NCBI GenBank assembly: GCA_038316995.1
Contig: JBBQAZ010000002.1
Coordinates: 19 to 64,018 of the forward strand
From: Candidatus Saccharimonadales bacterium
GTDB lineage: Bacteria; Patescibacteriota; Saccharimonadia; Saccharimonadales; JAXHNE01
Direction: 5' to 3'
Length of the DNA stretch: 64,000 nt
The notes below the pieces were generated by a model. The model did no database searches. It was not told the origin of the DNA and saw only the letters and a program-made list of their open reading frames with translations. Both the position numbers and the translations under genes were made by a program. Shown one piece after another: positions 1 through 64,000 of the stretch (positions are counted from its first letter, which is position 1; the number at the start of each line of letters is the position of its first letter).

Positions 1-681
1 GATATTGTCGATATCATAACTGATGTGATTGATGTTGTTCCGGAAAATGCAGTCATTGCCATAAGCTCAAAAATCGTTGCAATAGCCGAGGGTTCTGTCG
101 TTTTGAAAACCTATGACAAAGAAGCGCTTATTGCTAAAGAAGCGGAATATTTGTTAGATCCCAAGAATAGTAAGTACGGTCATCACTTTACTATAAAACA
201 TCACACGTTAGTTGGGGCTGCCGGGATTGATGATTCTAACGGCGGGGAATATCATGTTTTGCTAACACGTAATCCACAACAAAGCGCCAATTATTTAAGA
301 GAAAAGCTTACTGAGCACTTCGGAGTGCCTGTAGGCATTGTAATAACTGACAGTGTGTCTGTGCCGTTGCAGCGAGGTGCTTCGGGCGCTCTGCTAGCCC
401 ACAGTGGCTTCATTGCGCTAAAAGACTACATTGGCAAGGAGGACTTGTTTGGCGACGTTTTTAAAGTAAGTATGGCGAATAGAGCGCAAGGCATAGCTGC
501 TACGGCAAATTTAGTCATGGGCGAGGGCACAGAACAAACGCCACTGGTTGTTGTGTCCGAAATTCCAAATTTAAAACTTACGAATCAAAATCCGACAGAA
601 ACCGAGCTCCGCGAGCTGTACCCAAGACTAGAAGATGATCTTTTCGAACCGTTTTGGCGAGCTGTTGGCTGGATTAAATAA
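1..681 (+). CDS. CofE-like F420-0:gamma-glutamyl ligase family protein (5' end probably outside window)
   Basis: Frame is open from base 1 through the GTG at 25. Motifs ISSKIVAIAEG, GIDDSNGG, ITDS..PLQRG and MGEGTEQTPLVVV resemble the CofE fold. Confidence 0.55.
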   Translation, partial: DIVDIITDVIDVVPENAVIAISSKIVAIAEGSVVLKTYDKEALIAKEAEYLLDPKNSKYGHHFTIKHHTLVGAAGIDDSNGGEYHVLLTRNPQQSANYLREKLTEHFGVPVGIVITDSVSVPLQRGASGALLAHSGFIALKDYIGKEDLFGDVFKVSMANRAQGIAATANLVMGEGTEQTPLVVVSEIPNLKLTNQNPTETELRELYPRLEDDLFEPFWRAVGWIK

Positions 682-888
682 AAAGAAAAGAGCCCCTTTT
701 TAATGGAGCTCCCTTCTTTTGATTTTTGGTTTGCTGGCCTGTAAACAGCAAAGCAATAATAGCTTAACCCTCCGAGACCATACCACCAGGCTACGCTTTT
801 GATATGAAGGCGTCAAGTGCAACTTAAGCATTATTAGGTCCCACTGATAAACGATAAGTTGACATGTTATAGTAGGCCTATTGTGAAT

Positions 889-1371
889 ATGCTAAAAAGT
901 ACTGTTGCTGTTTTTGGGTTTGTTATTTTTCTGACTACTCCAGTGTCTGCTCAGCAAATTACTTCTACGACCGTACCGGAAACAAGGAACCCTCAGTCAA
1001 CCCAGACAGAGATTATAAAAAGTGAAAGTGGCGTGCAACAGTCTCCTGACTCTTTGCTTTTAAAATCAAATAGTGTCATTAGTTTTGATGGTGGAAAAGC
1101 GCTTCCAGCTCCAGAAGAAAATTCTTCAAGCTCGATAGCTTGGTGGGTGTGGATAAGCGGTATTATTTGTGCCTTTATCGCGGGGTTAGTAATAACTGCT
1201 TTGCTACAGGGTGACGTTGAGTATCAAAAGATGCCAACAGAAAAAAATTTCACGAATAGCCCAAAAAAAATAGCTGACAAGAAAGCACTAACTGACTCGT
1301 CACCGAAACCTAAGACGTCAAGGCCGACTAAAAAGAAAAAACGCAGGACAAAATCTAAGAAAAAACGCTAA
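889..1371 (+). CDS. hypothetical secreted/membrane protein with Lys-rich C-terminal tail
   Basis: ORF 859-1371. The ATG at 889 opens a signal-peptide-like MLKSTVAVFGFVIFLTTPVSA. There is a second TM helix and a KKKKRRTKSKKKR tail. Confidence 0.5.
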   Translation: MLKSTVAVFGFVIFLTTPVSAQQITSTTVPETRNPQSTQTEIIKSESGVQQSPDSLLLKSNSVISFDGGKALPAPEENSSSSIAWWVWISGIICAFIAGLVITALLQGDVEYQKMPTEKNFTNSPKKIADKKALTDSSPKPKTSRPTKKKKRRTKSKKKR

Positions 1372-1547
1372 GGCTTAAGGTTTTTACCTGCAGGCTGTGG
1401 ATTATCGGTATTTATGTTTATCTGGTCAAGGTAATTGTCGTTTGGACCTGAGTTATGGGTTTTATTTATGCCAATTACAACCATTGCAATAAGTAGAAAT
1501 CCTAAGATTAAGAAGAGAGCTACTATGGGTTTTGGAAGTTCTTTCAT
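1368..1547 (-). CDS. small (59 aa) single-pass membrane protein, hypothetical
   Basis: Hand translation gives MKELPKPIVALFLILGFLLIAMVVIGINKTH...NLKP*, just below the ORF-track cutoff. It has one clear TM helix but no obvious SD. It fills an otherwise empty gap. Confidence 0.25.
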   Translation of the reverse strand: MKELPKPIVALFLILGFLLIAMVVIGINKTHNSGPNDNYLDQININTDNPQPAGKNLKP

Positions 1548-1610
1548 CTATATTTTAATATCTTTGCGTTACAGTATTTGATACACTTAAGCGTAAGTAT
1601 AAAAGATTTT

Positions 1611-3836
1611 ATGGCAAAGAAAAAGCAATCAATTCCTCCAGAGGATAAAGAAGAGAAAGCTCTTGAAGAAAAGATCAAGAAAATGCTTGATCCAAGAGAG
1701 CCTGACGCACCTAAAATAGAGGTTGTTGAAGACGCCCTAGAAGATGATGGTGATATGGGGCTGCCAACAAAAATTGAGATAAAAGAAGACGGTATAAAAG
1801 AAACAGCAAAAGCCACTAAAACCGAAGAACCAAGGAGTGCCCCAGAGGTCAATTCAAAAAAAATTAAAATAACTCACCACGACGAAGATGAAGACATTCA
1901 AGTGCCTGAAATAAAAGATGAAATCGAGGAAAAAGGTTTAGCTGAAGTCGATGAGTCTAGCGAACCCGAAGATGATGTTAGTCAGGAAAACGCTGAAGAT
2001 ATTGAAGATATCGCTGCGCTTAAGGAAAAGGACTTAGTAGAGGATGTATCTGAAGATAGCCCAAATGACGAAGATATAGAAGGCGTTTCATCAGAAGAAA
2101 TTGAAGATATTGAGACTAGCGAAGAAGACTCTATTCCAGAAAAGTCTGACAGATCACTTGATGAAGCTGTAGATGATATTGCCAAAGCAGAAAGTGACAA
2201 ATTACTAGAAGAAGACGATGATAAAATTGCTCAAGCTTCTGCTGAAAAGAAACCAAGCTTAAAGTCTCGATTTGCTAGCTTTTTTAAATCCTGGTGGCGG
2301 AATAAACCTGCGCGCTACCTAACTATTCTTGCCTTGCTGCTCGGGATTGCTGCTGTAGCAATTATTCCAAATTCACGTTACTTTTTACTCAATACTTTTG
2401 GAGTAAGAAGCGCGGCTTCGATTAAAATTATCGACGAAAGCACCTTGCAACCATTAAAGAATGTAACGATAGAGATTAACGGAGTAGAAGCGCTTACAAA
2501 TAAAGAGGGTGTTGCAGTCCTTGAGAATATTCGTCTTGGTAGAACCAACTTAAAAATACAAAAACGAGCATTCAGGGTGATTGAAAAGGACATGACCGTT
2601 GGATGGGGCAGTAACCCATTAAGTGATGAGCAGCTAACACCTGTCGGTACTCAGTATAGTTTTGTGGTAGTAGACTTTGTGTCTGAAAAGCCAGTACAAG
2701 GTGTTGAGGTAATAAATGGCGATGCAAGCGCACTATCGAACGAAAAAGGCGAGATCAAGCTAACGCTGGATATGCCAGAAGATGTATTTGAAGTTCAGAT
2801 ATTTGGGGATGGATATCGTGTCGAGAATCTAGAAATTAATGCGGACGAACTCAAAACTTACGATGTACAACTAGCTCCTGAAAAGAAACATGTGTATATG
2901 TCTCGCAGGAATGGTACTTTTGACGTGTATGCGGCATATGCCGACGGAAAGGACGAGAAGTTGTTGTTGGCTGGTACAGGATCAGAAAGAGACGATATTG
3001 CCCTCATCCCGCATCCATCGCGTCCGATTGCCGCGCTTGTGTCTACTAGGAGTGGTTCGCGCAATAGCGATGGGTATCAGCTGAGCTCACTAACAGTTAT
3101 AGATGTTGAGAATCCCGATGAACCAAAAACTGTTATCGAGTCTGAAAGAATTCAAGTTATTGGCTGGCAAAATGAACGACTTATTTTCGTCCAAATTAAG
3201 TCAGGTACCAGCGCGGTAAATCCAGAACGTCACCAACTAAAGACATACAATATTGAGCAAAATACGACTGCCGAGATTGCAAATGCAAACTACTTTAATG
3301 ATGTCATGCTAGCAAACGGGCTGCTTCTTTATGCTCCTTCTAGTGCTTACGCAAAAACTCCATCTGGCTTATTTAGAATTAATCCCGATGGTTCGGATAA
3401 GCAAGTTGTTCACGCCGAGGAAGTTTGGAGCATGTTCAGATCCTCGTACGACAATGTGACGTTTACCACTGGTAAAGACTGGTTTGATTTTAATATTGAC
3501 AGTAAATACACTGATCAATTACAAGGTCAGCCGACAGAGTTTAAATCGCGTGTTTACGTATCTAGCCCAGATGGCTCAAATAGTTTGTGGGTTGATCAAA
3601 GAGATGGAAAAGGTACGGTGCTTTCATATTCACTTAATGAAAGTGCAGAAAAGACTGTCGTAGAGCGTGGTGGTCTACAACTACCAGTCGGGTGGCTAAA
3701 CAATACAACTATTGTATTTAGAGTAAAGACTGAGTCTGAAATTGCAGATTATGTAGTCAATATTGATGGCGGAGAACCTAAAAAGCTAGCAGATGTAACA
3801 AATGCAGCTGGACTTGACCGCTGGTATTATTACTAA
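1611..3836 (+). CDS. membrane-anchored protein: acidic low-complexity N-terminus, one TM helix, Ig/carboxypeptidase-regulatory-like and beta-propeller-like ectodomain
   Basis: ORF 1578-3836; the ATG at 1611 (MAKKKQS) is preferred. About 200 aa of E/D-rich sequence precede TM ARYLTILALLLGIAAVAIIP. The C-terminal part has TolB-like repeat character. Confidence 0.6.
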   Translation: MAKKKQSIPPEDKEEKALEEKIKKMLDPREPDAPKIEVVEDALEDDGDMGLPTKIEIKEDGIKETAKATKTEEPRSAPEVNSKKIKITHHDEDEDIQVPEIKDEIEEKGLAEVDESSEPEDDVSQENAEDIEDIAALKEKDLVEDVSEDSPNDEDIEGVSSEEIEDIETSEEDSIPEKSDRSLDEAVDDIAKAESDKLLEEDDDKIAQASAEKKPSLKSRFASFFKSWWRNKPARYLTILALLLGIAAVAIIPNSRYFLLNTFGVRSAASIKIIDESTLQPLKNVTIEINGVEALTNKEGVAVLENIRLGRTNLKIQKRAFRVIEKDMTVGWGSNPLSDEQLTPVGTQYSFVVVDFVSEKPVQGVEVINGDASALSNEKGEIKLTLDMPEDVFEVQIFGDGYRVENLEINADELKTYDVQLAPEKKHVYMSRRNGTFDVYAAYADGKDEKLLLAGTGSERDDIALIPHPSRPIAALVSTRSGSRNSDGYQLSSLTVIDVENPDEPKTVIESERIQVIGWQNERLIFVQIKSGTSAVNPERHQLKTYNIEQNTTAEIANANYFNDVMLANGLLLYAPSSAYAKTPSGLFRINPDGSDKQVVHAEEVWSMFRSSYDNVTFTTGKDWFDFNIDSKYTDQLQGQPTEFKSRVYVSSPDGSNSLWVDQRDGKGTVLSYSLNESAEKTVVERGGLQLPVGWLNNTTIVFRVKTESEIADYVVNIDGGEPKKLADVTNAAGLDRWYYY

Positions 3837-3897
3837 ACACTAATAAGACGCCCAACTCTCCTCAGTTATACCTGTTTAAAGATTAGAGACTCGTGAC

Positions 3898-4737
3898 TTA
3901 CTTTAGTGTGGCTATAGTCATTTTTCCGTCACTGCGTAAATGTGACCGGAAGACTCGATTGCGTAATCTGTAGGCTTCGCCAACGGTAACTTTTCGAGTT
4001 TTTAGGACTTTTTTGGCCTTTTTAAGTGTATGAATAATCAGATCACGTTCGGCATCGGTATCTGGGTGGACGCTATGGGTAAACTGGGCGTTATGTTTTA
4101 TGAACCCAATCCCAATGTCGCGCGATGCAGCACCAATCCAAAGTTGCCCCTGTTTTGTACGCCGTTTTTTTCCGTGGACTAAGCGGTCCCAGAAATCTAA
4201 ATGTTCGCGCTGCTCACTCGTAAGGGTTGGCTCGGCCATCCAAAAACGCACATGATGTCTTGCATTTGGACTATCTCCTATCGGCAACTGAAATCCAAGA
4301 TCTTGTTTACGACCAAAAAGGTATAAATAGCTAAACGGGGCATTTAAGTATCTTTGTTGAAATGTTACCGAGTAAATCATTCGACCGATTGACTTTAGCG
4401 TTCGCCTATCAGCTAGGTGCCAGCCTGCAGCTAACATTGCATCTTGAACTTGAGTTTTAGTGCCAACTAAACCGATATTTATTGGATCTGATGCAAATCC
4501 ATCTGACGTAATACAGTAATGAGGAATGTGTTTAGGGCGCAAAATAATACGGAGCAAGCGCAGTAACGCAGGAATAAGTATGTATGCAGCTAAAATGTAT
4601 CCAAGTAGAACAGCAATGGGCAGAGGCACACGCCGGTCAAAAAATGGTACAACGTCTGTCGTCGCAAAGTAAGCACCAATTAATCCAGGCAGCAAAACAA
4701 CAAAACGCTTAAAATATCTAGCAAACTTATGAATCAT
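3898..4737 (-). CDS. LssY C-terminal-like domain membrane protein
   Basis: Two N-terminal TM helices, then DPINIGLVG...ARHHVRFW, typical of the LssY_C family as I remember it. Confidence 0.5.
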   Translation of the reverse strand: MIHKFARYFKRFVVLLPGLIGAYFATTDVVPFFDRRVPLPIAVLLGYILAAYILIPALLRLLRIILRPKHIPHYCITSDGFASDPINIGLVGTKTQVQDAMLAAGWHLADRRTLKSIGRMIYSVTFQQRYLNAPFSYLYLFGRKQDLGFQLPIGDSPNARHHVRFWMAEPTLTSEQREHLDFWDRLVHGKKRRTKQGQLWIGAASRDIGIGFIKHNAQFTHSVHPDTDAERDLIIHTLKKAKKVLKTRKVTVGEAYRLRNRVFRSHLRSDGKMTIATLK

Positions 4738-4819
4738 TAGTAGTAGGATACAATGAAACCCTTGAAAAATGTCAAAACTAAAATTTTCAAACTGATTATG
4801 CTAAAATCAGTTAAAGCCC

Positions 4820-5272
4820 ATGGAAGAAAATAAAACCGCAGAAAAAACTCCACCAGTAACTGATGAAAGTACACCTTTACTTCCAGATGCGTCTTCAACA
4901 GGTGCTGAGTTTTCTGATGGTAACAAATCCACGGACGCTGTAGTGGTTCCTCCTGTAGAAGCGGAAGTGGTTGCAGAGACAACTACTGATCAAAACGAGC
5001 TTGTTCAATCACATCCAGAAGAACCTAAGCCAGCTCCGTCAACCGACGTCGCAGATACACCTCCGAAGTCAGAAACATTGAATAAACTAACAGACCTTGC
5101 ATCTATAGAATCAGAAGTTGCCGCCCCACAAACCCAGTCAAAAGACCAGGGGACCCATCGTTCCAAGATAAATCAGCCTTCTGGTGGCAGGGGACTTGCG
5201 ATATTAGTCGTTTTAATTGGCGCTAGCTTAAGTGTATTCGTACTATTCGTATATTTTTCAACTAATAAATAA
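4820..5272 (+). CDS. tail-anchored Pro/Thr/Glu-rich hypothetical protein
   Basis: 150-aa ORF with a low-complexity N-terminal part and one C-terminal TM helix (LAILVVLIGASLSVFVLFVYF). Confidence 0.45.
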   Translation: MEENKTAEKTPPVTDESTPLLPDASSTGAEFSDGNKSTDAVVVPPVEAEVVAETTTDQNELVQSHPEEPKPAPSTDVADTPPKSETLNKLTDLASIESEVAAPQTQSKDQGTHRSKINQPSGGRGLAILVVLIGASLSVFVLFVYFSTNK

Positions 5273-5331
5273 CCTGTTTTAATAGATAATTTCATAACAA
5301 ATACTAAATATATAAGCGTATACTGATTATT

Positions 5332-5940
5332 GTGGAGCCAATAGTATTCGTCAATGAAGCAGGCGTGCCAACTGGAGCAACTGCGCCAAAGCTAGAAAGT
5401 CACAATGAAGAGACAGAACTTCATCTGGCATTTTCTTGCTATATTTTTAACGAAAAAGGTGAAATCTTGGCCACAAAACGAGCAGCAAAAAAGAAAGTAT
5501 GGCCCGGATTTTGGACTAATTCTACATGCGGCCACCCACTTCCTGGTGAACATCTGAGCGATGCAGTCAGACGCAGAGCTCAATTTGAACTAGGGATGAG
5601 CATAAAGGACCTCAAGGTGGTACTACAAGACTATCGCTATACTACTCCAGCCTACAATGGAATTATAGAAAACGAGTTCTGCCCAGTTTTTTTGGCACGA
5701 GCAGACTCGGTGCCATTACTTAATTCAGAAGAAGTTTCAGATTACGCATGGATGCAGTGGGAACACTACCTAAAAAAACTTGAAAATGATCCTAACACGT
5801 ATGAACAATTTGCTATAAATGACGGTCAATCTGATCCGAATATTGAGCGACCGGAGTGGTCTTGGTGGTGCAAAGATCAACTCAAACTCCTAAAAGACAA
5901 CGAAACCTTATTAAGCTACACAAGGCCAACTATTTCTTAG
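5332..5940 (+). CDS. idi: isopentenyl-diphosphate delta-isomerase, type 1 (Nudix fold)
   Basis: LHLAFSCYIFNEKGEILATKRA..KKVWPGFWTNSTCGHPLPGE and NEFCPVFLARA match type-1 IDI signature regions. Confidence 0.8.
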   Translation: MEPIVFVNEAGVPTGATAPKLESHNEETELHLAFSCYIFNEKGEILATKRAAKKKVWPGFWTNSTCGHPLPGEHLSDAVRRRAQFELGMSIKDLKVVLQDYRYTTPAYNGIIENEFCPVFLARADSVPLLNSEEVSDYAWMQWEHYLKKLENDPNTYEQFAINDGQSDPNIERPEWSWWCKDQLKLLKDNETLLSYTRPTIS

Positions 5941-6784
5941 GTTTTGTTGCTTGCCCTTGGTGCACAACGCGTTGAGGGAATGGTATTTCGATGCCTTCAG
6001 CGTCAAAGGCTTTTTTAAGTCGTTTGCGTAGTTCGCCAGTAACAGACCATTGCTTCATTGGCGCTACAGCACCGGTTACCTTAATTATAATTGCAGAATC
6101 GGCAAATTCATCTACACGTAAAAACTGCGGTGATTCAATAATCTTGTCAACCCAAATTTCATCCTTAGCTAGCTCACTACCAACTCTATTTATCAGTACT
6201 TCAAGTTTATCTAGGTCGGTGCTATAGCCAACGCCTATGTCAAGGTTCACGTTTGCATATTCCATAGTCATATTTGAAGCGTAATTTATGAAACCGTTAG
6301 GAATATGGTGAACAACACCATCAAGATCACGCAAAGCCGTTTCGCGTAGTGAAACATGTTTAACCTGTCCCGTAACAGTTCCATTGATACTTACAATATC
6401 GCCGACCCGATACTGGTTCTCTATTAGTATAAAAATTCCAGATAGAAAATCTTTAACTAGTGATTGTGCACCAAATCCAAGTGCAACTCCCAGAACTCCG
6501 GCTCCAGCGAGTAACGGAGCAATATTTACTCCGAGTATGCCAAGCAGTAACAATCCACCAATAATCCACAGTCCAACGCGGATAGATGCCCCAATTACAG
6601 AAATAAGTGTATCTTCACGTTGTTTTTCTTCTGCTTTAGTTTTGTAGTGGTCGGGCTTAATTGCTCTTCGAACTAAGCGCCCAACGATAATCATGGTGAA
6701 TTTTCTAACAACATAAAGTGTGAGTAGCGTAAATAGTGTTGCAACCCAGTGCTCACTAATAAAACTTTGTGTGTTATCGAACAT
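5930..6784 (-). CDS. small-conductance mechanosensitive channel (MscS family)
   Basis: TM helices followed by GFGAQSLVKDFLSGIFILIENQYRVGDIV, the MscS pore-helix/beta-domain signature. ATG at 6784 preferred over TTG at 6802. Confidence 0.8.
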   Translation of the reverse strand: MFDNTQSFISEHWVATLFTLLTLYVVRKFTMIIVGRLVRRAIKPDHYKTKAEEKQREDTLISVIGASIRVGLWIIGGLLLLGILGVNIAPLLAGAGVLGVALGFGAQSLVKDFLSGIFILIENQYRVGDIVSINGTVTGQVKHVSLRETALRDLDGVVHHIPNGFINYASNMTMEYANVNLDIGVGYSTDLDKLEVLINRVGSELAKDEIWVDKIIESPQFLRVDEFADSAIIIKVTGAVAPMKQWSVTGELRKRLKKAFDAEGIEIPFPQRVVHQGQATKPKK

Positions 6785-6830
6785 ATATGACCAGTATAAC
6801 AACCATAAGCCGAGATGCTAGAATAATCTT

Positions 6831-7421
6831 ATGCAGGTGTATAAAACACTCCTAGAAGTAGAAGATCAATTAAAAAACGGAAAAGTTGGCGTTATTCCAA
6901 CCGACACTATCTATGGTTTAGTCGCGTCTGCAGGTAATCAGGCAGCTGTAGAACGAATATATGATTTGAAACAGCGACAAGGCAAGCCAGGTACGATTAT
7001 TGCAGCATCAATCGACCAACTTGTAGAGCTTGGTCTCAAAAGACGTTACCTTAGTGCTGTTGAGGATTTTTGGCCTGGGGCAATCAGTGTTGAAATCCCG
7101 CATAAAATTAACTATCTGCATCAAGGAACTTTCCGACAAGCAGTTAGGATTCCTGATGTAAAACCGCTACTTGATCTTTTGCGAAAGACTGGTCCCCTAC
7201 AAACATCAAGTAGTAACATTACTGGTCAGCCCAGCGCAACAACAATTAATCAGGCAAAAGAGTATTTTGGAGACAATGTTGATTTTTATGTTGATGGCGG
7301 TGATTTGAGCAGTAGAGAGCCCTCAACTGTTATTAGAATAGTTGATGATGCCGTTGAAGTGATTCGCTCAGGCGCCGTCAAAATAAACGAAAATACAGGG
7401 AAAATAGAACTAGATTCCTAG
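6831..7421 (+). CDS. tsaC: L-threonylcarbamoyladenylate synthase (TsaC/YrdC/Sua5 family)
   Basis: GKVGVIPTDTIYGLVASA, SSSNITGQPSAT and PSTVIRI motifs of the YrdC domain. Confidence 0.75.
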   Translation: MQVYKTLLEVEDQLKNGKVGVIPTDTIYGLVASAGNQAAVERIYDLKQRQGKPGTIIAASIDQLVELGLKRRYLSAVEDFWPGAISVEIPHKINYLHQGTFRQAVRIPDVKPLLDLLRKTGPLQTSSSNITGQPSATTINQAKEYFGDNVDFYVDGGDLSSREPSTVIRIVDDAVEVIRSGAVKINENTGKIELDS

Positions 7422-8677
7422 AATTTCTTTCTAAGCCATTCATCCAAACTACCACCCCCGCCTGCAGTTAGGCACAGAACTAATTTTCCATTTTCTACAT
7501 CTGCTTCTAGTGCCTTAGCTAGTTTGTAGTCTAAATCGCTTGGAATTCGTTCTTCAGGTGCCGTGATTAATTCGCAGAGCTTATCGGGCGTTAGGAGCTC
7601 AAGCGATTCGTCTTCTCTTGCAAGGTAACTTGGGACAATATAGAGCTTGTGGGTGCCTGCGAATAGATTTTTCAGCTGTTCCTTAATAAAATGCTGGCGA
7701 GTGTTGTGAAGTCCTTCGTAGACGACCACAACGCTATTTCCGGCAACTTCGTGAGCTAATTGAAGCGCTCCCTGTATTTTTTCTGGAGTGTGGGCATAAT
7801 CTGTGTAGATATTTTCAGAAATCTTTTCAAACCTGCGGGACACTCCGGGAAATTTATTTATATGTTCTATGAGCAATTCAATGGGACTTCCTGTAAGTCG
7901 GTGCAATGAGTCGACAACTAGCTGAGCATTCTGTCTGTTTACTAGCCCTGGTAGCGTTATATCTCCTATAAAATCATCAATTGGACTGCCTTCGACTCCA
8001 ATTTTGGACAAATCTTTAGGATGAGCAATGACGTTTTCACTTTGGGAGATGAAATCACGGAAAGCCTGATTATATGATTCCTGTGTTGGATAAATATCAG
8101 GGTGATCGTAGGCTATGCCCGGGATAATTGATATAAACGGCTTGAATTGTAAGAAATTTCGGTCAAATTCATCAGCTTCGTACACAAAATATTCGCTTTC
8201 AGGCTCAAACACACCCATTTCACCATATGAAATCTTTGCTCCAACAGAGTAGCTTACTGGTATATCAAGCTGTTTGAATAACCATATTATCATAGCGGTG
8301 GTGGTGGTTTTGCCGTGCGTGCCAGATACAGCAACCATTTTCAGGTTTTTATCTGCAATTATCTGGTTAATTAGCTCGTCCCGTTTACTAGTTTTTATAT
8401 TGTTCTCTTGGCAAAATATTAGTTCTGGAGCGTTAGGGTTTTCTATTGTTACGGCAGAAGAATGCACAAACCAGTCGATTGGCTTGTTTTTGTGAATTTC
8501 TGCAATCTGATTTCTTTCTTGCCCAATGTGGATTGTATTTACTCCCTGGGAAATAAGGTAGGCAATGTAGTCAGAATTTTGTTTGTCCGAACCAGAAACT
8601 TCATAACCAGCTTGGCGAGCGATAAGTGCAAGCGGACCGATTGCGGTCCCACCAATGCCACTAAAGTAAATATGCAT
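7418..8677 (-). CDS. murC: UDP-N-acetylmuramate--L-alanine ligase (Mur ligase family; Mpl not excluded)
   Basis: N-terminal IYFSGIGGTAIGPLA Rossmann motif and P-loop VSGTHGKTTTTAMI. ATG at 8677 (MHIYFSG) preferred over the upstream start in an AT-rich repeat. Confidence 0.65.
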   Translation of the reverse strand: MHIYFSGIGGTAIGPLALIARQAGYEVSGSDKQNSDYIAYLISQGVNTIHIGQERNQIAEIHKNKPIDWFVHSSAVTIENPNAPELIFCQENNIKTSKRDELINQIIADKNLKMVAVSGTHGKTTTTAMIIWLFKQLDIPVSYSVGAKISYGEMGVFEPESEYFVYEADEFDRNFLQFKPFISIIPGIAYDHPDIYPTQESYNQAFRDFISQSENVIAHPKDLSKIGVEGSPIDDFIGDITLPGLVNRQNAQLVVDSLHRLTGSPIELLIEHINKFPGVSRRFEKISENIYTDYAHTPEKIQGALQLAHEVAGNSVVVVYEGLHNTRQHFIKEQLKNLFAGTHKLYIVPSYLAREDESLELLTPDKLCELITAPEERIPSDLDYKLAKALEADVENGKLVLCLTAGGGGSLDEWLRKKF

Positions 8678-8685
8678 AAAGTTAA

Positions 8686-8718
8686 GTATAAAGTTAAAAA
8701 GTATAAAGTTAAAAAGTA
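8686..8718. repeat. 15-bp tandem repeat gtataaagttaaaaa x2 plus partial copy
   Basis: Read directly at 8686-8700 and 8701-8715, then gta. Lies in the divergent murC/MFS promoter region. Confidence 0.9.
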
Positions 8719-8781
8719 ATTGCAAGTGCTGGCTAATAACAGGGATGTGTTAAACTTATTAATGAAAATAGAAAAATAAAT

Positions 8782-9993
8782 ATGCTCAAAAAATTAATTC
8801 ATAAAGCACTCCTCAAACAGCATTTTTGGCGTCATTCGACGTTTGATGAGCTTAGTGAAGTCTATGTATCTATGGCGTTTCGTGGTTTTGCGCTGGGCAT
8901 GATTGGTATTTTCGTGCCAGTTTATATCCTTGAACTTGGCTACGGTCTGTCGACATTACTGTTGTTTTTTGCAATTTATTTCGGAGCAAGAGTTTTTACA
9001 GATATCTTGGCAGCATTTACAACAGCACGGCTTGGTCCAAAACATACACTGTTGATTGGTTATATTTTGCAGATTTTGGCAGCAGGTACATTTGCACTCG
9101 TAGATATAATAGGGTTTCCTTTGTTTGCTTCTGCACCGCTGTGGGGGGCGTCAGCAAGCTTCACTTTTATAGCGCTGCACGTTGATTTCTCTAAGATAAA
9201 ACATACTGAGCACGGTGGAAAAGAACTTGGTTTTCTTAATGTTGTAGAGCGAATAGGGGGAATGATTGGTCCGCTTGCCGGTGGTGTACTTGCCACTTTT
9301 CTTGGTGCTCCTATTTTATTTGTGGTATCAGTTTTTGTATTAATGCTTGGCCTTATTCCATTATTTCGTACTCAAGAACCCGTAAAAACAAAGCAAAAAC
9401 TAACCTATAGGAAGCTTGAGATTCAGCACATTAAGCGTGACTTTATATCAGGAGCGTTCTTTTACCTAGAAAACACACTTTGCGTTGTGCTTTGGCCTGC
9501 GTTTTTAGTTCTTTTTGTATTTGCCGATAATGTATATGGAACAATAGGGGCTTTAGCTTCAGTCGGCTTTTTCGTATCACTACTTTCTGCTTACCTGACA
9601 GGTAAGCTGGTTGATAATAAACGTGGAGGGCTCCTGCTTAAGGTTACTACCATCGGAAATGCCTGTGTCTATATAATGCGGCCGTTTGTGCAGGGTGTCG
9701 TTGGGGTGCTAGGGATTAACATATTAAATGATTCACTTACTGTCGGGTATAGAATTACTTACATAAAAGGATTGTATGATGCCGCAGATCAACATCCGGG
9801 CCTTAGAATTGTATACCTTAGTAGTATGGAAGCGTTTGGGAGTATAGTGAAATTCTTTGTATGGATTCAACTTTACATACTTTCTACATTCTTTTCTGAT
9901 TATCAAGTTATTACATTGGGTTTCGCTGTCGCGGCAATCAGTTCGTTAGCAATAAATATTCAAAAGTTTAGTTCGTTAAAAGGAAAAATATGA
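8782..9993 (+). CDS. MFS transporter
   Basis: 403 aa with about 12 predicted TM helices in two halves joined by a cytoplasmic loop (RTQEPVKTKQKLTYRK). Stop TGA overlaps the next start (ATGA). Confidence 0.7.
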   Translation: MLKKLIHKALLKQHFWRHSTFDELSEVYVSMAFRGFALGMIGIFVPVYILELGYGLSTLLLFFAIYFGARVFTDILAAFTTARLGPKHTLLIGYILQILAAGTFALVDIIGFPLFASAPLWGASASFTFIALHVDFSKIKHTEHGGKELGFLNVVERIGGMIGPLAGGVLATFLGAPILFVVSVFVLMLGLIPLFRTQEPVKTKQKLTYRKLEIQHIKRDFISGAFFYLENTLCVVLWPAFLVLFVFADNVYGTIGALASVGFFVSLLSAYLTGKLVDNKRGGLLLKVTTIGNACVYIMRPFVQGVVGVLGINILNDSLTVGYRITYIKGLYDAADQHPGLRIVYLSSMEAFGSIVKFFVWIQLYILSTFFSDYQVITLGFAVAAISSLAINIQKFSSLKGKI

Positions 9994-10598
9994 TTTCAAA
10001 AAGATCACTACATCACTACCACTCTAAACTGCGACTACTTAAACCCAAAGTACTTATAGCAATGGTGCTTCTAAGCGCTTTCATTACTGCAGTGGCACTG
10101 CGTAGCAACAACGTGCAGATGCTTCGTTTGCGTGAAGCTGTTTTTGCTGCAGACGAGCGGGGTGAAGGCGTAGAAGAATCTCTCAACGAACTGCGTAACT
10201 ATGTGTATGCGCATATGAACACTGATCTTAATAGTGGTGGTGTTTCTATTAAACCGCCAATACAGCTTAAAAATACTTATGAACGACTGATCGATAAGGA
10301 AAAGACTAAAATTGAACAAAAAAACAAACAGACCATTGCTGAAGCACCTGGAATTTGTGAATCACAATTTGGAGCAGGTCAGATTCTCGCTCGTGCCGCA
10401 TGCGTAGATGATTATATAGCCAAGAACACACTAAAAAGCGGAGACACAGTTCCTAAGGAGCTTTACCAGTTCGATTTTGCTTCACCCTCATGGTCCCCTG
10501 ACTTTGCCGGCATCATGTTGATTGTTACCTTGGTTTTAATGAGCTTATTGTTTGTACGGTTAGTACTAGGTGCTTTCTTTGTATATGAACTACACTAA
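9990..10598 (+). CDS. hypothetical membrane protein (N- and C-terminal TM helices)
   Basis: ORF translationally coupled to the MFS gene. TM at VLIAMVLLSAFITAVAL and at the C-terminus. Confidence 0.55.
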   Translation: MISKRSLHHYHSKLRLLKPKVLIAMVLLSAFITAVALRSNNVQMLRLREAVFAADERGEGVEESLNELRNYVYAHMNTDLNSGGVSIKPPIQLKNTYERLIDKEKTKIEQKNKQTIAEAPGICESQFGAGQILARAACVDDYIAKNTLKSGDTVPKELYQFDFASPSWSPDFAGIMLIVTLVLMSLLFVRLVLGAFFVYELH

Positions 10599-10626
10599 AA
10601 AACCCGCCTAGCTGGCGGGTTTTTTA
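10599..10626. terminator. bidirectional Rho-independent terminator
   Basis: aaaaACCCGCCtagctGGCGGGTttttt sits between convergent genes. Confidence 0.75.
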
Positions 10627-10652
10627 AACTTGAGCTTAAAGCTCTGCTGCGT

Positions 10653-11360
10653 TTAGTTTCCTAAATCAGCGCCGCTTCCATTACTGTTACCGTTTGTGCC
10701 GGTTCCAGCTTCGGTTGTGGTTGTTGTTCCTGCGCTGCCCGCTGATGGGGTAGTAGCATTATTATTTGTTGCGCCAGCATTTGCTTCCTGACATTCTTGT
10801 CCGTTTGGAAAGTCAGTTCGATACTTCTTAACAGCGCCTGGAACGGTGTTTTCACCCGCTTCGTCTTTAAGGTTCTCCCAGAATACAACCTGGCTTCTGT
10901 TTATGAGCATTTCATTTGATGGACGGTGCAATTCACAACCGAGCTTCACGAGTGAAATGTCATTTTGAGCCGCTTGTTGTGTTCCTTCTTGGTTTGGTTG
11001 CACGACCTGGTTAACTCGTAGGTAAAATATGTTCTCCATACGAATATACTTGTCGTTCAGATCACTGATATTACCAAAGTAAACCTGACCACCATTCAAG
11101 AAGACTGCCTGTAGTTTTCCATCTTCTACGTAGGTTTTTTCACTCTTTGGTCCTATAGCAAAAGATGCTGCAAGAGCCACTAAAAGAATCGTCATTGAAA
11201 ACAGTAAAATTACTGAAGTAATGCGAATTCCTTTTGAATCCCCTTCATTCCTACCAAATCTTTTTTTCTTTTGAGGCGCTTGTCCGTGCACATTTGTTTG
11301 TGGTTGCGGTCCAGCTTGTTGAGGTGCGGCATTTTGATTGCTGCGGTTCATAAATTCCAT
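10653..11360 (-). CDS. hypothetical membrane-anchored protein with low-complexity termini
   Basis: 235-aa ORF: Gln/Pro-rich N-terminus, one TM (ITSVILLFSMTILLVALAASFAI), Thr/Gly/Asn-rich tail. Confidence 0.55.
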   Translation of the reverse strand: MEFMNRSNQNAAPQQAGPQPQTNVHGQAPQKKKRFGRNEGDSKGIRITSVILLFSMTILLVALAASFAIGPKSEKTYVEDGKLQAVFLNGGQVYFGNISDLNDKYIRMENIFYLRVNQVVQPNQEGTQQAAQNDISLVKLGCELHRPSNEMLINRSQVVFWENLKDEAGENTVPGAVKKYRTDFPNGQECQEANAGATNNNATTPSAGSAGTTTTTEAGTGTNGNSNGSGADLGN

Positions 11361-11509
11361 ATGATTTTTTCCACCTTTTTACATAAATTTTGTTACAACC
11401 TTCAGTGTACTGCATAAGCGCATTAGTCTGCAACCTTAAATTGTAATTTTTAATTCATGGTTAACAGGGGTGAAGATATATTACAGAGGTCACCCTGTGG
11501 GAAAAGTTA

Positions 11510-11539
11510 TTGACAAGTGAAACTCCCCAAGCGTATGGT
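11510..11539 (+). promoter_or_regulatory. candidate sigma70-type promoter
   Basis: TTGACA at 11510-11515, 18-nt spacer, TATGGT at 11534-11539, about 40 nt upstream of the ATG at 11579. Confidence 0.35.
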
Positions 11540-11578
11540 AGAGGCACTACTACTTAAGTAAGAGAGGGACATGTAACA

Positions 11579-11776
11579 ATGGCTTACAAGCACACAAACT
11601 CCAAAGGAGTAACATACTACCTTAACAGCAAGTTGGTAACACTTCGCGGCGGTAAAGAACAACGAATTTACTATTTCAGCAAGGACGATCGTCCAGAGGC
11701 ATCTGATCTTCCTGAAGGCATGACTGTAAACGAAAACCCACGGAACGGCTTCCTTACTGTAAAGCGCATCAAATAA
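11579..11776 (+). CDS. small (65 aa) basic hypothetical protein
   Basis: ORF with GAGAGGGA SD-like box upstream and its own terminator downstream. Confidence 0.55.
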   Translation: MAYKHTNSKGVTYYLNSKLVTLRGGKEQRIYYFSKDDRPEASDLPEGMTVNENPRNGFLTVKRIK

Positions 11777-11804
11777 AGCGTAGTACCACTAAGGTATAAA
11801 TATG

Positions 11805-11836
11805 CCGATCAGGGATGAAGCCCTGGTCGGTTTTTT
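11805..11836 (+). terminator. Rho-independent terminator
   Basis: CCGATCAGGGatgaagCCCTGGTCGG followed by tttttt. Confidence 0.75.
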
Positions 11837-11894
11837 ATTTGAACAGAATCACAAAGTAGAAAATTTTAGTTACGAATCAAGTAGGTTAAGTCCA

Positions 11895-13469
11895 TTACTG
11901 TTGTTCAAGCTGTGAGGGCATAAGTGGCCCGGCTGTTGTGTCCCCAATGAGACGCTTATACATTAGCTCAGCGCTAATTAGAGTGATTGGCATTCCGATT
12001 CCCGGATTGGTACCGGCCCCTACGTAATAGAGTTTATCAACCTTTTTACTGATGTTGTTCGGTCTGAATATAGCAGTTTGTTTTAGGGTGTGCGCAAGAC
12101 CAAGCGCCGTGCCTTCTTGACTGTTATATCGAGCAGCAAAATCTTTTACACTAAACAGTCGTTTATAGACAATTTTATCTCTTAAGCCAGGCAAGTCCAT
12201 GTCATCTTCCATGGTTGAAAGAATTTTGTCGGCGTATTTTTCAAGTTGTTTCGTGGTGTAGGTTAGTCCAGGAGCAATCGGGACCAGAACAAACAAGTTT
12301 TCATGTCCTTTTGGTGCAACCGATGGATCTGTTTTGCTTGGGTTGCAGATGTAAAGACTTGGGTCGTTTGGCCACTGAGGGTTATCAAATATTTCAGAAA
12401 AATTCTTCTTCCAGTCTTGGCTGAAAAGTAAATTATGATGGGTCAAGGAGGGAAGATTACCTTTTACACCCAAATACATTATTAGGGCGCTGGGCGCCAG
12501 AGTTCTTTTGTCCCAGTATTTTTTAGACTTAGTCCGATATTTTGGCTCTAGTAGTTCCTGTTCTGTATGATGGATATCCGCGTTACTGATTATTATGTCC
12601 GCAAACAGCTCCTTGCCACCTTTGAGTTTTACTCCAACAGCCGTCGCGTCTTTCACAATAATTTTATCTACAGCAGTGTTGAGCTTAAACTTTGCTCCGT
12701 GTTTACGCGCAATGCTCGCAAGCGCCTCTGTTATTTTGTAAATCCCACCCTGCGGGTAGTAGACGCCCATACTGAAATCTATATGACTCATAATGTTATA
12801 AATTGCAGGAGTGTTATAGGGGCTTGAGCCCAAAAAAACTAGCGGGTACTGCATTATTTTTTGCATTTCATCAGTTTTGAAGAATTTTCCTACGTAGCGG
12901 TCCATGTTTGTTAGGACACTTAGTTTTCGTCCTTCAACTGCCATTTCTTTGGTAAAAAAATCACGTACAGAGTCATAGTTTTTATACATGAAACGGTCTT
13001 TAGCGACGCTATATTGATACTCTGCTTGGTCAAGGTAACGCTTTAGCGCATCGCTTGCGCCGGGTTCTAGCGCTTCTACAGTTTTTAAATCTTTACTTAG
13101 ATCAGAATAAATATCAACTTGTTTGTCTGCATCTTTGTAGAAAATTCTATAGCTTGGTCCAAGTTTTTTAAGGTTTAGGTGTCTATGGACATCCTCCCCA
13201 AGAATATTAAAAAAATGCTCAAAAACATCGGGCATCAAGTACCAACTTGGACCCATGTCAAAGGTAAATGTACCTGTTTTATTTTGTTTTCCGGTGGAAA
13301 CTTGCCAAGTGCCATACGTGTCTTTCGATACAGAAAATACACTTGCTCGACCACCGACCATCTCGTTCTTTTCAATAACAGTTACGTCGTATCCACTCTT
13401 TGAAAGCAAGCAAGCAGCACCAAGCCCACCAAAACCAGAGCCAATAATTATGGCTGTTTTAGTTTTCAT
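11895..13469 (-). CDS. phytoene desaturase-family FAD oxidoreductase (CrtI/CrtD-like carotenoid desaturase)
   Basis: N-terminal dinucleotide fold AIIIGSGFGGLGAACLLSKSGYDVTVIEKNEMVGGRA, 524 aa, C-terminal YYVGAGTNPGIGMP typical of the CrtI family. Confidence 0.75.
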   Translation of the reverse strand: MKTKTAIIIGSGFGGLGAACLLSKSGYDVTVIEKNEMVGGRASVFSVSKDTYGTWQVSTGKQNKTGTFTFDMGPSWYLMPDVFEHFFNILGEDVHRHLNLKKLGPSYRIFYKDADKQVDIYSDLSKDLKTVEALEPGASDALKRYLDQAEYQYSVAKDRFMYKNYDSVRDFFTKEMAVEGRKLSVLTNMDRYVGKFFKTDEMQKIMQYPLVFLGSSPYNTPAIYNIMSHIDFSMGVYYPQGGIYKITEALASIARKHGAKFKLNTAVDKIIVKDATAVGVKLKGGKELFADIIISNADIHHTEQELLEPKYRTKSKKYWDKRTLAPSALIMYLGVKGNLPSLTHHNLLFSQDWKKNFSEIFDNPQWPNDPSLYICNPSKTDPSVAPKGHENLFVLVPIAPGLTYTTKQLEKYADKILSTMEDDMDLPGLRDKIVYKRLFSVKDFAARYNSQEGTALGLAHTLKQTAIFRPNNISKKVDKLYYVGAGTNPGIGMPITLISAELMYKRLIGDTTAGPLMPSQLEQQ

Positions 13470-14145
13470 GTTCGTTCTTGAATTGCTGTTTCTCCAAAAA
13501 GATTACTGCAAATATTAGGAGGGCGTATGCAGCTCCTACTCCAAATGGAATTTTCTGAGCTATTCCAGCATTAACTCCTGTCCAAAATAGTAGAATTGCG
13601 AATCCACTATATGCGACAGGTGCTTTGACTCGCTCTGCTTTCCCCCAAAGTATGTGGAGTATTAGCGCTCCAATGAGTCCGCTAAGTAGCCATCCAGCAA
13701 AGTTAATCAATGGAACGCCGTAAAAACTACCAGGGCTATCCCATTTCCAAAATTCAAGTTTTACTATTGCTGGGTCCAACACTACGTCTACAATGGTCGC
13801 GAATATTGCCGTAAGAATAACCCGAGGGAAGTGTCTTGTGAATTTGCTTGCGAGCCAGAATGCTATTAATAGTATTGGCGGATATGCAAACGCTACTGCC
13901 CAAGGAGTTGTGCCAAGTAGTTTTGGACCCAGTACATCCGTGTAGCTAAATCTACCGTATGGAATACCAGTTTTAATTGCTGCAGTCTCAACGGCCAATG
14001 CGTAGATACCAAGCACGACTAAGATTAGGAGTCCAATTAGCTTTCTTTGCTTGATAACGCCGAAGTAACTAGGTAATGCAAAAAGTAAAATCCCAATAAT
14101 TGGGGCAAACGTAGCAATAACATTTGGTATGTTTCCTGGATTCAT
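13459..14145 (-). CDS. carotenoid biosynthesis membrane protein, CruF-like (DUF422/PF04240-type)
   Basis: Polytopic membrane protein with GIPYGRFSYTD and DPAIVKLEFWKWD...GVPLINFAGW motifs recalled from the CruF family. ATG at 14145 preferred. Overlaps the desaturase start by 11 nt. Confidence 0.6.
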   Translation of the reverse strand: MNPGNIPNVIATFAPIIGILLFALPSYFGVIKQRKLIGLLILVVLGIYALAVETAAIKTGIPYGRFSYTDVLGPKLLGTTPWAVAFAYPPILLIAFWLASKFTRHFPRVILTAIFATIVDVVLDPAIVKLEFWKWDSPGSFYGVPLINFAGWLLSGLIGALILHILWGKAERVKAPVAYSGFAILLFWTGVNAGIAQKIPFGVGAAYALLIFAVIFLEKQQFKNEHEN

Positions 14146-14162
14146 TGATACAATTATCGCAC

Positions 14163-15011
14163 ATGAGCAAGTCACAACGAAGTCCACTTTTGCGTATTAG
14201 CCGGCCACGGTTTTGGGGGTATCTCTTTGGTCCGTTTTTAATAGGTATTGCCAGCGCCCCGGTAATTGATGCTTCTGTGCGGCTCGTATTACTAGGGTTA
14301 TTTTTTACATTTCCGGCAAATTTACTAGTCTATGGATTTAATGACATTTTTGATTACGAAACAGATAAACATAATGAAAAAAAGAAAGGATATGAAGGCT
14401 TACTTTCGCCAAAATCTCGAAAACCGCTTCTAAATATTCTAGCGGTAGTTGGTATGGCTGGGATTCTTTTGGTTTTGCCAAGCAGTGTATCCCAGGAGGT
14501 AAAGTGGGCAATGACTGGATTTTACTTCTTTGGACTTGGCTATTCTGTACCGCCAATTCGTGCCAAAACAAAACCTTTTTTTGATGCTTACTTTAACGTT
14601 TTATATATCTTTCCAGCAGTTGTGAGTTACACATTTTTAGCAGGTGAACTGCCACTTCCACAACTTTTCGTAGCAGGCGCATTGTGGTGTGCGGCTATGC
14701 ATGCTTATTCTGCGATTCCAGATATCCGTGCAGATCAAAAAGCGGGACTAAAAACAATCGCAACTGTACTTGGCAAACAAAAAACATTGCTATTTTGTGC
14801 CATTAATTACATCGGCGCAGCACTATTATCGGCATCTTGGCTTGGTTGGTTTAGTTTTGCCGCTTTAAGCGTATATTTGTATATTTTGTATCAGTCGCAC
14901 AAAACAAATACTAGGCAGCAATTGTTCAGATATTATAGTTACTTTCCCATTGTAAATATGTCGCTAGGAATGGCACTATTTTTCTGGATTATACTAGTTG
15001 TAAATAGTTGA
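14163..15011 (+). CDS. UbiA-family prenyltransferase (lycopene elongase LyeJ/CrtEb-like by context)
   Basis: Asp-rich motif NDIFDYETD plus about 8 TM helices. Divergent from the CruF-like gene. ATG at 14163 preferred over TTG at 14124. Confidence 0.65.
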   Translation: MSKSQRSPLLRISRPRFWGYLFGPFLIGIASAPVIDASVRLVLLGLFFTFPANLLVYGFNDIFDYETDKHNEKKKGYEGLLSPKSRKPLLNILAVVGMAGILLVLPSSVSQEVKWAMTGFYFFGLGYSVPPIRAKTKPFFDAYFNVLYIFPAVVSYTFLAGELPLPQLFVAGALWCAAMHAYSAIPDIRADQKAGLKTIATVLGKQKTLLFCAINYIGAALLSASWLGWFSFAALSVYLYILYQSHKTNTRQQLFRYYSYFPIVNMSLGMALFFWIILVVNS

Positions 15012-15017
15012 CAAATG

Positions 15018-15026
15018 TGGTATAAT
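15018..15026 (+). promoter_or_regulatory. extended -10 element (TGgTATAAT), candidate leaderless-type promoter
   Basis: TGGTATAAT at 15018-15026, with only 6 nt between the -10 and the ATG at 15033. Confidence 0.4.
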
Positions 15027-15032
15027 GGCATC

Positions 15033-15290
15033 ATGAATCGAAGTCAATTAGAACAAGTCTTGAACGACAACATCCGAGATCACCAGATAGGTGGTATTAC
15101 TGATGGCATGACCCCAGAACAAGCATCTGATATTGGATTTGATACACCTGCGACAATAGAAGAAACATTAAAAAACATTTCTGAACGTAAAGTGGCCATT
15201 GCTCGATCTCTTGGTGGAGTTGTTTGTGGCGACTGCGGAAAAGTTTTTCCATGCCCGCACGGTGACGGTAAGCAAACTTTCGGAAATTAG
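15033..15290 (+). CDS. hypothetical protein (85 aa) with CGDCGKVFPCPHG motif
   Basis: ORF 15015-15290. The first codons coincide with the -10 box, so the ATG at 15033 is preferred. Confidence 0.45.
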   Translation: MNRSQLEQVLNDNIRDHQIGGITDGMTPEQASDIGFDTPATIEETLKNISERKVAIARSLGGVVCGDCGKVFPCPHGDGKQTFGN

Positions 15291-15291
15291 C

Positions 15292-16128
15292 ATGCCAAAA
15301 CAATTTTCCACAGGCATCTCGCCTGAACAGCATCATGAATTAATGGTTTCACAGGATGCTCGCGAGGAAAGACGACAAGAAATATTAGCTCAACTCCCGG
15401 TTGGGCCTGGAATGATTATTAGAGGACGTTCTCGAGATTTTACACAAAGTCTATATCCGCCAATGCCACTCTCGGATGGATTAATTGAAGATTTAGGTCT
15501 GCGTTTTCAGAAAATTGGGGGGATTATTACGAGCAAATTTACAGAAAATATACCCGTGCTTGAAAGCAGAGAGAAATACGAAACATATGTCACGGGTGGC
15601 AACAGGAACAACAAGCGCTACGAGACGGATCCGCTGGAAAAAAAGCAGGCGAATCTGGCTCGACAACGCCAAACGCAGCACGTTAGTGACAGGTTGCATC
15701 GTGAAACATGGCTAGAATGGCAGACTTCAAAGGTGTTAGGGGCAGCTACGAGCCGGGTTAAGCGCGATATAAAGCTGGGCAGAACGTTAAATGAAACGGC
15801 AGCTCATATTTCAGCGGCAGCGCTTGAGGATTTTGGACATTCATTGCTAGAAAGCGACTCATACCGCGAAATACATAACGGTGGAATTATTGCCCGGAGA
15901 ATTATTGAAACCGCATTACACGGTGCGGAAGACCACTCAATCCTAGCAGCAAATCCACCGGTCCTATTTTTACTCGTACAGCGTGAACAGGAGCGCAGAG
16001 AACAGCTTTGGGGCGATATGCTGGACTTGTACGAACAAGATGAATGGGGCGGTAATCGTAGAAGCTCTAATGACATAAGTGATGAACAAGTTAATCAGGA
16101 ATTGATAGTTAGCCTGAATGCATCGTAG
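15292..16128 (+). CDS. hypothetical protein (278 aa)
   Basis: ATG at 15292 lies 1 nt after the upstream stop (operon-like). No domain recognised. Confidence 0.5.
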   Translation: MPKQFSTGISPEQHHELMVSQDAREERRQEILAQLPVGPGMIIRGRSRDFTQSLYPPMPLSDGLIEDLGLRFQKIGGIITSKFTENIPVLESREKYETYVTGGNRNNKRYETDPLEKKQANLARQRQTQHVSDRLHRETWLEWQTSKVLGAATSRVKRDIKLGRTLNETAAHISAAALEDFGHSLLESDSYREIHNGGIIARRIIETALHGAEDHSILAANPPVLFLLVQREQERREQLWGDMLDLYEQDEWGGNRRSSNDISDEQVNQELIVSLNAS

Positions 16129-16142
16129 AATATAGTCTGCAT

Positions 16143-17084
16143 ATGAAACTAATTAAGAACTTACCGAAGCCGTTTTTTGTTTTGGCGCCAATGGACGATG
16201 TGACAGACACAACTTTTCGGCGTGTGGTGCATGAATGCGCGCCCGCAGACTTGTATATGACTGAATTTGCTAATGCTGATGGAATTCAGTCAGCGGGGAG
16301 AAAGGCAGTTATTAAAAAACTGTTGTTTCATGAAAGCGAAGGCCCACTTATTGCACAGATTTGGGGTGCAAAAGCAGAGAACTTTGAAAAAACCGCTCGT
16401 GAAGCCATGGAAATGGGATTTTTGGGCGTAGATCTTAACATGGGTTGCCCTGTAAAGAACGTCGTAAGCCGCGGGTTATGCTCTGGATTGATCGAAAACC
16501 GTGAGCATGCTCACGAACTCATCATTGCAGCCCAAAACGGCGCAGGAGCAGACAATGTTAGTATTAAAACCCGAATTGGCACTAAAAATTATGATGAATC
16601 ATGGATTCGTTTTTTGCTAGAACACAAGCCTCCGATGTTTACTGTGCATTTCCGCACAGTAAAAGAGTTATCTAAAGTGCCAGCCCACTGGGAGCTTGCG
16701 GCTGATATTGTAAAGCTGCGCGATGAAATTTCACCAGAAACACTGATTGTTGGTAATGGAGACGTTGAATCTCGGGAGCAGGGTGAAGAACTTGCAAAAG
16801 AGTCTGGTCTTGATGGAATTATGGTCGGACGCGGTATTTTCAAGGATCCTTATATATTTGCCAAAAACAGCACCTGGAACTCTGTAAGTGAAGCTGATAG
16901 GAAAGAGCTGTACGCAAAACACATTAGATTATTCAAAGAAGAGTGGGAAGGCAAAAAGAACCCAGCCTTGCTTAAAAAGTTTGCCAAGGTATATATAGCC
17001 GAGTTCGATGGCGCAAAAGAGCTGCGCGATAAACTCATGCACACAAATTCATTAGATGAACTCTTACAAGTATTGCTACACTAA
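16143..17084 (+). CDS. dus: tRNA-dihydrouridine synthase
   Basis: FVLAPMDDVTDTTFR, GVDLNMGCPV (catalytic Cys) and TIM-barrel FMN motifs. Confidence 0.8.
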   Translation: MKLIKNLPKPFFVLAPMDDVTDTTFRRVVHECAPADLYMTEFANADGIQSAGRKAVIKKLLFHESEGPLIAQIWGAKAENFEKTAREAMEMGFLGVDLNMGCPVKNVVSRGLCSGLIENREHAHELIIAAQNGAGADNVSIKTRIGTKNYDESWIRFLLEHKPPMFTVHFRTVKELSKVPAHWELAADIVKLRDEISPETLIVGNGDVESREQGEELAKESGLDGIMVGRGIFKDPYIFAKNSTWNSVSEADRKELYAKHIRLFKEEWEGKKNPALLKKFAKVYIAEFDGAKELRDKLMHTNSLDELLQVLLH

Positions 17085-17089
17085 GTAGC

Positions 17090-17611
17090 ATGATGAATCA
17101 CGAAGATGAACATGTTCATTTAGGACATGAAACTGAAGAATCAAAAAAAGAATACCTGAAATTCGCAGGAGTAATTGGTGGAATATTTGTCACCGCTGTT
17201 TTTCTGGCGTGGGCGCGTGGATTTGAATTACATCGATTCATGGGTGATTTTATGGCTGTGTTTTTTATCGTGTTCGCGACATTTAAGTTTGTTAATCTAG
17301 AGATGTTTTCTGTAACATATCAGTCGTATGACATCATAGCAAAACGTTTCCCAATTTGGGGCTACGCCTTTCCGTTTATTGAAGGAATTCTAGGTGTTGC
17401 ATATCTGTTGTTTGACCAAAATCAAACGCTTAATTTAATAACTATGCTAGTTACAGGAACTGCTGCAATAGGTGTTTTCAAGGAAGTACGCAATAAATCA
17501 AATATCATGTGCGCTTGTCTTGGAAACATAATTAAGCTGCCACAATCAAAGGTAAGTTTCATAGAAGATTTTGTGATGTTCAGCATGGCTCTCGCCATGA
17601 TTTTAGTCTAG
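17090..17611 (+). CDS. MauE/DoxX-like membrane protein
   Basis: Four TM helices with a C-terminal CACLG motif, resembling the MauE family. Weak call. Confidence 0.4.
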   Translation: MMNHEDEHVHLGHETEESKKEYLKFAGVIGGIFVTAVFLAWARGFELHRFMGDFMAVFFIVFATFKFVNLEMFSVTYQSYDIIAKRFPIWGYAFPFIEGILGVAYLLFDQNQTLNLITMLVTGTAAIGVFKEVRNKSNIMCACLGNIIKLPQSKVSFIEDFVMFSMALAMILV

Positions 17612-17681
17612 CGTTGATTCTGCCAGACTTGCACAGGTCTGTATAATAAATAGAGCGTATTAATTTAGGAGGGAAACTACA

Positions 17682-18551
17682 ATGACATATACCTATTATC
17701 AAGGTGCGGTAAAAGAGCGGATGAGCAAACTTGCTTTACTTGCGATAGCACTGCTTTTTGGAGCGACTGCAGCAATCGGAGTTTTTGCTCCAGTACATGC
17801 TGAGACAAACATTATCAAAGTTACGCAAAGTGATCCACAAGGTTGGCAAGAATATAGCGTACGTGGTAATGGGTTAAGTAGTATAGATGGTATAGCTGAT
17901 AGTCAAGGCGGTACTTCGTCACTTCAACAGTCATTTAGCGACTCAACAGGCAAGACGAATTTTGGAGTAGAATTGGATAATTTTGGCGCAGTAGATGAAT
18001 TACAAAATCTAAGTTTTGAATGGTATCGAGATAGCAGTAGTACTGCCCCGGATCATCTAACTCCAGCTGTTGGAGTTTATGTTTCAGATGGCGATGGTAA
18101 CTCATGGCTACTAAAATGGGAAGGTACTTATAACGGCTATCCTACTAGCGGTCCGGCAGCACCAACAGATGAATGGACTCAAGAAGACCTGTTGTCTGCC
18201 AATTACTGGAGAATCCCACAACTCGTTGATGGTGTTTTTGTGGGCTTTAATGGCTGTAACGCACCCGGTAATACTTACGAATGTTTTCAATTTGATCGTA
18301 GCTTGAATGATGACTGGCTTGAAGGATTTGAAATAGATGGTATCGAGATAGGTATCGGGTCTGGTTGGAATGGATCATTCCTATCATATGCAGACTTAGT
18401 CACAGTGAATGACACTACTTACGATTTTGAACTAGATACAGTTAACCCAACAACTAAAGATGACTGTAAAAAAGGTGGATATGCTGACTTTGGCTTTAGT
18501 AACCAAGGGCTATGCATCCAGTTCGTAAACACTGGTCGCGATAGTCGATAA
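17682..18551 (+). CDS. secreted hypothetical protein
   Basis: Strong SD (GGAGGG) precedes the ATG. Signal-peptide-like LALLAIALLFGATAAIGVFAPVHA. Confidence 0.6.
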   Translation: MTYTYYQGAVKERMSKLALLAIALLFGATAAIGVFAPVHAETNIIKVTQSDPQGWQEYSVRGNGLSSIDGIADSQGGTSSLQQSFSDSTGKTNFGVELDNFGAVDELQNLSFEWYRDSSSTAPDHLTPAVGVYVSDGDGNSWLLKWEGTYNGYPTSGPAAPTDEWTQEDLLSANYWRIPQLVDGVFVGFNGCNAPGNTYECFQFDRSLNDDWLEGFEIDGIEIGIGSGWNGSFLSYADLVTVNDTTYDFELDTVNPTTKDDCKKGGYADFGFSNQGLCIQFVNTGRDSR

Positions 18552-18588
18552 CAAATAACTGCACGAGTGTTTAGTTAACTCGCTAAAT

Positions 18589-18624
18589 AAACAGAGCTCT
18601 CGGTTGAGAGCTCTGTTTAGTTTT
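18589..18624 (+). terminator. Rho-independent terminator
   Basis: ACAGAGCTCTcggttgAGAGCTCTGT followed by ttagtttt. Confidence 0.7.
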
Positions 18625-18643
18625 AAAACGACTACTGTAACTT

Positions 18644-18751
18644 CTAAACTCTATCCATGACCTTTTTTCTTAAATCAGCCCAATCATCTCTGAAACTCTT
18701 GGGCATATGGTTAAACTGTTCATTTGCAATTTCATTCCATTTTCTACGCAT
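18644..18751 (-). CDS. possible 35-aa small protein
   Basis: Hand translation gives MRRKWNEIANEQFNHMPKSFRDDWADLRKKVMDRV*. AGGAGG lies 4 nt upstream of the ATG. Confidence 0.25.
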   Translation of the reverse strand: MRRKWNEIANEQFNHMPKSFRDDWADLRKKVMDRV

Positions 18752-18851
18752 AATTCCTCCTTATGACATGAACAACTATAACCTTAAAGGATTTCAGTGT
18801 CTGTAAGATTAGTCACATATACGATGATAGGCAATCTACTTGAATTCAGTA

Positions 18852-18927
18852 TGGTGGGGGCGGTAGGATTTGAACCTACGACCAATCAGTTATGAGCCGA
18901 CTGCTCTAACCACTGAGCTACGCCCCC
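18852..18927 (-). tRNA. tRNA with CAT anticodon (elongator Met or lysidine-modified Ile2)
   Basis: The reverse complement folds as a cloverleaf: GGGGGCG acceptor, GCTC/GAGC D-stem (C11:G24), CTCATAA loop, GTAGG-TTCAAAT-CCTAC T-arm, encoded CCA. Confidence 0.85.
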
Positions 18928-18976
18928 ATACAAATGTGTGGTTAACAGAGACGAGTATACCAGATTTTAGAAAATA

Positions 18977-20371
18977 TTAGCGTGATTTTAGTTTTTGGCA
19001 GGCTTTTCTGACAGCTTCACTCCAAGTAGGGAAGGCGTGAACAGTTTCTGCGACCTGACGTGCGGTAAGGTGGTTTTGAACTGCTAGCGTAAGCTCATGA
19101 ATCATTTCGCCAGCACGTGGGCTGATAATACTTGCTCCTAGCAGCGTTCCTTGCTTACCAGCGATAACTTTTACGAAACCGCTATCAACACCAGATGTGT
19201 TAGCTCTGCCAATTACAGTAATTGGAACAGCGGACACTTGGTAAACTATCTTCTTTTCTTGTAGTTGAGCTTCTGTATAGCCTACGCAGGCAACTTCTGG
19301 ATCGGTGAATACACAGCGCGGAATTGCATAATACTTGGCTTTCATTTTGCCTTCACGGTGGAACATGTTGTGAGCAGCAATACGACTTTGGTAGGCGGCA
19401 GTGTGGGTGAAACGATACGGTCCAACAACGTCACCAGCGGCATAGATATGCTTATTACTGGTTTGCATGAATTCATTCACAGAAATTCCATTGCGGTTGT
19501 ACTCTACGCCAGCATTTTCAAGTCCTATATCGGTGTTTGCTACTTTTCCAGATGCCAGCAGAATCTCATCGACGCTTACAGACTGAGTCTTGCCATTACT
19601 TTCAAAACTAACAATTTTTAGAGTTCCTTTTTTGGCTACTCGAGTTACCCGAACACCAGTGTGAACCTCTATGCCTTTTCGCTCAAACAATGCACCAAGA
19701 AGTTGTCCGACTTCCGGATCTTCTAGACAGAGTAATCTGTCTGCCATATCAGCAATGTGCACTTTTGTGCCAAAAGTGCTAAACAGTTCACTAAATTCAC
19801 AGCCAATTGCTCCACCGCCTATGATAAAAAGTGACTTTGGTGGTTTTTCTAGGTCGATTGCTTCACGGTAAGTTATAAATCCTGCGTCCGTAAGTCCCGG
19901 AATTGGCGGAACGACTGATTTTGTACCAGTTGCAATCAAAAATTGTTTAGAACTAAACCGTTTTCCATCAACAGATATTCTCCAGGGATCAATAAAATGA
20001 GCATAACCGTGGATGGTTTCTATTCCTTCCTGAGCAAAGAACTCTGCGCCTTCCTGAGTGCCAGTATTACTAACGGTAATTGTTTTCCAGGCTTTAATTT
20101 TCTTATAATCAAAACCGACATTGGTTGCCTTCAGACCAAATCGCTCTCCTTCTTTGGCTGTTTTGTAGGTTTCTGCTGCTTGCAGTAATGCTTTTGTAGG
20201 AACGCAGCCAAAGTTTGGGCACTCCCCGCCAAGCTTTTCCGCCTCTACGACAGCGACTTTTTTGCCGGCTTGACGTGCTTGATGTGCTGCAACTCCACCT
20301 CCTGCACCTGTTCCAATAACAATTAAATCGTAGTCAAAATATGCTGGTTTTTTATGCTTAACCTTGTGCAT
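18977..20371 (-). CDS. class-I pyridine nucleotide-disulfide oxidoreductase (dihydrolipoyl dehydrogenase/glutathione reductase-like)
   Basis: GTGAGGGVAA FAD fold, redox centre GGECPNFGCVPTK, C-terminal HAFPTWSE His-Glu motif. Confidence 0.8.
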   Translation of the reverse strand: MHKVKHKKPAYFDYDLIVIGTGAGGGVAAHQARQAGKKVAVVEAEKLGGECPNFGCVPTKALLQAAETYKTAKEGERFGLKATNVGFDYKKIKAWKTITVSNTGTQEGAEFFAQEGIETIHGYAHFIDPWRISVDGKRFSSKQFLIATGTKSVVPPIPGLTDAGFITYREAIDLEKPPKSLFIIGGGAIGCEFSELFSTFGTKVHIADMADRLLCLEDPEVGQLLGALFERKGIEVHTGVRVTRVAKKGTLKIVSFESNGKTQSVSVDEILLASGKVANTDIGLENAGVEYNRNGISVNEFMQTSNKHIYAAGDVVGPYRFTHTAAYQSRIAAHNMFHREGKMKAKYYAIPRCVFTDPEVACVGYTEAQLQEKKIVYQVSAVPITVIGRANTSGVDSGFVKVIAGKQGTLLGASIISPRAGEMIHELTLAVQNHLTARQVAETVHAFPTWSEAVRKACQKLKSR

Positions 20372-20374
20372 GGT

Positions 20375-20644
20375 CTACCAGATTACTCGGTGATGTAAAT
20401 ATATATGAGCAGCATCTGGATTAATAGTTTGCAGTAGTGAGTGAGCAGTTTTACGGATATCGTTGCTGGTTACTTCGTGTTTTTTTTCTAGCCAGACACC
20501 AAAATCTTTTACCACTCTGTCGGCAATCACTTCTGCTGCACCTGGGTGTTCACGAACAGAAAGGCAGGCTGCATAGATGCTAGCATAAAGCTTTTTTTCG
20601 TCGTAGGCTTCGGTGTGTTGTCCGCGTTTTATAATATGCTTCAT
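20375..20644 (-). CDS. stand-alone ATP-cone domain protein
   Basis: The 89-aa MKHIIKRGQHTEAYDEKKLYASIYAA...VTSNDIRKTAHSLLQTINPDAAHIYLHHR matches the ATP-cone pattern of NrdR/RNR N-termini. Confidence 0.6.
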   Translation of the reverse strand: MKHIIKRGQHTEAYDEKKLYASIYAACLSVREHPGAAEVIADRVVKDFGVWLEKKHEVTSNDIRKTAHSLLQTINPDAAHIYLHHRVIW

Positions 20645-20649
20645 TTTAT

Positions 20650-21354
20650 TTACCCAAAGTTCACTGTTCCGTTAGCTATTAAAATCAATATCCAACCTAG
20701 AGAAACTAACAATAATCCCATAAACAGTCGCATTGTTCCTTTGCTCTCTTCTTTCCATTTTGATACAGAGCTTATCTTTGCTCCACCAGCAACCATGATG
20801 AGTATCACAATAAGCGGAGCAATGAATATAAGGTTGTAAAGAACCATCATCATAAAGGCCACAAAGTTAAAGTCGATACGAAGAATAGTAATAATTGCAA
20901 GATAAGGCGCACCTGTACATGGCAGCTCAACTGCAGCTACGAATGCGCCAAGGAAGGCTATGCCGAAAACACTGGTTTTTGTCGTAGAATACTCGTGTAT
21001 TTTATTGGCGAAATATGGAGGTATCTGCAAGCTAAAACCTTTGCCATACCAAAAATAATCTTTTATTTCGAATATTCCACCCAATACGACGAGTGCCGCC
21101 ACGAATAATGATAAATACTCTGCAATAACAATAGGAACAGCAGCAAAGAAGTAGACGAGTCCAAGACCGGCGATCAAGTAAGTAGCAAAAATAGCACCAA
21201 TATATACAAAACCGTTTAGCAGTAGTTTTCTGGTGCTACCACCTTGGCCCAAGATTACAGAAACCATCAGTATAAGAACACCAATTGCACATGGATTAAT
21301 TGAGTCAATCGCTGCAGATGCAATTACCAGCCCTAATGTGGGAAGATCTATCAT
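20650..21354 (-). CDS. CcdA/DsbD-family thiol:disulfide electron-transfer membrane protein
   Basis: 6-TM protein with the DSINPCA motif in TM1 and a second Cys (ELPCTGAPY) in TM4. Confidence 0.75.
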   Translation of the reverse strand: MIDLPTLGLVIASAAIDSINPCAIGVLILMVSVILGQGGSTRKLLLNGFVYIGAIFATYLIAGLGLVYFFAAVPIVIAEYLSLFVAALVVLGGIFEIKDYFWYGKGFSLQIPPYFANKIHEYSTTKTSVFGIAFLGAFVAAVELPCTGAPYLAIITILRIDFNFVAFMMMVLYNLIFIAPLIVILIMVAGGAKISSVSKWKEESKGTMRLFMGLLLVSLGWILILIANGTVNFG

Positions 21355-22460
21355 TATAACTCCTCCTCGTTCGTAGAATTTATGCAGGGTTCAGTTATGC
21401 ACACAATATCATCATCAGGATTTTGTTCCGGTGTGTCATTGCATGGTTGTGGGTTTGCTGGATCATAGAGACACGCGTTGGAGGTTCCTGGACTGTCTGA
21501 ATTTAATGGTAGATCTTGTGCATTTAATTCCGTCGGTCGGTTTACTTCGCGGATATAGCAAAGACTTGGATCGTATTCTTTGACCCCAAAGCTTGTACAC
21601 TTCCCAACATCTTTAATACCATATTGTTCACAAATTTTATCTGTTGCAGCTTTTGGCGAGTCATATTCTACAATCACGCAATCACCAGGAGGGCCAAGTA
21701 GTGATTTGTCTCTCATGACGTAGCTTTTTGGATCTTCAAGTTTTTCTTGCGAATACGTATCGTCGTCTTCATTGAAGCTGTATACGAATACCTGTACTTC
21801 TGCCGGCGCAGCATTATCGTTACATCGTTGTCCGTTACGAAGTTGTAATACTTCACTCTCAGGACCTTGTTTTATCCATTCGCCGTTGTTTGTAGCAAGA
21901 GCAAAATTCTCTTCGGGCTGCGGGTCACCGTCACGTTGATCATCTTTGACAAATAATGCAGCACTGTCTTGGCTGATAGGAACATCAATACCAATGTCTG
22001 AAATTGAACCACCGGTAACAGCCATGAACTTCTCAAGTGAAGCGTCATATTCTTTTTCTACGACAACACCCTCTAGGTGAATGAACTTATCGTTATGTTC
22101 GTGGTATGTCGATGAACCGACTTTATTAGACAGAAAACCATCTGGATCTCGCAGATTTATTTCTGCACCACAAGACCAAAATTCTATACCAGCGTGCCAG
22201 TGAACAGGACCACCTGAGTCACTTTTTAAATTAAGATAGACAGTACTTCCTGTAAGTAGTAGTGTGCTCCCGGCCATGATTCCAGCCATTCCTATAAATA
22301 AAGGTAATTTAAAGTACTTTTGGATTTTATCAGGCGCTTTATTTACGACTACTGCAATTATCGTAAGCACTACAAGAACAATTGCCGATACCACGACAGT
22401 ACGAACTGCCAGGCTACTTATTTGTGTTTCGAGATCCGCGGATGCCAGAATTTCTATCAA
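21354..22460 (-). CDS. membrane-anchored Cys- and His-rich extracytoplasmic protein, hypothetical
   Basis: Two N-terminal TM helices, then a domain with VHWHAGIEFWSCG...YHEHNDKFIHLEG and many Cys. Start overlaps the CcdA gene (ATGA-type coupling at 21354). Confidence 0.55.
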   Translation of the reverse strand: MIEILASADLETQISSLAVRTVVVSAIVLVVLTIIAVVVNKAPDKIQKYFKLPLFIGMAGIMAGSTLLLTGSTVYLNLKSDSGGPVHWHAGIEFWSCGAEINLRDPDGFLSNKVGSSTYHEHNDKFIHLEGVVVEKEYDASLEKFMAVTGGSISDIGIDVPISQDSAALFVKDDQRDGDPQPEENFALATNNGEWIKQGPESEVLQLRNGQRCNDNAAPAEVQVFVYSFNEDDDTYSQEKLEDPKSYVMRDKSLLGPPGDCVIVEYDSPKAATDKICEQYGIKDVGKCTSFGVKEYDPSLCYIREVNRPTELNAQDLPLNSDSPGTSNACLYDPANPQPCNDTPEQNPDDDIVCITEPCINSTNEEEL

Positions 22461-22567
22461 GGTGTTCCCACTCTACTTGTTTTTGCTTATGTTATAAAAA
22501 CACTATAACATGTAGATAAGCATTAACGTAAATAGAAAAATAAAATTTACTATAGGGGGGATTCTTA

Positions 22568-25246
22568 ATGTCAAGGTGGTATGAACTTAGTCCTGCGGCA
22601 GTACTCAAAAAGCAAAATGTAACAGCAGAATCCGGTCTTTCTAACACAGAAGCAACTAATCGCTTAAAACAATATGGAAATAATGAGCTCCACGGGGCTA
22701 AAAAGCTAAATCCTTTTAAATTATTCATAAGTCAATTTAATGACGTGTTAGTGATTGTTCTTATAATAGCGGCGGTAGTTTCTTTTGCTGTTTCCTTTGC
22801 AGAAGAAGGTGGTAGTCAGAAAGAATCATTACTTATTATTGCAATTGTAATCGCAATTGCACTCGTCGGATTCTTTAATGAATTCAAAGCAGAAAAAACA
22901 ATCGAAGCCCTAAAGCAGTTAGTTGGGTTTAAAGCCAGAGTTCGCCGTGGAGGCGAGACCATGGAAATAGAAGCGATAGATGTGGTACCAGGAGACATAG
23001 TGCTTTTAGAAGCTGGGCAGAAAATCCCAGCAGACGTACGCATATTAGATGCAAGCGAGCTCAAGGCAAATGAAGCTTCGTTAACTGGTGAATCGTTGCC
23101 TGTTAGCAAAAACGCTGCGGTATATAAAGGTGATCTACCACTTGGCGATCAAAAATCAATGCTGTTTGCCGGGACCTTTCTTACAAACGGTACTGGAATC
23201 GGAGTTGTGGTAGCAACGGGTCAATCAACAGAAATTGGCAAGATTGCACAGTTAGTAAACGACGTCGAGGTAGAGGCCACACCAATGCAACAAAAACTTG
23301 ATGACTTAGGTAAGAAACTCGGCTACGTAATTGCGGCTATTTGTTTGGCTGTGTTCTTTATCATCTTCTTTTTTGTCAAAGAAGAAGGACAATCAACGAT
23401 ACATCATGTAATATTTGCATTTACGGCTGCGGTAGCTTTGGCTGTTGCGGCCATTCCGGAAGGTTTGGCATTTGTGGTTCGTATTAGTTTAGCGCTTGGA
23501 GCACGGCGCATGGCTGGTAAGAACGCACTTGTGCGCAAGCTTTCTGCAGTAGAGGCGCTTGGGTCAACCGACATTATTTGTTCAGATAAAACCGGCACAC
23601 TAACCAAAGGTGAAATGACTGTACGAAATATCTGGGTAAACGAAACAACCGTAGAAGTAAGCGGTGCGGGATACGAAACAGAAGGCGATTTCAATAAGAA
23701 ACCTAAATCATTAGAACAATTACTTCTTGTAGGCGCTCTTTGTAATAATTCTAGCCTTCATAAAGGCGGGGTTATTGGAGATCCAACAGAAGGTGCACTT
23801 ATTGTATCGGCTGCAAAGCTAGGGCTTACATCGGCGTCACTTTCTAAAAAATGGAAAAGAATAAAAGAGATTCCATTTAGCTCCGAGCGTAAAATGATGA
23901 GCAGCATACATAAATCTGGCAGTACGTATTTAGTAGCAACAAAGGGTGCAAAAGAATCAGTTTTAGCAAAATGTACTAGTTACGTCGGTAAAGATGGCAA
24001 ATCTCACAAAATGACGGAAGCCATGAAGAAAACAATTGCAGCCCAAAATATTTCTTATGCGTCAGATGCTCTCCGTGTTTTGGCCTTTGCCTATAAAGAG
24101 GGCACGTCAGAGCCGAAAGGTAATTCTGTAGAATCTGGACTAACATTTGTAGGCTTGCAGGCTATGATGGACCCACCTCGTAAAGAAGTTATAGAGGTTA
24201 TTCATCGTGTCCAGTCAGAAGCAGGTATGCGTGTAGTTATGATTACCGGTGATTATGTAGAAACCGCCAAGGCAATCGCAACAGAAATTGGGCTAAAAGG
24301 CGCAGCTATTTCTGGTCCAGAGCTCGATAAAATGACTCAAAAACAGTTTGAAGACCAAGTAGAGGACATTAGTGTTTACGCCCGCGTAAACCCAGAACAC
24401 AAGATTAGAATTGTCCAGGCACTTAAAAAGCGTGGGCACCAGGTTGCGATGACGGGCGACGGCGTGAACGACGCACCAGCTATTAAAGCCGCCGACATCG
24501 GTATTGCCATGGGTATTACAGGAACAGACGTTGCCAAAGAAGCAGCCGACCTTATTCTGTTAGACGACCAGTTCTTGACTATCGTAAATGCCATAGAAGA
24601 AGGACGGGGCATTTTCGATAACGTCCGCAAGTTTGTTAACTTTCTCATCAGCTGTAACATTGCAGAGGTTATTGCCGTGGTGCTTGGTATCTTGCTGTTC
24701 AATGACCTTATTCTTACCGCCGCGCAGCTATTGTTTATTAACATCGTGACAGATGGCTTACCGGCAGTAGCTTTGGGTTCCGATCCTTCACAGGATAATA
24801 TTTTGAGTTCTAAGCCTCAGCGTTTCCAAGAAGCAATTTTGACCAAGCGGGTGTGGGCAGAAATCATAATCTTTGGTTCGCTCATGAGCATACTTCTGGT
24901 TGGTCAGTTCTGGTACAACCGTGGCAATGAAAGCCACTTTGCGGCCGTATCGGCAGCTTTTGCCACTATGGTAGTTTACGAGCTCGTTAGGCTTATAGAC
25001 ATCCGTACAGACTACAAGATCAAGTGGCTATCTAACCCGTGGCTTACAGTAGCGCTTGTTTCATCATTTGCACTACAAATATTAGTCTTGTACTTTACTC
25101 CATTAGCACGTTACTTTGACGTTGGTCCACTTGCGGCTCACGATTGGCTTATTATGCTAGGCGGCTCGCTCTTCCTCATTACATTCATGAAACTTCTAAA
25201 TCCAGTTCTAGACAGGATCATTAGCCCAGAACACTCCACAGCTTAG
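22568..25246 (+). CDS. P2-type cation-transporting P-type ATPase (Ca2+/cation pump-like)
   Basis: TGES, PEGLA, DKTGTLT and TGDGVNDAPAIK motifs; 892 aa with 10-TM architecture. Confidence 0.85.
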   Translation: MSRWYELSPAAVLKKQNVTAESGLSNTEATNRLKQYGNNELHGAKKLNPFKLFISQFNDVLVIVLIIAAVVSFAVSFAEEGGSQKESLLIIAIVIAIALVGFFNEFKAEKTIEALKQLVGFKARVRRGGETMEIEAIDVVPGDIVLLEAGQKIPADVRILDASELKANEASLTGESLPVSKNAAVYKGDLPLGDQKSMLFAGTFLTNGTGIGVVVATGQSTEIGKIAQLVNDVEVEATPMQQKLDDLGKKLGYVIAAICLAVFFIIFFFVKEEGQSTIHHVIFAFTAAVALAVAAIPEGLAFVVRISLALGARRMAGKNALVRKLSAVEALGSTDIICSDKTGTLTKGEMTVRNIWVNETTVEVSGAGYETEGDFNKKPKSLEQLLLVGALCNNSSLHKGGVIGDPTEGALIVSAAKLGLTSASLSKKWKRIKEIPFSSERKMMSSIHKSGSTYLVATKGAKESVLAKCTSYVGKDGKSHKMTEAMKKTIAAQNISYASDALRVLAFAYKEGTSEPKGNSVESGLTFVGLQAMMDPPRKEVIEVIHRVQSEAGMRVVMITGDYVETAKAIATEIGLKGAAISGPELDKMTQKQFEDQVEDISVYARVNPEHKIRIVQALKKRGHQVAMTGDGVNDAPAIKAADIGIAMGITGTDVAKEAADLILLDDQFLTIVNAIEEGRGIFDNVRKFVNFLISCNIAEVIAVVLGILLFNDLILTAAQLLFINIVTDGLPAVALGSDPSQDNILSSKPQRFQEAILTKRVWAEIIIFGSLMSILLVGQFWYNRGNESHFAAVSAAFATMVVYELVRLIDIRTDYKIKWLSNPWLTVALVSSFALQILVLYFTPLARYFDVGPLAAHDWLIMLGGSLFLITFMKLLNPVLDRIISPEHSTA

Positions 25247-25255
25247 TAAACAGTA

Positions 25256-25284
25256 TTGACAAATAAGCAAAAGCGGTATATACT
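25256..25284 (+). promoter_or_regulatory. near-consensus sigma70-type promoter
   Basis: TTGACA (25256-25261), 17-nt spacer, TATACT (25279-25284), directly after the ATPase stop. Confidence 0.5.
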
Positions 25285-25511
25285 GTTGTTGTTACTTCAA
25301 AAAATTAACATACAAAAATATGTAAGACAGTAACCGCTTGTTAGCAAACTTTAGTTCACAGCCACGGCTTAGAACGAAAACTTACTTTCAAGTATAGAAG
25401 AATCCGCGTATAGTAATACGTGCAGATTTAAAAACAAAAATACAAAAAGGTGCACTTGATTATAACTTTCGCAAATAATCAAGTGTGCCACTAAGAAAGG
25501 CATTACAAAAA

Positions 25512-25655
25512 ATGTTAGGACTTGGAACAAAAGAATCACCAAAAGTAAAAGATGATAAATCTTCAAAAAAATCATCTGCTCAGAGCGATGAAGCAAAGAA
25601 GATTTTAGAGCAAATGGAAGCCAAAAAAGCCGACGGAGATTGCCCGTTCTGCTAG
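25512..25655 (+). CDS. possible 47-aa Lys-rich peptide ending DGDCPFC
   Basis: Hand translation gives MLGLGTKESPKVKDDKSSKKSSAQSDEAKKILEQMEAKKADGDCPFC*. A strong hairpin terminator follows, but the SD is weak. Confidence 0.4.
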   Translation: MLGLGTKESPKVKDDKSSKKSSAQSDEAKKILEQMEAKKADGDCPFC

Positions 25656-25673
25656 TCTCATCACTAACTTAAT

Positions 25674-25705
25674 AAAACAACTAAGAAGAAATTCTTAGTT
25701 GTTTT
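25674..25705 (+). terminator. hairpin terminator
   Basis: 14-bp stem AAAACAACTAAGAA/TTCTTAGTTGTTTT with loop gaaa. Confidence 0.65.
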
Positions 25706-25805
25706 ATTGTCATTAGTAAATATATGACGCAAAAGGCGCTGGATTAAAAAAATTGAGCTAAGTTTGTTTTGGGTGTGTATCCGTTGGCGGTTCGTGAGAC
25801 AATAA

Positions 25806-26108
25806 ATGCATATGGTTTTTTTATCAGAATTCAATGAAGCACAATCTATATTCGAAATAATAGCTGGGCAGCCGTTTTTTGTGTCACTTCTGTTGGTTTC
25901 ATCTTTACTATTTGCTCTGTATACCGTACTCGAAAAGCTAAAGGTAAAGGGGCTGCAACGTGTATTGACGTTAATACCAGTAATACTTGCAATGGCTGTT
26001 TTTTACTTTGAACACGGTCCATTAATTGCGACAGTCCTGCTTTCTGTCGGTTTTCTACTTTCATTTATCATGGCGTTTGCGCAGTTAGGTGGTGGGGATA
26101 ATGGATAA
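25806..26108 (+). CDS. small membrane protein (3 TM), hypothetical
   Basis: 100-aa hydrophobic ORF whose stop overlaps the next start. Confidence 0.5.
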   Translation: MHMVFLSEFNEAQSIFEIIAGQPFFVSLLLVSSLLFALYTVLEKLKVKGLQRVLTLIPVILAMAVFYFEHGPLIATVLLSVGFLLSFIMAFAQLGGGDNG

Positions 26109-26553
26109 ACTAAAGACCATACTCCCCGGACTAATAAGTCATATAAAAAGCCTCCGCGATGTGCGTATCTTAGGACTCCATATCTTTATAATGATTGCGC
26201 TACTTGTAACATGGAATAGTGTTGGAGTAATTCAGACAAATTATGAACTTCAGCAGCAACTATCACGTATACAGCAAGAAAATAATATACGAAAACTACA
26301 GAATGATACGCTAGAGCTACGCAATCAGTATTTTGAGACAGATCAATACCTAGAATTAGCAGCTCGCAAGCAGTTTAATAAGGCAGAACCCGGGGAATCA
26401 GTTGTATTAATACCAAAAGAAGTTGCCTTGAAACATTCAACAGAAGAGTTAAAATTTGAAAAACCAGAAGAATCCGCTCCAACCAAGCCTAAATACCAAC
26501 AAAATTTTGAAGCTTGGATGGAATTCTTTTTCCGCCGTAATGCGGAAATTTAA
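26101..26553 (+). CDS. septum formation initiator family protein (FtsB/DivIC-like)
   Basis: One TM followed by the coiled coil NYELQQQLSRIQQENNIRKLQNDTLELRNQYFETDQYLELAARKQFN and PGE. ATG at 26101. Confidence 0.65.
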   Translation: MDKLKTILPGLISHIKSLRDVRILGLHIFIMIALLVTWNSVGVIQTNYELQQQLSRIQQENNIRKLQNDTLELRNQYFETDQYLELAARKQFNKAEPGESVVLIPKEVALKHSTEELKFEKPEESAPTKPKYQQNFEAWMEFFFRRNAEI

Positions 26554-26563
26554 GTACTGTTAG

Positions 26564-26866
26564 CTAGTCAGTTACTTTTACGTCTTGCCAGAAAGCAACG
26601 TGGTTCCGAAAGTCGTGTTTTACGCGATCAATTGCTGAATCTTTAGCGTTAGGGTAGCCAAACATGGCATCGTCTGACGTTTTGCCGTCAACCGTCACGT
26701 TGTAATACTGGCAGTCGCCTTTCCACGGGCAGGTATAAGGAGTGTCTGACTTCTCGTAGACACCTTCTTTTACGCTGCTTAGCGGGAAGTACCAGTTTCC
26801 CTCTATGTAAATTAAATCTTCCTTTGGCGCTTCAGCCACAGTTTGGCCGTTGAATACTGCTTTCAT
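26564..26866 (-). CDS. DUF427 domain protein
   Basis: IYIEGNWYFP, TPYTCPWKGDCQYYNV and HVAFW are characteristic of DUF427. Confidence 0.7.
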   Translation of the reverse strand: MKAVFNGQTVAEAPKEDLIYIEGNWYFPLSSVKEGVYEKSDTPYTCPWKGDCQYYNVTVDGKTSDDAMFGYPNAKDSAIDRVKHDFRNHVAFWQDVKVTD

Positions 26867-27120
26867 TATTTTATCTCCAATATTTCGTCTATTTTTTTAC
26901 GATCAAAACCTAGTATGTTTTCTTCTTTGCCATCTTTTTCTATGATGGTGAATGGTACGCCTAGTTGACCACTCTTGTCATAAAGCTCTTGAGCGATTTT
27001 TGGATCTTGATCGGCATGCTTTTCGCTGTACTCAATTCCTTTATCTTGTAGGTACCCTTTTAGCATTTTGCAGAATCCGCAGGTAGCGGTGCTATAAATT
27101 GTGATCTGTGCTGTAGACAT
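26866..27120 (-). CDS. glutaredoxin-like protein (NrdH/Grx family)
   Basis: ITIYSTATCGFCKMLKGYL CxxC motif in an 84-aa thioredoxin fold, plus GVPFTII. Confidence 0.75.
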   Translation of the reverse strand: MSTAQITIYSTATCGFCKMLKGYLQDKGIEYSEKHADQDPKIAQELYDKSGQLGVPFTIIEKDGKEENILGFDRKKIDEILEIK

Positions 27121-27132
27121 GATGTCCTCCTC

Positions 27133-27420
27133 CTATGTAACTTTATTTGCAGCTATTAGATTTGCAACGGCTACAACTGCAGGATCTGTGAGCCGTGGCC
27201 GATAACACATTTTCTGTCCATCGCGTGTCTTGCTTACCAATCCAGCTAACTCAAACATCCGAAAATGTTGCGATGTGGCTGAGACTGAAATGCCCAGCAG
27301 GGTTGATATTTCCGATACGCAAAGGTTGTTGCCGTCTAACAATATTTCAAACAATTTGAAACGAGTTTCATCGCCAAGAAGTTCCATGACTTTCTGTAGG
27401 TTATTAGAATCTTGTTCCAT
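27133..27420 (-). CDS. ArsR/SmtB-family transcriptional regulator
   Basis: FKLFEILLDGNNLCVSEISTLLGISVSATSQHFRMFELAGLV winged-HTH signature. Confidence 0.75.
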   Translation of the reverse strand: MEQDSNNLQKVMELLGDETRFKLFEILLDGNNLCVSEISTLLGISVSATSQHFRMFELAGLVSKTRDGQKMCYRPRLTDPAVVAVANLIAANKVT

Positions 27421-27433
27421 CTGTTCCCTGTAT

Positions 27434-27445
27434 TTAAACGTTTAA
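27434..27445. promoter_or_regulatory. 12-bp perfect palindrome TTAAACGTTTAA, candidate ArsR-type operator
   Basis: Read directly 14-25 nt upstream of the arsR-like start codon. Confidence 0.3.
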
Positions 27446-27490
27446 GCAACTACTTAATAGTACACCTTTGATTAGTGTTGTGTCAAGTTG

Positions 27491-28906
27491 CTATATACGC
27501 CTAAGTAGTTGCAAAAGCTTTCCCTTAAAGCCAGTCGTTGCCTCTTCGATCACAAAATCAGCCGCGAGTTGTTTGAGGGCTATACCAATGGTTGGATAAG
27601 TAAATATGGTCTTGCTAAGATCCTGAACTGTTGCGTGTTTTTTGACGAAAGAAAGCAAGTTGATAATTTCAGAAGCGTTTTCGCCAACAATTGTTGCACC
27701 AAGTAGGGTCCCTTTAGGTGTTACGAGCAGCTCTATGAATCCGTCTGCATTATCAGTTACTGGCTTATCTATATGATCGTAGTTTGTGCGCAGTTTTTTA
27801 AAGGCGATTTTGTCAGATTCAAGACTAGTTGTCGTGTGTCCAATGTGGGCAATTTCTGGGGTGGTGAATGTTGCCCATGGAATATCGTTCACCGCAGGGT
27901 TAGAGCTAGAAAAACCATAAAGTGCATGTTGGACTACTTTTGCAGCCTGCTCTCCGGCTGCATGGGTAAACTGAACGCCTCCATTACAGTCACCAACTGC
28001 GTAGATGTTTTTACTACTAGTCCTAAGTTTCTCATCAACCACAATCCCACGCTTATTAACGGATACCCCAGCTGCATCCAGTCCACTTGGTAAATTCGGC
28101 TGCCTACCAGTTGCAATCAAAAGATGTGATGATGAGATGGCTTTTTCTTCTTCGTTTTGTTTATAAAAAGTACTTATACTATCCGCTTGTTTTGTGATTT
28201 TTGACGCATTTGCATTTGTGATTACGGATACTCCCATGTCGAGCATGCTTTTTGTAAGTATTTCAGAAACGTATTGCTCTTCACGCGGGAGTAATCTGTC
28301 ACTACTTTGTAAAATCGTGACTTTCGACCCGAGCATGGCAAATGCTTGACCTAGCTCGCACCCTATTGGTCCACCACCAATTACCGTAAGTGACTGAGGT
28401 AATTCAGTAATATCAAATACAGTTTCATTTGTGAGATAGTTTATTGCTTCTATTCCATCTATTTTAGGAACAAATGCCGACGAACCAGTAGCGATAACTA
28501 TTTTCTTTGATTTAAGAGCTTGTTGATTTACGCTAACAGTTTCTTTATCCATTAATACTACTTCACCGTGAAAAACGTCTATTCCAAGTTGAGTAAAATA
28601 GTCGTCGTTGTCATGCGTACGTTCAATATGTTTTCTTGTTTGATTAATATGTTGTTTCACTTTTTTAAAATCACAGATTATGTCTGCACCAGTTGAGTAT
28701 TTGTTTTGTTTTGCACTCCAAATCGTTCTCGATGCGTGAATGAGTGATTTACTTGGAACGCACCCAGTATGCAGACATTCACCACCAAGTGAGTCAGATT
28801 TTTCTATTAATGCGACTGAGGCGCCAAGTTTAACAGCAGTTTCTGCAGCAACAAGTCCTCCTGAGCCAGCTCCTATAACAATAAGGTCATATATGGAAGT
28901 TTTCAT
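27491..28906 (-). CDS. class-I pyridine nucleotide-disulfide oxidoreductase, divergent C-terminus
   Basis: GAGSGGLVAA FAD fold and GGECLHTGCVPSK redox centre. The usual C-terminal H-x4-E position reads FTYPTIGIA. Confidence 0.75.
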   Translation of the reverse strand: MKTSIYDLIVIGAGSGGLVAAETAVKLGASVALIEKSDSLGGECLHTGCVPSKSLIHASRTIWSAKQNKYSTGADIICDFKKVKQHINQTRKHIERTHDNDDYFTQLGIDVFHGEVVLMDKETVSVNQQALKSKKIVIATGSSAFVPKIDGIEAINYLTNETVFDITELPQSLTVIGGGPIGCELGQAFAMLGSKVTILQSSDRLLPREEQYVSEILTKSMLDMGVSVITNANASKITKQADSISTFYKQNEEEKAISSSHLLIATGRQPNLPSGLDAAGVSVNKRGIVVDEKLRTSSKNIYAVGDCNGGVQFTHAAGEQAAKVVQHALYGFSSSNPAVNDIPWATFTTPEIAHIGHTTTSLESDKIAFKKLRTNYDHIDKPVTDNADGFIELLVTPKGTLLGATIVGENASEIINLLSFVKKHATVQDLSKTIFTYPTIGIALKQLAADFVIEEATTGFKGKLLQLLRRI

Positions 28907-28941
28907 ATTATCTACTATGGACTAATAACGCTACAAAGCCA

Positions 28942-29421
28942 CTATTTATCAAGGCTTGTGAGTATTTGAAGTGTTTTAATGTAGGCTTTTAGTTCCTCCC
29001 GGGTAAGTTCATTATAAATTGTTTTTCTAAGATGATCTCTAAGATCGCGTTCAATAACTCTGCAAGTTTTTTTATAGGATTCCTTAATCATGACAATTTT
29101 TGCCCTACTATCGACAGTACTGTCTGACCTTACGACAATTTTCTTAGACTCTAATAAATTCACAGAGTTCGTCATAAATCCAAGTGTTGTGCCTAGATGA
29201 TTACTGAGGTCGGTGATTCTCATACCTTTATTACCCGTATCATATATTGCGCCGATTATGTACCACTGCATAGCACTGAGCCCATATTTTTTTAGACATG
29301 AATCTTTATAGGCCCGAAGAGAACGGTGTGACGCTGACTCTAAACGGCCAACATGGTAAGTAGCTATGCCTTTAAGGTCTAGGTTTTCTACTGTTTGTAT
29401 ATTTTTTCTTGACTTAGTCAT
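28942..29421 (-). CDS. MarR-family transcriptional regulator
   Basis: LSAMQWYIIGAIYDTGNKGMRITDLSNHLGTTLGFMTNSVNLLESKKIVVRS winged-HTH pattern. Confidence 0.75.
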   Translation of the reverse strand: MTKSRKNIQTVENLDLKGIATYHVGRLESASHRSLRAYKDSCLKKYGLSAMQWYIIGAIYDTGNKGMRITDLSNHLGTTLGFMTNSVNLLESKKIVVRSDSTVDSRAKIVMIKESYKKTCRVIERDLRDHLRKTIYNELTREELKAYIKTLQILTSLDK

Positions 29422-29446
29422 TACACAAGTATACTATAGATTTACA

Positions 29447-29464
29447 TTTACTTTGTAAAGTAAA
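29447..29464. promoter_or_regulatory. inverted repeat TTTACTTT-gt-AAAGTAAA, candidate MarR operator
   Basis: Perfect 8-bp arms in the 73-bp divergent region between the MarR gene and the 29495 operon. Confidence 0.4.
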
Positions 29465-29494
29465 TAATAAGTATATTAATAAAGGAGTAAAGAA

Positions 29495-30184
29495 ATGAAG
29501 AATTCACAAGGAAATATCGCAATAGCGGTAGTAACCATGGTAGTTGGGCTTGCACTAGGTATTGGCATCGGTAATGTAATGAATAATGACAGCGGAGACG
29601 ATAAAGGCTCGCAAAGTTCATCATCAGCACCTAAGACCGACACAGGCGCAGCTGATCTACGTGCACTATTAAATAACCTAGAGTCAGAGCATGTTGACCT
29701 AGCAAGCGCGGCGACTCGTGCTGGATTTGATGGTGACCCAACATTTGCAGCAGCGGCAGCAGCACTTGACGAAAACTCAAATGAGCTTGCAGACGCAGTA
29801 GGAAGTGTTTACGGCGACGAAGCTAGAGAACGATTCTACGAAATTTGGGCAAGTCACATTGGATTTTTTGTTGACTACACCGTAGCAGCAAAGGGCGGTG
29901 ATCAAGCTGGAATGGACAAAGCCGTACAAAACCTTAATGGTTATGTAGAAGCAATATCAACATTCTTAAGCAGTGCAAACCCGAATCTTCCAAAAGATGC
30001 AGTAGCTCAACTTGTTACTGAACACGTTGGTCTATTAAAGGATGCAGTTGATCAGCATGGTGCTGGTAACTACGAAGCTTCATATGAAGCACAAGATAAG
30101 GCTCGTGTACAAATCACGACTAAGATTGCAGACACACTAGCTGGAGCTATTGTGACTCAAAAGCCTGAAGCATTTCCTAACTAG
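29495..30184 (+). CDS. membrane-anchored helical hypothetical protein
   Basis: N-terminal TM (IAIAVVTMVVGLALGIGIG), then an Ala-rich helical domain. First gene of a + strand operon. Confidence 0.55.
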   Translation: MKNSQGNIAIAVVTMVVGLALGIGIGNVMNNDSGDDKGSQSSSSAPKTDTGAADLRALLNNLESEHVDLASAATRAGFDGDPTFAAAAAALDENSNELADAVGSVYGDEARERFYEIWASHIGFFVDYTVAAKGGDQAGMDKAVQNLNGYVEAISTFLSSANPNLPKDAVAQLVTEHVGLLKDAVDQHGAGNYEASYEAQDKARVQITTKIADTLAGAIVTQKPEAFPN

Positions 30185-30275
30185 TCTATAATTGACTACG
30201 GAGTGTTAACAACAATTGCGGGATACAGGGGCAATACAGCTCTCGTATCCCGTATTTATTAAAAGGAGGAATACA

Positions 30276-30719
30276 ATGAGTAAAAGTACAATTACAACCA
30301 TAATAGTTGCAGCAGTAGTGCTGCTTGGTGGAATTACGATCTTCGCGCTTTCGGGTTCTAGTGACGATAAAAATTCAAAGGATGACCACTCATCATCTAT
30401 GGGTGCTGATACCGAATCAATCATAACTACTAAATCAGATGAAAATGCAGAAGCACAACAGACGAATACAGTGGCAATTGAAGATTTTAGTTACCAGCCA
30501 CAAAAAATTCAAATTAAAAAAGGTACTACTGTAACCTGGACAAATAAAGACGAAGCCCGTCATGATATAACGCCCGACAGTCCAAGTGATGACTTTAAAG
30601 CAAGTGAACTGTTAAAGCAGGGCGAAAGTTATAGCTTTACCTTTGATAAGGTTGGGACATATACATATTTCTGCTCACCACATCCATATATGAAGGGTAC
30701 TGTTGAGGTTATAGAGTAA
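30276..30719 (+). CDS. type-1 (blue) copper cupredoxin, membrane-anchored
   Basis: AGGAGG SD precedes the ATG at 30276. Cu ligand pattern H(ARHD)...YFCSPHPYMKG (Cys-His-Met). Confidence 0.75.
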   Translation: MSKSTITTIIVAAVVLLGGITIFALSGSSDDKNSKDDHSSSMGADTESIITTKSDENAEAQQTNTVAIEDFSYQPQKIQIKKGTTVTWTNKDEARHDITPDSPSDDFKASELLKQGESYSFTFDKVGTYTYFCSPHPYMKGTVEVIE

Positions 30720-31162
30720 TGAATAAAAAGAGAATATTAGCGGTAGCAGTTATTTTACTGGTTACCGTTTCGATAGGATTATTCGCATCTTCCAAGCTCA
30801 ACAATAAGTCATCTAATTCTGCCGCAAATACAGTTTGTGACCTTGGAGTAACATGCGTTGACTTATACGATAATGGAGCTAGTCTTGATGAAGTTTCCGT
30901 AAAGGTAGGGGAATCTATTCAATTCAATGCTAAAGGTAGCTCAGTGTACCATCTTGCCAATAATTCAGACCAAGGCAGTCTTAGTCATGATCATGGCTCA
31001 GCCGAAAAAGAGCATATTTCATCAGGGGATTTCTCGGGAGACGAGGCTTGGCTTGTAAAGTTTAGCGAACCAGGGACATTTAACTTTTCTGACGAAAACA
31101 ATCCTGAAATTAAGATTCTTGTCGTGGTGTACAATCCAGAAGGTGGAGCAAAGCTGGAGTAG
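30719..31162 (+). CDS. cupredoxin-like secreted protein lacking the Cys ligand, His-rich loop
   Basis: Signal anchor, then beta-rich VKVGESIQFN...PGTFNFSDE. HDHGSAEKEH stretch. Start overlaps the upstream stop. Confidence 0.45.
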   Translation: MNKKRILAVAVILLVTVSIGLFASSKLNNKSSNSAANTVCDLGVTCVDLYDNGASLDEVSVKVGESIQFNAKGSSVYHLANNSDQGSLSHDHGSAEKEHISSGDFSGDEAWLVKFSEPGTFNFSDENNPEIKILVVVYNPEGGAKLE

Positions 31163-31281
31163 ATTTGATCATCTAAACTTCTGTAGCTAGTCTCTTTATT
31201 CCACAGTTTTCTAAAATATCTAAGAAGGACAAATAAGGGAATTATGAATACAATACGGTCGACTATGGTTAAATATACAAA

Positions 31282-31593
31282 ATGATAAATTTACTTTTAA
31301 AACTCCATATAGTTTCGGCGATTATCGTCTGGTCCATCTCCGTTTATTCATTCTATGCTTATTCTTCAATTAGTAATCGTAATCTATTGATTACTTTGCG
31401 TAGGTTACTAATTACGGGCCTGGCATCTAGTAGCTTACTCGGCTTTGCTTTTGCACTGTCTAAAGGTAATTTAAGTCTAGGGGTATGTGCCAAAATTGGG
31501 CTATATATGGCTCCTGTTTTGCTAGCTACGTATCTCATGCAGGCAAAAATTAATGCCATGAATCGGCTGATCGTAGAAGAACATGAATCTTGA
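31282..31593 (+). CDS. small membrane protein (3 TM), hypothetical
   Basis: 103-aa hydrophobic ORF overlapping the next gene by 11 nt. Confidence 0.45.
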   Translation: MINLLLKLHIVSAIIVWSISVYSFYAYSSISNRNLLITLRRLLITGLASSSLLGFAFALSKGNLSLGVCAKIGLYMAPVLLATYLMQAKINAMNRLIVEEHES

Positions 31594-32905
31594 TATACGT
31601 AGAAAGTTATTCTACGTACTTTACTTTTTGCAAATATTTTTTCTTATCTTTGTTTGGTGGCAAAATAGCGGTCCGCGTGTAAAAATTGGTGGAGGTCAGG
31701 CCCTTATTTCACTTGGTGGATTATTTGGTTTAATGGCTGGATTCTTTTTTCTTTATCAAATGATACTTATTAGCGGGACTAAGTTTTTTGAAAGATCGTT
31801 TGGACTTGATAGACTGGCAAGAATTCACCATACAACTGGATTAGTTGGTTATGGATTTTTGATAGCACACGTACTGTTTATTATTACTGGATATATGGCA
31901 TTGACTGGAAATAACTTTATTGCACAGTATTTTGAACTAAAGAACTCTCTCCCATATATTCTACTCGCGACTATATCTTTGATTCTTCTTGATTTGGTTA
32001 TTGTCACCTCAATTGTAATAGTCCGAAAACGTCTTAAATATGAGTTCTGGTATTTCGTACATTTATTAGTTTATTTTGCAGTACTTTTAGCTTTTTTCCA
32101 TCAGGTCGCAAACGGGCAAAACTTATTGTCTAGTAAAGAGTTGCGCACGTACTGGTATGGTCTTTATTTCGCAGCATTTGGCTTAGTTTTGTGGCGCAGA
32201 TGGTTTTTGCCGATTTATTTAGAGTTTAAGTTTAAATTCCGAGTGAAAAAAGTTGTCAGAGAAAATAATTCAGTTGTGTCTATATACGTTGAGGGAAAAG
32301 ATATCTCACGTTTTAAATATGATGCCGGACAGTTCAATCTATGGCAGTTTTGGCAAAAAGGTTTACGAACCATGCATCATCCGTTCACTATTTCATCTAG
32401 TCCAGGTGATTCGTATCTTAGATTGTCGGCTAAAGCAATCGGTGACTTCACCAAGAAACTTGATAAGCTAGAAAAAGGAACCCCAGTACTGATAAGTGGG
32501 CCTTACGGATTATTTTCTAACCGGGTAAGCACAAGAAAAAACCGGCTTTTTATTGCTGGCGGTATTGGCATTACTCCAATTCTATCAATCTTACGTTCTG
32601 GTGTTCAGCCAAATGATGTATTGATTTATGCCGCCCAAACTATAGATGATGCGGTGTTTTCAGACGTGTTTTTAAAGCTCAAGGAGAAGGGTTTAAAAAC
32701 TATATTTGTACTTAGTCAGGAAAAAGTTAAAGGTACGTACGAAGGTTATTTGAGTGGAGAAATTCTAGACAAAGAGATCAATGGACTAAAAGACCGAGAT
32801 ATTTGGCTGTGTGGTCCTCCGCCGATGATGAAAGCTGTAGAAAAATTATTAGACGAAAGAAAGATGCCAAAGTCACAAATTCATACTGAGAAATTCCGCC
32901 TTTAA
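31583..32905 (+). CDS. ferric-reductase/NADPH-oxidase-like flavocytochrome (FRD TM domain + FAD + NAD(P)H domains)
   Basis: 6-TM N-domain with paired His (HHTTGL..FLIAH; FWYFVHLLVY..FFH), FAD motif HHPFTISS, NAD motif IAGGIGITP, C-terminal CGPPPM. Confidence 0.75.
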   Translation: MNLDIRRKLFYVLYFLQIFFLIFVWWQNSGPRVKIGGGQALISLGGLFGLMAGFFFLYQMILISGTKFFERSFGLDRLARIHHTTGLVGYGFLIAHVLFIITGYMALTGNNFIAQYFELKNSLPYILLATISLILLDLVIVTSIVIVRKRLKYEFWYFVHLLVYFAVLLAFFHQVANGQNLLSSKELRTYWYGLYFAAFGLVLWRRWFLPIYLEFKFKFRVKKVVRENNSVVSIYVEGKDISRFKYDAGQFNLWQFWQKGLRTMHHPFTISSSPGDSYLRLSAKAIGDFTKKLDKLEKGTPVLISGPYGLFSNRVSTRKNRLFIAGGIGITPILSILRSGVQPNDVLIYAAQTIDDAVFSDVFLKLKEKGLKTIFVLSQEKVKGTYEGYLSGEILDKEINGLKDRDIWLCGPPPMMKAVEKLLDERKMPKSQIHTEKFRL

Positions 32906-33154
32906 CTATCGGCTGCGAGTGCGCAGGCGCAAATTTGCAAGGTAATGTTCTATGCTAATTTGGGGGTGCGTACGCAGGTACTCCATGTGCTGATCAACAA
33001 AGGGAATGACACCGTCTGGGTATTGATCGGCATCTGCACTAAAGCTATCACTGGTATTATAGTCAATACTTGTTACAAGTGATTCTAGTTTTTGTTTTGC
33101 TTTTAATCCTTCTTCGGAATCAAAAAAATTAGTTCTTTTTTTCGTACTTGGCAC
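32906..33154 (-). CDS. hypothetical protein (82 aa)
   Basis: ORF only; no motif recognised. Confidence 0.4.
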   Translation of the reverse strand: MPSTKKRTNFFDSEEGLKAKQKLESLVTSIDYNTSDSFSADADQYPDGVIPFVDQHMEYLRTHPQISIEHYLANLRLRTRSR

Positions 33155-33234
33155 TATGAAACCTCGTTACTACTTAGTTGAGAAAAGTGCATTTATTAAT
33201 GCAACCTACCCCTTTATTATATCACACAGTCTAA

Positions 33235-34458
33235 CTACGCTACGCGGGCATGACTGGCTGGTACAAACGTCAAAGCGTATCCAATTTGTCCAGCACGTCC
33301 TGTTCGTCCAATACGGTGAATGTAGTCATCGTATTGCCGAGGTATAGAAAAGTTTATTACATGCGATACGTCTGCAACGTCAATACCTCGAGCTGCAACG
33401 TCTGTTGCAACAAGTACTTTAACTTTGTTGCTTTTGAACTTATCAAGAGCACGTTGTCGTTGGCCTTGAGATTTTCCACCGTGAAGTGCATCTGCTTCAA
33501 AGCCTCGGCTTACAAGTTCTTTGCTGAGTCGCTCAACACTACGCTTCGTTTCATCGAATACGATTACTTTAGAAACTTCTTGCTTGATAAGTAGATCATG
33601 TAATTTTTGCATTTTTTCAGATGTTCCACCAAACGTGACAACGTCCTGGTGGATATTATCGTTACTTGCGCTTGGCTTTAGCATAATTGTTATTGGGTCA
33701 TTGACAAAAGTATCAATAAGCTTTCGAACCCGCGGGTCCATTGTTGCAGAGAAAAAGAATGATTGTCTTTGCGGTGAAAGTTGACTCAAAATTTCTGTAA
33801 CATCGTTGACAAAACCCATGTCTAACATTCGGTCAACTTCATCGAGTACTATAAGATTAAAGTTCTTTAATTTTAGGGTACCTCGACCTAAGTGGTCTTT
33901 AATTCTGCCTGGAGTTCCGATAACTACATCTGGATTATGACGTAGATCTCTTAGCTGCTGACCCATGCCAGTTCCGCCGATAAGAAGAGTTCCAAATAGA
34001 CCGGTGTCTTTTGCAAGTTTTCTGCACTCAACTTCAATTTGTTGAGCTAATTCACGAGTTGGGGCAACAATAAGCGCACCCTTTGCATCACCGTATACCA
34101 ATTTTTGAATGACAGGCAGCATGAAAGCAGCAGTTTTGCCAGTTCCAGTGCTTGCAACACCAATGATGTCTCTTCCTTCAAGAGCGACGGGAATCGCCTG
34201 ATCTTGAATAGGAGAAGGAGACGTATATCCTTGTGTAGCTAGGTTTTTCTGTAGTAATTCGTCTAGATTGAAATCACTAAACATATTTTGCGGTGTAAAT
34301 GCTGCATCTTCTTTTGGTTGGGCAGCTTTTACAAAACGAATAGGGTCGATGTATTGACCGCCGCCCGCGCGCTTACGATTATTAGATGAATGATTTGAAC
34401 GCCCATTTCGGCGCCCATTCGAACTAGAGTTCCGCTGTGAGCGGTATGCATATGACAT
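33235..34458 (-). CDS. DEAD-box ATP-dependent RNA helicase
   Basis: Q-motif region, ASTGTGKTAAF, PTRELA, DEVD, SAT and HRIGRTGRAG motifs. Arg/Ser/Asn-rich N-terminus. Confidence 0.85.
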   Translation of the reverse strand: MSYAYRSQRNSSSNGRRNGRSNHSSNNRKRAGGGQYIDPIRFVKAAQPKEDAAFTPQNMFSDFNLDELLQKNLATQGYTSPSPIQDQAIPVALEGRDIIGVASTGTGKTAAFMLPVIQKLVYGDAKGALIVAPTRELAQQIEVECRKLAKDTGLFGTLLIGGTGMGQQLRDLRHNPDVVIGTPGRIKDHLGRGTLKLKNFNLIVLDEVDRMLDMGFVNDVTEILSQLSPQRQSFFFSATMDPRVRKLIDTFVNDPITIMLKPSASNDNIHQDVVTFGGTSEKMQKLHDLLIKQEVSKVIVFDETKRSVERLSKELVSRGFEADALHGGKSQGQRQRALDKFKSNKVKVLVATDVAARGIDVADVSHVINFSIPRQYDDYIHRIGRTGRAGQIGYALTFVPASHARVA

Positions 34459-34617
34459 AGAGAATAATATCCTTGTTTTGATTTAGTTAGTTTTACTCGT
34501 TATTGCTAAGAACAATGCGAGTAAAAAAATGTTCACAAACTCGGATTATTAAAACAATTCCATATATTGTATAACAGAAATTATTAAATTGCAACCATTA
34601 AACACCCCTGCTTCACC

Positions 34618-35226
34618 CTAAGAAGGGGTGTTGTCAAGAGAATGCCAGAGGTGCATACAAGCAATAGTCCTATATGGTTTCCAGATGGCCGCCTTAATTT
34701 CAAGATCTTTTTTGGCTGGGAGCTTTTCCCAATTATACAGCTGAATCATTGCACGCTGTAAGCCTGCGTCGTCAGGCGCAAACACATCAGGTCTCCCCAG
34801 GGTAAACATCAGAAACATTTGTGCAGTCCAAACACCAATACCTTTTACATTCGTCAGTTCTGTAATTGCATCTTCATAGCTAACTTTGCCCAGGTGCTTA
34901 TAAACATTGGGATTTTTATGAAAATGAAGTGCCAAATCTTTTAAGTATGCAGTTTTTTGTCGGGATAATCCGATTAACTTCTTTTCTTCATCACTGATAT
35001 TTAGGACTTTTATAGGGTTAAGTTTAGTTACGCTCTCGAATCGTTTAAAAATTGTATGAGCAGCTGCAACAGAAACTTGTTGTCCAATTATTGAACGACA
35101 AAGCGAAGTAAAGTAGTCGGTTGGATTAGTTCTAGAAATTAAGTTTTGCCCTATTATGAGTCTGCCAAGTATTGGATCTTGTATTTTCAGATGTTTCTCA
35201 GCCATGGCAATAAATTTGTCAGTCAT
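34618..35226 (-). CDS. HhH-GPD DNA glycosylase (DNA-3-methyladenine glycosylase II-like)
   Basis: LTNVKGIGVWTAQMFLMF helix-hairpin-helix followed by PDVFAPDDAGLQ with catalytic Asp. Confidence 0.75.
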   Translation of the reverse strand: MTDKFIAMAEKHLKIQDPILGRLIIGQNLISRTNPTDYFTSLCRSIIGQQVSVAAAHTIFKRFESVTKLNPIKVLNISDEEKKLIGLSRQKTAYLKDLALHFHKNPNVYKHLGKVSYEDAITELTNVKGIGVWTAQMFLMFTLGRPDVFAPDDAGLQRAMIQLYNWEKLPAKKDLEIKAAIWKPYRTIACMHLWHSLDNTPS

Positions 35227-35262
35227 TACATGATAATAACTTACATAAAGTAAGATAGTGTA

Positions 35263-35826
35263 ATGACGCGTAGTTTATTTTTAACCATTGCAAGCCAAGC
35301 TTCATTGGCCATTACACTTTGTATATGCGTGCTTATTCGGCCTAGTGTTTTAATTTCACTGCCACAAGGAGGGCTGAGCAATTACGGTACAGAAAGTCAG
35401 ACAATTGTTGTGTTTAGTGTTGGGTTTTGGGTTGCTACAGTCTTTTTATTAATTGCTGCAAAAAAGTCCCAAGATATAAGACTCAAAAAAACTATGTCTT
35501 TCTTTGCCGTGCTTTTAGCGCTACTTATTATCAGTACCTACCCGTACAGAATAAATACTTTCTTTGAGAATATTCATATATTAATTGGATTTACGGTCGG
35601 CACGTTTCAATTAATCAGTGCATATTTATTGGCTCGTTGGGTTCATTTTGACAATGTGAGCAGAATTGCTGGACTGTTCTTGCTGGGCAGTATCATAACC
35701 GGTATTAGTACTATTTTTTCAACAGGACTGCTATTTACATCCCAACTGCTCGGTGGACTAGGATATGGAACTTTACTGGTACATTACGCAAATTTTAAGG
35801 AAACAAAAGGGGAATCCAATGTGTAG
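35263..35826 (+). CDS. polytopic membrane protein, hypothetical
   Basis: 187-aa ORF with about 6 hydrophobic helices. Confidence 0.5.
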   Translation: MTRSLFLTIASQASLAITLCICVLIRPSVLISLPQGGLSNYGTESQTIVVFSVGFWVATVFLLIAAKKSQDIRLKKTMSFFAVLLALLIISTYPYRINTFFENIHILIGFTVGTFQLISAYLLARWVHFDNVSRIAGLFLLGSIITGISTIFSTGLLFTSQLLGGLGYGTLLVHYANFKETKGESNV

Positions 35827-36079
35827 AAGTATAAAAACACTTTATAATTATGATCCGCCTGCAACTAAAGATGAGATCGAAGCAGCAGCATTACAGTTTG
35901 TGCGCAAATTGTCGGGGTTTCAAAAACCTTCAACAGTGAACGAGATTGCGTTTAATAAAGCAGTCAAACAGGTAGCCATTATTTCAAGTGAGCTACTAAG
36001 TAAACTAACAACATCTGCAAAACAAAAAAATAGAGAAGAGCAGGCTGATAAAGCTCGAATTCGCTACGCTTCTAGATAG
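35819..36079 (+). CDS. DUF2277 family protein
   Basis: MCRSIKTLYNYDPPATKDEIEAAALQFVRKLSG is the conserved DUF2277 N-terminus. ATG at 35819 overlaps the upstream stop. Confidence 0.6.
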   Translation: MCRSIKTLYNYDPPATKDEIEAAALQFVRKLSGFQKPSTVNEIAFNKAVKQVAIISSELLSKLTTSAKQKNREEQADKARIRYASR

Positions 36080-36190
36080 CTTTGGGTTTTTTTGGTTTCT
36101 TGACTTCTTTGCGACCGCGATCTTTTGACATAGTTTTCCTTCAAGTTACGTGTATTTATCATACGCCTGATATTACTATTGCCAAAACGC

Positions 36191-36685
36191 TTATTTTTGT
36201 TCGACTCTTGATTCTACGCCAATCAAACCCACGATGCTTAGTATGGCTAGAACAAAAAAACCTTTCTGAGCAGTAATCAGTCCAATTCCTAAAAACCATA
36301 CTGTGTAGCTAACATAGATTGGTTCGGGTATGTAGTTGTAAACCCCTTTGAGTTTTCTGGTAGGACTGCCAAAAAAGTTTCCGTTACCAAGTGCCTGAAA
36401 GCCAATTTGTTTTATGGCGGCAATAAAAATAACTAAAGCCAAAGACATTACAAGGGCACCAACGACGGCATAGGACTCCGCGATTCTCCACGAAGAATTT
36501 GATATCAAGAACTCAGAAATAATGAATAATCCCCAAAAGATGGATATGATTATTCCGTGAACACGACCAGCGTTTTTGCCAAAACGATCATACAAGCCAC
36601 GCGTTTTTTGCAAATAAATAGTAATTGTATTTACGCCAATTGCAAGAATAAGTGCACCTGCAGACAAAAAGTCATAAAACGTCAT
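36191..36685 (-). CDS. membrane protein, weakly ICMT/PEMT methyltransferase-like
   Basis: Five TM helices. The GVYNYIPEPIYVSY region is only loosely like the ICMT signature. Confidence 0.35.
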   Translation of the reverse strand: MTFYDFLSAGALILAIGVNTITIYLQKTRGLYDRFGKNAGRVHGIIISIFWGLFIISEFLISNSSWRIAESYAVVGALVMSLALVIFIAAIKQIGFQALGNGNFFGSPTRKLKGVYNYIPEPIYVSYTVWFLGIGLITAQKGFFVLAILSIVGLIGVESRVEQK

Positions 36686-36714
36686 TAAATAAGTATAGCC
36701 TCAAAAAGCGAGAT

Positions 36715-36966
36715 TTAGCTGTTTTCTAGTAAATCTAAGTCGACCTCAAGGTCGGCAATGCGTTCCTGAAGCTTCTTCTTCGAGTCCTTCACACCTTTGT
36801 TGTAAAGATCTGGACCGATATGCTGTGCGATAATATCGAGCACCTCCTCGGCCGCAATAATGCCAATTTCTTGATCAAAAGTTTCGCGGTAGTGACCAAT
36901 AATTGCTTCTATGCAAGTTTTTTTGACTTCATTAGAACTTACATCCCATTTTCGTTTAATCTTCAT
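36715..36966 (-). CDS. DUF2164 family protein
   Basis: IEAIIGHYRETFDQEIGIIAAEEVLDIIAQHIGPDLYNKGVKD resembles DUF2164. ATG at 36966 preferred over TTG at 36981. Confidence 0.55.
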   Translation of the reverse strand: MKIKRKWDVSSNEVKKTCIEAIIGHYRETFDQEIGIIAAEEVLDIIAQHIGPDLYNKGVKDSKKKLQERIADLEVDLDLLENS

Positions 36967-37049
36967 ATGGATAGTATACAAACAAATTAGGAATCGACAT
37001 TATCGTCGTACAAAAGTGAAATTTAATTTAAATTAAATTTAGATGTGCG

Positions 37050-37619
37050 TTATTTTTTGTCTTCAGAACCTTTAATTGCAGACTCGATAACGTCTCGGGG
37101 GAGTGCTGCAGATGCTAGAAGCGCATCCTTGGCAGTATTAACTGCATCGCCACCGACTGAGGTTGCAGCTTCCATGACACCGCCAACCGCAGACTGTGCT
37201 GCTTCAGCTGTATCTTCTCCAACATCACCAGCTGCCTTAATTGCTCCAGAAACGGCCGCAACTGCCGCTGCACCAATGTCTCCACCGGTTTCTGCGGTAC
37301 CTTTTACAAGACCTTGAGCAGCACCAAATACAGAGCCCATGACGTCGCCACCTACAGATGAAACACCTTTGATGACGCCGCTCATTGTGCCAGTGACAGT
37401 TTCTGTCAAAGATGCCCCAACATCACCAGCAGCTTTTGCAGAGCCACTCGCCACAGAAGCTACTGCGTCTACAGTCGAACTTGCAACTTCGCCTGTTCCA
37501 CTTATGACGTTAACTACTTGGTCTTTAACTGTTGTCGTCACCGATCCGACGATATCGCCGGTGCCTTTTATTGCAGCTGATACTGCGTTCGTTGCTTCGT
37601 TAATAATTTTATCAATCAT
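37050..37619 (-). CDS. Gly/Ala/Val/Ser/Thr-rich repeat protein (LEA-like, probably disordered or amphipathic)
   Basis: AGGAG SD lies 6 nt before the ATG at 37619. Iterated GxGD(V/I)(G/A)xS and KGxxxxGGD motifs. The + strand ORFs over it are compositional shadows. Confidence 0.6.
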   Translation of the reverse strand: MIDKIINEATNAVSAAIKGTGDIVGSVTTTVKDQVVNVISGTGEVASSTVDAVASVASGSAKAAGDVGASLTETVTGTMSGVIKGVSSVGGDVMGSVFGAAQGLVKGTAETGGDIGAAAVAAVSGAIKAAGDVGEDTAEAAQSAVGGVMEAATSVGGDAVNTAKDALLASAALPRDVIESAIKGSEDKK

Positions 37620-37750
37620 AAAGTCTCCTTTGTTTAATTACCATCTATAGTTTACCAGCTGAAAAGCTGCGTGGCCAATACAACAGGTACAGGACTCTCT
37701 ATCTCAGCCGATTTAAAGATCAACTAATATACTCATGTAAGTATTCTTTA

Positions 37751-38326
37751 CTAGTGTTTTATAAGTGGGAGTTCAACAAGTGGTAAGCCAGCAGCGTCTG
37801 CTAATTCACGAATTTGCTCTTTACTGAAGGGTGTTTCTTCTGTTGGATCTTGTGGTTCAACCCAAAAAAACGCTTGGGCAGAAATTTCTTTAGCTCTCAA
37901 GAGGACTTCATTATGGTCATGTATTTGCGTTGATTCCATGAGTTTATCAGGGTCTTGAACTGGATAATTCTGAACTATTTCATCATATGTTTTGTCCTGT
38001 GTGTAAATGTCACGGTAGTTCGTGGCTAAAATACTCGATTCTGGTGCTGAAAGTATAAGTCCGTGGCAAGCAGACGTCCCCTGGAACAACACGGGGTGAT
38101 CCTGATCTACGAGACTACTCGATAAAGTTTCCATTTTGTTCAGGATTGAGCAGTTATTAACAAGATATTCTACAGGTTCGGCATCTAGATTCAGTGGGTC
38201 CGTTACGCCACTGTCGATATGCAGTAAGAATCTAAAAGATGTCGGGTCAAAGTCTAAAGGATTAGATAGATTGCCCCAAACAGGGACTGTATCTTGTTCG
38301 TGACTGATTTGTAGATTTTCGTTCAT
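37751..38326 (-). CDS. hypothetical protein (191 aa)
   Basis: ORF only; acidic, no motif recognised. Confidence 0.5.
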   Translation of the reverse strand: MNENLQISHEQDTVPVWGNLSNPLDFDPTSFRFLLHIDSGVTDPLNLDAEPVEYLVNNCSILNKMETLSSSLVDQDHPVLFQGTSACHGLILSAPESSILATNYRDIYTQDKTYDEIVQNYPVQDPDKLMESTQIHDHNEVLLRAKEISAQAFFWVEPQDPTEETPFSKEQIRELADAAGLPLVELPLIKH

Positions 38327-38463
38327 TTTGATTTTTAATTAACATCTATATTATATATACTTAATAGATATTTGTCAAGTAGCTTTGTTGAAATCAAACA
38401 TTGACTAGGGGTGTTTAATCTGTTAATTTATAGATTGCTATTTGCTATCATGCAGATTGATAT

Positions 38464-38538
38464 CGCGGGGTAGAGCAGCGGCAGCTCGTGTGGCTCATAA
38501 CCACAAGGTCGGAGGTTCGAGTCCTCCCCCCGCTACCA
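38464..38538 (+). tRNA. initiator-type tRNA-Met (CAT)
   Basis: CGCGGGG...CCCCGCT acceptor with a C1xU72 mismatch, A11:U24 in the D-stem, CTCATAA loop, GGAGG-TTCGAGT-CCTCC T-arm, encoded CCA. Only two of the three canonical G:C pairs are in the anticodon stem. Confidence 0.85.
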
Positions 38539-38697
38539 AGGTTTGGTTATCTCATTCGTGAGGTAAGCAAACCTTTTTTAGTTGTGTTAGACTCGAACCG
38601 AAAGGCGAAAACAGCCAGTGGCTGTTTGAGTTTTCCTTGCTTGGCCGAGCGAGATGCTTTAGCTCTCGAGCGAGCAAATTTAGGCGAGTCCTCCCCC
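38532..38697 (+). repeat. tRNA-linked 166-bp unit, copy A
   Basis: Hand alignment to 41445-41610 gives 6 substitutions and no indels. Starts in the last 7 nt of tRNA-fMet and ends in gagtcctccccc, the 5' half of the tRNA T-loop/acceptor segment. Confidence 0.9.
38540..38579 (+). terminator. hairpin + T-run directly after tRNA-fMet (part of repeat unit A)
   Basis: GGTTTG-gttatctcattcgtgaggtaag-CAAACC followed by tttttt. Confidence 0.6.
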
Positions 38698-38757
38698 GGT
38701 TTATAAAAATATGAGACAAAATTGAAGAAGCTCAGCTTCTATCATATCCAAATATTA

Positions 38758-39369
38758 CTAAACTTTGTCGAATATTTTGAACAATGGCTGGAAATCTTCA
38801 GATTTTACAAATATCGTTATTTCATTAAAAGTTGAAACGAGCTCCACAATAGTGATTCCGCTTGCTGCAATGTCCAGAAGAATTGTTGCATACACTGCAT
38901 GAATTTCTGAACTATTTATTGGTAAACCAAGACAAAGAGCAGATAGCTTAGTGATTTTTCTTAGCTGGGACTTTTTACTCAGTAATTTTTCATCCTCCGA
39001 ACTAATAATTATGGTATGTTCGTTCGTTCCTGTAGTTTGTACGAAATATCTAACTGAATCTGCTACAGTTTCTGCGCCTGTGTGTCCTCTAATATAGTTA
39101 AGCGCACTGAGATTATGATAGGAGCCATTGATTTGAATATTCTGAGGTTTTAGAAAAGCACCGACTACGTCTTTGGAAGATTTAGTAGAATATCTTCTTA
39201 GCGCCATCGAAATACTCTCAAGATTAACTTTTTGGCCTAACTGAGTTTCGATATTACTCCGAAAGAATTTAGCTACTGCTCTAATATTTAACATATCAGA
39301 GGTTAATAAGACTGCAATAAGTGGGTTTTTATCAAGTTCTACTCTTGTGAGTTCGGATATAGTTTTCAT
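38758..39369 (-). CDS. hypothetical protein with ACT-like C-terminal region
   Basis: ORF 38758-39459; ATG at 39369 (MKTISELT) preferred. The C-terminal GITIVELVSTFNEITIFVKSEDF resembles an ACT fold. Weak call. Confidence 0.4.
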   Translation of the reverse strand: MKTISELTRVELDKNPLIAVLLTSDMLNIRAVAKFFRSNIETQLGQKVNLESISMALRRYSTKSSKDVVGAFLKPQNIQINGSYHNLSALNYIRGHTGAETVADSVRYFVQTTGTNEHTIIISSEDEKLLSKKSQLRKITKLSALCLGLPINSSEIHAVYATILLDIAASGITIVELVSTFNEITIFVKSEDFQPLFKIFDKV

Positions 39370-39481
39370 GTTATAAATATAACACATTCTGTAATATTTG
39401 CAATAAAACAACAAAAATTTTATAAATATTTTTAAATGTCTTATTGTTTCTTTGTGCAAATAATTAATAGGAGTGAAAGAA

Positions 39482-39955
39482 ATGAAATATAAAAGAGCTT
39501 TTCCGACTTGTAGAACTTCAAGAAGCCAAGAAGTACCAGATACATATAATGAATTGTTTTGTGAAGGGGAAATGCCTACACCTGATATGACAGATTTACT
39601 AAGGAGTCAGATCGAATCACACAGTGGAGACCCTGCTTCGGACGCATACTATGGCCCTATAGCAACGCACTCGATATACCTAGACACTCAAGAAATACCT
39701 TTACTTGGATGGCAGGAAGTAGTTCTAAGAAGGGTGAGGTTGAGGCAGCTTGGCTGGAACGCAATCAGTGGGGTGCTAGTAGATTCGTGGAGTAGACCAA
39801 TGGATTCACTTATGCGATTTTTAGACAGAAACCAGGAATCAAAAATCAGAGCAAACGAATTATTTCTTGGGCCTTATTGTTCCAGCGACGATATTCTCAA
39901 ACCTGGAATTATGGTTTATGACCCTATACTACATAAGCCAAATTCCACTCATTAA
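39482..39955 (+). CDS. hypothetical protein (157 aa)
   Basis: AGGAG SD lies 8 nt before the ATG at 39482. No motif recognised. Confidence 0.45.
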   Translation: MKYKRAFPTCRTSRSQEVPDTYNELFCEGEMPTPDMTDLLRSQIESHSGDPASDAYYGPIATHSIYLDTQEIPLLGWQEVVLRRVRLRQLGWNAISGVLVDSWSRPMDSLMRFLDRNQESKIRANELFLGPYCSSDDILKPGIMVYDPILHKPNSTH

Positions 39956-39991
39956 AATAGTGAATAAATAATCTAGAGAAAAGGAAATAAT

Positions 39992-40237
39992 ATGAGAAAT
40001 GAATACTATGAAGGCGTAGTGGTGTCTTGCGTGATGAACGTGAGCATGAACTGCATACCAGAAGGCACAGTAACACGCGAACAATATATGAGATATGGCG
40101 GGATGTTACTTAGAGGCAGAGCAGATGCACAGCCTATAGGTATTGTTGAGCCAGCAGAGGAACAATTAAAAGAGTTAATTGTGGATCAGGCACACGAGCT
40201 ATACGAAGGTGGTCGCCAAGATAGATGTTTAATTTAG
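39992..40237 (+). CDS. hypothetical protein (81 aa)
   Basis: AAGGAAA SD-like box precedes the ATG. No motif recognised. Confidence 0.4.
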   Translation: MRNEYYEGVVVSCVMNVSMNCIPEGTVTREQYMRYGGMLLRGRADAQPIGIVEPAEEQLKELIVDQAHELYEGGRQDRCLI

Positions 40238-40343
40238 TTGAGACAAGCTTGATTAATTTAACGAAATTAATCAGTCTGGCCACCACGCATATGACTGCAA
40301 AAAACAGAGGTTATTATCCTCTGTTTTTTGGTATAGTGACTAC

Positions 40344-40988
40344 ATGGATTCATTAATTCCATTTTACCAAGCTTTTCCAACACCTGGACATCCTAAAGGC
40401 GTACATTGCGTAGAAACTGCACTAAAGATGATTCTAGGCTATTTTGAGCCTGACCGGGAATATTCCATAAATGAGCTTGAAAAAATCACAGCGAAAAAAC
40501 CTGAAAAGGGTAGCTGGAGCTTTGATTGGTCAATATGGTTTGTTGCGCAAGGATATAATATAAAGCATTATTCTACTTTTGACTTTGAAGCATTCAAAAG
40601 AGACGGTGTTGAATATATACGACGTGATTACGGTGATGAAATAGCGGACTGGCAACTTACGAATTCTGACATAGGGCGCGCTAGGTCATTAGTAGATGAG
40701 TACTTAGAAAAAGTGGAAATTGTAAATCGCAAACCAACAATTGAAGACATACGATCAGAAATAAGTCAGAAGTCGGTTGTTAAGCCGATGGTGAATAGTA
40801 ACGTTTTAAATAATATGAAGGGCTACGAAGGACATTCAGTAGTAGTTCTAAATATAGACAATGAGTATATTTGGTTTCATGATCCTGGATTACCAGCATT
40901 TAAAAACAGAAAAATTAATCACGAAAAATTCCAAAGTGCCATGAATAGCTTCGGTGGTGAAATGGATGTAATAAGAAGGCCACGATGA
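40344..40988 (+). CDS. papain-fold cysteine peptidase, C39-like
   Basis: Candidate triad order Cys (GVHCVETALKMIL), His (YEGHSVVVL), Asp (WFHDPG), as in the Peptidase_C39-like family. Confidence 0.5.
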   Translation: MDSLIPFYQAFPTPGHPKGVHCVETALKMILGYFEPDREYSINELEKITAKKPEKGSWSFDWSIWFVAQGYNIKHYSTFDFEAFKRDGVEYIRRDYGDEIADWQLTNSDIGRARSLVDEYLEKVEIVNRKPTIEDIRSEISQKSVVKPMVNSNVLNNMKGYEGHSVVVLNIDNEYIWFHDPGLPAFKNRKINHEKFQSAMNSFGGEMDVIRRPR

Positions 40989-41389
40989 AAGATATTGAAT
41001 TTCTGAAAATGGCTGTTAATGAAGGTAACAAGGTAGAACAACCATATAATTTTGGTGCTGTTGTAGTTAAAGACGGAAAAATAATTGCATCCGAACACAA
41101 CCACGTCACAGAACAGCATAACCCCTTTCTTCATTCTGAAGTGTGTGCAATCATCGCAGCTTGCAAAGTATTAAAAACCCACCATATTGATGGGGCCGTT
41201 CTTTATTCAAGCCACGAACCCTGTACGATGTGTTTAAGTTGTGCTGCATGGGCGCATATAGACAGAATAGTGTTTGCAATTTCAGCAAAAGAACAAGATT
41301 TTAATTATGAATTCAAGAATCCTGATACTATGAATCTTTCAAAAAATTTAGTTAAGCCAATTAAAATAGAACACTTAATTTTGAGTTAA
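40985..41389 (+). CDS. CDA-fold zinc deaminase (TadA/GuaD/dCMP deaminase-like)
   Basis: HSEVCAI and PCTMCLSCAAWA zinc-binding motifs. Start overlaps the peptidase stop (ATGA). Confidence 0.75.
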   Translation: MKDIEFLKMAVNEGNKVEQPYNFGAVVVKDGKIIASEHNHVTEQHNPFLHSEVCAIIAACKVLKTHHIDGAVLYSSHEPCTMCLSCAAWAHIDRIVFAISAKEQDFNYEFKNPDTMNLSKNLVKPIKIEHLILS

Positions 41390-41444
41390 TAACTTCCAGC
41401 GACTTAACTCCTCAAGGATAATGTTCTAAGACGAAGCAACCTGG

Positions 41445-41610
41445 GCTACCAAGGTTTGGTTATCTCATTCGTGAGGTAAGCAAACCTTTTTTAGTTGTGT
41501 TGGACTCGAACCGATAGGCGAAAACAGCCGGGGGCTGTTTGAGTTTTCCTTGCTTGGCTGAGCGAGATGCTTTAGCTCTCGAGCGAACAAATTTAGGCGA
41601 GTCCTCCCCC
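41445..41610 (+). repeat. tRNA-linked 166-bp unit, copy B
   Basis: Direct repeat of 38532-38697. Begins with gctaccaagg, the 3' half of the tRNA end, preceded by unrelated aacctgg. Confidence 0.9.
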
Positions 41611-41620
41611 CGCTACCAAG
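41598..41620 (+). other. displaced copy of the tRNA-fMet 3' end (T-loop to CCA+ag)
   Basis: cgagtcctccccccgctaccaag is identical to 38518-38540. No 5' tRNA half precedes it. Confidence 0.85.
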
Positions 41621-41626
41621 AAAAGA

Positions 41627-41651
41627 GTCCATCCATGCGATGGGCTTTTTT
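41627..41651 (+). terminator. Rho-independent terminator (probable native tRNA-fMet terminator)
   Basis: GTCCATC-catgc-GATGGGC followed by tttttt. Confidence 0.65.
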
Positions 41652-41750
41652 CTTTTGTTTCGTAGATACGACGAGAACCAGATGCGTGATCGAAAGCGCT
41701 AACTTACTATTTCAATTCATCAAAATATAATCATTAGCTTTAGTCTTATT

Positions 41751-42818
41751 TCAAGCAGCCATCAAAACACCTTGAATTTGGCTGGTTGCAAGATCGCCAA
41801 GTGACCTCGGCAAATTAACCCCCCAACAGTGGTCTCCATTTTCAACTTTTACCGCCGTATGGTTTGTTTCGATGACATATTTTTGTAATTCTATCGGCGA
41901 ACAGATCGGGTCATCATCACCAAATGCAAACTCAATTTGGACAGATGGTACTTTTCGCTCTAGTGCCTCTACTCTATCTAGTAACTTTCCTCGAGTAAAA
42001 GAGAGCCACAAACTAAGGTTTATTGGCCTCCAGATTACGTCTTCGATGGTTTTCAGTTTGCTCGATAATTTCATAGCTAATGAGCCAATGTTCTCAGGAG
42101 TAAGTATAGAAAGCCCACTATTACGGATGTGCTCATCCATGTGTCTGCCTGAATTGGCAAATTTCTTAAGAATGCCAGGCATTGTGTCTTCGATTACTCC
42201 TGGCGAGTTTGAGACCAATCCTGCGATTACTTCACGATCTTTTGAAAGACTTAAAAGTATGTCAGGTGTCAAAAAAGCCGCAAGCGAATAACCAGCCGAT
42301 ATTACTCGTTCACTTTCTGGAAGCTCGTCTACGACAACTCTGGCGATTTTGTCGGTAATGGGGCTCAGTGAGCCACGGGCAAGTTTGATTTGTTCAAGAG
42401 GGCATAACGAGACATTAGACATCCTGCTGGCGCTCGCCGTCTGCAGGACCTGGGGTGTAACCCCATCGTTTCCTACTACGCCCTGAGCCCTCATTGATTC
42501 GAACATAAATTTTCCACGGAAACAGTTAATCTCTGATAAATCAGTTGCAAAAGGGTTTGCCATTACAACTACCGTTTCCGATGGCTCTTCGCCGTGAACA
42601 CAGAAGTCCAATCCGTGTCTAGAATGGGTAACTTCCGGTAGATCATCAAAAATTGCTTGTTTGCTACCAAACTTTGCAATGCCATTATAGATGTTGACGA
42701 GTTCTTGTACCGATTCTGGGGGTGGACGGTTTAGAAACTCGGTGATTTGACCAGGTTCGTTAGAAAAATTGGCAACAGATGACCCAGGATGTGATTCGGG
42801 ATTCATTATTGCAGTCAT
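41751..42818 (-). CDS. alpha/beta-hydrolase-like protein, hypothetical
   Basis: Nucleophile-elbow-like SAGYSLAA, later GDDDP and GDHCWG in Ser-Asp-His order. Weak call. Confidence 0.4.
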   Translation of the reverse strand: MTAIMNPESHPGSSVANFSNEPGQITEFLNRPPPESVQELVNIYNGIAKFGSKQAIFDDLPEVTHSRHGLDFCVHGEEPSETVVVMANPFATDLSEINCFRGKFMFESMRAQGVVGNDGVTPQVLQTASASRMSNVSLCPLEQIKLARGSLSPITDKIARVVVDELPESERVISAGYSLAAFLTPDILLSLSKDREVIAGLVSNSPGVIEDTMPGILKKFANSGRHMDEHIRNSGLSILTPENIGSLAMKLSSKLKTIEDVIWRPINLSLWLSFTRGKLLDRVEALERKVPSVQIEFAFGDDDPICSPIELQKYVIETNHTAVKVENGDHCWGVNLPRSLGDLATSQIQGVLMAA

Positions 42819-43093
42819 TTTTGTTTATTCTTGGTTTTTACGATTACTCAATTAATTTTATACAACTCATTCCAAACAAAACAACACAAATATTCATAAT
42901 CTCAAGAACCGCCCTGCTTATATCATTGATGATATATTCACCATACCTAAACCTCTATAAGTACAGTTAGAGTCCTGCTATTTGGGTCACTAGTAGGATT
43001 GGCCCCCTAGATTATTTACACTTCTATTATCGACTAATAAGTTAGCCGTATGACACAGAATTCAATGTTTTAGGTATCTTTCCCCAATAACTA

Positions 43094-45196
43094 TTACAAC
43101 TCTACCCGCCGCAGTAATTGGGCGTTTGCAGCGACAATGATCGTAGAAAGTGACATAACAGCTGCTCCAATTGCTGGGGAAAGCACAAATCCGGCAAATG
43201 ATAGTGCTCCTGCTGCGAGCGGTACGGCAAACAAGTTGTAGCCTGCCGCCCAGAACAAGTTTTGTACCATTTTAGCGTAAGTTTTCTTAGATAACTTTAC
43301 GATTTTACTTACGCCGCGTGGATCGCTACTTGCGAGCACGATTCCTGCAGACTCAATTGCAACGTCCGTACCAGCGCCAATTGCAATACCAATATCTGCT
43401 TGGGTGAGTGCCGGTGCGTCATTTACACCGTCACCAACCATGGCAACTTTAGACCCGTCGGATTGTAATTTTTTCACAACCTCAGACTTATCGCCAGGAA
43501 GTACTTCTGCATAATACTCGTCTAGTCCGAGCTTGGATGCAACCCATTTTGCAACACCTTCAGAATCGCCAGTCAGCATAGCAACTCGCTTACCGGTTTT
43601 CTGTAGTTCCAAAACGGCTTTTTTGGATTCTGGGCGAATAACATCGGCAATCATAAATGCACCAATTGTCTTTTTTTCTTCAATCAGGTAGACGATAGTT
43701 TGGCCATTTTTATGTGCTTGATCACTTGCTACTTTATATTTTTGGATTAGCTCTACGCCCTGTTCTTTGAGCATTTGCGGTCCACCAATAAAATATGTCT
43801 TTCCGTTTACTTTTGCTTTTGCACCACGACCTTCGAGTGCGCTGAAACCTTCTGCTTTATAAGCTTTGACTTTACTGTCTTTAGCATTCTGTACGATTGC
43901 TTTGGCGATTGGGTGTTCGGATTCGGTTTCTATAGCGGCAGAGATAGACAATAACTGCTGTTTGTCATCAGTAACGATATCTACCACTCCTTGTTCGCCT
44001 TTGGTAAGTGTCCCGGTTTTATCAAAAAGGACAACATCAATATTGCGAGCAGTTTCAAGCGCGGAACGCTCACGCACAAGTAGCCCTGCGCTTGCGGCTT
44101 TGCTGGTCGAGATAGCTGTTACTAATGGTATCGCCAAACCCAGTGCATGAGGACAGGCAATGATAAGCACCGCTACTACTCGTTCGAGTACAAAGTTTGT
44201 GTCGGCAGAACCGACCATGGACCAAACAATTGCTGTTATGGCTGCCGCAATGAGAGCGTAATAAAACAAATACTTTGAGGCGGTATCTGCAAGAAGCTCT
44301 GTTCTAGATTTGGTGGCTTGCGCATCAGAAACCAATTTCATGATTCCAGACAATGCTGTGTCGTCTCCAACTTTTGTGACTTTAATAGTTAGTGAGCCAT
44401 TCGTGTTTATTGTTCCCGCAATTACCTCGTCTCCAACTTCTTTATTAACAGCTTTCGATTCACCGGTTAGCAATGATTCATCTACCTTTGACCCCCCCTT
44501 AACAACCTCACCATCTGTTGGAATTGATGATCCTGGGCGGACCAAAACCTTGTCACCAACTTTTAATTCGCTAACTGATACTGTTTTACTACCGCTTTTG
44601 GTTAGTAGCTCCGCTTCATCCGGAAGTAGCTTTGCTAGTTCTTTTAACGCTCCTTGGGCGTTAGATATAGAAGCCATTTCCAGCCAGTGACCAAGCAGCA
44701 TAATTGTGATAAGGGTTGCCAGTTCCCACCAGAAACTCATTCCATTAACAATATTTAGGGTTATCAATGAGCTATAAACAAAAGCAACGGAAATTGCCAT
44801 AGATATAAGCGTCATCATGCCAGGTGTTTTGTTTGCTAGTTCGGCCCGTCCACTACGGAGGAATACCATGCCTCCATAAAAGAAAATTGATATTCCGAAG
44901 AACGCAGATATATAAGTACTTCCAGTAAATGTCGGTGCGCTGAAACTGAGTAGTGATTGAATTGTTTCGGAAAAGTAAAGAACTGGCAATGTTAATGCTA
45001 GCGATACCCAGAATTTTGTACGGAAAATATTGGGACTATGGCCGGCATGCTTGTCATGGTTGTGAGATTTATGGTTTGCATTAATTTTTTTCCTCTCTAA
45101 AGCCATGTGACAGTGCGGGCAGTCGCCGCGTTCATCCTTTATTACATCTGGATGCATGGGGCAGGTGTATTTTATCTCTGTTTCAGTACGCTTCAT
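43094..45196 (-). CDS. copB: copper-translocating P1B-type ATPase (CPH motif, CopB-like)
   Basis: N-terminal YTCPMHPDV...CPHCHMAL metal-binding domain, TGES, TM6 IIACPHALGLA, DKTGTLT, GDGVNDAPAL. Confidence 0.8.
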   Translation of the reverse strand: MKRTETEIKYTCPMHPDVIKDERGDCPHCHMALERKKINANHKSHNHDKHAGHSPNIFRTKFWVSLALTLPVLYFSETIQSLLSFSAPTFTGSTYISAFFGISIFFYGGMVFLRSGRAELANKTPGMMTLISMAISVAFVYSSLITLNIVNGMSFWWELATLITIMLLGHWLEMASISNAQGALKELAKLLPDEAELLTKSGSKTVSVSELKVGDKVLVRPGSSIPTDGEVVKGGSKVDESLLTGESKAVNKEVGDEVIAGTINTNGSLTIKVTKVGDDTALSGIMKLVSDAQATKSRTELLADTASKYLFYYALIAAAITAIVWSMVGSADTNFVLERVVAVLIIACPHALGLAIPLVTAISTSKAASAGLLVRERSALETARNIDVVLFDKTGTLTKGEQGVVDIVTDDKQQLLSISAAIETESEHPIAKAIVQNAKDSKVKAYKAEGFSALEGRGAKAKVNGKTYFIGGPQMLKEQGVELIQKYKVASDQAHKNGQTIVYLIEEKKTIGAFMIADVIRPESKKAVLELQKTGKRVAMLTGDSEGVAKWVASKLGLDEYYAEVLPGDKSEVVKKLQSDGSKVAMVGDGVNDAPALTQADIGIAIGAGTDVAIESAGIVLASSDPRGVSKIVKLSKKTYAKMVQNLFWAAGYNLFAVPLAAGALSFAGFVLSPAIGAAVMSLSTIIVAANAQLLRRVEL

Positions 45197-45261
45197 TTCA
45201 GCCTCCTTAAATACTGTTAAGTCGCATAGTTAAATATTTCAAATCGTTGGAAAGGCACATT

Positions 45262-45699
45262 TTAATGAACTTCGTGTTGCATTGGCGTAATTTCATGGTC
45301 TATATACCCCCAGTCTTTTTGCCATTGCTTCATATTGGCAATTTCTTTTGTTTGAGCAGAAATTATCTCTACTCCGAGTTGTTTAACTTCATCATGACTA
45401 GCACGGGCCGGAATAAGTTCAGCCATATCTACTGCACCCTCGTGGTGCGCAACCATCATCTCTATGAATGCTTTATCAAAAACATCACCCGATAGGGGCT
45501 CGAGTACCTTGTTCATATCAGCCATAGACATGCTGCTATGATCAGTTTCAGCTAATTGCGGAATTTCTTGGTAATTAATACCCATCATTCGCATCATTCC
45601 AGTGTTGTTACTGTTAACTGCTTGACCCGCAGCAAAGCCCGCAACTACAACTCCCAGCAGTAGACCGATAATTCCAAACATTGAATTTTCTTTGTTCAT
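45262..45699 (-). CDS. DUF305 domain protein (copper-associated)
   Basis: Signal anchor plus FDKAFIEMMVAHHEGAVDMA and EIISAQTKEIANMKQW, typical DUF305 helices. Confidence 0.75.
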   Translation of the reverse strand: MNKENSMFGIIGLLLGVVVAGFAAGQAVNSNNTGMMRMMGINYQEIPQLAETDHSSMSMADMNKVLEPLSGDVFDKAFIEMMVAHHEGAVDMAELIPARASHDEVKQLGVEIISAQTKEIANMKQWQKDWGYIDHEITPMQHEVH

Positions 45700-45711
45700 A
45701 AAAGCTCTCCT

Positions 45712-45996
45712 TTATTTGCTTCTAACTTTCGTTAATTCATATAAACTCAGTAATTCTTTAATTGAGTTTTCTGACTCTGTTTCATCTGCAGACGCCAAAC
45801 CTTCTTTAATATGGGTGCGAATATGGTTTTCAAGGATTAATTTGTTTAATGAACCTATAGATTTCTGGATAGCTAGACTTTGGGTGAGGATATCCATGCA
45901 ATATTCCTCGCTGTCAATCATTTTCTGTAGTCCACGCATTTGACCTTCTAATATTTTAGCTCTGTGCAGTGAACGTTGTTTTAAATCTTTAATCAT
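45712..45996 (-). CDS. csoR: CsoR/RcnR-family metal-sensing repressor
   Basis: RAKILEGQMRGLQKMIDSEEYCMDILTQSLAIQKSIGSL..ENHIRTH shows the Cys-His-Cys-type sensing pattern of DUF156. Confidence 0.8.
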   Translation of the reverse strand: MIKDLKQRSLHRAKILEGQMRGLQKMIDSEEYCMDILTQSLAIQKSIGSLNKLILENHIRTHIKEGLASADETESENSIKELLSLYELTKVRSK

Positions 45997-46007
45997 ATAA
46001 TCAATGT

Positions 46008-46024
46008 ATACCCCCTGGGGGTAT
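46008..46024. promoter_or_regulatory. CsoR-type operator, perfect palindrome ATACCCCC-T-GGGGGTAT
   Basis: Read directly 12 nt upstream of the csoR start. A GC tract flanked by AT arms is the known CsoR operator style. Confidence 0.7.
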
Positions 46025-46143
46025 TAGTCAACACTGTATAAATGTTTTTTGCGCTTTTCCAAGGACTCCCATGATGTTGCTACGGACATTATCGTCGGCA
46101 TTATGAACGTATTAGAACTATTTATAATTAAACGGGAAATTTG

Positions 46144-46159
46144 ATATATATATATATAT
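46144..46159. repeat. (AT)8 microsatellite
   Basis: atatatatatatatat read directly, followed by c-tatata, about 45 nt upstream of the ATG at 46205. Confidence 0.9.
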
Positions 46160-46204
46160 CTATATAGGAGTACAGTTAAATCATAAACAGTAAAGGATTT
46201 TATT

Positions 46205-46684
46205 ATGTCAAAGAAAAAACTTTCTAAAAAACAATATAGTTTTTCATCAAAACAGGTCTTTATATTCGCAACTACCTTTGCAGTAGTTGGAGTTGTTGCG
46301 GTCATGCAGTCTTTAGCAGCACCGGGCGGAAAGGGAGGCGGCGGGCGTAAGGTAGCAAACGACCCGAATGGTCTAAGTTTAACCATGGTTACAGATAATA
46401 ACAACAACGGTCTACCTAATTGGAGCGATCAGATAACATTTAATATTGAGCAAACTGCTACATCTGAACCCCATGTTGATGTTGTTTGCTCCCAGAACGG
46501 TTCGGTCGTCTACTCTGCAACGACAGGTTATTTTGACAGCTATCCGTGGCCATGGACACAAAATCCTACGCTAAGTTCGCAAACTTGGGTCGGTGGTGAA
46601 GCTAGTTGTTCAGCCAAATGGTATTACTTTCCAGGCAGAAAAACAGTGACCGGCGGAACCCTTTTATTTGAAGTTGGAGCTTAG
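46205..46684 (+). CDS. secreted hypothetical protein
   Basis: Signal-anchor FIFATTFAVVGVVAVMQSLAAPGG, then a beta-rich domain with two Cys pairs. Confidence 0.55.
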   Translation: MSKKKLSKKQYSFSSKQVFIFATTFAVVGVVAVMQSLAAPGGKGGGGRKVANDPNGLSLTMVTDNNNNGLPNWSDQITFNIEQTATSEPHVDVVCSQNGSVVYSATTGYFDSYPWPWTQNPTLSSQTWVGGEASCSAKWYYFPGRKTVTGGTLLFEVGA

Positions 46685-46940
46685 AATACGACCATTATTT
46701 CTTTAATTAATGTTGTGAAGACTTTTATACTGGGTGTTGAAACAATACGGGCTATAGACAATGTCTCACTAGATATTGACCAAGGAAATTTCTGGCAATC
46801 ATGGGGCCAAGTGTCAGCGGCAATAGTACCCCAGCAAACATTATATTGGCGGATTAGAAAGCCAAGATAGCGGCAGCGTAAAATTTGATGGCAAAGATTT
46901 AGCAAAATTAAAGTCAGTAAACGCACTTAGGTATGAATAG
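46685..46940 (+). pseudogene. remnant of an ABC-transporter ATPase N-terminus (MacB/LolD-like), frameshifted and truncated
   Basis: Frame a gives TIISLINVVKTFILGVETIRAIDNVSLDIDQGNF. Frame b gives LAIMGPSVSGNSTPANIILAD* (decayed Walker A). Frame c gives LESQDSGSVKFDGKDLAKLKSVNALRYE*. No start codon, and nothing beyond about 80 aa. Confidence 0.6.
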
Positions 46941-47023
46941 TATTCGTCGACTACTTAGCCTCTTTGACACCACACTACGTTATTAGGTATATACAATTTG
47001 CATTTTAGATATATAGTTAAGCG

Positions 47024-47599
47024 ATGAAGAAAAATATTATGTTGATTGTTTTGGCACTTGCACTAACTTTGTCGGTTGGGTTTATTGTTGGTAGTAATAG
47101 GAATAGTAAGTCAGAAAAAATTACTTCAAATGAACCGTCCACCAAAAGCGAGCAACCCGCAAAAAATGTCAGTACAGGAGATGTTAAAGAAATAATTTCG
47201 TATCAGATTCCAAGTGGCTGGAAAGAAGCAACGTGCGCGGATGACAACAAAAGTGTGTACTTTATTACCAATGACAACCCCGAAGTTGATTGTTCTGCTG
47301 CGCCCGAATCACAAGTAAAGTTGTCTACCGGCAACGAAAACTACACCGAATGTAGTGAGATACCAGAAAAACAAGAAGTGAAAAAGCATATATGTAAATC
47401 AGAATTCATTAATGACTTGCGCAGCCTAGTTGCAGAAACAGAGTATTTAGCGTCTTCAGTATACGGAAGAGAAACGTCACTAAAAACGTATTACATTGAT
47501 TCCGGATCTGGAATTGTCAAATCTGAGTATATTTACTCAAGTGATGGTTCTGACCAAGCTGGTTTTGAGAGCCTAGTAAAATCTATTAAATCAAAGTAA
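47024..47599 (+). CDS. secreted/lipoprotein-like hypothetical protein
   Basis: N-terminal MKKNIMLIVLALALTLSVGFIVG signal anchor; four Cys. Confidence 0.55.
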   Translation: MKKNIMLIVLALALTLSVGFIVGSNRNSKSEKITSNEPSTKSEQPAKNVSTGDVKEIISYQIPSGWKEATCADDNKSVYFITNDNPEVDCSAAPESQVKLSTGNENYTECSEIPEKQEVKKHICKSEFINDLRSLVAETEYLASSVYGRETSLKTYYIDSGSGIVKSEYIYSSDGSDQAGFESLVKSIKSK

Positions 47600-47722
47600 C
47601 ATTGAAGTAAATTAGTCAAAAATCGTCTTTTATAAGAAATTTAGTATTTAGACGCAACATTATCTGAATCAATATAGCTGTCTGACGTTTTGTAAAGGAG
47701 TATAATAAGAGTGGAGGGCAAA

Positions 47723-48592
47723 ATGGCTAGTAAAAAGCACATTGCCCGTGTACGTCAAGAACTTAAAGACGTTGGTATGACGCGATACGGGCTGATGAAA
47801 CTAAGCACTCGTTACGTTCCTGAAGTTATCGGGCTTGATGAGCAAATTGGTGGTGCTGTTTACGGCTGGGGAATCGCAGGAGCTGCAATACTCGTCGCTA
47901 CAGATAGACGTATACTATATATTGATAGAAAACCTTTTTTTACCACTTCGGATGAGCTAACCTACGATGTAGTTTCTGGCGTAAAGATACATACTGGCGG
48001 ACCGTTTTGTACAATTATTTTACATACCAGACGCAATGATTACCGATTGCGATACGTTAATGAAAATTGTGCAAGAAATTTTGTAAAATATATAGAACAA
48101 AGAAGAATTCACCCTGGACGGTATGACCAAGAAAAAGGCCGCTATATTCACGAGGAGGAATCGCACACTAATCCTGCCGTAGAGTATTCCGAAAATGCTT
48201 CATCATTTATTAAGAATCATCATATTGGTATACTTTCCACCGCTGGCCACAGAAAACCTCATGGGTCCGTCGTGCAGTACATGTTAGACGACAAAGAGTA
48301 TATTTATTTAGCAACAACTCCAGATAGTCGAAAAGTCCAAAATATTATAAGTAACCCGATAGTTTCGTTGACCGTGTTTGAGATCGAAACCGAGCTAACA
48401 GCGCGGGTAGAAGGACATGCCAGTATCGAACAGAATCATAACAAAATTATTGAAGTAACGAACGAACTCGGAAAACAAAAGACAGCTCAATACGAGCGAT
48501 TTACGCAAAATGTTTCATTGCATCAACAGGAACTAGTTATTATAAAGGTTAATCCACGTAGGATGGAGCTAACTAATTATCGGAAACCTTAA
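47723..48592 (+). CDS. fusion protein: bacterial PH-like domain + pyridoxamine 5'-phosphate oxidase-like FMN-binding split barrel
   Basis: GGAGGG SD before the ATG at 47723. N-terminal AILVATDRRILYIDRKPFF..SGVKIH is bPH-like. C-terminal HHIGILSTAG..HGSVVQYMLDDKEYIYLATTPDSRKVQNI is PNPOx-like. Confidence 0.55.
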   Translation: MASKKHIARVRQELKDVGMTRYGLMKLSTRYVPEVIGLDEQIGGAVYGWGIAGAAILVATDRRILYIDRKPFFTTSDELTYDVVSGVKIHTGGPFCTIILHTRRNDYRLRYVNENCARNFVKYIEQRRIHPGRYDQEKGRYIHEEESHTNPAVEYSENASSFIKNHHIGILSTAGHRKPHGSVVQYMLDDKEYIYLATTPDSRKVQNIISNPIVSLTVFEIETELTARVEGHASIEQNHNKIIEVTNELGKQKTAQYERFTQNVSLHQQELVIIKVNPRRMELTNYRKP

Positions 48593-48692
48593 TATCCTAA
48601 TAGCTTCAATATAAGTGAACCATAAAACTAGCACAGTAAATAGGGTGATATGGATAACTTACTAAATTTGAAAAAAGGGTTATGATGTATTG

Positions 48693-49340
48693 ATGCAATT
48701 CAACTATAAAGCTGTTTTTTATGACTGGGATGGGTGTATAGCCAAAACCATAGATATTTGGTTACAAGCTTATAAAAGCGTGTTGGCAGAGGAAGGTATT
48801 TATCCTAAAACCGAAGAAATAATTGCACTATTTGGTAATTGGGACGCACCAAAAATTCTTGGTCATTCCAATCTTGAATTAGCAACTAACAAAGTTCTTG
48901 AGTTTGTGAATAAAAAAGTTCGAGATGTTGAAACTTATGATTCAAGTCTAGACGTAATTAAAAAACTTCATGACGAGGGAATTAAAGTTGGGATAATCAC
49001 ATCTTCAAAACTTAGAACACTTACCAAAACCCGCGCCTATGAGAAACTTAAACCTTTTGTAGATATAATTTTAAGCGCAGAAGATGTAATAAACCACAAA
49101 CCACACCCCGAAATCATCCAACTTGGTTTAGATAAATTAAGCTTGAAACAAAATGAAGTTATTATGGTTGGAGACTCCGATAAAGACTTAGGCGCAGCTA
49201 AGAATGCTGGCGTAGACTCAGTGTTGTTCGCCCCTGTTTATAATAAAATTTTTCATAACCACGAAAAGCTCACAAAAGACTTCTGCCCCACATTTGTTAT
49301 AGATAGTCACAAAAATTTAATTCTCAGTATTCAAGAGTAG
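48693..49340 (+). CDS. HAD-superfamily hydrolase (phosphoglycolate phosphatase-like)
   Basis: Motif I FYDWDGC, motif II IITSS, motif III/IV K...VGDSDKD. Confidence 0.75.
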   Translation: MQFNYKAVFYDWDGCIAKTIDIWLQAYKSVLAEEGIYPKTEEIIALFGNWDAPKILGHSNLELATNKVLEFVNKKVRDVETYDSSLDVIKKLHDEGIKVGIITSSKLRTLTKTRAYEKLKPFVDIILSAEDVINHKPHPEIIQLGLDKLSLKQNEVIMVGDSDKDLGAAKNAGVDSVLFAPVYNKIFHNHEKLTKDFCPTFVIDSHKNLILSIQE

Positions 49341-50005
49341 GCTTCGTCAAGTAATTTTTCGTAATCTACGACAATTATGTTCATAGTACCTTTGATAAGT
49401 TTCTTTTGTCTTAGTAGTTTCATATTTAACGATACTGTTTCTCTTGCAACATCTAATATTGAGGCAAAATCTTGTTGACGTAGGGGTACTTCAATTTTTA
49501 TACCATGATTAGTTTCAACCCCAAAAACTTCGGCATAATGTGCAATCGAATGTGCTAGTCTTTTGTACACATTGTCTAGAGATAAGTTTTCAAGATTGTG
49601 TATATTGGAATGAAATCTTCTGCCAGCTACCTGTAAAATTTCTTTATAAAGTGTCGGGTCAACGTTTATGAAGTTTTTTAGTGTCTCGATATCTATAGTA
49701 TAAAGCTTACTTGGAACCATCGTTTCATAATAATACGACTCTCTGCCTGTATATATTTTTTGATTTAGCATATTGTTGAAAAATAGCGTTAAAGGATATA
49801 AAAACCCTGGTCCATAGATACTTTGAATACTTTGAGAGCCATCTTTAGTAATTGAATATCGTTTAATGTAGCCTTCGACGATTAGTGTAAAAACTTCTCG
49901 GTGGTCCGTTGACTGAAAAACCTGGTTTTTGCGCACTGTAAATTCACGTCCATGTTTAACGATAACTTCTCTTAGTCTTGGCGCAATATTTGCGTGATCA
50001 ATCAT
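49331..50005 (-). CDS. Crp/Fnr-family transcriptional regulator
   Basis: N-terminal cNMP-binding beta-barrel pattern and C-terminal HTH (RQQDFASILDVARETVSLNMKLLRQKKLI). Confidence 0.7.
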   Translation of the reverse strand: MIDHANIAPRLREVIVKHGREFTVRKNQVFQSTDHREVFTLIVEGYIKRYSITKDGSQSIQSIYGPGFLYPLTLFFNNMLNQKIYTGRESYYYETMVPSKLYTIDIETLKNFINVDPTLYKEILQVAGRRFHSNIHNLENLSLDNVYKRLAHSIAHYAEVFGVETNHGIKIEVPLRQQDFASILDVARETVSLNMKLLRQKKLIKGTMNIIVVDYEKLLDEAYS

Positions 50006-50087
50006 TTAACTAAGTATAGCCATCGTATTAGCAAAAATGCAATAGAGAAGGCTAGAACTATATAACAAATTGATTTATAATGTATAT

Positions 50088-50993
50088 ATGGTAAAGCAGG
50101 GATTTAATTACGGCGATAACTTGGAAGAATGTCAGTACGACAATTCGGATGTAAATGTCGCACTACGCTTTAAAATTTACGAACATGCTGTTCCGGCCTT
50201 TAATATTGTCGAGTTTGCCCTGGGAGAGCTTGCCTTGCAGGGAAATGAATCAATCTTAGACATTGGTTGTTCACGGGCAAAAATGCTACATAGATTGAGG
50301 AACGGAATTAGCTTGGGTAAAAACGAAGAAATATATAAGCATGAAGGATTACTGGCCGGCGTAGATGTGAATCATGAGTTATTTGGGTTTGCTGGCACAA
50401 AGGATAATGGAAGGCGAGAAAGTAAACTTGCCTTGCTTGGCGGACAAGCCGAGGCTTTGCCGTTTAAAGATAATAGTTTTAATGTGACATCATCATTTTT
50501 TGTTTTGTATCATGTTGGGGACATTGAAAAAGCAATCGATGAAATGCAAAGAGTTACAAAGCCTGACGGGTCAGTTTTAATTGCAACGAGTGGGGCGGAT
50601 AATAAAACTCGCCACAGAGAGTTTGAAAAGAAAATAGCAGATGAAATTCGCGTTGACGTGTCTCCACCACCTGTTTTTGCATCTACCTTTTACTCTCATG
50701 AGGCTGAGAAATTAATCGGCGAACAATTTGGAATTTCGAACGTTATAAGATTTAGACAACTCGGAAAATTAGCAATCAATAAAAATAATCCCGATGCATT
50801 GGATGACTATTTACTTTCATTAATGACAATGAAAAACGCTTACATAGGTGATTTTATTACTGCAGATGAATGGAATCGTGCTGTTCAGAAAGTAGTCTTA
50901 CCGGTTATTTATCAGGAACAAGCACAAGACCCCGATGGATCTTTTTACGATACTGTCAGTAGAGATGTTTTTATTTGCAAAAACGTCGAATAA
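50088..50993 (+). CDS. class-I SAM-dependent methyltransferase
   Basis: Motif I ILDIGCSRAKM and the post-I/II pattern (LPFKDNSFNVTSSFFVLYHV). ATG at 50088 lies 6 nt after a TATAAT box (50076-50081). Confidence 0.7.
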   Translation: MVKQGFNYGDNLEECQYDNSDVNVALRFKIYEHAVPAFNIVEFALGELALQGNESILDIGCSRAKMLHRLRNGISLGKNEEIYKHEGLLAGVDVNHELFGFAGTKDNGRRESKLALLGGQAEALPFKDNSFNVTSSFFVLYHVGDIEKAIDEMQRVTKPDGSVLIATSGADNKTRHREFEKKIADEIRVDVSPPPVFASTFYSHEAEKLIGEQFGISNVIRFRQLGKLAINKNNPDALDDYLLSLMTMKNAYIGDFITADEWNRAVQKVVLPVIYQEQAQDPDGSFYDTVSRDVFICKNVE

Positions 50994-51110
50994 CTATAAA
51001 CGTGATATATATCACAAAGAATGAGTAATTGACCTTATAGAGTTAAATTTTTAAAGACTTTATTATTGTATCTGAAATGCAATTAAGGAGTAGTTAAAGG
51101 AGCTGTGAAT

Positions 51111-51434
51111 ATGGATGCAATACACACTAAAAAACAGACGCCAATAGACATAATTTCTAAAATTTCTCAATCAGCTATGTGGTTTTTGATTACCGGGATT
51201 ATGATTGTTGTTTTTTCAAGTGGATGGGATATATTATTTGGAAGTGAGCTTAGCCACCCTATATGGCAAGCAGGCTACAACTGGATGCCCTTACTAGAAA
51301 ATATTTTTGTTGTTTCAGTTTTGGGTGGAGCAGCGCAAGGAGGCATACCATCGGCTGTTTATTTGCTAACAAACAGGGAAGAAAAAGAGGAAGTCCCAAT
51401 ACTGCTTACGAGAATATCCTTGCTAAAGTCGTAG
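51111..51434 (+). CDS. small membrane protein, hypothetical
   Basis: AAGGAG SD lies 8 nt before the ATG at 51111. Two or three TM helices. Confidence 0.45.
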   Translation: MDAIHTKKQTPIDIISKISQSAMWFLITGIMIVVFSSGWDILFGSELSHPIWQAGYNWMPLLENIFVVSVLGGAAQGGIPSAVYLLTNREEKEEVPILLTRISLLKS

Positions 51435-51459
51435 TATAGAAACTTTAAACAAAATATAT

Positions 51460-51487
51460 TTGACAAAATAAGTAAATGATGTATAAT
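51460..51487 (+). promoter_or_regulatory. near-consensus sigma70-type promoter
   Basis: TTGACA (51460-51465), 16-nt spacer ending in TG, TATAAT (51482-51487). Confidence 0.5.
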
Positions 51488-51557
51488 TACATCTGTTACT
51501 AGTAAAACAAAAATATCAAAATAAAACCGCAGCGGAAACCAAAGAAAGGCATACATA

Positions 51558-51641
51558 ATGGCGCTAAAACTTGCGTTTGAGTTTGCTCCGACACAAAATC
51601 AGAGCATTCTCAAAATAGATCGACTTCTTGGTCGTCTATAA
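51558..51641 (+). CDS. possible 27-aa peptide, or part of a small RNA
   Basis: Hand translation gives MALKLAFEFAPTQNQSILKIDRLLGRL*. It sits between a strong promoter and a strong terminator, but the SD is weak. Confidence 0.2.
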   Translation: MALKLAFEFAPTQNQSILKIDRLLGRL

Positions 51642-51653
51642 ACATCAGAACTT

Positions 51654-51681
51654 AAAAAAGCTCGGGACGCCGAGCTTTTTT
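51654..51681. terminator. bidirectional Rho-independent terminator
   Basis: aaaaaAGCTCGG-gacg-CCGAGCTttttt. On the minus strand it follows the displaced tRNA 3' fragment. Confidence 0.75.
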
Positions 51682-51684
51682 ATT

Positions 51685-51853
51685 TGGTAGCAGGACCGAG
51701 ATTTGAACTCGGTCTAAATATGCTCTCTCTCCGGCAGCTGCCGGATCGTTCGGCCAAGCATGGAAAACTCAAACAGCCAGTGGCTGTTCTCGCCTACGGC
51801 CCCGAGTTTAAGTCAATACCAATGAAAAACCCCACAATAGTGGGGCCTTACAT
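51685..51853 (-). repeat. tRNA-linked unit, diverged copy C
   Basis: On the minus strand: terminator hairpin, a 49-nt core (51794-51746) with 4 differences from 38604-38652, a variable hairpin, gagcatatttag, then a copy of the 3' end of the adjacent tRNA (51685-51712). Confidence 0.8.
51825..51847 (-). terminator. hairpin + T-run directly after the tRNA (part of unit C)
   Basis: Minus strand reads CCCCAC-tatt-GTGGGG followed by ttttt. Confidence 0.6.
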
Positions 51854-51930
51854 TGGTAGCAGGACCGAGATTTGAACTCGGGACCTCAGGCTTATGAGTC
51901 CTGCGCTCTAACCAACTGAGCTATCCTGCC
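51854..51930 (-). tRNA. tRNA with CAT anticodon (elongator Met or lysidine-modified Ile2)
   Basis: Reverse complement is GGCAGGA-TA-GCTC-AGTTGGTTA-GAGC-...CTCATAA...-CCGAG-TTCAAAT-CTCGG-TCCTGCT-A-CCA. C11:G24 (elongator type); A31/G39 mismatch closes the loop. Confidence 0.85.
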
Positions 51931-51992
51931 ATATTTTCATTGCAAACTACAGGGGTAGAATATACCATAATTATCGCCTGATGACTAGCAAG

Positions 51993-52391
51993 TTATGGGC
52001 GAAACCCTGTTGCAATTAAGTTTTTGAGAGGAAGAAAAAGCGGTTCTGGCAGGTTATCCCAGTTTGCCCAATGCCATTCAATCATTTTTTCGTGCTCTAG
52101 AACTACTGGCTCACCACTGGTCCAGTTCGCACGCATGTAAATTGTCACATAGTGTTTATTTTCTGATTTAAAAATATCGTTGGTAACTCCTGCAAAAGCA
52201 ACTTCGCCAATTGATAAGCCTGTTTCTTCGTCAACTTCACGCTTTGCGCATTCTTCCCATGACTCTCCGAATTCTAAATGGCCACCCGGGAAGCACCAGG
52301 TTCCATTACCGTGCGCGTTTAGTCGCTTACCAACTAAAACCTCACCATTTTTCACAATACAAACACCAATGCCTACTTTTGGTTGTTCCAT
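51993..52391 (-). CDS. Nudix hydrolase (MutT-like)
   Basis: Nudix box GGHLEFGESWEECAKREVDEETGL. Confidence 0.8.
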   Translation of the reverse strand: MEQPKVGIGVCIVKNGEVLVGKRLNAHGNGTWCFPGGHLEFGESWEECAKREVDEETGLSIGEVAFAGVTNDIFKSENKHYVTIYMRANWTSGEPVVLEHEKMIEWHWANWDNLPEPLFLPLKNLIATGFRP

Positions 52392-52406
52392 ATAGCCGAG
52401 TATACA

Positions 52407-52435
52407 TTGCGTAATTAATTAACACAGGTTATAAT
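52407..52435 (+). promoter_or_regulatory. candidate promoter
   Basis: TTGCGT (52407-52412), 17-nt spacer, TATAAT (52430-52435). Confidence 0.35.
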
Positions 52436-52474
52436 TAGGTTCTAGTATGCAAATAATTACTAGACCAAAACTAC

Positions 52475-52501
52475 AGCGACCTGACAAGGTCGTATTTTTT
52501 T
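52475..52501 (+). terminator. short hairpin + T7 run inside a 5' leader (attenuator or sRNA terminator)
   Basis: CGACC-tgacaa-GGTCG then ta-ttttttt, ending 10 nt before the AAGGAG SD of the 52521 gene. Confidence 0.4.
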
Positions 52502-52520
52502 GTCTAAAAAAAGGAGAAAT

Positions 52521-52736
52521 ATGACTATATCAACAGAAAATCATTTAAGTTTATCTACCATTGACGGAATGCCAGCTTTGGCTCCTGAAGAGATTGATAT
52601 TTTGGTGCATAGGGCCGCAGGAGACATGAAGTTTTATAGGGATGGCTTGGATGATGTAGTAGATGGTAAACGATACACAGAAGCAGCAATTGGATTTGTT
52701 GTTTTGGATTCATTGCGACCATTTAATGAAAGTTAG
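52521..52736 (+). CDS. hypothetical protein (71 aa)
   Basis: AAGGAG SD lies 4-5 nt before the ATG at 52521. Confidence 0.45.
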   Translation: MTISTENHLSLSTIDGMPALAPEEIDILVHRAAGDMKFYRDGLDDVVDGKRYTEAAIGFVVLDSLRPFNES

Positions 52737-53245
52737 GCCCGCCATAGCAGAAACTCGGTGTTTTGTATTTTTTCGGCATTGCTGAACGCATGATCAGTTA
52801 AGACACTGCGAAGCGCGCGTCCGAATGAACCATGCCCGACAACAAGCACTGTATTCCCAGGGAGTGAATCTATCCATCTTACTGATAAGTGCGCGCGTTC
52901 AATCAGCGTGTTCAAGGCTTCAATATCTGAAAAACCATCAAGATCCAAGTCGGGTGCGTAAGGGTGGCCTTCGGCTGACCCAAAATCCCGTTCTAGTAGA
53001 AGCCGACTGGTATGAATTTTATCAACTGGATAGTTAATTTCCTTCGCGATAATCTGGGCGGTTTCAAGCGCCCGAGACAGAGGAGAGGTGACAATTAGAT
53101 CAATTCCTAGCTTTATTGCTTTTTTACCAGCTATTTTAGCTTGCTCACGGCCTTCTTTTACTAGAGGAGTTTCAGTTATTCCAGCTATATGGCCAGTCAT
53201 GTTCATTTTGCTGAGTCCGTGTCTGCAAAAATATATCTTCTTCAT
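52733..53245 (-). CDS. histidine phosphatase family protein (phosphoglycerate mutase-like)
   Basis: IYFCRHGLSKMN RHG motif, SPLSRALETA and a later VVGHG. Confidence 0.75.
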   Translation of the reverse strand: MKKIYFCRHGLSKMNMTGHIAGITETPLVKEGREQAKIAGKKAIKLGIDLIVTSPLSRALETAQIIAKEINYPVDKIHTSRLLLERDFGSAEGHPYAPDLDLDGFSDIEALNTLIERAHLSVRWIDSLPGNTVLVVGHGSFGRALRSVLTDHAFSNAEKIQNTEFLLWRA

Positions 53246-53263
53246 AGGTTACTATTATACAAG

Positions 53264-54133
53264 ATGGAAGTATCTGTTAAGCCAGGAAAATATGTCATTG
53301 CCGTGTCAGGAGGCATAGATTCTATGGTTTTGCTTAATCTACTGAGCAGAACCAAAGAATTAGAGTTAATTGTGGCTCATTTTGACCATGGAATTCGCGA
53401 GGAATCGGCCGTCGACGCAAAATTTGTAGAAATGAGCGCCGAATATTTAGGTTTGGAATTTGAAATGTCCCGTGAAGAGTTAGGTAAGAATGCAAGTGAA
53501 GACCTAGCAAGGAAAAGACGGTATGAATTCCTGCAAAATACCCAAAAAAAGTATGGAGCAACAGCAATTATTACTGCGCATCATCAAGATGATGCAATTG
53601 AGACGATGATTATAAATTTGCTACGCGGAACCAATCGTAAAGGATTGAGCGCGCTTAAAAGCACAAATGCTATACGACGACCATTAATTGGATATACCAA
53701 AAGAGAAATTGAACAATATGCGCTGGAAAACAATGTTAGTTGGCGGGAAGACAGTACTAATCAATCAGATGCGTACCTAAGAAACTTTGTGAGAAACAAT
53801 ATTGTTAGTCGATTCAGTGAGCCCACGAGAGTTTATTGGATAAAGACTTACTTAAAAATGCTGAACCTAAATGAACATATAGACCAAGAAATTGCAGATA
53901 TTATGCAAAATGTTGATGTAATAAACCGTACATGGCTAATTCAGTTTCCTAATAACATTAGCTGTGAACTGATTGCAGCACAATTAAGAAAATATGACGT
54001 TTTACTATCTCAAAAACAGGTTCAGGATACTGTTATATTCTGCAAAGTTGCGGTTGTGGGTTCAGAAAAAGTACTGAGTAAAACAGTGAAGTTACTTGCT
54101 AATAAAACATCTGTTAGCGTGAAGCAGCAATAA
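53264..54133 (+). CDS. tilS: tRNA(Ile)-lysidine synthase
   Basis: PP-loop YVIAVSGGIDSMVLL and the HFDHGIR, TAHHQDD motifs. Lies directly upstream of ftsH, as is common. Confidence 0.8.
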   Translation: MEVSVKPGKYVIAVSGGIDSMVLLNLLSRTKELELIVAHFDHGIREESAVDAKFVEMSAEYLGLEFEMSREELGKNASEDLARKRRYEFLQNTQKKYGATAIITAHHQDDAIETMIINLLRGTNRKGLSALKSTNAIRRPLIGYTKREIEQYALENNVSWREDSTNQSDAYLRNFVRNNIVSRFSEPTRVYWIKTYLKMLNLNEHIDQEIADIMQNVDVINRTWLIQFPNNISCELIAAQLRKYDVLLSQKQVQDTVIFCKVAVVGSEKVLSKTVKLLANKTSVSVKQQ

Positions 54134-54174
54134 CAGCTGGCAAACTACTAGCTAGATAAGTATAATGGGGCCTT

Positions 54175-56046
54175 ATGGATAAAAAGTCGTTTCAGAAAAA
54201 ACCAGGTGGACCAAATAATCGTAAAAATGCGAAGAACGTTTTATTCGTGGCATTACTTGTAATGTTTGGTATGTTGATTTACGCAGCAAACAGTAGCCCA
54301 ACCGAACTAGAAAAAGTTGCCCTATCCGAGGTTGTGCAACAAGCCAATAACGGCGAGATAAGCAAACTTACAATTACCGGAGAGAAAATTGAAGTGACCA
54401 AAAAGGGCGAAGATAAAGCCAGTCAAACAACAACCAAAGAATCTGGTTCCACAATCTATGAACAAGGATTAAAGCAAAATGTTGAAGGACTAGTTGTAGA
54501 TCCAAAGCCCGATACATCAGGTGATTCAACATGGGTAGACATAGGTGTCAGCCTACTCCCAGTTATCGTCATTAGTGCGATTCTATTCTTTATGCTTAGA
54601 AGTGCTCAAGGGCAGGGTAACCAAGCGATGAGTTTCGGAAAGAGCAAAGCCCGACTTTATGGTAATGAAAAGAAGAAAGTTGTGTTTAAGGATGTTGCTG
54701 GTAACGAAGAATCAAAGCAAGATCTTCAGGAAGTTGTTGAGTTTCTAAAATTTCCTAAAAAGTTTGAAGCTGTTGGCGCGAAAATACCAAAAGGCGTGAT
54801 GCTTGTTGGTCCTCCAGGAACGGGTAAAACAATGCTTGCCCGAGCTGTTGCAGGTGAAGCAAATGTACCATTCTTTAGTATTTCTGGTTCCGAATTTGTT
54901 GAAATGTTTGTTGGTGTTGGAGCCTCTAGGGTTCGTGACCTATTTGCGAAAGCAAAAAAGAACGCTCCGTGCATAATTTTTATCGATGAAATTGACGCCG
55001 TTGGACGACGACGTGGCTCTGGAATGGGCGGCGGACATGATGAGCGAGAACAAACACTTAATCAGATTTTGGTTGAAATGGACGGATTTGAACAAGGTGC
55101 AAACGTGATTGTGTTAGCCGCAACCAACCGATCAGATGTGCTTGATCCGGCATTACTTCGACCTGGACGTTTTGATCGTCGCGTAAACATTGGACTCCCA
55201 GACCGAAAAGCACGCGAAGCAATTTTGAAGATTCATTTTGAAGCGAAGCCACTTGACAGCAAGGTTGATATTGACGCACTCGCCGGAAAAACCGCCGGTT
55301 CATCAGGTGCTGATCTTGCGAATATTGCCAACGAATCTGCAATTGTGGCAGCAAGAAAAGACAAAAAAACCATTGATAATAGTGATGTAACGGAAGCGTT
55401 TGAGCGTGTTGCGATTGGCCCTGAACGTAAGAGCAAGATTATGAACGAAAAGGAAAAAGAACTTACCGCTTACCACGAGGCAGGTCATGCAATTGTCGGA
55501 CATGTTCTGCCGGACAGTGATATGGTCCATAAAGTCACCATAATTCCCCGTGGCGGTACAGGTGGTGTTACATGGTTTATACCGCCAGAAGACAAGAGCT
55601 ACCACAGCATAATCGAATATAAAGACGTGCTGGCACGTATGCTTGGCGGCAGAATTGCCGAAGAAGTAAAATATGGTAAGGAAAGAGTCACAACTGGTGC
55701 AGGAAGTGATTTACAAAAAGCAGCAGAATTAGCTCGTGAAATGGTAGTTAATCAGGGAATGGGCAAAAAATTACGAGACCAGGTTTTCCATGTAGAAGAA
55801 GGCATGATGATGGAGCGTATGATGCACGAGCGTCAGTATTCAGATGAAACAGCCAAGGTAATTGACGACGAAGTAGAAGAGCTAATTACTGAAGCCGCAA
55901 AACGTGCAAGAATGGTGATAAAGGCCAATATGAACAAACTTGAGACGTTAAAGAGCCGTTTAATAGCCAAAGAAACCGTAGAAGCCGCTGAAGTTATTGA
56001 GATACTCAAAGGCTCAACACTTCCAAAAGAAGCCACACTTTACTAG
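54175..56046 (+). CDS. ftsH: ATP-dependent zinc metalloprotease FtsH
   Basis: Two TM helices, Walker [19 protein letters not shown], Walker [13 protein letters not shown], zinc site HEAGHA. Confidence 0.9.
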
Positions 56047-56107
56047 AATTCCAAAAAAACATTTTTTGGCTCGCCAGACAGGCTCCTTCCATCTATACTA
56101 GGAGTAA

Positions 56108-57691
56108 ATGAACAGCCTCATTAAACGTGCAAACAAAAGAATATCGCTCGGTAGTGCAGCGACACTGCTCATTGTGGTTGCGCTTTCTGGTCAGGTCTTG
56201 GGTTTTTTACGAAATCGTTTAATTAGCACTAACATTACAGTCATAGACCCAGGTAGCTCTGATGCTTTTTTTGCTGCTTTTTTAATTCCCGATTTCTTCT
56301 TTTACACGATTGCAGCAGGTGCATTAGGTGTTGCGTTTATTCCGTTCCTATCTGATAGGCTGCAAGCATCCGATAAGAAAGGCGTATGGGAGCTAGCTTC
56401 AAGCTTGCTAAACATTTTAACGATTATCATGGGTTTCGTCGCTATAGCTATTTTTCTGTTGGCAGAACCTCTTATGAAACTCATTGCACCTGATTTACCG
56501 CCTGATCACTTCCATGAAGCGGTAACGATTATGCGACTTCTATCACTGAATCCGTTATTGTTTACAATTTCCGGTATTTTAACCAGTGTTCAACAAACAT
56601 TCGGTCGGTTTTTCTTTTATGCAATAGCACCACTTACCTATAACGCGTCCATTATTATTAGTGTCTACATTTTTAGAGATAGCCTAGGAGTAGTTGGGCT
56701 TGGTATTGGCGCTCTTGCAGGTGGAGTTATTCAGCTTGGGATTTCATTGCTTGGGCTTTCCGGTCTCGGTTTCAAGTACAGGCCTGTAATAGTTTGGAAA
56801 TCTTCTAGTTTGCGCTCGGTTCTCCGCAATCTCCCCGCGAGGTCGTTAGACCAAGGAATTGACCAGGTAAACAGTATCGTGGAAGTTAACCGGGCACAAA
56901 CGCTTCACGTAGGTGCCGTAAGCTCATACAGCTTTGCTCTGACGCTTATGAATGTGCCTGTAATGTTACTCGGTAACTCTATATCAATTGCTGCTTTCCC
57001 GAGGTTTACTGAGAGGTTGGCGCAGAATCGTCCTGACTTATTCAGAAAAGATTTTTTAAAGGTACTAAGAGCGATTATATGGATGACTATGCCAGTGGTT
57101 GTTATTTGTTATTTTGGACGCGCTTATTTGGCTAGATTGATTTTCGGTGATGTTGCGCCACAAGTTGCCTTAGTTTTTGGTTTTCTTGTAGTAGCGATTT
57201 TCTTTAGAATTATATATAGCATGATGTCGCGATATTTTTATGCATATAAGGACACTAAAACTCCACTTTTTGTTTCAGTATTTGCGATTGGCCTAAACAT
57301 TTACTTGGCGTTTACCTTGTCTCGTCCCGATTCATACGGAATTTCAGGGTTGGCAATTGCGCAATCAATTGTTGCTGCGAGCGAGGTCGTGATATTGACG
57401 TCAATTATTATTTATCGTGACCGCAAGATGTTTCAAGCATCCTTTGTTGCAGATATTTTCAGAATAATTTCAGTAACAGGTTTTACTCTAGTCGCGACTT
57501 TTATAATGTTATCTTTGTTGCCACTTGGCGCAGCCGATCGTGGATTTATTACTCTTGGCGGTAAACTAGCACTCATTAGCGCCGTCACGCTATTGACGCA
57601 TTTGCTTATTTCAAGAGTTTTCGATATGGAAGAAGCACACATAGTCCTAAGCAAGATTTATAATGTAATCATGAAGCCAATCCGGGTTTGA
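56108..57691 (+). CDS. murJ: lipid II flippase MurJ (MviN family)
   Basis: 527 aa with about 14 TM helices and the MurJ N-terminal pattern (SRVLGFLRNRLIS..DAFFAAFLIPD). Confidence 0.8.
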   Translation: MNSLIKRANKRISLGSAATLLIVVALSGQVLGFLRNRLISTNITVIDPGSSDAFFAAFLIPDFFFYTIAAGALGVAFIPFLSDRLQASDKKGVWELASSLLNILTIIMGFVAIAIFLLAEPLMKLIAPDLPPDHFHEAVTIMRLLSLNPLLFTISGILTSVQQTFGRFFFYAIAPLTYNASIIISVYIFRDSLGVVGLGIGALAGGVIQLGISLLGLSGLGFKYRPVIVWKSSSLRSVLRNLPARSLDQGIDQVNSIVEVNRAQTLHVGAVSSYSFALTLMNVPVMLLGNSISIAAFPRFTERLAQNRPDLFRKDFLKVLRAIIWMTMPVVVICYFGRAYLARLIFGDVAPQVALVFGFLVVAIFFRIIYSMMSRYFYAYKDTKTPLFVSVFAIGLNIYLAFTLSRPDSYGISGLAIAQSIVAASEVVILTSIIIYRDRKMFQASFVADIFRIISVTGFTLVATFIMLSLLPLGAADRGFITLGGKLALISAVTLLTHLLISRVFDMEEAHIVLSKIYNVIMKPIRV

Positions 57692-57730
57692 ACTAGCACT
57701 TTCATAACAGAGGTGGTACACTAGTCGACT

Positions 57731-59512
57731 ATGGACCAAGAGAAGATTAGAAACTTTTGTATTATTGCACATATTGATCATGGCAAATCAACGCTTGCTG
57801 ATCGATTTCTTGAACTTACTAATACTGTCGAAAAACGCCAAATGAAGGAGCAGCTTCTAGATAGGATGGATTTAGAGCGCGAAAAAGGGATCACAATTAA
57901 ACTTGCTCCCGTGCGCATGAAATATAAAGATTATGAACTCAACCTGATAGATACACCTGGGCATGTTGATTTTAGCTATGAAGTGTCACGTAGTCTGCAA
58001 GCTTGCGAAGGTGCAATCTTGGTAGTTGATGCAAGTCAGGGTATCCAGGCTCAGACTTTGGCGAACGTCTATCTAGCCATAGAGGCAGATTTAAAAATTA
58101 TTCCAGTTTTGAACAAAATTGATCTACCGGCAGCCGATGTAAATAGAGTTTCGGCAGAGGTAGTTGGACTACTTGGGTGCGATCCCTCAGATATTTTAAA
58201 CATCTCAGCAAAGACAGGTGCAGGGGTGGAAGAGGTGCTAAATAAAGTCATAGATGTCGTTCCTCCACCAAAAAGCCCTGAACATTCAAAAACTAGAGCT
58301 CTCATATTTGATAGCTATTATGATGACTACCGTGGAGTAGTGTTATATGTACGCGTATTTGATGGAGAAATTAAGAAAAGTTCGCAAATTATGATGATGG
58401 CAACCAAGGCAGACGGAATTGCACTAGAAACTGGGTCTCTTTCTCCAGCAATGGTGCCCGCCGCCAGTTTAACCAGCGGAGAAATTGGCTATGTCGTGAC
58501 GAACCTTCGTAGTACGCGTGAAGCAAAAGTTGGGGACACAATTACACTACTCAATAATCCCGCAGAACGTGCACTTCCTGGCTATAAAGATGTGAAGCCA
58601 TTTGTTTATGCTGGAATCTTTCCCGACAGTAACGATAACTATCAGACGCTTAAAGATGGTATAGAAAAGCTTTCACTCAGTGATTCGGCGTTGCAGTTTA
58701 CGCCAGAAAACTCACCGGTACTTGGCTTTGGTGTTCGGGTTGGGTTCCTTGGCCTACTTCATATGGACATTGTCAGAGAACGTTTAGAACGTGAGTATAA
58801 TTTAGAGCTCGTAATTACTAATCCATCTACGGATTACGAGTTAACACTACAAAATGGCGAAGAATTGATAATTCGTAGTGCTTCAGAACTTCCTAATACT
58901 ACTCAAATTATGGAAATTCGAGAACCTTGGATAAAGGGCGAAATTGTTGTTCCAAAAGATTACGTCGGCGCAGTTATCCAGCTTATTTCAAATAAACGTG
59001 GAATTCAAAAGAATCTTGGTTACGTGGACGCACAGTTAGCGCTTATTAGTTTTGATGCTCCACTCGCAAATCTCCTAACTGATTTCTATGATCAGCTCAA
59101 GAGCGTCACCAGTGGCTATGGCTCATTCAACTATGAACTTGATAATTACCGTGCAGAAGATTTAGTCAGAGTTGATTTTTATGTCGCCGGGGAGATGGTA
59201 GATGCACTCAGTGTCATGGTGCATAAAACCGAGGCTGAGCCTCTTGGTCGTGACATCGTAAAAAAATTAAAAGACATTATTCCTAGGCAAAATTTTCAGG
59301 TTGCGTTACAGGCTGCAATTGGAGCAAGGTTTATTGCCCGAGAGGACCTTAGTGCGTACAGGAAAGACGTAACTAGCGGACTGTATGGTGGTGATGTATC
59401 GCGTAAGAAAAAGGTGCTAGCCAAGCAAGCCAAGGGCAAAAAGCGCATGAAGAAATTCGGTAGTGTTGATATCCCATCAGAAGCCTTCACTGTGTTGCTA
59501 AAAAGAGACTAG
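57731..59512 (+). CDS. lepA: translation elongation factor 4 (LepA)
   Basis: IRNFCIIAHIDHGKSTLADR, DTPGHVDF and NKIDL G-motifs, plus the LepA C-terminal domain (GGDVSRKKKVL..QAKGKKRMK). Confidence 0.9.
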   Translation: MDQEKIRNFCIIAHIDHGKSTLADRFLELTNTVEKRQMKEQLLDRMDLEREKGITIKLAPVRMKYKDYELNLIDTPGHVDFSYEVSRSLQACEGAILVVDASQGIQAQTLANVYLAIEADLKIIPVLNKIDLPAADVNRVSAEVVGLLGCDPSDILNISAKTGAGVEEVLNKVIDVVPPPKSPEHSKTRALIFDSYYDDYRGVVLYVRVFDGEIKKSSQIMMMATKADGIALETGSLSPAMVPAASLTSGEIGYVVTNLRSTREAKVGDTITLLNNPAERALPGYKDVKPFVYAGIFPDSNDNYQTLKDGIEKLSLSDSALQFTPENSPVLGFGVRVGFLGLLHMDIVRERLEREYNLELVITNPSTDYELTLQNGEELIIRSASELPNTTQIMEIREPWIKGEIVVPKDYVGAVIQLISNKRGIQKNLGYVDAQLALISFDAPLANLLTDFYDQLKSVTSGYGSFNYELDNYRAEDLVRVDFYVAGEMVDALSVMVHKTEAEPLGRDIVKKLKDIIPRQNFQVALQAAIGARFIAREDLSAYRKDVTSGLYGGDVSRKKKVLAKQAKGKKRMKKFGSVDIPSEAFTVLLKRD

Positions 59513-59971
59513 TTACTTGCCGCCAACTCCGTATGAGCAACCTGCATAAAACGCTGCGTTACCAGTTTCTAAATCAAATCCTGGCTCAACGCCACCTGGT
59601 GCTTTCTCGCTATAACAGAGAACTCCCCAAGTTTTGTCGTCTACTTTACCAGACTCTCTAAACCCATATGCCTTCTGTACTTGCTTAACGGCCAGGATCG
59701 TTTCATCGTCAAATATTCCATTTATAGTCAAGTCTGGATCAGCGGCGTACTTCCAATTAGCTAGTTTTTGTACATAACTAACACACTCACCAGAAGATCT
59801 TTTGGTAAGAGTAGTGTCGCGACACCAAGTCTCGTTTGAGTTACCGCCGCCCTTGCCACCTTTTGCTGCGAAGATTCCACTAAGTGTTGCTGCTCCGATT
59901 CCCGCAAAAGCAAGAACGAACACGATCATTAGTACGTGATGACCAAAGCCCTTTGGATTTATTTTTTTCAT
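59513..59971 (-). CDS. membrane-anchored protein with peptidoglycan-binding (PG_binding_1-like) domain
   Basis: N-terminal TM, GKGGG linker, then ILAVKQVQKAYGFRESGKVDDKTWGVL. Confidence 0.55.
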   Translation of the reverse strand: MKKINPKGFGHHVLMIVFVLAFAGIGAATLSGIFAAKGGKGGGNSNETWCRDTTLTKRSSGECVSYVQKLANWKYAADPDLTINGIFDDETILAVKQVQKAYGFRESGKVDDKTWGVLCYSEKAPGGVEPGFDLETGNAAFYAGCSYGVGGK

Positions 59972-60031
59972 ACAGTTCCTTTTTATGTTTTATACAATGA
60001 AATAAGTATACCATAAGGCTTATGTTTTAAG

Positions 60032-60778
60032 GTGTTGGACGTTGAATACCTTCTGCTATCTGCGTATAGTGGTTCTATGGTAAATGTTCAGTCAGAAATC
60101 CTAACAGCTATTAATTCGTATCAAATGCCCATGAAAGGCAGAAAACTTATTAGAGATAGTCAGTTGTTGGCGCTATGCGGCGTTACTGCGGCTGGAAAGA
60201 ACACCGTTGCGCATAGCTTGATAGATCACGCAAATTTTGAATATGTCGTTTCTCATACCACTAGAAAGCCGCGCGAGAATCATGGAGAGCTTGAACAGAA
60301 CGGTAAAGATTATTGGTTTGTTGACGATGAGCAGATGCTCGCATTGATCAAACAGCAGGCATTTTTAGAGGTTAAGGCTGTACACGGCGACACTTTTTAC
60401 GGAACAAGTATTGGCTCGGTAGAAAAGTCAGTTGCTGACGGCAAGCGACCAATAACAGAAATTGATGTCCAGGGAACCTTAGAGCTTGCCAAAGAAGTCC
60501 CAGGTTTCCACCCAGTATTTATACTGCCACCAAGTTATGAGATTTGGATGGAGCGGCTAGGAACACGTGGGTTTATGAGCGAAGGTGAAAAAGCCCGTAG
60601 GCTACATAGTGCAAAAATGGAACTTCAGACAGCGATAGACAATAAAGATTTTGTTTTGATAGCTAATCATGAGGTAGAGCTGACAACCGCCGAAATAATG
60701 AGCGGAATTGACACATCGGCTGCTCACCAAGATGCAATGCGTCAACTGGCTGCCGACCTCGTAGAGTACATTCATTAG
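60032..60778 (+). CDS. guanylate kinase-like nucleoside-monophosphate kinase (start uncertain)
   Basis: P-loop GVTAAGKNTV, SHTTRKPRE..G.DYWFV and YGTS motifs of Gmk. A 45-50 aa N-terminal extension may reflect a later true start (ATG at 60077 or 60125). Confidence 0.65.
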   Translation: MLDVEYLLLSAYSGSMVNVQSEILTAINSYQMPMKGRKLIRDSQLLALCGVTAAGKNTVAHSLIDHANFEYVVSHTTRKPRENHGELEQNGKDYWFVDDEQMLALIKQQAFLEVKAVHGDTFYGTSIGSVEKSVADGKRPITEIDVQGTLELAKEVPGFHPVFILPPSYEIWMERLGTRGFMSEGEKARRLHSAKMELQTAIDNKDFVLIANHEVELTTAEIMSGIDTSAAHQDAMRQLAADLVEYIH

Positions 60779-60801
60779 CACTCTTGAACTTTGAGTGCTA
60801 G
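60775..60801. promoter_or_regulatory. CIRCE operator (HrcA binding site)
   Basis: TTAGCACTC-ttgaacttt-GAGTGCTAg against consensus TTAGCACTC-N9-GAGTGCTAA. A TATAAT follows at 60807-60812. Confidence 0.85.
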
Positions 60802-60822
60802 AAAGTTATAATTGGGTGCATT

Positions 60823-61524
60823 ATGACACAGCGTCAAGCTAACATTCTCAAAGCAATAGTCGAGCAATATGCTGAGGTAGCCAGTCCCGTAGGCTCTAGC
60901 TTGCTTGCAAAGGTTTTTAATGTGTCTTCTGCCACTATAAGATCAGAAATGGCAGAGTTAGAGAGACTTGGTTTAATAAAACAGCCACATACCAGCGCTG
61001 GCCGTGTACCGACAGATAAAGGATATCGTAATTACGTGAACGTATTAACTGAATCACCCGATACCCACGATATACGCGGCGAGCGGGCCCTAACAGCAAG
61101 AGTAGAAGGCGCAGGCATGCCCGAGCGCACAATTAGAAACGCCGTTGATACACTTGTCGAGCTTACCCACAACCTAGGACTCGCCACCATTGGTAACCAA
61201 CTTTACATGAGTGGGCTTTCTAATTTGTTTGGTCAACCAGAGTTTATTAATGGCGCGCAAGTACAGCAAGTAGCTGGATTGCTCGATAACCTAGAGCCAT
61301 GGCTACGTGAAGCTGCGCCAAATAAACCACTGAGCGTATATATTGGAAAAGAGAATCCCATAGGCCGTAGTGCTGGATGTAGCTTGATTATCAGTCGCTT
61401 TCAGTCACCTTTCTCTGACCGTAGCTATATTGGAGTACTTGGGCCAACCCGCCAAAGCTACAAAGAGGTAATGAGTTTAGTAAAATATGCAGGAACAACA
61501 TTAGAAAAGGCAATATATGAGTAA
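60823..61524 (+). CDS. hrcA: heat-inducible transcription repressor HrcA (short form)
   Basis: RQANILKAIVEQYAEVASPVGSSLLAK..SSATIRSEMAELERLGLIKQPHTSAGRVPTDKGYR is the HrcA N-terminal wHTH signature. Confidence 0.8.
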   Translation: MTQRQANILKAIVEQYAEVASPVGSSLLAKVFNVSSATIRSEMAELERLGLIKQPHTSAGRVPTDKGYRNYVNVLTESPDTHDIRGERALTARVEGAGMPERTIRNAVDTLVELTHNLGLATIGNQLYMSGLSNLFGQPEFINGAQVQQVAGLLDNLEPWLREAAPNKPLSVYIGKENPIGRSAGCSLIISRFQSPFSDRSYIGVLGPTRQSYKEVMSLVKYAGTTLEKAIYE

Positions 61525-61975
61525 AAAACCAACTAAAGATGAATTAGTTCAACAAATAGCAGATTTGACGATGGCGTTGCAACGGGAACGTGCAGACTCA
61601 GAAAACGTTCGAAAACGTGCAGATGCAGACCGTTTGGCACTCGGTGATGTTCACAAAGCAAATGTCATAAAGCAATTACTGCCTAGTATTGATAACCTTG
61701 ATCGTGCCCTAAAGCACATACCCAAAGAACTAGAAGGCAATGATTATGTCAAAGGTGTTCAAGGCGTAGTAAAGCAGTTTGAAAAAACGCTTAAAGACAT
61801 AGGCGTGACGCGAATTGAAACTGTCGGTAAAGAGTTTAACCCTCATATTCATGAAGCTGTAAGCATGGAAGAAGGTGAAGGTGATATAGAGATGGTGTGC
61901 GAAGAACTACAGTCCGGTTATCAGCTGCATGATCAAGTTATTCGCCCAGCTATGGTCCGCGTAAAAAGTGAGTAA
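61517..61975 (+). CDS. grpE: nucleotide exchange factor GrpE
   Basis: RERADSENVRKR coiled-coil motif, LPSIDNLDRAL, FNPHIHEAV and RPAMVRV. Confidence 0.85.
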   Translation: MSKKPTKDELVQQIADLTMALQRERADSENVRKRADADRLALGDVHKANVIKQLLPSIDNLDRALKHIPKELEGNDYVKGVQGVVKQFEKTLKDIGVTRIETVGKEFNPHIHEAVSMEEGEGDIEMVCEELQSGYQLHDQVIRPAMVRVKSE

Positions 61976-62295
61976 TGGCAGTGATAAGATACAAATCCAA
62001 AGCTGAACTTTTTTACCCTTGTGAATCTTGCCCACTAAATCCTGCCTATGAGGACAGGGGTCAGTCGGTTCTCTCTACTATTGGCTGGGCTGTACTGCGG
62101 CTTAAAAAATCCTTGCAAGAAGACGAACAGTGGGAAAACGATACTACTCCAAATGAAAGAGCGGCAGAAATCGTATTACAATGCGATTTGAACGAAGATT
62201 ATGATGACCTGACAGGTTCTTTACTTTCTTGCGCACAACGTCAATTTTTACCAAGAGAAATAAAAGAAGTTGATCCAAACGAGAGCTATCTATAG
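61975..62295 (+). CDS. hypothetical protein (106 aa) inserted between grpE and dnaK
   Basis: Start overlaps the grpE stop. No motif recognised; acidic with 4 Cys. Confidence 0.5.
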   Translation: MAVIRYKSKAELFYPCESCPLNPAYEDRGQSVLSTIGWAVLRLKKSLQEDEQWENDTTPNERAAEIVLQCDLNEDYDDLTGSLLSCAQRQFLPREIKEVDPNESYL

Positions 62296-62388
62296 TTGGC
62301 ACTCTCGACCCATATCAAAGAATTAATTACTCATCTGCTAGAGGCCTGGCCTCTAGCAGAGTATGAAAACAGCGTTACGACTATATAA

Positions 62389-62415
62389 TTGGCACTCTTG
62401 ACACATGAGTGCCAA
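62389..62415. promoter_or_regulatory. CIRCE-variant operator with perfect arms
   Basis: TTGGCACTC-ttgacacat-GAGTGCCAA. The left arm overlaps a TATAAT box (62384-62389). Confidence 0.75.
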
Positions 62416-62436
62416 ATTTATTATGATAGAATAGTA

Positions 62437-62463
62437 TTAGCACTCTTGTAGCTAATCTGCTAA
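62437..62463. promoter_or_regulatory. imperfect CIRCE-like element
   Basis: TTAGCACTC-ttgtagcta-atcTGCTAA (6 of 9 in the right arm), preceded by the extended -10 TGATAGAAT. Confidence 0.5.
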
Positions 62464-62488
62464 TAATCGTAAATAAGGAGAATCAACA

Positions 62489-64000
62489 GTGGGAAAAATT
62501 ATAGGAATTGATTTAGGAACAACTAATTCAGCCATGGCTGTTATGCAGTCAGGTAAAGCAGAAATTATCGCAAATTCGGAAGGAAATCGTACTACTCCAA
62601 GTGTAGTTGCGCTTAATAAGAACAAAGAACGTTTGGTTGGTCAGGTTGCGCGCAGACAGCAAGTAACTAACCCTACGAACACAATTTATGAAGTAAAACG
62701 ACTTATAGGACGCGATTTTAAGGATGAAGAAGTCCAACGTGACCTTAAGCTTATGGGTTATGAAATCGTAAAAAGTGGCCAAGGCGTAAAAGTAAAGATG
62801 GGCTATAAAGACTATAGCCCCGAAGAAGTAAGCGCTATGATTTTAGGCAAACTCAAGACCGATGCAGAGGCGTTTTTGGGTGATAAAGTCACAGAAGCAG
62901 TTATTACTGTTCCTGCATATTTTGATGACTCACAGCGCCAAGCTACTAAAGATGCAGGTAAAATCGCTGGTCTAGAAGTAAAGCGTATTATTAACGAACC
63001 AACCGCTGCTGCACTAGCTTACGGACTTGATAAAGATGCCAAGAAAGACGAGAAAATCGCTGTTTACGACCTTGGTGGCGGTACGTTCGACGTATCTATC
63101 CTGGAACTTGGAGATGGTGTATTTGAAGTAAAAAGCACAAATGGTGACACGCACCTTGGTGGTGCAGATTTTGACCGCGTGTTAGTAAACTACTTTGCTG
63201 CAGAGTTCAAAAAAGAACATGGTCTTGATATTTCTGATGACAAAGCTGCAATGCAACGCCTCCGTGATGAAGCAGAAAAGGCCAAGATTGAGCTTTCAAC
63301 TTCTCAGGAGGTAGATATTAATCTGCCATTTTTAACTGCAGATGCCGATGGTCCAAAGCACTTTGAACACAAACTGACTAGAGCTAAATTAGAAAGTTTG
63401 GTAGGTGATTTAGTAGATAAAACCGCCGTTCCTTGTGAAAAAGCCTTAAAAGACGCAGGCATTAAAGCTAGTGAAATTGATGCTGTAGTACTTGTTGGGG
63501 GTATGACCCGAATGCCTGCCGTGCAGGAAAAGGTAAAGAAAATTTTTGAAAAAGATCCAATGCAGGGTGTAAACCCAGACGAAGTAGTTGCAATTGGTGC
63601 AGCGATTCAGGGTGGAGTACTCCAGGGAGACGTCAAAGACGTATTGCTACTGGACGTAACGCCACTTAGTCTTGGAATTGAAACACTTGGAAGTGTTACA
63701 AACAAACTTATTGAGCGAAACACGACCATTCCAACAAGCAAAAGCCAGGTGTACTCAACTGCTGCCGATAATCAGCCGCAAGTAGAGATTCATGTACTGC
63801 AGGGTGAGCGTGAAATGGTTGCTGATAACAAATCACTAGGACGATTTGTTCTAGATGGCATCCCACCAGCACCACGTGGTGTCCCTCAAATTGAGGTGAC
63901 ATTCAATATCGATGCTAACGGTATCTTGAATGTTTCTGCCAAAGACAAAGGTTCTGGCAAGGAACAGAGCATTACAATCCAGAACAGTTCTGGTCTATCA
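62489..64000 (+). CDS. dnaK: molecular chaperone DnaK (3' end outside window)
   Basis: AAGGAG SD lies 8 nt before the GTG at 62489. [23 protein letters not shown] and [10 protein letters not shown] are Hsp70 signatures. The frame is open to base 64000. Confidence 0.9.

Follow-up and report, generated by a model that had tools for sequence, protein, structure and literature searches.

A predicted bacterioruberin-type C50 carotenoid cassette in a soil Saccharimonadales bacterium, and two readings of its C40 precursor supply

Much of bacterial diversity belongs to the CPR/Patescibacteria, and little is understood of the way in which they construct and protect their membranes. The window analyzed here, a 64,000-nucleotide stretch of a Saccharimonadales contig, has three adjacent genes with the makeup of a bacterioruberin-type C50 carotenoid module, and a sequence-only reading of this DNA had found no genes for the C40 precursor nearby. 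Where, then, would the trio obtain its substrate? Synthesis encoded in the genome and supply by a host are both live readings. The contig belongs to the Saccharimonadales, which bears out the suspicion, raised from the letters alone, of a reduced and host-dependent bacterium. The trio per se is not new, as its presence in Patescibacteria/Saccharibacteria was published in 2023 (PMC9948471). The coordinates and gene calls of the trio and of idi proposed earlier all hold on re-examination, and the features are as follows.

5332-5940, plus strand: idi, predicted type-1 isopentenyl-diphosphate isomerase, NUDIX fold (PRK03759, TIGR02150)
11895-13469, minus strand: crtI/crtD, predicted FAD-dependent carotenoid desaturase, CrtID type (TIGR02734, NF058655, PF01593)
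13459-14145, minus strand: cruF, predicted membrane carotenoid hydratase, bisanhydrobacterioruberin hydratase family (PF04240, TIGR03460)
14146-14162, no strand: divergent cruF/lyeJ spacer of 17 bp, TGATACAATTATCGCAC, with two overlapping -10-like elements
14163-15011, plus strand: predicted lyeJ-type lycopene elongase/hydratase, UbiA superfamily (PF01040, NF009516, tree)

The ORF at 11895-13469 (524 aa) was correctly called as a CrtI-family desaturase. It scores 501.9 bits against the TIGR02734 crtI_fam model (cutoff 238), also matches PF01593, and carries a GSGFGG dinucleotide-binding motif near its N-terminus. Its top-scoring model by far is NF058655 ("CrtID"), at 614.9 bits; for comparison, the sole desaturase of locus L097 reaches 649 and that of Halocatena 749. 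The protein is 46% identical to the Halocatena crtI product (locus order crtI-lyeJ-cruF-crtB), and identity among relatives in the window's own Saccharimonadales clade is 64-80%. The loci of this clade are called type-A below, and lineages with complete clusters type-B. We assign the desaturase to the bifunctional CrtI/CrtD type, predicted to act both as phytoene desaturase and as 3,4-desaturase; this is an assignment of type, the NF058655 equivalog cutoff of 640 being narrowly missed. Bifunctional activity has been demonstrated only for Haloarcula japonica C0507 and D1086 (PMC11946383). A lycopene-forming crtI had been counted among the missing genes, but this gap disappears, because the desaturase present is already of the Ha. 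japonica type and because a CrtID-type enzyme is the sole desaturase in complete CPR crtE-crtB-crtI-lyeJ clusters. The genes locally missing are therefore crtE and crtB only.

crtI is the second gene of a cruF-crtI operon, and the cruF stop does overlap the crtI start by the claimed 11 nt (13459-13469). The cruF ORF extends from 13459 to 14187 on the minus strand, with a probable ATG at 14145 that agrees with 227-aa gene calls in two related loci (L001 and L003). Its DUF422/CruF-like identity survived an HMM search with PF04240 (144.2 bits, E = 7e-42, cutoff 25). The TIGR03460 equivalog cutoff of 154.7 was narrowly missed (146.2 bits), and the haloarchaeal CruF model NF041333 gave 106 against a cutoff of 300; because both cutoffs were missed, the protein is classed here as a CruF-family hydratase and the exact equivalog is left unclaimed. 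The gene lies 17 bp from lyeJ, and its adjacency to lyeJ and crtI/crtD is also found in the relatives.

The lyeJ ORF spans 14124-15011 on the plus strand, with a probable ATG at 14163, matching a 282-aa database protein. Its product scores 95 bits against PF01040 and 240.4 bits against NF009516, above the cutoff of 205, and at most 44 bits against the UbiA, MenA, MqnP, and ChlG models. Haloarchaeal prenyltransferases encoded in crtI-PT-cruF clusters reach 397-426 bits on NF009516, a model that E. coli UbiA does not match; bacterial LyeJ-type proteins score 240-260 bits versus about 400 for the haloarchaeal ones. The NDIFDYETD motif noted earlier is present. Both Asp-rich motifs (NDxxDxxxD and DxxxD) are found in the membrane prenyltransferase domain, and N60, D61, D64, and D68, together with D187 and D191, are invariant across 24 relatives. 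In a neighbor-joining tree with E. coli UbiA and MenA as the comparison, the window protein falls in a LyeJ-type clade with a bootstrap of 100, far from these two, with which it shares 19-21% identity. Its relatives carry the JGI name "lycopene elongase/hydratase". On these sequence comparisons, 14163-15011 encodes a LyeJ-type lycopene elongase and no quinone or heme prenyltransferase, predicted to add C5 units to lycopene with 1,2-hydration.

The curated HMMs of all three families agree with the identification of the trio as a bacterioruberin-type module (CrtI/D, CruF, and LyeJ). It had been likened to both haloarchaeal and actinobacterial modules; the haloarchaeal half of this comparison stood (NF009516), while the Arthrobacter type (NF009608) did not match. 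Because the Arthrobacter elongase belongs to this different model, the actinobacterial likeness fits the Propionibacteriales (L084) instead. The Arthrobacter/Micrococcales cluster (PMC9122864; L008) shares the pathway logic, with crtE-crtB-crtI followed by an elongase, but that elongase is an NF009608 protein (469 bits) with about 35% identity, and the accompanying CrtI resembles CrtID less closely (453 bits).

The gene at 5332-5940 is a type-1 idi as proposed, reaching both equivalog cutoffs (PRK03759, 204.2 bits against 127; TIGR02150, 124.6 bits against 105.8). In L023 and L026, idi is found immediately upstream of the cassette, and an idi-CruF fusion is found in Acidobacteriota. Idi is probably the supplier of DMAPP, which would be the C5 donor for LyeJ. 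By published account (PMC9166423), the Saccharimonadia have neither C5 isoprenoid pathway and no fatty-acid synthesis, so outside isoprenoid input would be needed wherever the C40 substrate comes from.

The chemistry proposed for the trio is modeled, by orthology, on the characterized Ha. japonica cluster (PMC11946383; Yang et al. 2015, by way of that paper). The desaturase would convert phytoene to lycopene and later add the 3,4 double bonds. LyeJ would attach a DMAPP-derived C5 unit to both lycopene ends, hydrating the 1,2 bond, and CruF would hydrate the added C5 units to give a polar C50 pigment in the membrane, which would guard against light, oxidation, or cold. [quoted passage not shown] 2024, PMC11946383; Yang et al. 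2015) represent the same three families, which are adjacent in both organisms. The window proteins and the annotated haloarchaeal cluster genes match common NCBIfam models (NF058655, NF009516, and TIGR03460). Compared with Ha. japonica, the window CrtI and LyeJ are 34-47% identical and CruF is 26-29% identical; cruF-crtI is divergent from lyeJ, whereas the haloarchaeal order crtI-lyeJ-cruF is co-directional; and the host of the genes is an epibiotic bacterium with a genome of about 1 Mb. crtB adjoins the cluster in both haloarchaeal plasmid loci that were examined, unlike in the window.

Taking identity and chemistry jointly, we consider it highly probable that the trio is a functional bacterioruberin-type C50 tailoring cassette of a soil Saccharimonadales (CPR) bacterium. 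Against the proposed chemistry, CrtID and CruF fall slightly under the NCBI equivalog cutoffs, and their activity is predicted. These scores, like the lower NF009516 scores of the bacterial LyeJ-type proteins, would also suit a different substrate or product, such as a C30 or other acyclic polyene, or a pathway stopping at C45 or at a non-hydrated carotenoid, so that the pigment would not be bacterioruberin proper. The absence of cruF in L005, L027, and L063 and a lycopene cyclase inside the cassette of one relative point the same way, and we take end products to vary within the clade accordingly. For the window itself, a different substrate or product is nevertheless improbable: its three families co-occur and are nearest to the characterized haloarchaeal trio, and the complete clusters of sister lineages begin with crtE and crtB, i.e., with C40 phytoene.

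Of the two overlapping -10-like elements in the spacer, TGATACAAT faces lyeJ, and TGCGATAAT, read on the minus strand, faces cruF. Because each ends 7-8 nt ahead of its ATG, the spacer is probably a bidirectional promoter whose transcripts would be leaderless or nearly so. Its core, TGnTACAATTAT, is kept in type-A loci despite protein identities of about 50% and occurs once in the window versus 0.06 times expected. Similar TGnTAnnnT elements also precede other gene starts within the window, by 6-9 nt. From this conserved 17-bp spacer, cruF-crtI and lyeJ would be transcribed divergently, and the cruF-crtI operon would be translationally coupled.

About 20 Saccharimonadales loci carry the same trio in the same synteny, a number of them on contigs of 0.2-1.05 Mb. 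The slot is fixed, between a conserved 65-aa gene and dus in a conserved backbone, and the trio is absent from 27 of the 28 Dus-anchored loci that cover it, which were sampled irrespective of the trio. Across type-A loci the trio proteins are intact and 49-81% conserved, and the cassette is clearly under purifying selection. We propose that it is an accessory element that descended vertically within one Saccharimonadales clade and was lost from many relatives. Partial cassettes are seen in L130, L005, and L027; in L130, a lone intact crtI is kept and the remainder of the trio is gone. An ancient transfer of the cassette is possible, as the deep branching of the bacterial LyeJ and CrtI clades has bootstraps below 50 in neighbor-joining trees.

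Recent horizontal acquisition, by contrast, is very improbable. The cassette would then be a foreign island from an actinobacterial or haloarchaeal donor, perhaps unintegrated or decaying, and the sequence-only reading had raised such an arrival from a host. The crtI-cruF / lyeJ order is shared with the Propionibacteriales, members of the Actinomycetota, to which known Saccharibacteria hosts belong; this speaks for it, as do the variable presence of the cassette in an otherwise conserved backbone and its partial versions. However, type-A CrtI and CruF form clades of their own (bootstrap 100 and 96), trio divergence parallels that of the flanking housekeeping genes (r = 0.70-0.77), and GC and GC3 are native, so that a recent transfer from an actinobacterial host finds no support. 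Homologs from Actinomycetota are 42-58% identical to the type-A proteins and those from haloarchaea 26-47%, the promoter spacer is kept across the clade, and all three ORFs are intact. Recent transfer from Actinomycetota, considered on the strength of the shared gene order, was thus rejected on trees, identities, and composition.

Two ORFs after lyeJ (15015-15290 and about 15290-16128) were also considered, as cassette members or a cryptic phytoene synthase, and rejected. They have no Pfam match, and bar one weak match their homologs were undetectable in relatives with a LyeJ 68-70% identical. The first of them (15015-15290) has its own -10 element.

The Lake Baikal Candidatus Patescibacteria, including Saccharibacteria (Haro-Moreno et al. 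2023, PMC9948471), carry the same lyeJ/crtD/cruF genes in the same group, and that paper already suggests a role in membrane adaptation and a link with Actinobacteria. Their genes are partly dispersed, whereas the window has a tight cassette with a conserved putative promoter; crtB/crtE, the fixed slot, and the complete five-gene CPR clusters are not addressed there.

The earlier observation that crtB and crtE are absent from the 64 kb was borne out. Pfam scans of 27 window ORFs, which took in almost every one of at least 200 aa, gave no match to PF00494 or PF00348. We also made HMMs from 52 CrtB and 20 polyprenyl-synthase sequences and searched every six-frame ORF of 25 aa or longer with the filters switched off; the best match in the window had E = 0.35, with positive controls at 205-600 bits. 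For phytoene synthase (PF00494) and GGPP (polyprenyl) synthase (PF00348), remnants included, the window and 353 kb from about 20 related type-A loci were both without signal. A CPR CrtB profile had 7,832 matches in a set of 5.8 billion proteins, the best 120 of which all scored at least 400 bits; none of these best 120 was assigned to the long type-A contigs, which is uninformative on absence. For Saccharibacteria, per-genome crtB data are missing from the supplements of both the Baikal paper and Jaffe et al. At class level only, freshwater Saccharimonadia have a positive entry for crtB, for crtI, and for the C10-C20 prenyl module (Chiriac et al., PMC9166423, Table S5), and this crtB record may come entirely from type-B lineages.

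Complete crtE-crtB-crtI / lyeJ (/ cruF) clusters were found in L097, L098, L099, L036, L073, L032, and others, in CPR-labeled, Acidobacteriota, Abditibacteria, and "Gammaproteobacteria" MAGs. Their LyeJ (NF009516) and CrtID are of the window's types, at 43-66% identity, and the divergent cruF/lyeJ pairing is found there too. In these clusters polyprenyl and phytoene synthase stand beside crtI, whereas the window clade has neither within 10 kb and its crtI is relocated next to cruF. One of the CPR-labeled clusters with crtE-crtB-crtI-lyeJ(-cruF) is on a 981,549-bp contig. The "Saccharibacteria"-labeled type-B contigs have no flanking genes in common with the window, their taxonomy being the depositors' labels; this 981-kb "Patescibacteria group" contig is a safer example.

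The complete clusters in CPR-labeled genomes mean that CPR bacteria do build pigments of this kind from prenyl diphosphates. The crtI-cruF / lyeJ arrangement also occurs in Microlunatus aurantiacus and related Actinomycetota, with no crtB within 10 kb. We propose a split pathway for the window organism, with crtE and crtB elsewhere in its genome, as must hold for Microlunatus, whose local arrangement is the same. This is the reading we prefer, tentatively, giving it close to an even chance. Endogenous phytoene makes most sense given that L130 retains only crtI. Against a split pathway, crtB lies directly beside crtI in almost all other lineages with this LyeJ type, and the cassette region gained idi and lycopene cyclase, never crtB or crtE.

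The same two observations favor tailoring of a host carotenoid, which we regard as a serious possibility, if rather less than evenly balanced. The clade would lack phytoene synthase, and the epibiont would take phytoene or lycopene from its host, probably an actinobacterium, and turn it into its own C50 pigment; other membrane lipids would also be taken, and Idi would make DMAPP from imported IPP. The zero crtB/crtE signal across the window and the 353 kb is consistent with this, as is the reported lack of C5 isoprenoid and fatty-acid synthesis (PMC9166423), and the purifying selection on the cassette means that a substrate must exist. A precedent has been proposed in the retinal passing from actinobacterial hosts to Saccharibacteria (Jaffe et al. 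2022, PMC9296517), where a chromophore consumer is kept, biosynthesis is absent, and the source is probably actinobacterial; molecule and genes differ, however, and absence was established there from high-quality bins and here from local loci. The searched syntenic region is about 7% of a genome of about 0.9 Mb, so absence from the whole genome is not implied. Microlunatus, a free-living actinobacterium, likewise lacks a local crtB, other CPR genomes have complete clusters, and crtB is recorded for the Saccharimonadia at class level. Moreover, hosts usually have lycopene and phytoene as minor intermediates, an uptake system is not evident, and the lone crtI of L130 is hard to explain by anything but endogenous phytoene.

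If the genome has crtB, the soil Saccharibacterium would be pigmented by a split carotenoid pathway of an ordinary kind, and the locus would be further evidence that some ultrasmall epibionts devote part of a very small genome to photo-, oxidative-, or cold-protective C50 pigments. If it has none, the cassette would offer a concrete, testable instance of an epibiont that imports a lipid-soluble host metabolite and remodels it chemically, and the pigment could mark host dependence and possibly host identity. Host tailoring would make this clade of soil and freshwater Saccharimonadales pigment pirates, which retain the tailoring half of the C50 pathway (crtI/D, lyeJ, and cruF, aided by idi) and draw phytoene or lycopene from host membranes, in parallel with the proposed retinal scavenging. 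The presence or absence of the cassette in a fixed slot, together with its compact putative bidirectional promoter, offers a simple system for CPR gene gain and loss and transcription signals. In a sequencing-run search, the locus was found in no RNA run and in one DNA run, from soil.

The three genes under study and the idi gene (IPP isomerase) were located in the window as follows:

5332-5940: idi, type-1 IPP isomerase
11895-13469, minus strand: crtI/crtD desaturase, 524 aa (CrtI family: TIGR02734, 501.9 bits; PF01593)
13459-14145, minus strand: cruF (PF04240, E=7e-42; TIGR03460 CruF, 146.2 bits, cutoff 154.7)
14163-15011, plus strand: lyeJ-type prenyltransferase, 282 aa (UbiA superfamily; NF009516, 240.4 bits, cutoff 205)

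The sequence-only reading had placed ORFs of these families at these positions, with a type-1 idi about 6 kb from the trio, and HMM searches recovered all of them, including the expected matches to PF04240 and the CrtI family. Its description of the layout also held: the cruF stop and the crtI start overlap by 11 nt, and lyeJ is divergently paired with them, the start codons of cruF and lyeJ lying on opposite strands with 17 bp between. For the desaturase, the best NCBIfam model by far was NF058655 (CrtID, bifunctional phytoene desaturase/3,4-desaturase), at 614.9 bits slightly below its cutoff of 640. The prenyltransferase, identical to database protein P0001, scored at most 44 bits against each of the quinone, heme and chlorophyll prenyltransferase models. 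The identity of the trio as a bacterioruberin-type C50 module is well supported. The genes lyeJ, crtD and cruF are known from Patescibacteria, Saccharibacteria among them, through Haro-Moreno et al. (2023), who considered that they may help to adapt the membrane; crtB and crtE were not discussed (PMC9948471). Our literature search on bacterioruberin in CPR bacteria found no paper besides this one.

In a neighbour-joining tree, the window prenyltransferase fell within the LyeJ-type clade (bootstrap 100), as had been suspected, and apart from E. coli UbiA and MenA, to which it is 19-21% identical. The prenyltransferases of two annotated haloarchaeal crtI-prenyltransferase-cruF loci matched the same NF009516 model (Halocatena, 426 bits; Halarchaeum, 397 bits), and E. 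coli UbiA gave no match to it. The gene order of these loci is that of the experimentally characterised Haloarcula japonica c0507-c0506-c0505 (crtI/crtD-lyeJ-cruF; PMC11946383). Unlike the window protein, the Arthrobacter bacterioruberin elongase belongs to a different model, NF009608 (469 bits); the window module is therefore of the haloarchaeal (NF009516) type, which was also found in Propionibacteriales, Acidobacteriota, Abditibacteria and CPR bacteria.

No crtB or crtE had been seen in the 64 kb, and this was borne out. None of the 27 window ORFs scanned with Pfam (nearly all ORFs of at least 200 aa) contained a PF00494 or PF00348 domain. Custom CrtB and polyprenyl-synthase HMMs, seeded with annotated Halocatena, Halarchaeum, Thermus, Arthrobacter and E. 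coli IspA sequences and later enlarged to 52 and 20 sequences, respectively, were run unfiltered against all six-frame ORFs of 25 aa or longer from the window together with 19 related loci (353 kb). The best match reached only E=0.35, with positive controls at 205-600 bits, and no pseudogene remnant of either gene was present in these loci. The absence of crtB and crtE is solid at the locus level and says nothing about the whole genome, because all the loci searched are the same syntenic region. The supposed lack of a lycopene-forming crtI, on the other hand, is no gap: enzymes of the CrtID type perform phytoene desaturation as well as 3,4-desaturation in Haloarcula japonica (PMC11946383), and the sole desaturase of complete CPR clusters is of the same type (649 bits on NF058655 in one of them, L097). 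The steps unaccounted for are GGPP synthase and phytoene synthase only.

A LyeJ alignment was used to scan species-representative genomes; the 80 loci recovered were tabulated for gene content with HMMs and showed two architectures. In type A, crtI-cruF is divergent from lyeJ, and crtB and polyprenyl synthase are absent within 10 kb; this layout is found in the window, all its close Saccharimonadales relatives and four Actinomycetota, including the cultured Microlunatus aurantiacus. In type B, lyeJ adjoins crtI-crtB, often with crtE, in Acidobacteriota, Abditibacteria, Gammaproteobacteria-labelled MAGs, and two Uhrbacteria-labelled and six Saccharibacteria-labelled ones. Three contigs, one of them 981,549 bp long and labelled 'Patescibacteria group bacterium', carry full crtE-crtB-crtI / lyeJ (/ cruF) clusters. 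CPR bacteria can therefore encode the pathway, starting at prenyl diphosphates. In Chiriac et al. (PMC9166423), Saccharimonadia as a class are scored as having crtB, crtI and the C10-C20 prenyl module and as lacking both C5 pathways. A pathway that is split and self-sufficient is a tentative reading, held at slightly less than even confidence. The most interesting idea raised by the trio, that the C40 substrate is supplied by a host and the trio tailors a host-made carotenoid, is possible and only slightly less probable than the split pathway, though the present data do not support it. Separately, a 435-aa metagenomic protein (P0212) unites a phytoene synthase domain (PF00494) with a CrtI-type oxidase domain; it could be a CrtB-CrtI fusion or the product of merged gene calls.

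LyeJ requires DMAPP, and idi lies immediately upstream of the cassette in two other loci (L023, L026). The CruF (PF04240) of Acidobacteriota (Pyrinomonadaceae/Chloracidobacterium) carries at its C-terminus an Idi-type NUDIX domain (L032, 8654-10267, minus strand; L043, 8631-9980, minus strand) with 39-44% identity to the window idi, a fusion that physically ties DMAPP supply to the C50 pathway. Together these arrangements support a functional link between the window idi and the cassette, though they are 6 kb apart.

The window is nearly the whole of a 64,131-bp contig of soil metagenome origin. Its nearest LyeJ relatives (50-79% identity) carry the names Candidatus Saccharibacteria or Saccharimonadales, and several of them sit on contigs of 0.2-1.05 Mb. 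The window and its relatives share the gene order Mur ligase, MFS transporter, two hypothetical genes, a 65-aa gene, the trio, Dus and MauE. The 65-aa gene (11579-11776, plus strand; protein MAYKHTNSKGVTYYLNSK...) bounds the variable, trio-bearing slot on its left; its product is 74-89% identical across Saccharimonadales loci, far above the conservation of its neighbours. The gene is flanked by a promoter-like site (11510-11539) and a strong terminator-like hairpin (11804-11831).

A metagenome scan anchored on the neighbouring dus gave a sample blind to the trio. Among loci spanning the whole slot from the 65-aa gene to dus, 27/28 had no trio. In the trio-less loci the slot was occupied by an ABC-2 transporter pair, and on one 766-kb contig it was just 59 nt. 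One locus, on a Saccharimonadales contig with the same backbone (L130), has neither lyeJ nor cruF and keeps a lone intact CrtID-type desaturase (8172-9686, minus strand; NF058655, 631 bits; 55% identity to that of the window) beside the ABC-2 transporter pair. Type-A CrtI and CruF form clades of their own (bootstrap 100 and 96), distinct from those of Actinomycetota, Acidobacteriota and type B; protein identity to the window correlates with that of Dus (r=0.70 for CrtI, r=0.77 for LyeJ); and the GC (0.39-0.42) and GC3 of the trio agree with the remainder of the window. These observations point to vertical inheritance of an accessory cassette, with long residence and repeated loss, and they argue against the earlier suggestion of horizontal arrival from a host as a recent event, which is not supported. 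An ancient transfer is possible, because deep relationships in the trees lack resolution. On a 942-kb Saccharibacteria contig (L006), a CrtY-type lycopene cyclase (PF05834; 8166-9236, minus strand) is inserted between crtI and cruF, and a second lycopene-cyclase-domain protein (PF18916; 19298-19978, minus strand) is encoded at a distance of 9 kb. A branch toward cyclic carotenoids is therefore suggested; relatives of the lineage have rhodopsins and no blh.

The 17-bp spacer between cruF and lyeJ (TGATACAATTATCGCAC) contains TGATACAAT, an extended -10 element ending 8 nt before the lyeJ ATG, and on the other strand TGCGATAAT, ending 7 nt before the cruF ATG. Its core, TGnTACAATTAT, has a single occurrence in the window (0.06 expected), and is kept in type-A loci despite only ~50% protein identity. 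Several other starts in the window are preceded, at 6-9 nt, by comparable elements. The spacer is read as a shared bidirectional promoter, predicted to yield leaderless or near-leaderless transcripts. These TGnTAnnnT extended -10-like elements (6784, minus/6831, plus; 17090; 40344; 57731; and others) include those of a second divergent pair, mscS and a sua5-like gene, and suggest that leaderless transcription is widespread in this genome.

The only tRNA genes of the window (18852-18927, minus strand; 38464-38538, plus strand; 51854-51930, minus strand) were all called tRNA-Met (CAT). Since the third has a TilS-like PP-loop ATPase gene (PF01171; 53189-54133, plus strand) ~1.3 kb away, one or more of them may be a tRNA-Ile read via lysidine. 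An F420-0:gamma-glutamyl ligase-family protein (PF01996, 99.7 bits) is encoded at 25-681 (plus strand) in this Saccharibacterium. A 440-aa membrane protein at 31583-32905 (plus strand) combines a ferric-reductase transmembrane domain with domains for FAD and NAD binding; such a NOX/Fre-like flavocytochrome is unexpected for a CPR genome with scant redox metabolism. Finally, a heavy-metal P-type ATPase with an N-terminal HMBD metal-binding domain (43094-45196, minus strand) and a pyridine-nucleotide-disulfide oxidoreductase (27491-28906) hint that this soil epibiont has functions in metal or redox stress.

Follow-up and report, generated by a model that had tools for sequence, protein, structure and literature searches.

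The window, by which we mean the whole 64,000-nt stretch of DNA that was analyzed, carries a tRNA-Met(CAT) gene followed by two copies of a 166-nt repeat, with a block of cargo genes between the copies and a displaced duplicate of the tRNA 3′ end behind the second (Table 1). The first acceptor pair of this tRNA is non-canonical by Rfam (C1 x U72), and the tRNA appears initiator-like because of this mismatch at position 1:72.

Table 1. Features of the tRNA-fMet locus and of the second T-loop unit in the window.
Feature	Position	Strand	Remarks
tRNA-Met(CAT)	38464..38538	+	ARAGORN; Rfam tRNA, 61.4 bits; encoded CCA
t1	38518..38540	+	T-loop position 56 to CCA plus AG; 23-mer duplicated downstream
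Unit copy A	38532..38697	+	166-nt repeat; repeat search, MAFFT
term1, copy A	38540..38579	+	hairpin GGTTTG..CTCA-TTCG-TGAG..CAAACC, then T6
Cargo	38698..41444		2747 nt; inside the middle tRNA-derived 23-mer, one C lost at the join
ORF1, 203 aa	38758..39369	-	helical N-terminal half, C-terminal ACT-like domain
ORF2, 160 aa	39473..39955	+	conserved divergent pair with ORF1
ORF3, 81 aa	39992..40237	+	strong downstream hairpin with A/T runs, 40298-40330
ORF4, 214 aa	40344..40988	+	Peptidase_C39-like; Pfam PF03412, PF13529
ORF5, 134 aa	40985..41389	+	cytidine/deoxycytidylate-type zinc deaminase; Pfam PF00383, E 1.2e-21; PHROG dCMP deaminase
Unit copy B	41445..41610	+	second 166-nt repeat
Displaced tRNA 3′ end	41598..41620	+	full length, T-loop to CCA plus AG; 23/23 match
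term2	41621..41657	+	hairpin and T-run; terminator-like call at 41618-41654, 16 pairs
tRNA(CAT) with solo unit	51654..51930	-	tRNA at 51930-51854; second family member in the window

Copy A starts with GCTACCA, the last 7 nt of the tRNA. Next comes term1, which serves as the tRNA-Met terminator, forms the opening part of the repeat, and is exactly repeated in copy B. It is followed by IR-L (GACTCGAACC, 38590-38599), the P2 hairpin (38609-38627, terminator-like by hairpin scoring), a core 25-mer (38620-38644), the P3 hairpin with a linker (38645-38684), and a truncated tail, t′ (CGAGTCCTCCCCC, 38685-38697). Copy B consists of GCTACCAAGG, term1 (41453-41492), IR-L (41503-41512), P2 (41522-41540) and P3 (41558-41597), and its last 13 nt are also the opening 13 nt of the full-length displaced 23-mer. 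The repeat search aligned the two copies over 166 nt at 96% identity and without gaps. MAFFT and direct comparison place exactly six substitutions between them, at 38589, 38602, 38617, 38619, 38646 and 38674, bearing out the original prediction of a 166-bp repeat with six changes and no indels. All helices are spared by these differences.

The 23-mer CGAGTCCTCCCCCCGCTACCAAG is present exactly in the tRNA gene and at the distal end of the array, and its first 13 nt recur as t′; matches like these arose in 0/100 shuffles. The exact T-loop-to-CCA copy that had been predicted is thus confirmed, as are the hairpin and T-run said to follow it. The distal 23-mer and its terminator behave like the displaced native end of the tRNA gene, and term2 is presumably the native tRNA terminator; its weak ctRNA-like match in Rfam reflects terminator shape. 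At the cargo boundaries, copy A ends CGAGTCCTCCCCC|GGTTTATAAA and copy B begins AACCTGG|GCTACCAAGG, letters that agree with the earlier description of a split tRNA-derived segment. The two halves, when rejoined, give the 23-mer minus one C, and the claim that the cargo lies within a tRNA-derived site between two tandem units is supported.

The cargo has a GC content of 36.4%, compared with 40.7% for the window. ORF1 and ORF2 have no family match in Pfam or PHROG. The AF2 model of ORF1 (pLDDT 69) has aspartate-kinase regulatory (ACT) subunits as its top Foldseek matches, and on this model ORF1 is predicted to be an ACT-domain protein and no recombinase. Homologues of ORF1 sit in non-tRNA contexts, and ORF2 is 24-26% identical (E 1.7e-7 and 5.6e-6) to a 116-aa gene divergent from the ORF1 homologues at two other loci (L052 and L055). 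ORF4 homologues that are 60-75% identical occur in other Saccharimonadales, in unrelated contexts. All five genes of the cargo are thus of an ordinary Saccharimonadales kind and are present elsewhere away from tRNAs.

A family of T-loop units behind tRNA and tmRNA genes

The 166-nt block is an independent and widespread module, which we call the T-loop unit, and is not private to the 2.7-kb cassette. The original prediction had turned in part on whether the repeat recurs elsewhere, and it does: about 45 sampled loci in Saccharimonadales (TM7) carry it, after about 20 tRNA species and tmRNA, among them a solo copy behind another tRNA(CAT) of the window. The 25-mer core matched at 13 loci in 12 GTDB Saccharimonadales species and at 29 metagenome loci, with the 25 nt identical in 12 species representatives and 29 metagenome contigs; nhmmer found 17 unit copies in the first 14 sources. 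In the other unit of the window, the tRNA is followed by a terminator (51847-51824), IR-L (GACTTAAACTCGGGG, 51814-51800), P2 (51789-51771), P3 (51753-51713), an exact 29-nt copy of its own tRNA 3′ end (51712-51684) and a terminator (51681-51654). Homologues of the flanks of the tRNA-fMet locus reach no more than 52% identity and show no synteny.

Most unit copies lie directly 3′ of a tRNA or tmRNA and its terminator. That terminator is followed by IR-L (an inverted copy of the cognate T-loop, ...GAACC), P2, a covarying P3 and a copy of the tRNA from position 56 to CCA. The module measures about 140-145 nt and its 3′ end is flush against the duplicate, which in most cases matches the cognate tRNA exactly. 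The junction is T55|C56 in most members, and identity begins 21-22 nt from the 3′ end in 17/26. The tRNA-Leu(TAG) genes of two loci (L007 and L009) differ by one tail base, and the displaced copy at each locus has the base of the gene it belongs to, while P3 has diverged. With one exception, units have the orientation of the tRNA upstream of them. Several unrelated cores (types 2-4) have the same architecture.

Departures from this layout also occur. Some units are mismatched to the adjoining tRNA or have no IR-L (L020, L025, L030, L033, L034, L040 and L041), and some are truncated, chimeric or orphaned (the second copy of L010, L020, L024, L030, and L033 compared with L040, where recombination within the conserved core is visible). 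The genes upstream of L030 are housekeeping genes and not an island. At L032 the unit is reversed and lies inside a partial tRNA copy, and in tRNA-His units the core sits between direct copies of tRNA positions 44-54 and 56-76.

Units are usually solo, and the spacing from tRNA to displaced copy is 159-192 nt unless kilobases of unrelated genes are enclosed. Tandem units without cargo are found at L010 and L013. Kilobase-scale cargo is enclosed at three independent loci: the window, L016 (1383 nt between the tRNA and a unit-bearing displaced tail) and L035/L044 (1584 nt between a homologous tRNA-fMet and a unit-bearing displaced tail). The earlier picture of a 2.7-kb cassette bracketed by repeats is right about the bracketing, but the repeats are not the ends of a cassette; they are a module that usually occurs alone. 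Since the units are independent, the cargo genes are ordinary and one C was lost at the join, nothing indicates that the 2.7-kb block is in itself a discrete mobile cassette.

As had been predicted, no recombinase was found in the cargo or the window. A Pfam scan of the 63 non-overlapping window ORFs of at least 110 codons, 60 of which were covered, gave no integrase, transposase, serine recombinase, reverse transcriptase, TnpB or IS110-type protein, and the one match in a tyrosine-recombinase motif scan of the window was spurious. Profile searches of the cargo ORFs, together with the ORF1 model, revealed no cryptic recombinase, and the cargoes of L016 and L044 carry none. Across 45 family sources, the motif scan detected no recombinase except an Xer-like gene near tRNA-Arg(CCT). 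TnpB, IscB, IS110, Cas and reverse-transcriptase genes were found neither in the window nor beside any unit examined. An autonomous relative combining a unit with a recombinase was not found in about 300 kb of flanks, in IMG/VR, or in phage and plasmid collections. The T-loop unit had no match in Rfam (E up to 10), and the family, not found in the phage, plasmid and viral collections or the literature searched, is undescribed so far.

Folding and covariation of the units

A helix, P1, can form between IR-L and the beginning of the duplicated tail, and double changes are seen at P1 pairs. IR-L follows even unusual T-loops, as in L037 (TTAGAGT loop, GGGACTCTAACCC) and the tmRNA units L005 and L021, and its complementarity to the tail is greater for cognate than for non-cognate tails (Mann-Whitney p=0.002). 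Every one of the 33 distinct P3 sequences folds into a hairpin, and their mean pairwise identity is 60%; the share of paired cells is 73.6%, compared with 26-51% for slid partners. The P3 covariation score is 0.264 compared with 0.140 in shuffles (0/500 reach 0.264), with changes on both sides in 8/11 pairs. P2 covaries across unit types (CAGCC/GGCTG, GTGCC/GGCAC, TTGCC/GGCAA), with ten G.T wobbles and no A.C. Comparison of the sequences has shown that the predicted pairing of P2 and P3 is kept by compensatory changes. The G.T wobbles point to the tRNA-sense strand, which would thus be the strand that folds.

Origin of the array and its cargo

The reading we favor, with moderate confidence, is that the locus consists of tandem non-autonomous mini-elements that target the T-loop, with cargo captured in the middle pseudo-attachment site and the recombination enzyme supplied in trans. 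The array would have accreted at the 3′ end of the initiator-type tRNA-Met from T-loop units, themselves miniature integrative elements of the kind that targets tRNA and tmRNA genes. Integrase-type islands have as their signature T-loop or tmRNA targeting that leaves a regenerated gene together with a displaced fragment (Islander, PMC4383910). The attachment site may work as a folded single strand, along the lines of integron attC sites or CTX-phage/Xer recombination: P1 would rebuild the T-arm duplex of the target, and strands would be exchanged at the P1 edge, 55|56. The enzyme could be a recombinase encoded elsewhere in the genome or a host Xer-type recombinase. With two homology arms available, one in the intact tRNA and one in the displaced tail, transfer between strains by natural transformation could also need RecA alone. 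The cargo would have been a later arrival, recombined imprecisely into the spare tRNA fragment that separates the units, a non-essential safe harbor since the real tRNA stays intact. Its capture was probably not site-specific, as one C was lost and the position of cargo relative to the unit differs among the window, L016 and L044. The family, which has no recombinase of its own, appears to provide a landing pad where foreign genes settle.

Several observations count against mini-elements. Classical integrases have specificity for one tRNA, but near-identical cores serve about 20 tRNAs here, and the re-tailoring of the tail and IR-L is not explained. Compensatory hairpins are, to our knowledge, no feature of ordinary double-stranded attP arms. 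The units at L032 and behind tRNA-His look, from their sequence layout, more like insertion into a spare T-loop than like attP. Finally, no autonomous relative was found, and units that are mismatched or have no IR-L exist.

The compensatory changes that keep the helices, and wobbles restricted to the tRNA-sense strand, would also suit putative structured non-coding RNA genes transcribed by read-through from the tRNA, an explanation we consider unlikely. Here the P1/P2/P3 scaffold would present a 21-nt tRNA-identical 3′ tail, which could guide an RNA-guided recombinase or nuclease to tRNA genes (compare TnpB omega RNA and IS110 bridge RNA) or could instead be a tRNA 3′-end mimic or spare part, with the cargo a secondary insertion. 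The co-orientation of unit and upstream tRNA fits, as does a tail that stays identical to its tRNA while P3 diverges. So does the order of scaffold, target-matching sequence of about 21 nt, and terminator. To the left of position 56 IR-L is complementary to the top strand, and to the right of it the tail is complementary to the bottom strand, an arrangement that may recall two-sided guide loops. However, the units contain no sigma-70-like promoter and a strong terminator separates them from the tRNA, no Rfam family matches, and none of the guide-using proteins sought (TnpB, IscB, IS110, Cas, reverse transcriptase) is encoded in the window or beside the examined units. Unrelated cores on one architecture would be odd for a protein-bound scaffold.

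We likewise doubt that the units are passive relics that lack a present function and are left over, in decayed form, from old integrations or duplications at the 3′ ends of tRNAs. The window pair could then stem from unequal crossing-over between repeated tRNA tails, the cargo from homology-facilitated illegitimate recombination after natural transformation, and the similarity among units from gene conversion and quasi-palindrome correction. The imprecise join of the cargo, its ordinary lineage genes, the lack of a recombinase among the genes searched, the truncated, chimeric and orphan units and the L033/L040 recombination are all in keeping with this. But relics should have ragged lengths and decayed tails, whereas the spacing is confined, the junction is mostly 55|56 and the tails are mostly perfect. 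Identity of the 25-nt core across so many species and contigs, compensatory substitutions in P2 and P3, and six copy A/B differences that avoid every stem also speak against decay.

An integron-like array lacking its integrase (CALIN), with units as folded attC-type sites and the cargo as a cassette, is very improbable. The units recall such arrays in having imperfect inverted repeats that flank a structured spacer of about 100 nt, in folding on one strand and in bracketing DNA without a recombinase, but their inverted repeats copy the tRNA T-loop (CTYGAACC / CRAGTCC, not RYYYAAC / GTTRRRY), the right-hand boundary has no GTT, and the five cargo ORFs lie on both strands with their own terminators. 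Most units are solo behind tRNAs and enclose no cassette, and IntI was not found by motif scan or Pfam of the window ORFs; these motif and cassette-structure tests largely refute the idea. It is scarcely credible that the locus is an assembly artifact in which the 166-nt repeat bridged two population variants or two loci: the repeats exceed typical k-mers, the window apparently comes from a metagenome-assembled contig and its relatives are all MAGs or metagenome contigs, but the copies differ at six positions and were therefore not collapsed or copied, both cargo junctions fall within the split 23-mer and not within the repeat, and the same architecture with other cargo stands at a homologous tRNA in independent assemblies from different samples (L035, L044).

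Comparison with known systems

Trans-mobilized mini-elements would have several relatives in part. [quoted passage not shown] T-loop units differ in that no unit, cargo or neighborhood examined has an integrase, the "island" is usually only about 140 nt, one core serves about 20 tRNAs, and the element contains hairpins with compensatory changes as well as the target T-loop in inverted form. CIMEs and the tandem accretion of ICEs and IMEs (PMC5704250), as well as Dehalococcoides ssrA arrays (PMC3146451), share att-flanked DNA without recombination genes, reuse of one attachment site and cargo between att copies. In contrast, each CIME stems from an identifiable related ICE or IME, which has its own integrase and also mobilizes the CIME, and CIMEs use one fixed site; no such partner was found here, and T-loop units are also far smaller and re-tailored to many tRNAs. 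Dehalococcoides islands encode their own recombinase.

Integron attC sites and the attP(+) of CTX phage, used by XerCD, resemble T-loop units in architecture: a one-strand secondary-structure site with imperfect inverted repeats on either side of a spacer of about 100 nt, where a host or trans enzyme acts on carried DNA that has no recombinase, as T-loop units might by analogy. T-loop units have no attC motifs or dif-like sequence, however, and their target is the tRNA T-loop. IS200/IS605 PATEs and TnpB omega RNA are similarly short and ORF-less, with one-strand subterminal hairpins, no terminal inverted repeats of their own, and a right end abutting about 20 nt of target-derived sequence; GAACC stands left of most T-loop unit copies. 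Unlike PATEs, T-loop units have no TnpA or TnpB found with them, lack the left flank motif in orphan copies, regenerate rather than split the target gene, and place several unrelated cores on one architecture. Finally, in mycobacteriophage Ms6 (PMC1762012) retargeting was engineered, requires an integrase and reaches only tRNA-Ala genes, but it shows that T-loop-directed integration can be redirected to other tRNA T-loops, there through a change in the attP core that makes it match them.

The split tRNA tail and its two units

The first acceptor pair of the tRNA-Met(CAT) gene at this locus is a C1 x U72 mismatch. Mismatches of this type are the usual hallmark of bacterial initiator tRNAs, and because of it we infer that the gene is initiator-type. 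The tRNA is intact at one end of the locus, and an exact displaced 3′ fragment lies at the other. The original prediction described two 166-bp repeats with 6 substitutions and no indels. A repeat search finds the pair (ungapped, 96% identity), and MAFFT with direct comparison gives the same six differences. The copied tRNA 3′ end (the 23-mer CGAGTCCTCCCCCCGCTACCAAG, T-loop to CCA plus AG) is likewise identical at both sites, and the hairpin and T-run behind the distal copy are there as described. The cargo, 2747 nt between copies A and B, does lie inside a split tRNA-derived site, and its joined flanks rebuild the 23-mer one C short. Less secure is the idea that the repeats bracket one cassette: they do flank the cargo, but the block belongs to a widespread family.

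We write t for the tRNA tail from position 56 to CCA, t′ for its 13-nt start, and term1 and term2 for the terminators. The order is then t, term1, core, t′, cargo, the last 9 nt of the tRNA (GCTACCAAG) plus G, term1, core, t and term2. The right half-site of the cargo thus leads into term1, not term2. Repeated tRNA tails flank units and cargo, with no recombination or transfer genes inside. The GC content of the cargo is 36.4%, that of the window 40.7%.

The simplest history for the window, judged from sequence, would have three steps: (i) a solo unit stood at tRNA-fMet, like that at 51654-51930; (ii) its 167-nt period was duplicated, as in L010, a related locus with tandem units and no cargo; (iii) 2.7 kb entered the middle tail copy, which is dispensable. 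Alternatively, a circle with the cargo and one unit could have integrated by recombination in the 166-nt homology, and the product would be identical.

Features of the window and of related loci (L numbers; from species-representative genomes and metagenome contigs)
Locus	Feature	Position (strand)	Detail
Window	Elongator-type tRNA-Met	18852-18927 (-)	No unit, no displaced tail; small ORF directly after
Window	Metal-handling genes	43094-45699 (-), 22556-25243 (+), 30210-30716 (+)	
Window	Ala/Gly/Val-rich repetitive ORF	37050-37619 (-)	189 aa; weak Mce4_CUP1 and phasin matches
Window	Long antisense ORFs	37045-37317 (+), 37339-37650 (+)	
Window	tRNA-Met(CAT)	38464-38538 (+)	ARAGORN, Rfam; complete, 61.4 bits
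Window	23-mer CGAGTCCTCCCCCCGCTACCAAG	38518-38540, 41598-41620	Exact
Window	Direct repeat, copies A and B	38532-38697, 41445-41610	166 nt
Window	A/B substitutions	38589, 38602, 38617, 38619, 38646, 38674	
Window	13-nt start of CGAGTCCTCCCCCCGCTACCAAG	38685-38697	
Window	Cargo	38698-41444	ORF1-ORF5
Window	Hairpin between ORF3 and ORF4	40298-40330	Near-perfect, 16 bp; A-run and T-run flanks
Window	Hairpin and T-run after distal 23-mer	41618-41654	16 pairs
Window	Right-flank protein	41751-42818	Protein itself not on record; homologues at most 52% identical, not syntenic; no close relative found
Window	Third tRNA(CAT), with solo unit	51930-51854 (-); unit locus 51654-51930 (-)	G1.U72 pair
Window	PP-loop ATP_bind_3 gene, TilS (lysidine synthase) type	53165-54130 (+)	1.2 kb from third tRNA(CAT)
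L010	XerC/D-like gene	1537-2493	
L023	XerC/D-like gene	10425-11375	
L042	XerC/D-like gene	2112-3062	
L012	RNase P RNA, class A	5541-6045	505 nt
L013	RNase P RNA, class A	2365-2716	352 nt
L016	Structured segment GACCGGACA...TGTCCGGTTAGGACCACCA	~7100-7190 (-)	Ends in mini-helix, ACCA and own terminator; just upstream of unit
L030	Two successive displaced tails, CGAATCCTACCGTCCCAGCCA then ATCCTACCGTCTCAGCCA	8600-8700	Hairpin between
L044	Direct repeats around cargo ORF	2462-2570, 3376-3480	~105 nt

Distribution and anatomy of the units

A BLAST search of the window with the 166-nt block gave a 46-nt match (93%) downstream of a second tRNA(CAT), the third of the window when the elongator-type gene is counted. 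Here the layout is tRNA, terminator hairpin, conserved core, a different hairpin, an exact 29-nt copy of the tRNA's own 3′ end and a terminator. The two share the 25-mer GGCTGTTTGAGTTTTCCWTGCTTGG, which also marks 13 loci spread over 12 species-representative genomes, each from Candidatus Saccharimonadales/Saccharibacteria, and 29 metagenome contigs. The elongator-type tRNA-Met has no unit, so not every tRNA of this genome is occupied. The third tRNA(CAT) may be tRNA-Ile2 rather than tRNA-Met, because of its G1.U72 pair and the TilS-type gene nearby.

Most unit copies lie directly 3′ of a tRNA or tmRNA gene and its terminator, and every one ends in a tRNA or tmRNA 3′-end copy. The tRNAs concerned are Val, Pro (3 anticodons), Arg (2, with the cognate gene upstream), His, Leu (4), Asp, Tyr, Lys, Ser, Gln, Glu, Met and fMet; tmRNA is the host gene in L001/L036, L005 and L021. 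As in the window, relatives carry the displaced fragment as a direct repeat of the same tRNA. Among tRNAs of the fetched loci, a biased sample, 53 distinct ones have 300 nt or more of sequence downstream; a displaced copy follows 26 of these, and in 17 of the 26 identity starts 21-22 nt from the 3′ end (T55/C56). Where the cognate gene is upstream, the distance from tRNA tail to displaced tail is 159-192 nt, three gene-enclosing loci excepted. It rises to 252 nt at tRNA-Tyr because a second conserved module intervenes (ACGTCACAACTAATATCAACCCCGC, a hairpin, then GCGGGGTCTTGTATTG). This module lies between tRNA-Tyr and the unit in L018/L019/L027, after tRNA-His in L006 and after the displaced tail in L017. 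RNase P RNA genes occur ~2 kb downstream of the unit-bearing tRNA loci L012 and L013; their lengths indicate insertions in the L012 copy.

On the tRNA-sense strand the unit begins with the terminator hairpin of the tRNA. There follows IR-L, which ends in GAACC and is the reverse complement of the cognate T-loop, sometimes with the T-stem (in the window, GACTCGAACC against tRNA GGTTCGAGTC). Next come the P2 hairpin (AAACAGCC-NNN-GGCTGTTT, then GAGTTTTCCWTGCTTGGCC), the P3 hairpin, whose sequence is variable, and a short linker, often AGAATAACT and in the window AAATTTAGG. The tail copy t and a terminator complete the unit.

IR-L can form a helix, P1, with the 6-14 nt at the start of t, and RNAalifold recovers this helix with double-sided changes. 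The complementarity is greater for cognate than for non-cognate pairs (Mann-Whitney p=0.002). IR-L tracks even unusual targets: the TTAGAGT loop in L037 is matched by GGGACTCTAACCC, and the tmRNA units L005 and L021 carry inverted tmRNA T-arm copies of 14-16 nt. The subtypes are out of register in raw MAFFT alignments, so RNAalifold failed to detect P3 in them. In a dedicated alignment of 20 distinct sequences, 73.6% of P3 cells are paired; sliding the partner by 1-3 columns lowers this to 26-51%. The observed covariation score of 0.264 is not reached by any of 500 shuffles (0.140), and both sides change in 8 of 11 pairs. All 33 distinct P3 sequences fold as hairpins at a mean pairwise identity of only 60%. 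P2 is invariant among type 1 units, which is partly search bias; in the related type 2 core (tRNA-His L003 and L004; L013) it covaries as CAGCC/GGCTG, TTGCC/GGCAA and GTGCC/GGCAC. Wobbles are always G.T and never A.C in P2 (10 against 0); in P3 the counts are 7 against 4, and the folding strand is therefore the tRNA-sense strand. A tRNA-like fold on either strand offers no acceptor or T-arm partner, by eye or with ARAGORN. A minus-strand 55-aa ORF runs through the core; it is rejected as coding because, in translations of both copies, all six A/B differences change a residue.

Other core types keep the same architecture, in which IR-L has GAACC as its end and the tail begins close to position 56. 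A third core (..GAGTGCCACTGGCACTCTTCGGGTT/CGAGTCC..) closes the L044 array, a fourth is found at tRNA-Asp in L028 and another at tRNA-Arg(GCG) in L025. In tRNA-His units the core lies between direct copies of tRNA positions 44-54 and 56-76. Types can be combined: in L013 a type 1 unit comes after one of type 2. In L032 a type-1 core is reversed within a partial tRNA-Met copy (positions 36-76), 22 nt past the intact gene. GAACC precedes most copies; it is absent from seven units that are mismatched to the neighbouring tRNA and/or lack IR-L (L020, L025, L030, L033, L034, L040 and L041). Of these, L033 and L040 share their left context and left core half and differ from P3 onward, which indicates recombination within the conserved core. 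The orphan unit L030 is not the far end of a large island, as housekeeping genes (NusB, RNase III, S16, TrmD, SOD) lie upstream of it. The two displaced tails in L030 belong to a tRNA-Gln other than the adjacent tRNA-Gln(CTG).

Cargo genes and the search for a recombinase

Kilobase inserts between a tRNA and a unit-bearing displaced tail arose in three independent cases. In the window, 3080 nt separate the tRNA from the displaced tail. In L016, at tRNA-Leu(TAG), the insert is 1383 nt with two ORFs, and the cargo lies between the first GGTTTGAACC and the unit. In L035/L044, at a homologue of the window's initiator-type tRNA, it is 1584 nt, and the order is tRNA, terminator, type-1 unit, diverged tail, 219-aa ORF, third-type unit and tail. 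Cargo capture was probably not precise, because one C was lost in the window and cargo positions differ in L016 and L044. The repeats around the L044 cargo ORF each end in ..TTCGAATGCACTACGGC[T/A]ACCA, resembling the T-loop-to-CCA tail of another tRNA, which would make the bracketed ORF a nested islet derived from a different tRNA locus. The structured segment in L016 has no Rfam match; it may be a small RNA, or another RNA's displaced tail.

The window cargo is, on the strength of its homologues, made up of ordinary lineage genes. ORF4 is Peptidase_C39-like and ORF5 is a dCMP/cytidine-type deaminase. Homologues of ORF4 (60-75% identity) occur in other Saccharimonadales, adjoining tRNA-Gln(CTG) with no unit in L045-47 and within an operon that also carries a deaminase in L048-50. 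ORF1 homologues are 40-47% identical and keep a divergent ORF2-related partner, at loci with neither tRNA nor unit. Homologues of ORF1/ORF2 and of the C39-like gene are thus found in non-tRNA contexts. The five ORFs lie on both strands with internal terminators; the hairpin between ORF3 and ORF4 has the shape of a bidirectional terminator and would split the cargo into two transcription units.

Two other features of the window were noted. Its metal-handling genes comprise a heavy-metal P-type ATPase with a CxxC-rich N-terminal region, a DUF305 protein, a second cation P-type ATPase and a cupredoxin; a P-type ATPase of the window has 66% nucleotide identity to one near the C39-like gene in L045. 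The ORFs antisense to the 189-aa ORF are probably an artefact of repetitive composition.

The original prediction recognised no recombinase in the cargo or the window, and the profile, structure and motif searches bear it out. Pfam finds no recombinase among 60 of the 63 window ORFs, only metabolic, transport and housekeeping families, and no Pfam or PHROG recombinase family matches the cargo ORFs of the window, L016 or L035/L044. A cryptic recombinase in the window cargo is rejected: all five ORFs are negative with Pfam and PHROGs, and in Foldseek the ORF1 AF2 model (pLDDT 69) matches ACT regulatory domains of aspartate kinases, with no recombinase fold. A tyrosine-recombinase motif scan of 45 sources (L001-L044 and the window) returned only a XerC/D-like gene (HTLRHSFATDLL...LGHSNIxTTQIY), within 0.7-1.4 kb of tRNA-Arg(CCT) and its unit in L010, L023 and L042. 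Conserved synteny is the simplest explanation for this gene, because its position relative to the unit varies among the three loci.

No TnpA or TnpB was found in the window or the loci examined. A search of 57 loci, IMG/VR and phage and plasmid collections turned up no autonomous relative (ICE, IME or phage) that combines the same att site with an integrase. A phage or plasmid origin of the unit is rejected, since the core 25-mer has no match in IMG/VR and the unit no BLAST match in phage and plasmid collections; a looser core pattern gave one chance match, to a high-GC phage.

Interpretation and known systems

We read the units as miniature non-autonomous integrative modules, recombined in trans at 55/56, and give this reading about even chances. 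We favour it because one-strand compensatory helices and an inverted T-loop copy fit a folded single-strand site. The unit would act as a folded single strand at recombination, and P1 would recreate the duplex of tRNA-gene positions 56-64, ending exactly at the junction. Integron attC sites and the attP of CTX phage, used by XerCD, act as folded single strands. If the fold is the active attachment site, the small group of structure-defined single-strand sites would extend to tRNA genes, with a targeting principle that is re-programmable by sequence copying.

A structured-RNA or guide function of the unit seems unlikely to us. Its helices do covary on the tRNA-sense strand; in Rfam 15 the only matches are to tRNA, and none falls inside the unit, with E values as high as 10 allowed. 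That the unit is a functionless relic is equally doubtful. Some orphan or truncated units, too, bear Arg-type tails; the six A/B differences lengthen P1 by one pair, fall in the linker or P2 loop, or change C:G to T.G, and break no helix. The re-tailoring of IR-L and tail is explained by none of the models, the in-trans module included. A further, improbable reading is a categorically new programmable, protein-less attachment or guide module: a three-helix single-stranded (DNA or RNA) fold at which a host or trans enzyme would insert DNA at 55/56 of essentially any tRNA/tmRNA gene, the gene being regenerated. The closing helix and 3′ tail would be copied from the T-arm and acceptor strand of the target tRNA. 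If this is true, the acquisition and reshuffling of accessory genes at tRNA genes in ultra-small Saccharibacteria genomes involves no recombinase encoded by the elements themselves.

CPR bacteria, Saccharibacteria among them, have very small genomes in which few mobile elements can be recognised, and their gain of accessory genes is poorly understood. A conserved and structured ~145-nt module after about half of the sampled tRNA/tmRNA genes (a biased sample), re-tailored per tRNA and repeatedly found around foreign or shuffled genes, would be a lineage-wide gene-capture platform. In practice, units give partial tRNA matches, cause breaks in assemblies and are markers of strain-variation hotspots in TM7 genomes.

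We found no description of the unit family in the literature searched, and several known systems resemble it in part. A regenerated tRNA with a displaced 3′ fragment, a T-loop junction and tmRNA use make up the textbook signature of tyrosine-integrase islands (Islander, PMC4383910). All of these are seen in the units, but Islander-type islands have an integrase inside and none was found in units or cargo. DNA flanked by att sites without a recombinase, together with accretion, defines CIMEs (PMC5704250); the window locus is similarly att-flanked and free of recombination and transfer genes. Arrays at ssrA are described in Dehalococcoides (PMC3146451), and, in the Ms6 study, T-loop-directed integration was redirected by altering the attP core (PMC1762012).

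The attC boxes of integrons and CALINs are R″ (RYYYAAC) and R′ (GTTRRRY), whereas the units have CTYGAACC on the left and AACT/CRAGTCC on the right, with no GTT. CALIN cassettes mostly hold one promoterless, co-oriented ORF, unlike the five-ORF, two-strand window cargo with its internal terminators. The PATE/omega RNA of IS200/IS605 has subterminal hairpins at both ends on one strand, as do the units (P2 is close to the left end, P3 lies ~10 nt short of the right one, and the wobble bias points to the + strand). PATEs have a fixed 4-5 nt target immediately 5′ of the left end; in the units GAACC stands there in most copies, though not in the seven named above. MITEs have element-encoded terminal inverted repeats and a short fixed target-site duplication, whereas the inverted repeats of the units are target-derived, because they vary with the tRNA, and their direct repeat is a variable 19-60 nt. 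Compared with known islands, the units are unusual in their ~140 nt size, the lack of a recombinase in the examined loci, one core for ~20 tRNAs, the inverted T-loop copy and the one-strand compensatory helices. What would be new here is a miniature, structured form of tRNA-targeted integrative DNA that has no recombinase and serves multiple targets.

Follow-up and report, generated by a model that had tools for sequence, protein, structure and literature searches.

tRNA genes are classic docking sites for mobile DNA, and to our knowledge every well-understood case of integration into a tRNA gene brings its own integrase. Pavlovic et al. reportedly described, in 2004, cis-mobilisable elements of Streptococcus thermophilus (CIMEs) that are said to be flanked by att sites and to be free of an integrase. 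The integron attC site and the attP(+) site of the CTX phage are folded single-stranded recombination sites, and CTX uses the host XerCD. By the Islander definition, an island resides in a tRNA or tmRNA gene, the gene is restored, and the displaced fragment lies at the distal end (PMC4383910). In this study, a stretch of 64,000 nucleotides from a Candidatus Saccharimonadales bacterium (hereafter the window; GenBank assembly GCA_038316995.1, contig JBBQAZ010000002.1, positions 19 to 64,018 of the forward strand) was analysed together with genome and metagenome collections. The window contains units of a family of protein-less modules, approximately 150-170 bp in length, that stand behind tRNA and tmRNA genes. 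A restored gene with a distal gene fragment is found at unit C of the window, at approximately 40 loci and behind tmRNA, and the units have no tyrosine or serine integrase of their own. Literature searches, the motif included, returned no description of these units, and the family appears to be previously undescribed.

The starting point was a preliminary description of unit C, made from the sequence without database searches, which had reported a minus-strand tRNA(CAT) followed by a hairpin and T-run right after CCA, a 49-nt core shared with a unit behind another tRNA(CAT), a variable hairpin, the segment gagcatatttag, a copy of the 3' end of the adjacent tRNA and a native-looking terminator. 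This architecture was recovered in full (Table 1). The tRNA was called by both ARAGORN and Rfam, both hairpins with T-runs are present by direct reading, the cores of units A and C differ at exactly four positions, and both the variable hairpin tccggcagctgccgga and gagcatatttag are in place. Downstream of hairpin P2, the core of unit C continues with gagttttccatgcttggcc and then the beginning of the P3/P4 hairpin. The tail is an exact 28-nt match to the tRNA 3' end, located 153 nt past the tRNA, and is the displaced gene fragment. A further component, absent from the preliminary description and newly recognised in this analysis, is a short segment termed seg, which in unit C is the reverse complement of a stretch of the tRNA, cccgagtt, that straddles the point where the direct repeat begins on its left side.

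Table 1. Coordinates of the tRNA-linked units and their parts in the window.
Feature	Position	Strand	Basis and remarks
Host tRNA(CAT), initiator-like, upstream of unit A	38464-38538	+	ARAGORN; Rfam
Unit A	38539-38697	+	Hairpin 38539-38579, seg 38590-38599, core 38604-38652, distal hairpin
Unit A P2	38609-38627	+	Sequence reading
Unit A tail, truncated	38685-38697	+	Sequence reading
Cargo, 2.75 kb, wedged into unit A tail	38698-41444		ORF scan; junction reading
Unit B	41445-41618	+	Last 7 nt of tRNA (gctacca), hairpin, seg 41503-41512, core 41517-41565
Unit B tail, full-length	41598-41618	+	Sequence reading
Terminator-like hairpin after unit B	41620-41655	+	Sequence reading; probably native and common to the converging ORF 41751-42818
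Host tRNA-Met(CAT), upstream of unit C	51854-51930	-	Intact, CCA encoded; ARAGORN; Rfam tRNA model, 68.7 bits
Unit C post-CCA hairpin with T-run, terminator-like	51819-51853	-	Sequence reading; most likely the left part of insert C
Unit C seg (aactcggg)	51801-51808	-	Reverse complement of tRNA cccgagtt
Unit C core, 49 nt, conserved	51746-51794	-	Sequence reading, motif scan, nhmmer profile
Unit C hairpin P2	5' strand 51789-51782, loop 51781-51779, 3' strand 51778-51771	-	Inside core
Unit C distal region	51713-51745	-	Variable hairpin tccggcagctgccgga, P3 3' strand gagca, linker tatttaga
Unit C variable hairpin tccggcagctgccgga	51745-51730	-	Direct reading
Unit C tail	51685-51712	-	28-nt direct repeat: entire T-arm, acceptor 3' strand, CCA
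Unit C post-tail hairpin with T-run	51651-51684	-	Sequence reading; probably a native two-way terminator common to the converging ORF 51105-51434

The other two units of the window, A and B, are identical at 160 of 166 positions. The seg of unit A, gactcgaacc, is antisense to the adjacent tRNA around the point where the repeat begins. Between units A and B lies a cargo of five ORFs, encoding a C39-like peptidase, a cytidine/dCMP-type deaminase and three unknown proteins and no recombinase, which interrupts the tail of unit A approximately 7-8 nt short of its 3' end. The cargo was considered as a classical att-bearing element in its own right and rejected as such, its ends sharing no similarity with the tRNA 3' end. 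The copy number in the window was determined by pattern scans and an nhmmer profile. The core motif occurs three times, at 38610, 41523 and 51762-51788, and never in 100 shuffles; the profile recovered only units A, B and C (E <=3e-15), with no fourth copy.

To place these units in a wider context, the motif TTTGAGTTTTCCNTGCTTGG was searched against one genome per species. The scan returned 33 loci, of which 26 are true units, all 26 from Saccharibacteria/Saccharimonadales or other Patescibacteria. A metagenome scan added 48 loci, including 44 true units, and 66 distinct copies remained after removal of duplicates. Every true copy with a named genome belongs to Saccharibacteria/Patescibacteria. 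For 40 copies, a same-strand tRNA ends 19-103 nt 5' of the core motif, mostly 79-94 nt; others follow tmRNA, which was confirmed as the host by Rfam at five loci (L001, L042, L048, L060 and L076). The remaining copies are at contig edges or within arrays. The host range comprises at least 17 tRNA species plus tmRNA, including tRNAs for Val, Lys, Pro (three anticodons), Arg (three), Leu (five), Asn, Asp, Tyr and Ser as well as initiator-like and elongator Met alike, so the CAU anticodon shared by the hosts in the window is incidental. Approximately one third of tRNAs carry units, and the identity of the carriers varies among related genomes; six of the sampled loci have a unit behind tRNA-Leu(TAG). 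The same architecture is also found with other cores, namely a His-type, a Phe-type, a Glu-type and a distant Arg(GCG)-type with a fully swapped P2.

The loci share a typical order of tRNA, insert hairpin, seg, CCG-ATAGGCGAAAAC, P2, TTTGAGTTTTCCWTGCTTGGCC, P3/P4 hairpin, linker and tail. The typical host tRNA terminus reads GGTT/CAAGTCC...CCA, and the long hairpin begins at or inside CCA. The core contains the conserved block GAGUUUUCCWUGCUUGGCC, and the linker before the tail is ATTTAG in the clade of the window and AGAATAAC in the largest subfamily. The tail is a direct repeat of the host gene from the T-loop through CCA plus 0-1 nt; it ranges from 13 to 29 nt across the family, matches the gene exactly along 16 nt or more at most loci, and is uniformly positioned approximately 142-176 nt past the tRNA. 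The tails of L008, L039, L046 and L053 belong to a different tRNA.

The seg is 8-15 nt long and is the reverse complement of the unit's own tRNA. The match has its midpoint at the left boundary of the repeat, with approximately 4 nt outside the tail and approximately 6 nt within it. Its perfect complementary run has a median of 9 nt against the own tRNA versus 5 nt against other tRNAs, and runs of at least 10 nt occur in 46% of units against the own tRNA and in 9% against others. The rule holds also at tmRNA genes with unusual T-loops. The register of the seg moves with the repeat start: in unit C both are displaced 7 nt toward the 5' side, and corresponding shifts are found in the tmRNA units and the L046 type. 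The seg and the start of the tail have the potential to form 6-8 bp.

Structural constraint on the core was assessed in a 65-sequence alignment. In P2 (aaacagcc/ggctgttt), 99.6% of cells are paired and four pairs are changed on both sides, in 46 cells, a value reached by none of 500 shuffles; all slid controls collapsed. Its non-Watson-Crick pairs comprise 24 G·U and no A·C, which indicates that the constrained strand is the tRNA-sense strand. In the type II subfamily, P4, the distal hairpin, is 92% paired, includes G·U pairs and has 10 double-change cells (again matched by none of 500 shuffles), and other subfamilies keep a hairpin of unrelated sequence at the P4 site. The G·U pairs of both helices are restricted to the tRNA-sense strand. 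The suggestion that the unit is a structured module is partly supported by P2 and P4, and not by the compensatory change that had been cited for it, TTGCT...AGCAA in units A and B against ATGCT...AGCAT in unit C: unit B reads TTGCT...AACAA, a C·A mismatch, and the pair in question shows no covariation among 65 copies (TG 26, TT 16, TA 8, AG 4, AT 3, with the rarer states TC 2, AC 2, CA 2, CT 1 and GG 1). Unit C has modest minimum free energy z-scores, -2.15 on one strand and -1.98 on the other. Terminator prediction flagged P2 of unit A, with the following GAGTTTTCCT, as terminator-like and did not flag P2 of unit C. Intrinsic terminators covary too, and P2 with its U-run may be no more than an intrinsic terminator, so some of the signal for structure may have a mundane origin. 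A comparison of the related copies L014 and L078 shows far stronger conservation in the core than in the post-CCA hairpin.

Genes that could move the units were searched for within and around them. No ORF for an integrase or any other gene was found inside the units. Among 148 ORFs within 4.5 kb of units, only two matched the Pfam family Phage_integrase, both encoding XerC/D-like proteins of 308-313 aa at the same syntenic position near tRNA-Arg(CCT); these are housekeeping genes. All-against-all clustering of the ORFs identified no protein family that recurs beside units, only synteny between related genomes, and on this and the Pfam result an integrase in cis was rejected. No DEDD recombinase, HUH, or TnpA/TnpB protein is associated with the units, and none is among the 25 most frequent Pfam families of the 148 ORFs. 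No recombinase was found among 20 scanned ORFs of the window, nor among the cargo ORFs of the window, L034 and L062 (the latter two by reading only). The preliminary description had also pointed to full-length islands with a tyrosine integrase as the finding that would make the units ordinary island scars; among approximately 70 loci, no longer integrase-bearing version was found, only the two syntenic Xer-like genes.

Several other identities were considered and rejected. A blastn search of the core gave zero matches in 50,697 phage and 72,556 plasmid records. A first scan of IMG/VR viral contigs gave no match, and a second scan with a 17-mer gave 50 matches limited to the 17-mer and its immediate neighbours. 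A phage or plasmid origin was rejected on these grounds, the IMG/VR matches not extending past 28 profile positions. No autonomous relative with the same att/arm sequences was found in the genome, metagenome, viral, phage or plasmid collections. Rfam 15 matched only the tRNAs at the gathering threshold and only noise over the units at E values up to 10. A protein-coding unit was rejected because the reverse-strand ORFs across the core are in different frames in units A/B and unit C, and because the changes in P2 are compensatory rather than synonymous. An antisense tRNA or pseudo-tRNA was dismissed as well: the seg is just 8-15 nt long, the bases next to it do not extend the match to the tRNA, and ARAGORN makes no call at this place. 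Retrons, TnpB omega RNAs, T-boxes, hairpin ribozymes and CAST homing were considered as analogies and set aside, the defining partner gene or motif being missing in each case.

Evidence on mobility comes from comparison among loci. Unit-bearing and unit-free tRNA loci were compared across species only, since an exact-protein look-up of the flanking NUDIX protein found no other contig on record. Unit-free tRNA genes of other genomes have no hairpin after the CCA, which indicates that this hairpin comes with the insert, as the claim that the insert supplies a terminator hairpin had supposed. Core identity averages 0.84 between copies at different tRNAs within one genome and 0.76 between copies at the same tRNA in different genomes, the latter being equal to the all-pairs mean and hence background; core similarity tracks the genome, not the tRNA. 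Within-genome copies diverge by 13-20% and, apart from units A and B, no recent transposition is apparent. The family includes tandem units (L022, L003 and L013), a 5'-truncated unit (L045) and decayed tails (L020, L028 and L033). In L056 the unit is inverted and carries a full 25-nt inverted tRNA end, and in L067 a unit is joined to the antisense 5' end of tRNA-Ser, whose antisense D-arm mimics a T-loop. Integrase-free cargo flanked or abutted by units occurs in the window (2.75 kb) and in L034 and L062 (1.2-1.3 kb).

Taken together, we tentatively favour, at a little short of an even chance, the reading that the units are non-autonomous miniature tRNA-gene integrative elements acting as a folded single strand with a trans-supplied recombinase. 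A miniature element inserting at CAU-anticodon tRNA genes had been one of the two original proposals; the element is the best-supported reading, but the restriction to CAU does not stand, given the host range of at least 17 tRNA species and tmRNA. Insertion would be site-specific, with a crossover point bounded by the T-loop and the acceptor 3' strand, catalysed by a recombinase encoded elsewhere. The insert would regenerate the 3' end of the gene and contribute its own terminator hairpin, and the original 3' end, displaced, would close the insert as the tail. The element may work as a folded single strand of DNA or RNA, in which the seg would pair with sequence of the target or the tail and thereby present or select the recombination site; the nearest parallels are integron attC, the CTX-phage attP and the IS608 guides. 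A mechanism of this kind is suggested by the strand specificity of the structure and by the match of the seg to target bases outside the repeat; the anatomy, the distribution, the fit of seg and tail to the target, the covariation and the lack of a recombinase in cis are observations, while the mobility of the units, a trans-acting enzyme and a single-stranded intermediate are inferred. Units would come to stand in tandem through repeated insertions, and the tail, as a spare att copy, could serve as a landing pad at which integrase-free cargo accumulates, as may have happened in the A-cargo-B arrangement of the window. Counting against this favoured reading are the 13-20% divergence of within-genome copies and the strong conservation of the core, which could equally reflect a host function. 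A new tRNA, moreover, demands three matched parts, namely a regenerated 3' end, a seg and a tail, and we know of no mechanism that provides all of these together.

That the units are instead an immobile host RNA or cis-acting cassette on tRNA genes, inherited vertically, homogenised by gene conversion and lost by repeat slippage, seems rather unlikely. Such a module might act as an insulator made of several terminators, or as a small RNA with the seg as its 5' seed, directed at the T-arm or the tail by base pairing. This reading would account for helices that covary with G·U on the tRNA-sense strand alone, for a core far more conserved than the flanking hairpin in related copies, for core subtypes that track host clades or genomes, for the recurrence of units at tRNA-Leu(TAG), for the resemblance of P2 and its U-run to a terminator, and for the age of the within-genome copies. 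But no promoter-like site was found within the units, and a terminator hairpin stands upstream of them; the set of tRNAs that carry units, about one third, differs between related genomes; several unrelated cores have a common architecture; and no function accounts for an RNA that includes the tRNA 3' end in sense orientation. The decayed, truncated, inverted, mismatched-tail and tandem copies, in turn, typify selfish DNA.

Very unlikely, in our judgement, are ordinary scars, in which the units would be att-proximal arms of internally deleted integrase islands or prophages and the core an arm-type or regulatory attP region. A regenerated target gene with a displaced fragment is the hallmark of tRNA/tmRNA-gene islands under the Islander definition (PMC4383910), and tandem accretion with cargo is seen here as well. 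Yet the approximately 70 loci yielded no longer, integrase-bearing version, and the core is missing from the phage, plasmid and IMG/VR records. The uniform size disfavours scars too, because random deletions would place the tail at varying distances from the tRNA, and a single core at more than 17 distinct targets and a strand-specific covariation are further points against them. Improbable, but less so, is guide-programmed insertion, in which the seg and tail would base-pair with both strands of the tRNA gene at the crossover and program a trans recombinase. It draws on the complementarity of the seg to the target, including the 4-6 nt beyond the repeat, on the seg register that follows the repeat start, on the combination within one genome of one conserved scaffold with many targets, and on the presence of seg and tail on the same, structured strand. 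Against it, the units have no DEDD, HUH or other recombinase associated with them and no nameable donor-recognition loop, a displaced gene fragment explains the tail more simply, and some safeguard would have to protect an intact essential gene from a free guide that matches it. A similarly small probability attaches to the wider proposal that the units are self-contained, programmable insertion modules, in which a conserved scaffold of RNA or single-stranded DNA bears the seg as a guide that pairs with the T-arm region of a tRNA or tmRNA gene and fixes the crossover for a recombinase encoded elsewhere, with the tail acting as a cassette landing pad, in a guide-directed, integron-like, tRNA-anchored platform; ultra-small, naturally competent Saccharibacteria could in this way gather and exchange cassettes without an element-borne integrase.

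The family is best classed with tRNA-gene elements that lack an integrase; that it embodies a new targeting principle is a minority possibility. A conserved, gene-free module of approximately 150 bp occupies tRNA sites across a phylum-level lineage of ultra-small bacteria and is missed by island finders that depend on an integrase; RNA catalogues such as Rfam miss it too. If the units move, they do so through an enzyme working in trans on a folded site that is matched to the target, and the targeting principle would then be compact and perhaps reprogrammable; if they are immobile, they form a class of tRNA-linked RNA that has so far gone unrecognised. In both cases, the units mark hotspots of cargo entry in Saccharibacteria, where the cargo of the window is a peptidase-deaminase cassette, and TTTGAGTTTTCCNTGCTTGG provides a simple sequence marker for such hotspots.

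Among known systems, the units resemble tRNA/tmRNA-gene islands in their location at the 3' part of the gene, the restored gene, the fragment running from the T-loop to the 3' end, and the tandem arrays (PMC4383910). Unlike these kilobase islands, they measure 150-170 bp, carry no integrase and no gene at all, and combine one core with more than 17 targets, an antisense seg and structural covariation. With CIMEs they share flanking att sites, the lack of recombination and transfer genes, and tandem accretion at one site, but CIMEs are kilobase deletion derivatives of ICEs that share the ICE att/arm sequences, whereas the units are smaller and structured and no parent was found for them. Like MITEs, the units are short, ORF-free, multicopy and non-autonomous, with ends able to pair over 6-8 bp; unlike MITEs, they are strictly located at tRNA/tmRNA 3' ends, their direct repeat consists of functional gene sequence rather than a short target-site duplication, they have no known transposase-bearing parent, and their sole inverted repeat, formed by the seg and tail start, is target-derived sequence. 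The guides of IS200/IS605 elements (IS608) and the bridge RNAs of IS110 offer a parallel in that a segment beside a hairpin complements the flank of the insertion site and co-varies with the target. In those systems and that of the omega RNA, the host element carries a DEDD recombinase or TnpA/TnpB, whereas none of these lies near the units, which, unlike those IS families, also regenerate the target gene and leave a direct repeat of 13-29 nt. Unlike attC and the CTX attP, the units target the T-loop/acceptor region of tRNA genes rather than attI or dif and contain no dif-like sequence; their repeat starts at the T-loop TTCRANTCC, with no GTTRRRY core site and no adjacent IntI. In common with attC and the CTX attP, they have an imperfect inverted repeat, here the seg and tail start, that brackets a variable hairpin region, and they conserve structure over sequence, on one strand. 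Like CTX and other Xer-exploiting elements, they encode no recombinase, and cargo lies between unit sites as it does in integron arrays.

Other small inserts, behind tRNA-His, Phe, Glu and Arg(GCG), keep the architecture of the unit, with the hairpin after CCA, the antisense segment, a core of ~100 nt and the tail that directly repeats the tRNA 3' end, arranged around cores that differ. The Arg(GCG) insert is a distant relative of the unit, in which the core hairpin P2 is fully swapped (CCCGCC/GGCGGG). In the Phe-type unit, the motif AAGGACGAAGTCCGCTG, a small GGAC-GAA-GTCC hairpin, lies immediately 5' of the tail. The same motif splits the tail of the L007 unit, and this shows that modules are exchanged between unit families. 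A further repeated element of ~100 nt, which bears no relation to the unit core, begins directly after CCA as CGYCACAACTAATAT...AACCCCGC...GCGGGGTCT...TTGCTCCT and is followed by a hairpin.

Atypical units bear on target recognition and on the origin of the antisense segment. At L067, a unit is joined to a tRNA-Ser gene at the antisense 5' end of the latter. The segment of this unit, 15 nt long, matches the D-arm, the repeat ends in ...CTCCA, and a second copy, degenerate and inverted, is placed tail-to-tail with the unit. This arrangement suggests that what is recognised at the target is a T-loop-like sequence with CCA after it, and not a functional tRNA end. At L056, the unit is inverted relative to tRNA-Met and a complete, inverted 25-nt tRNA 3' end takes the position of the segment, so that the segment may be what remains of another tail in inverted orientation.

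No recombinase was seen close to any unit except a XerC/D-like tyrosine recombinase encoded in two genomes, at a distance of 1-2.4 kb from the unit that follows tRNA-Arg(CCT); this proximity probably reflects housekeeping synteny. The third tRNA(CAT) gene of the window has neither a unit nor a repeat downstream; by its likeness to E. coli ileX, this gene may encode tRNA-Ile2 (lysidine) and not tRNA-Met.

Immediately upstream of the ORF at 37751-38326 is a sigma-70 promoter that matches the consensus perfectly (TTGACA, 17 nt, TATAAT; 12/12) and points away from the tRNA(CAT) gene. The cargo between unit copies A and B is slightly lower in G+C than its flanks. Its deaminase ORF also matches MafB19-like toxin deaminase models, and the cargo may be a toxin or bacteriocin-processing cassette.

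Coordinates of inserts, motifs and genes at the retrieved loci (L) and in the window
Feature	Position (strand)	Remark
Small inserts behind tRNA-His, Phe, Glu, Arg(GCG)	L006:4474-4641(-), L007:2823-2979(-), L021:1298-1465(+), L004:7137-7285(+), L046:2140-2316(-)	
AAGGACGAAGTCCGCTG motif	L007:3900-4000(-), L021:1420-1450(+)	
CGYCACAACTAATAT-type element	L010, L035, L037	after tRNA-His; after unit's tail; between tRNA-Tyr and unit, respectively
Unit at tRNA-Ser	L067:300-720(-)	
Inverted unit	L056:1100-1300(-)	
XerC/D-like genes	L022:1555-2493(+), L044:10425-11348(-)	308-313 aa
Third tRNA(CAT)	window 18852-18927(-)	
Sigma-70 promoter	window 38350-38378(-)	
A-B cargo	window 38698-41444	five ORFs
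C39-like peptidase ORF	window 40344-40988	in cargo
Cytidine/dCMP-type deaminase ORF	window 40985-41389	in cargo, directly after peptidase ORF
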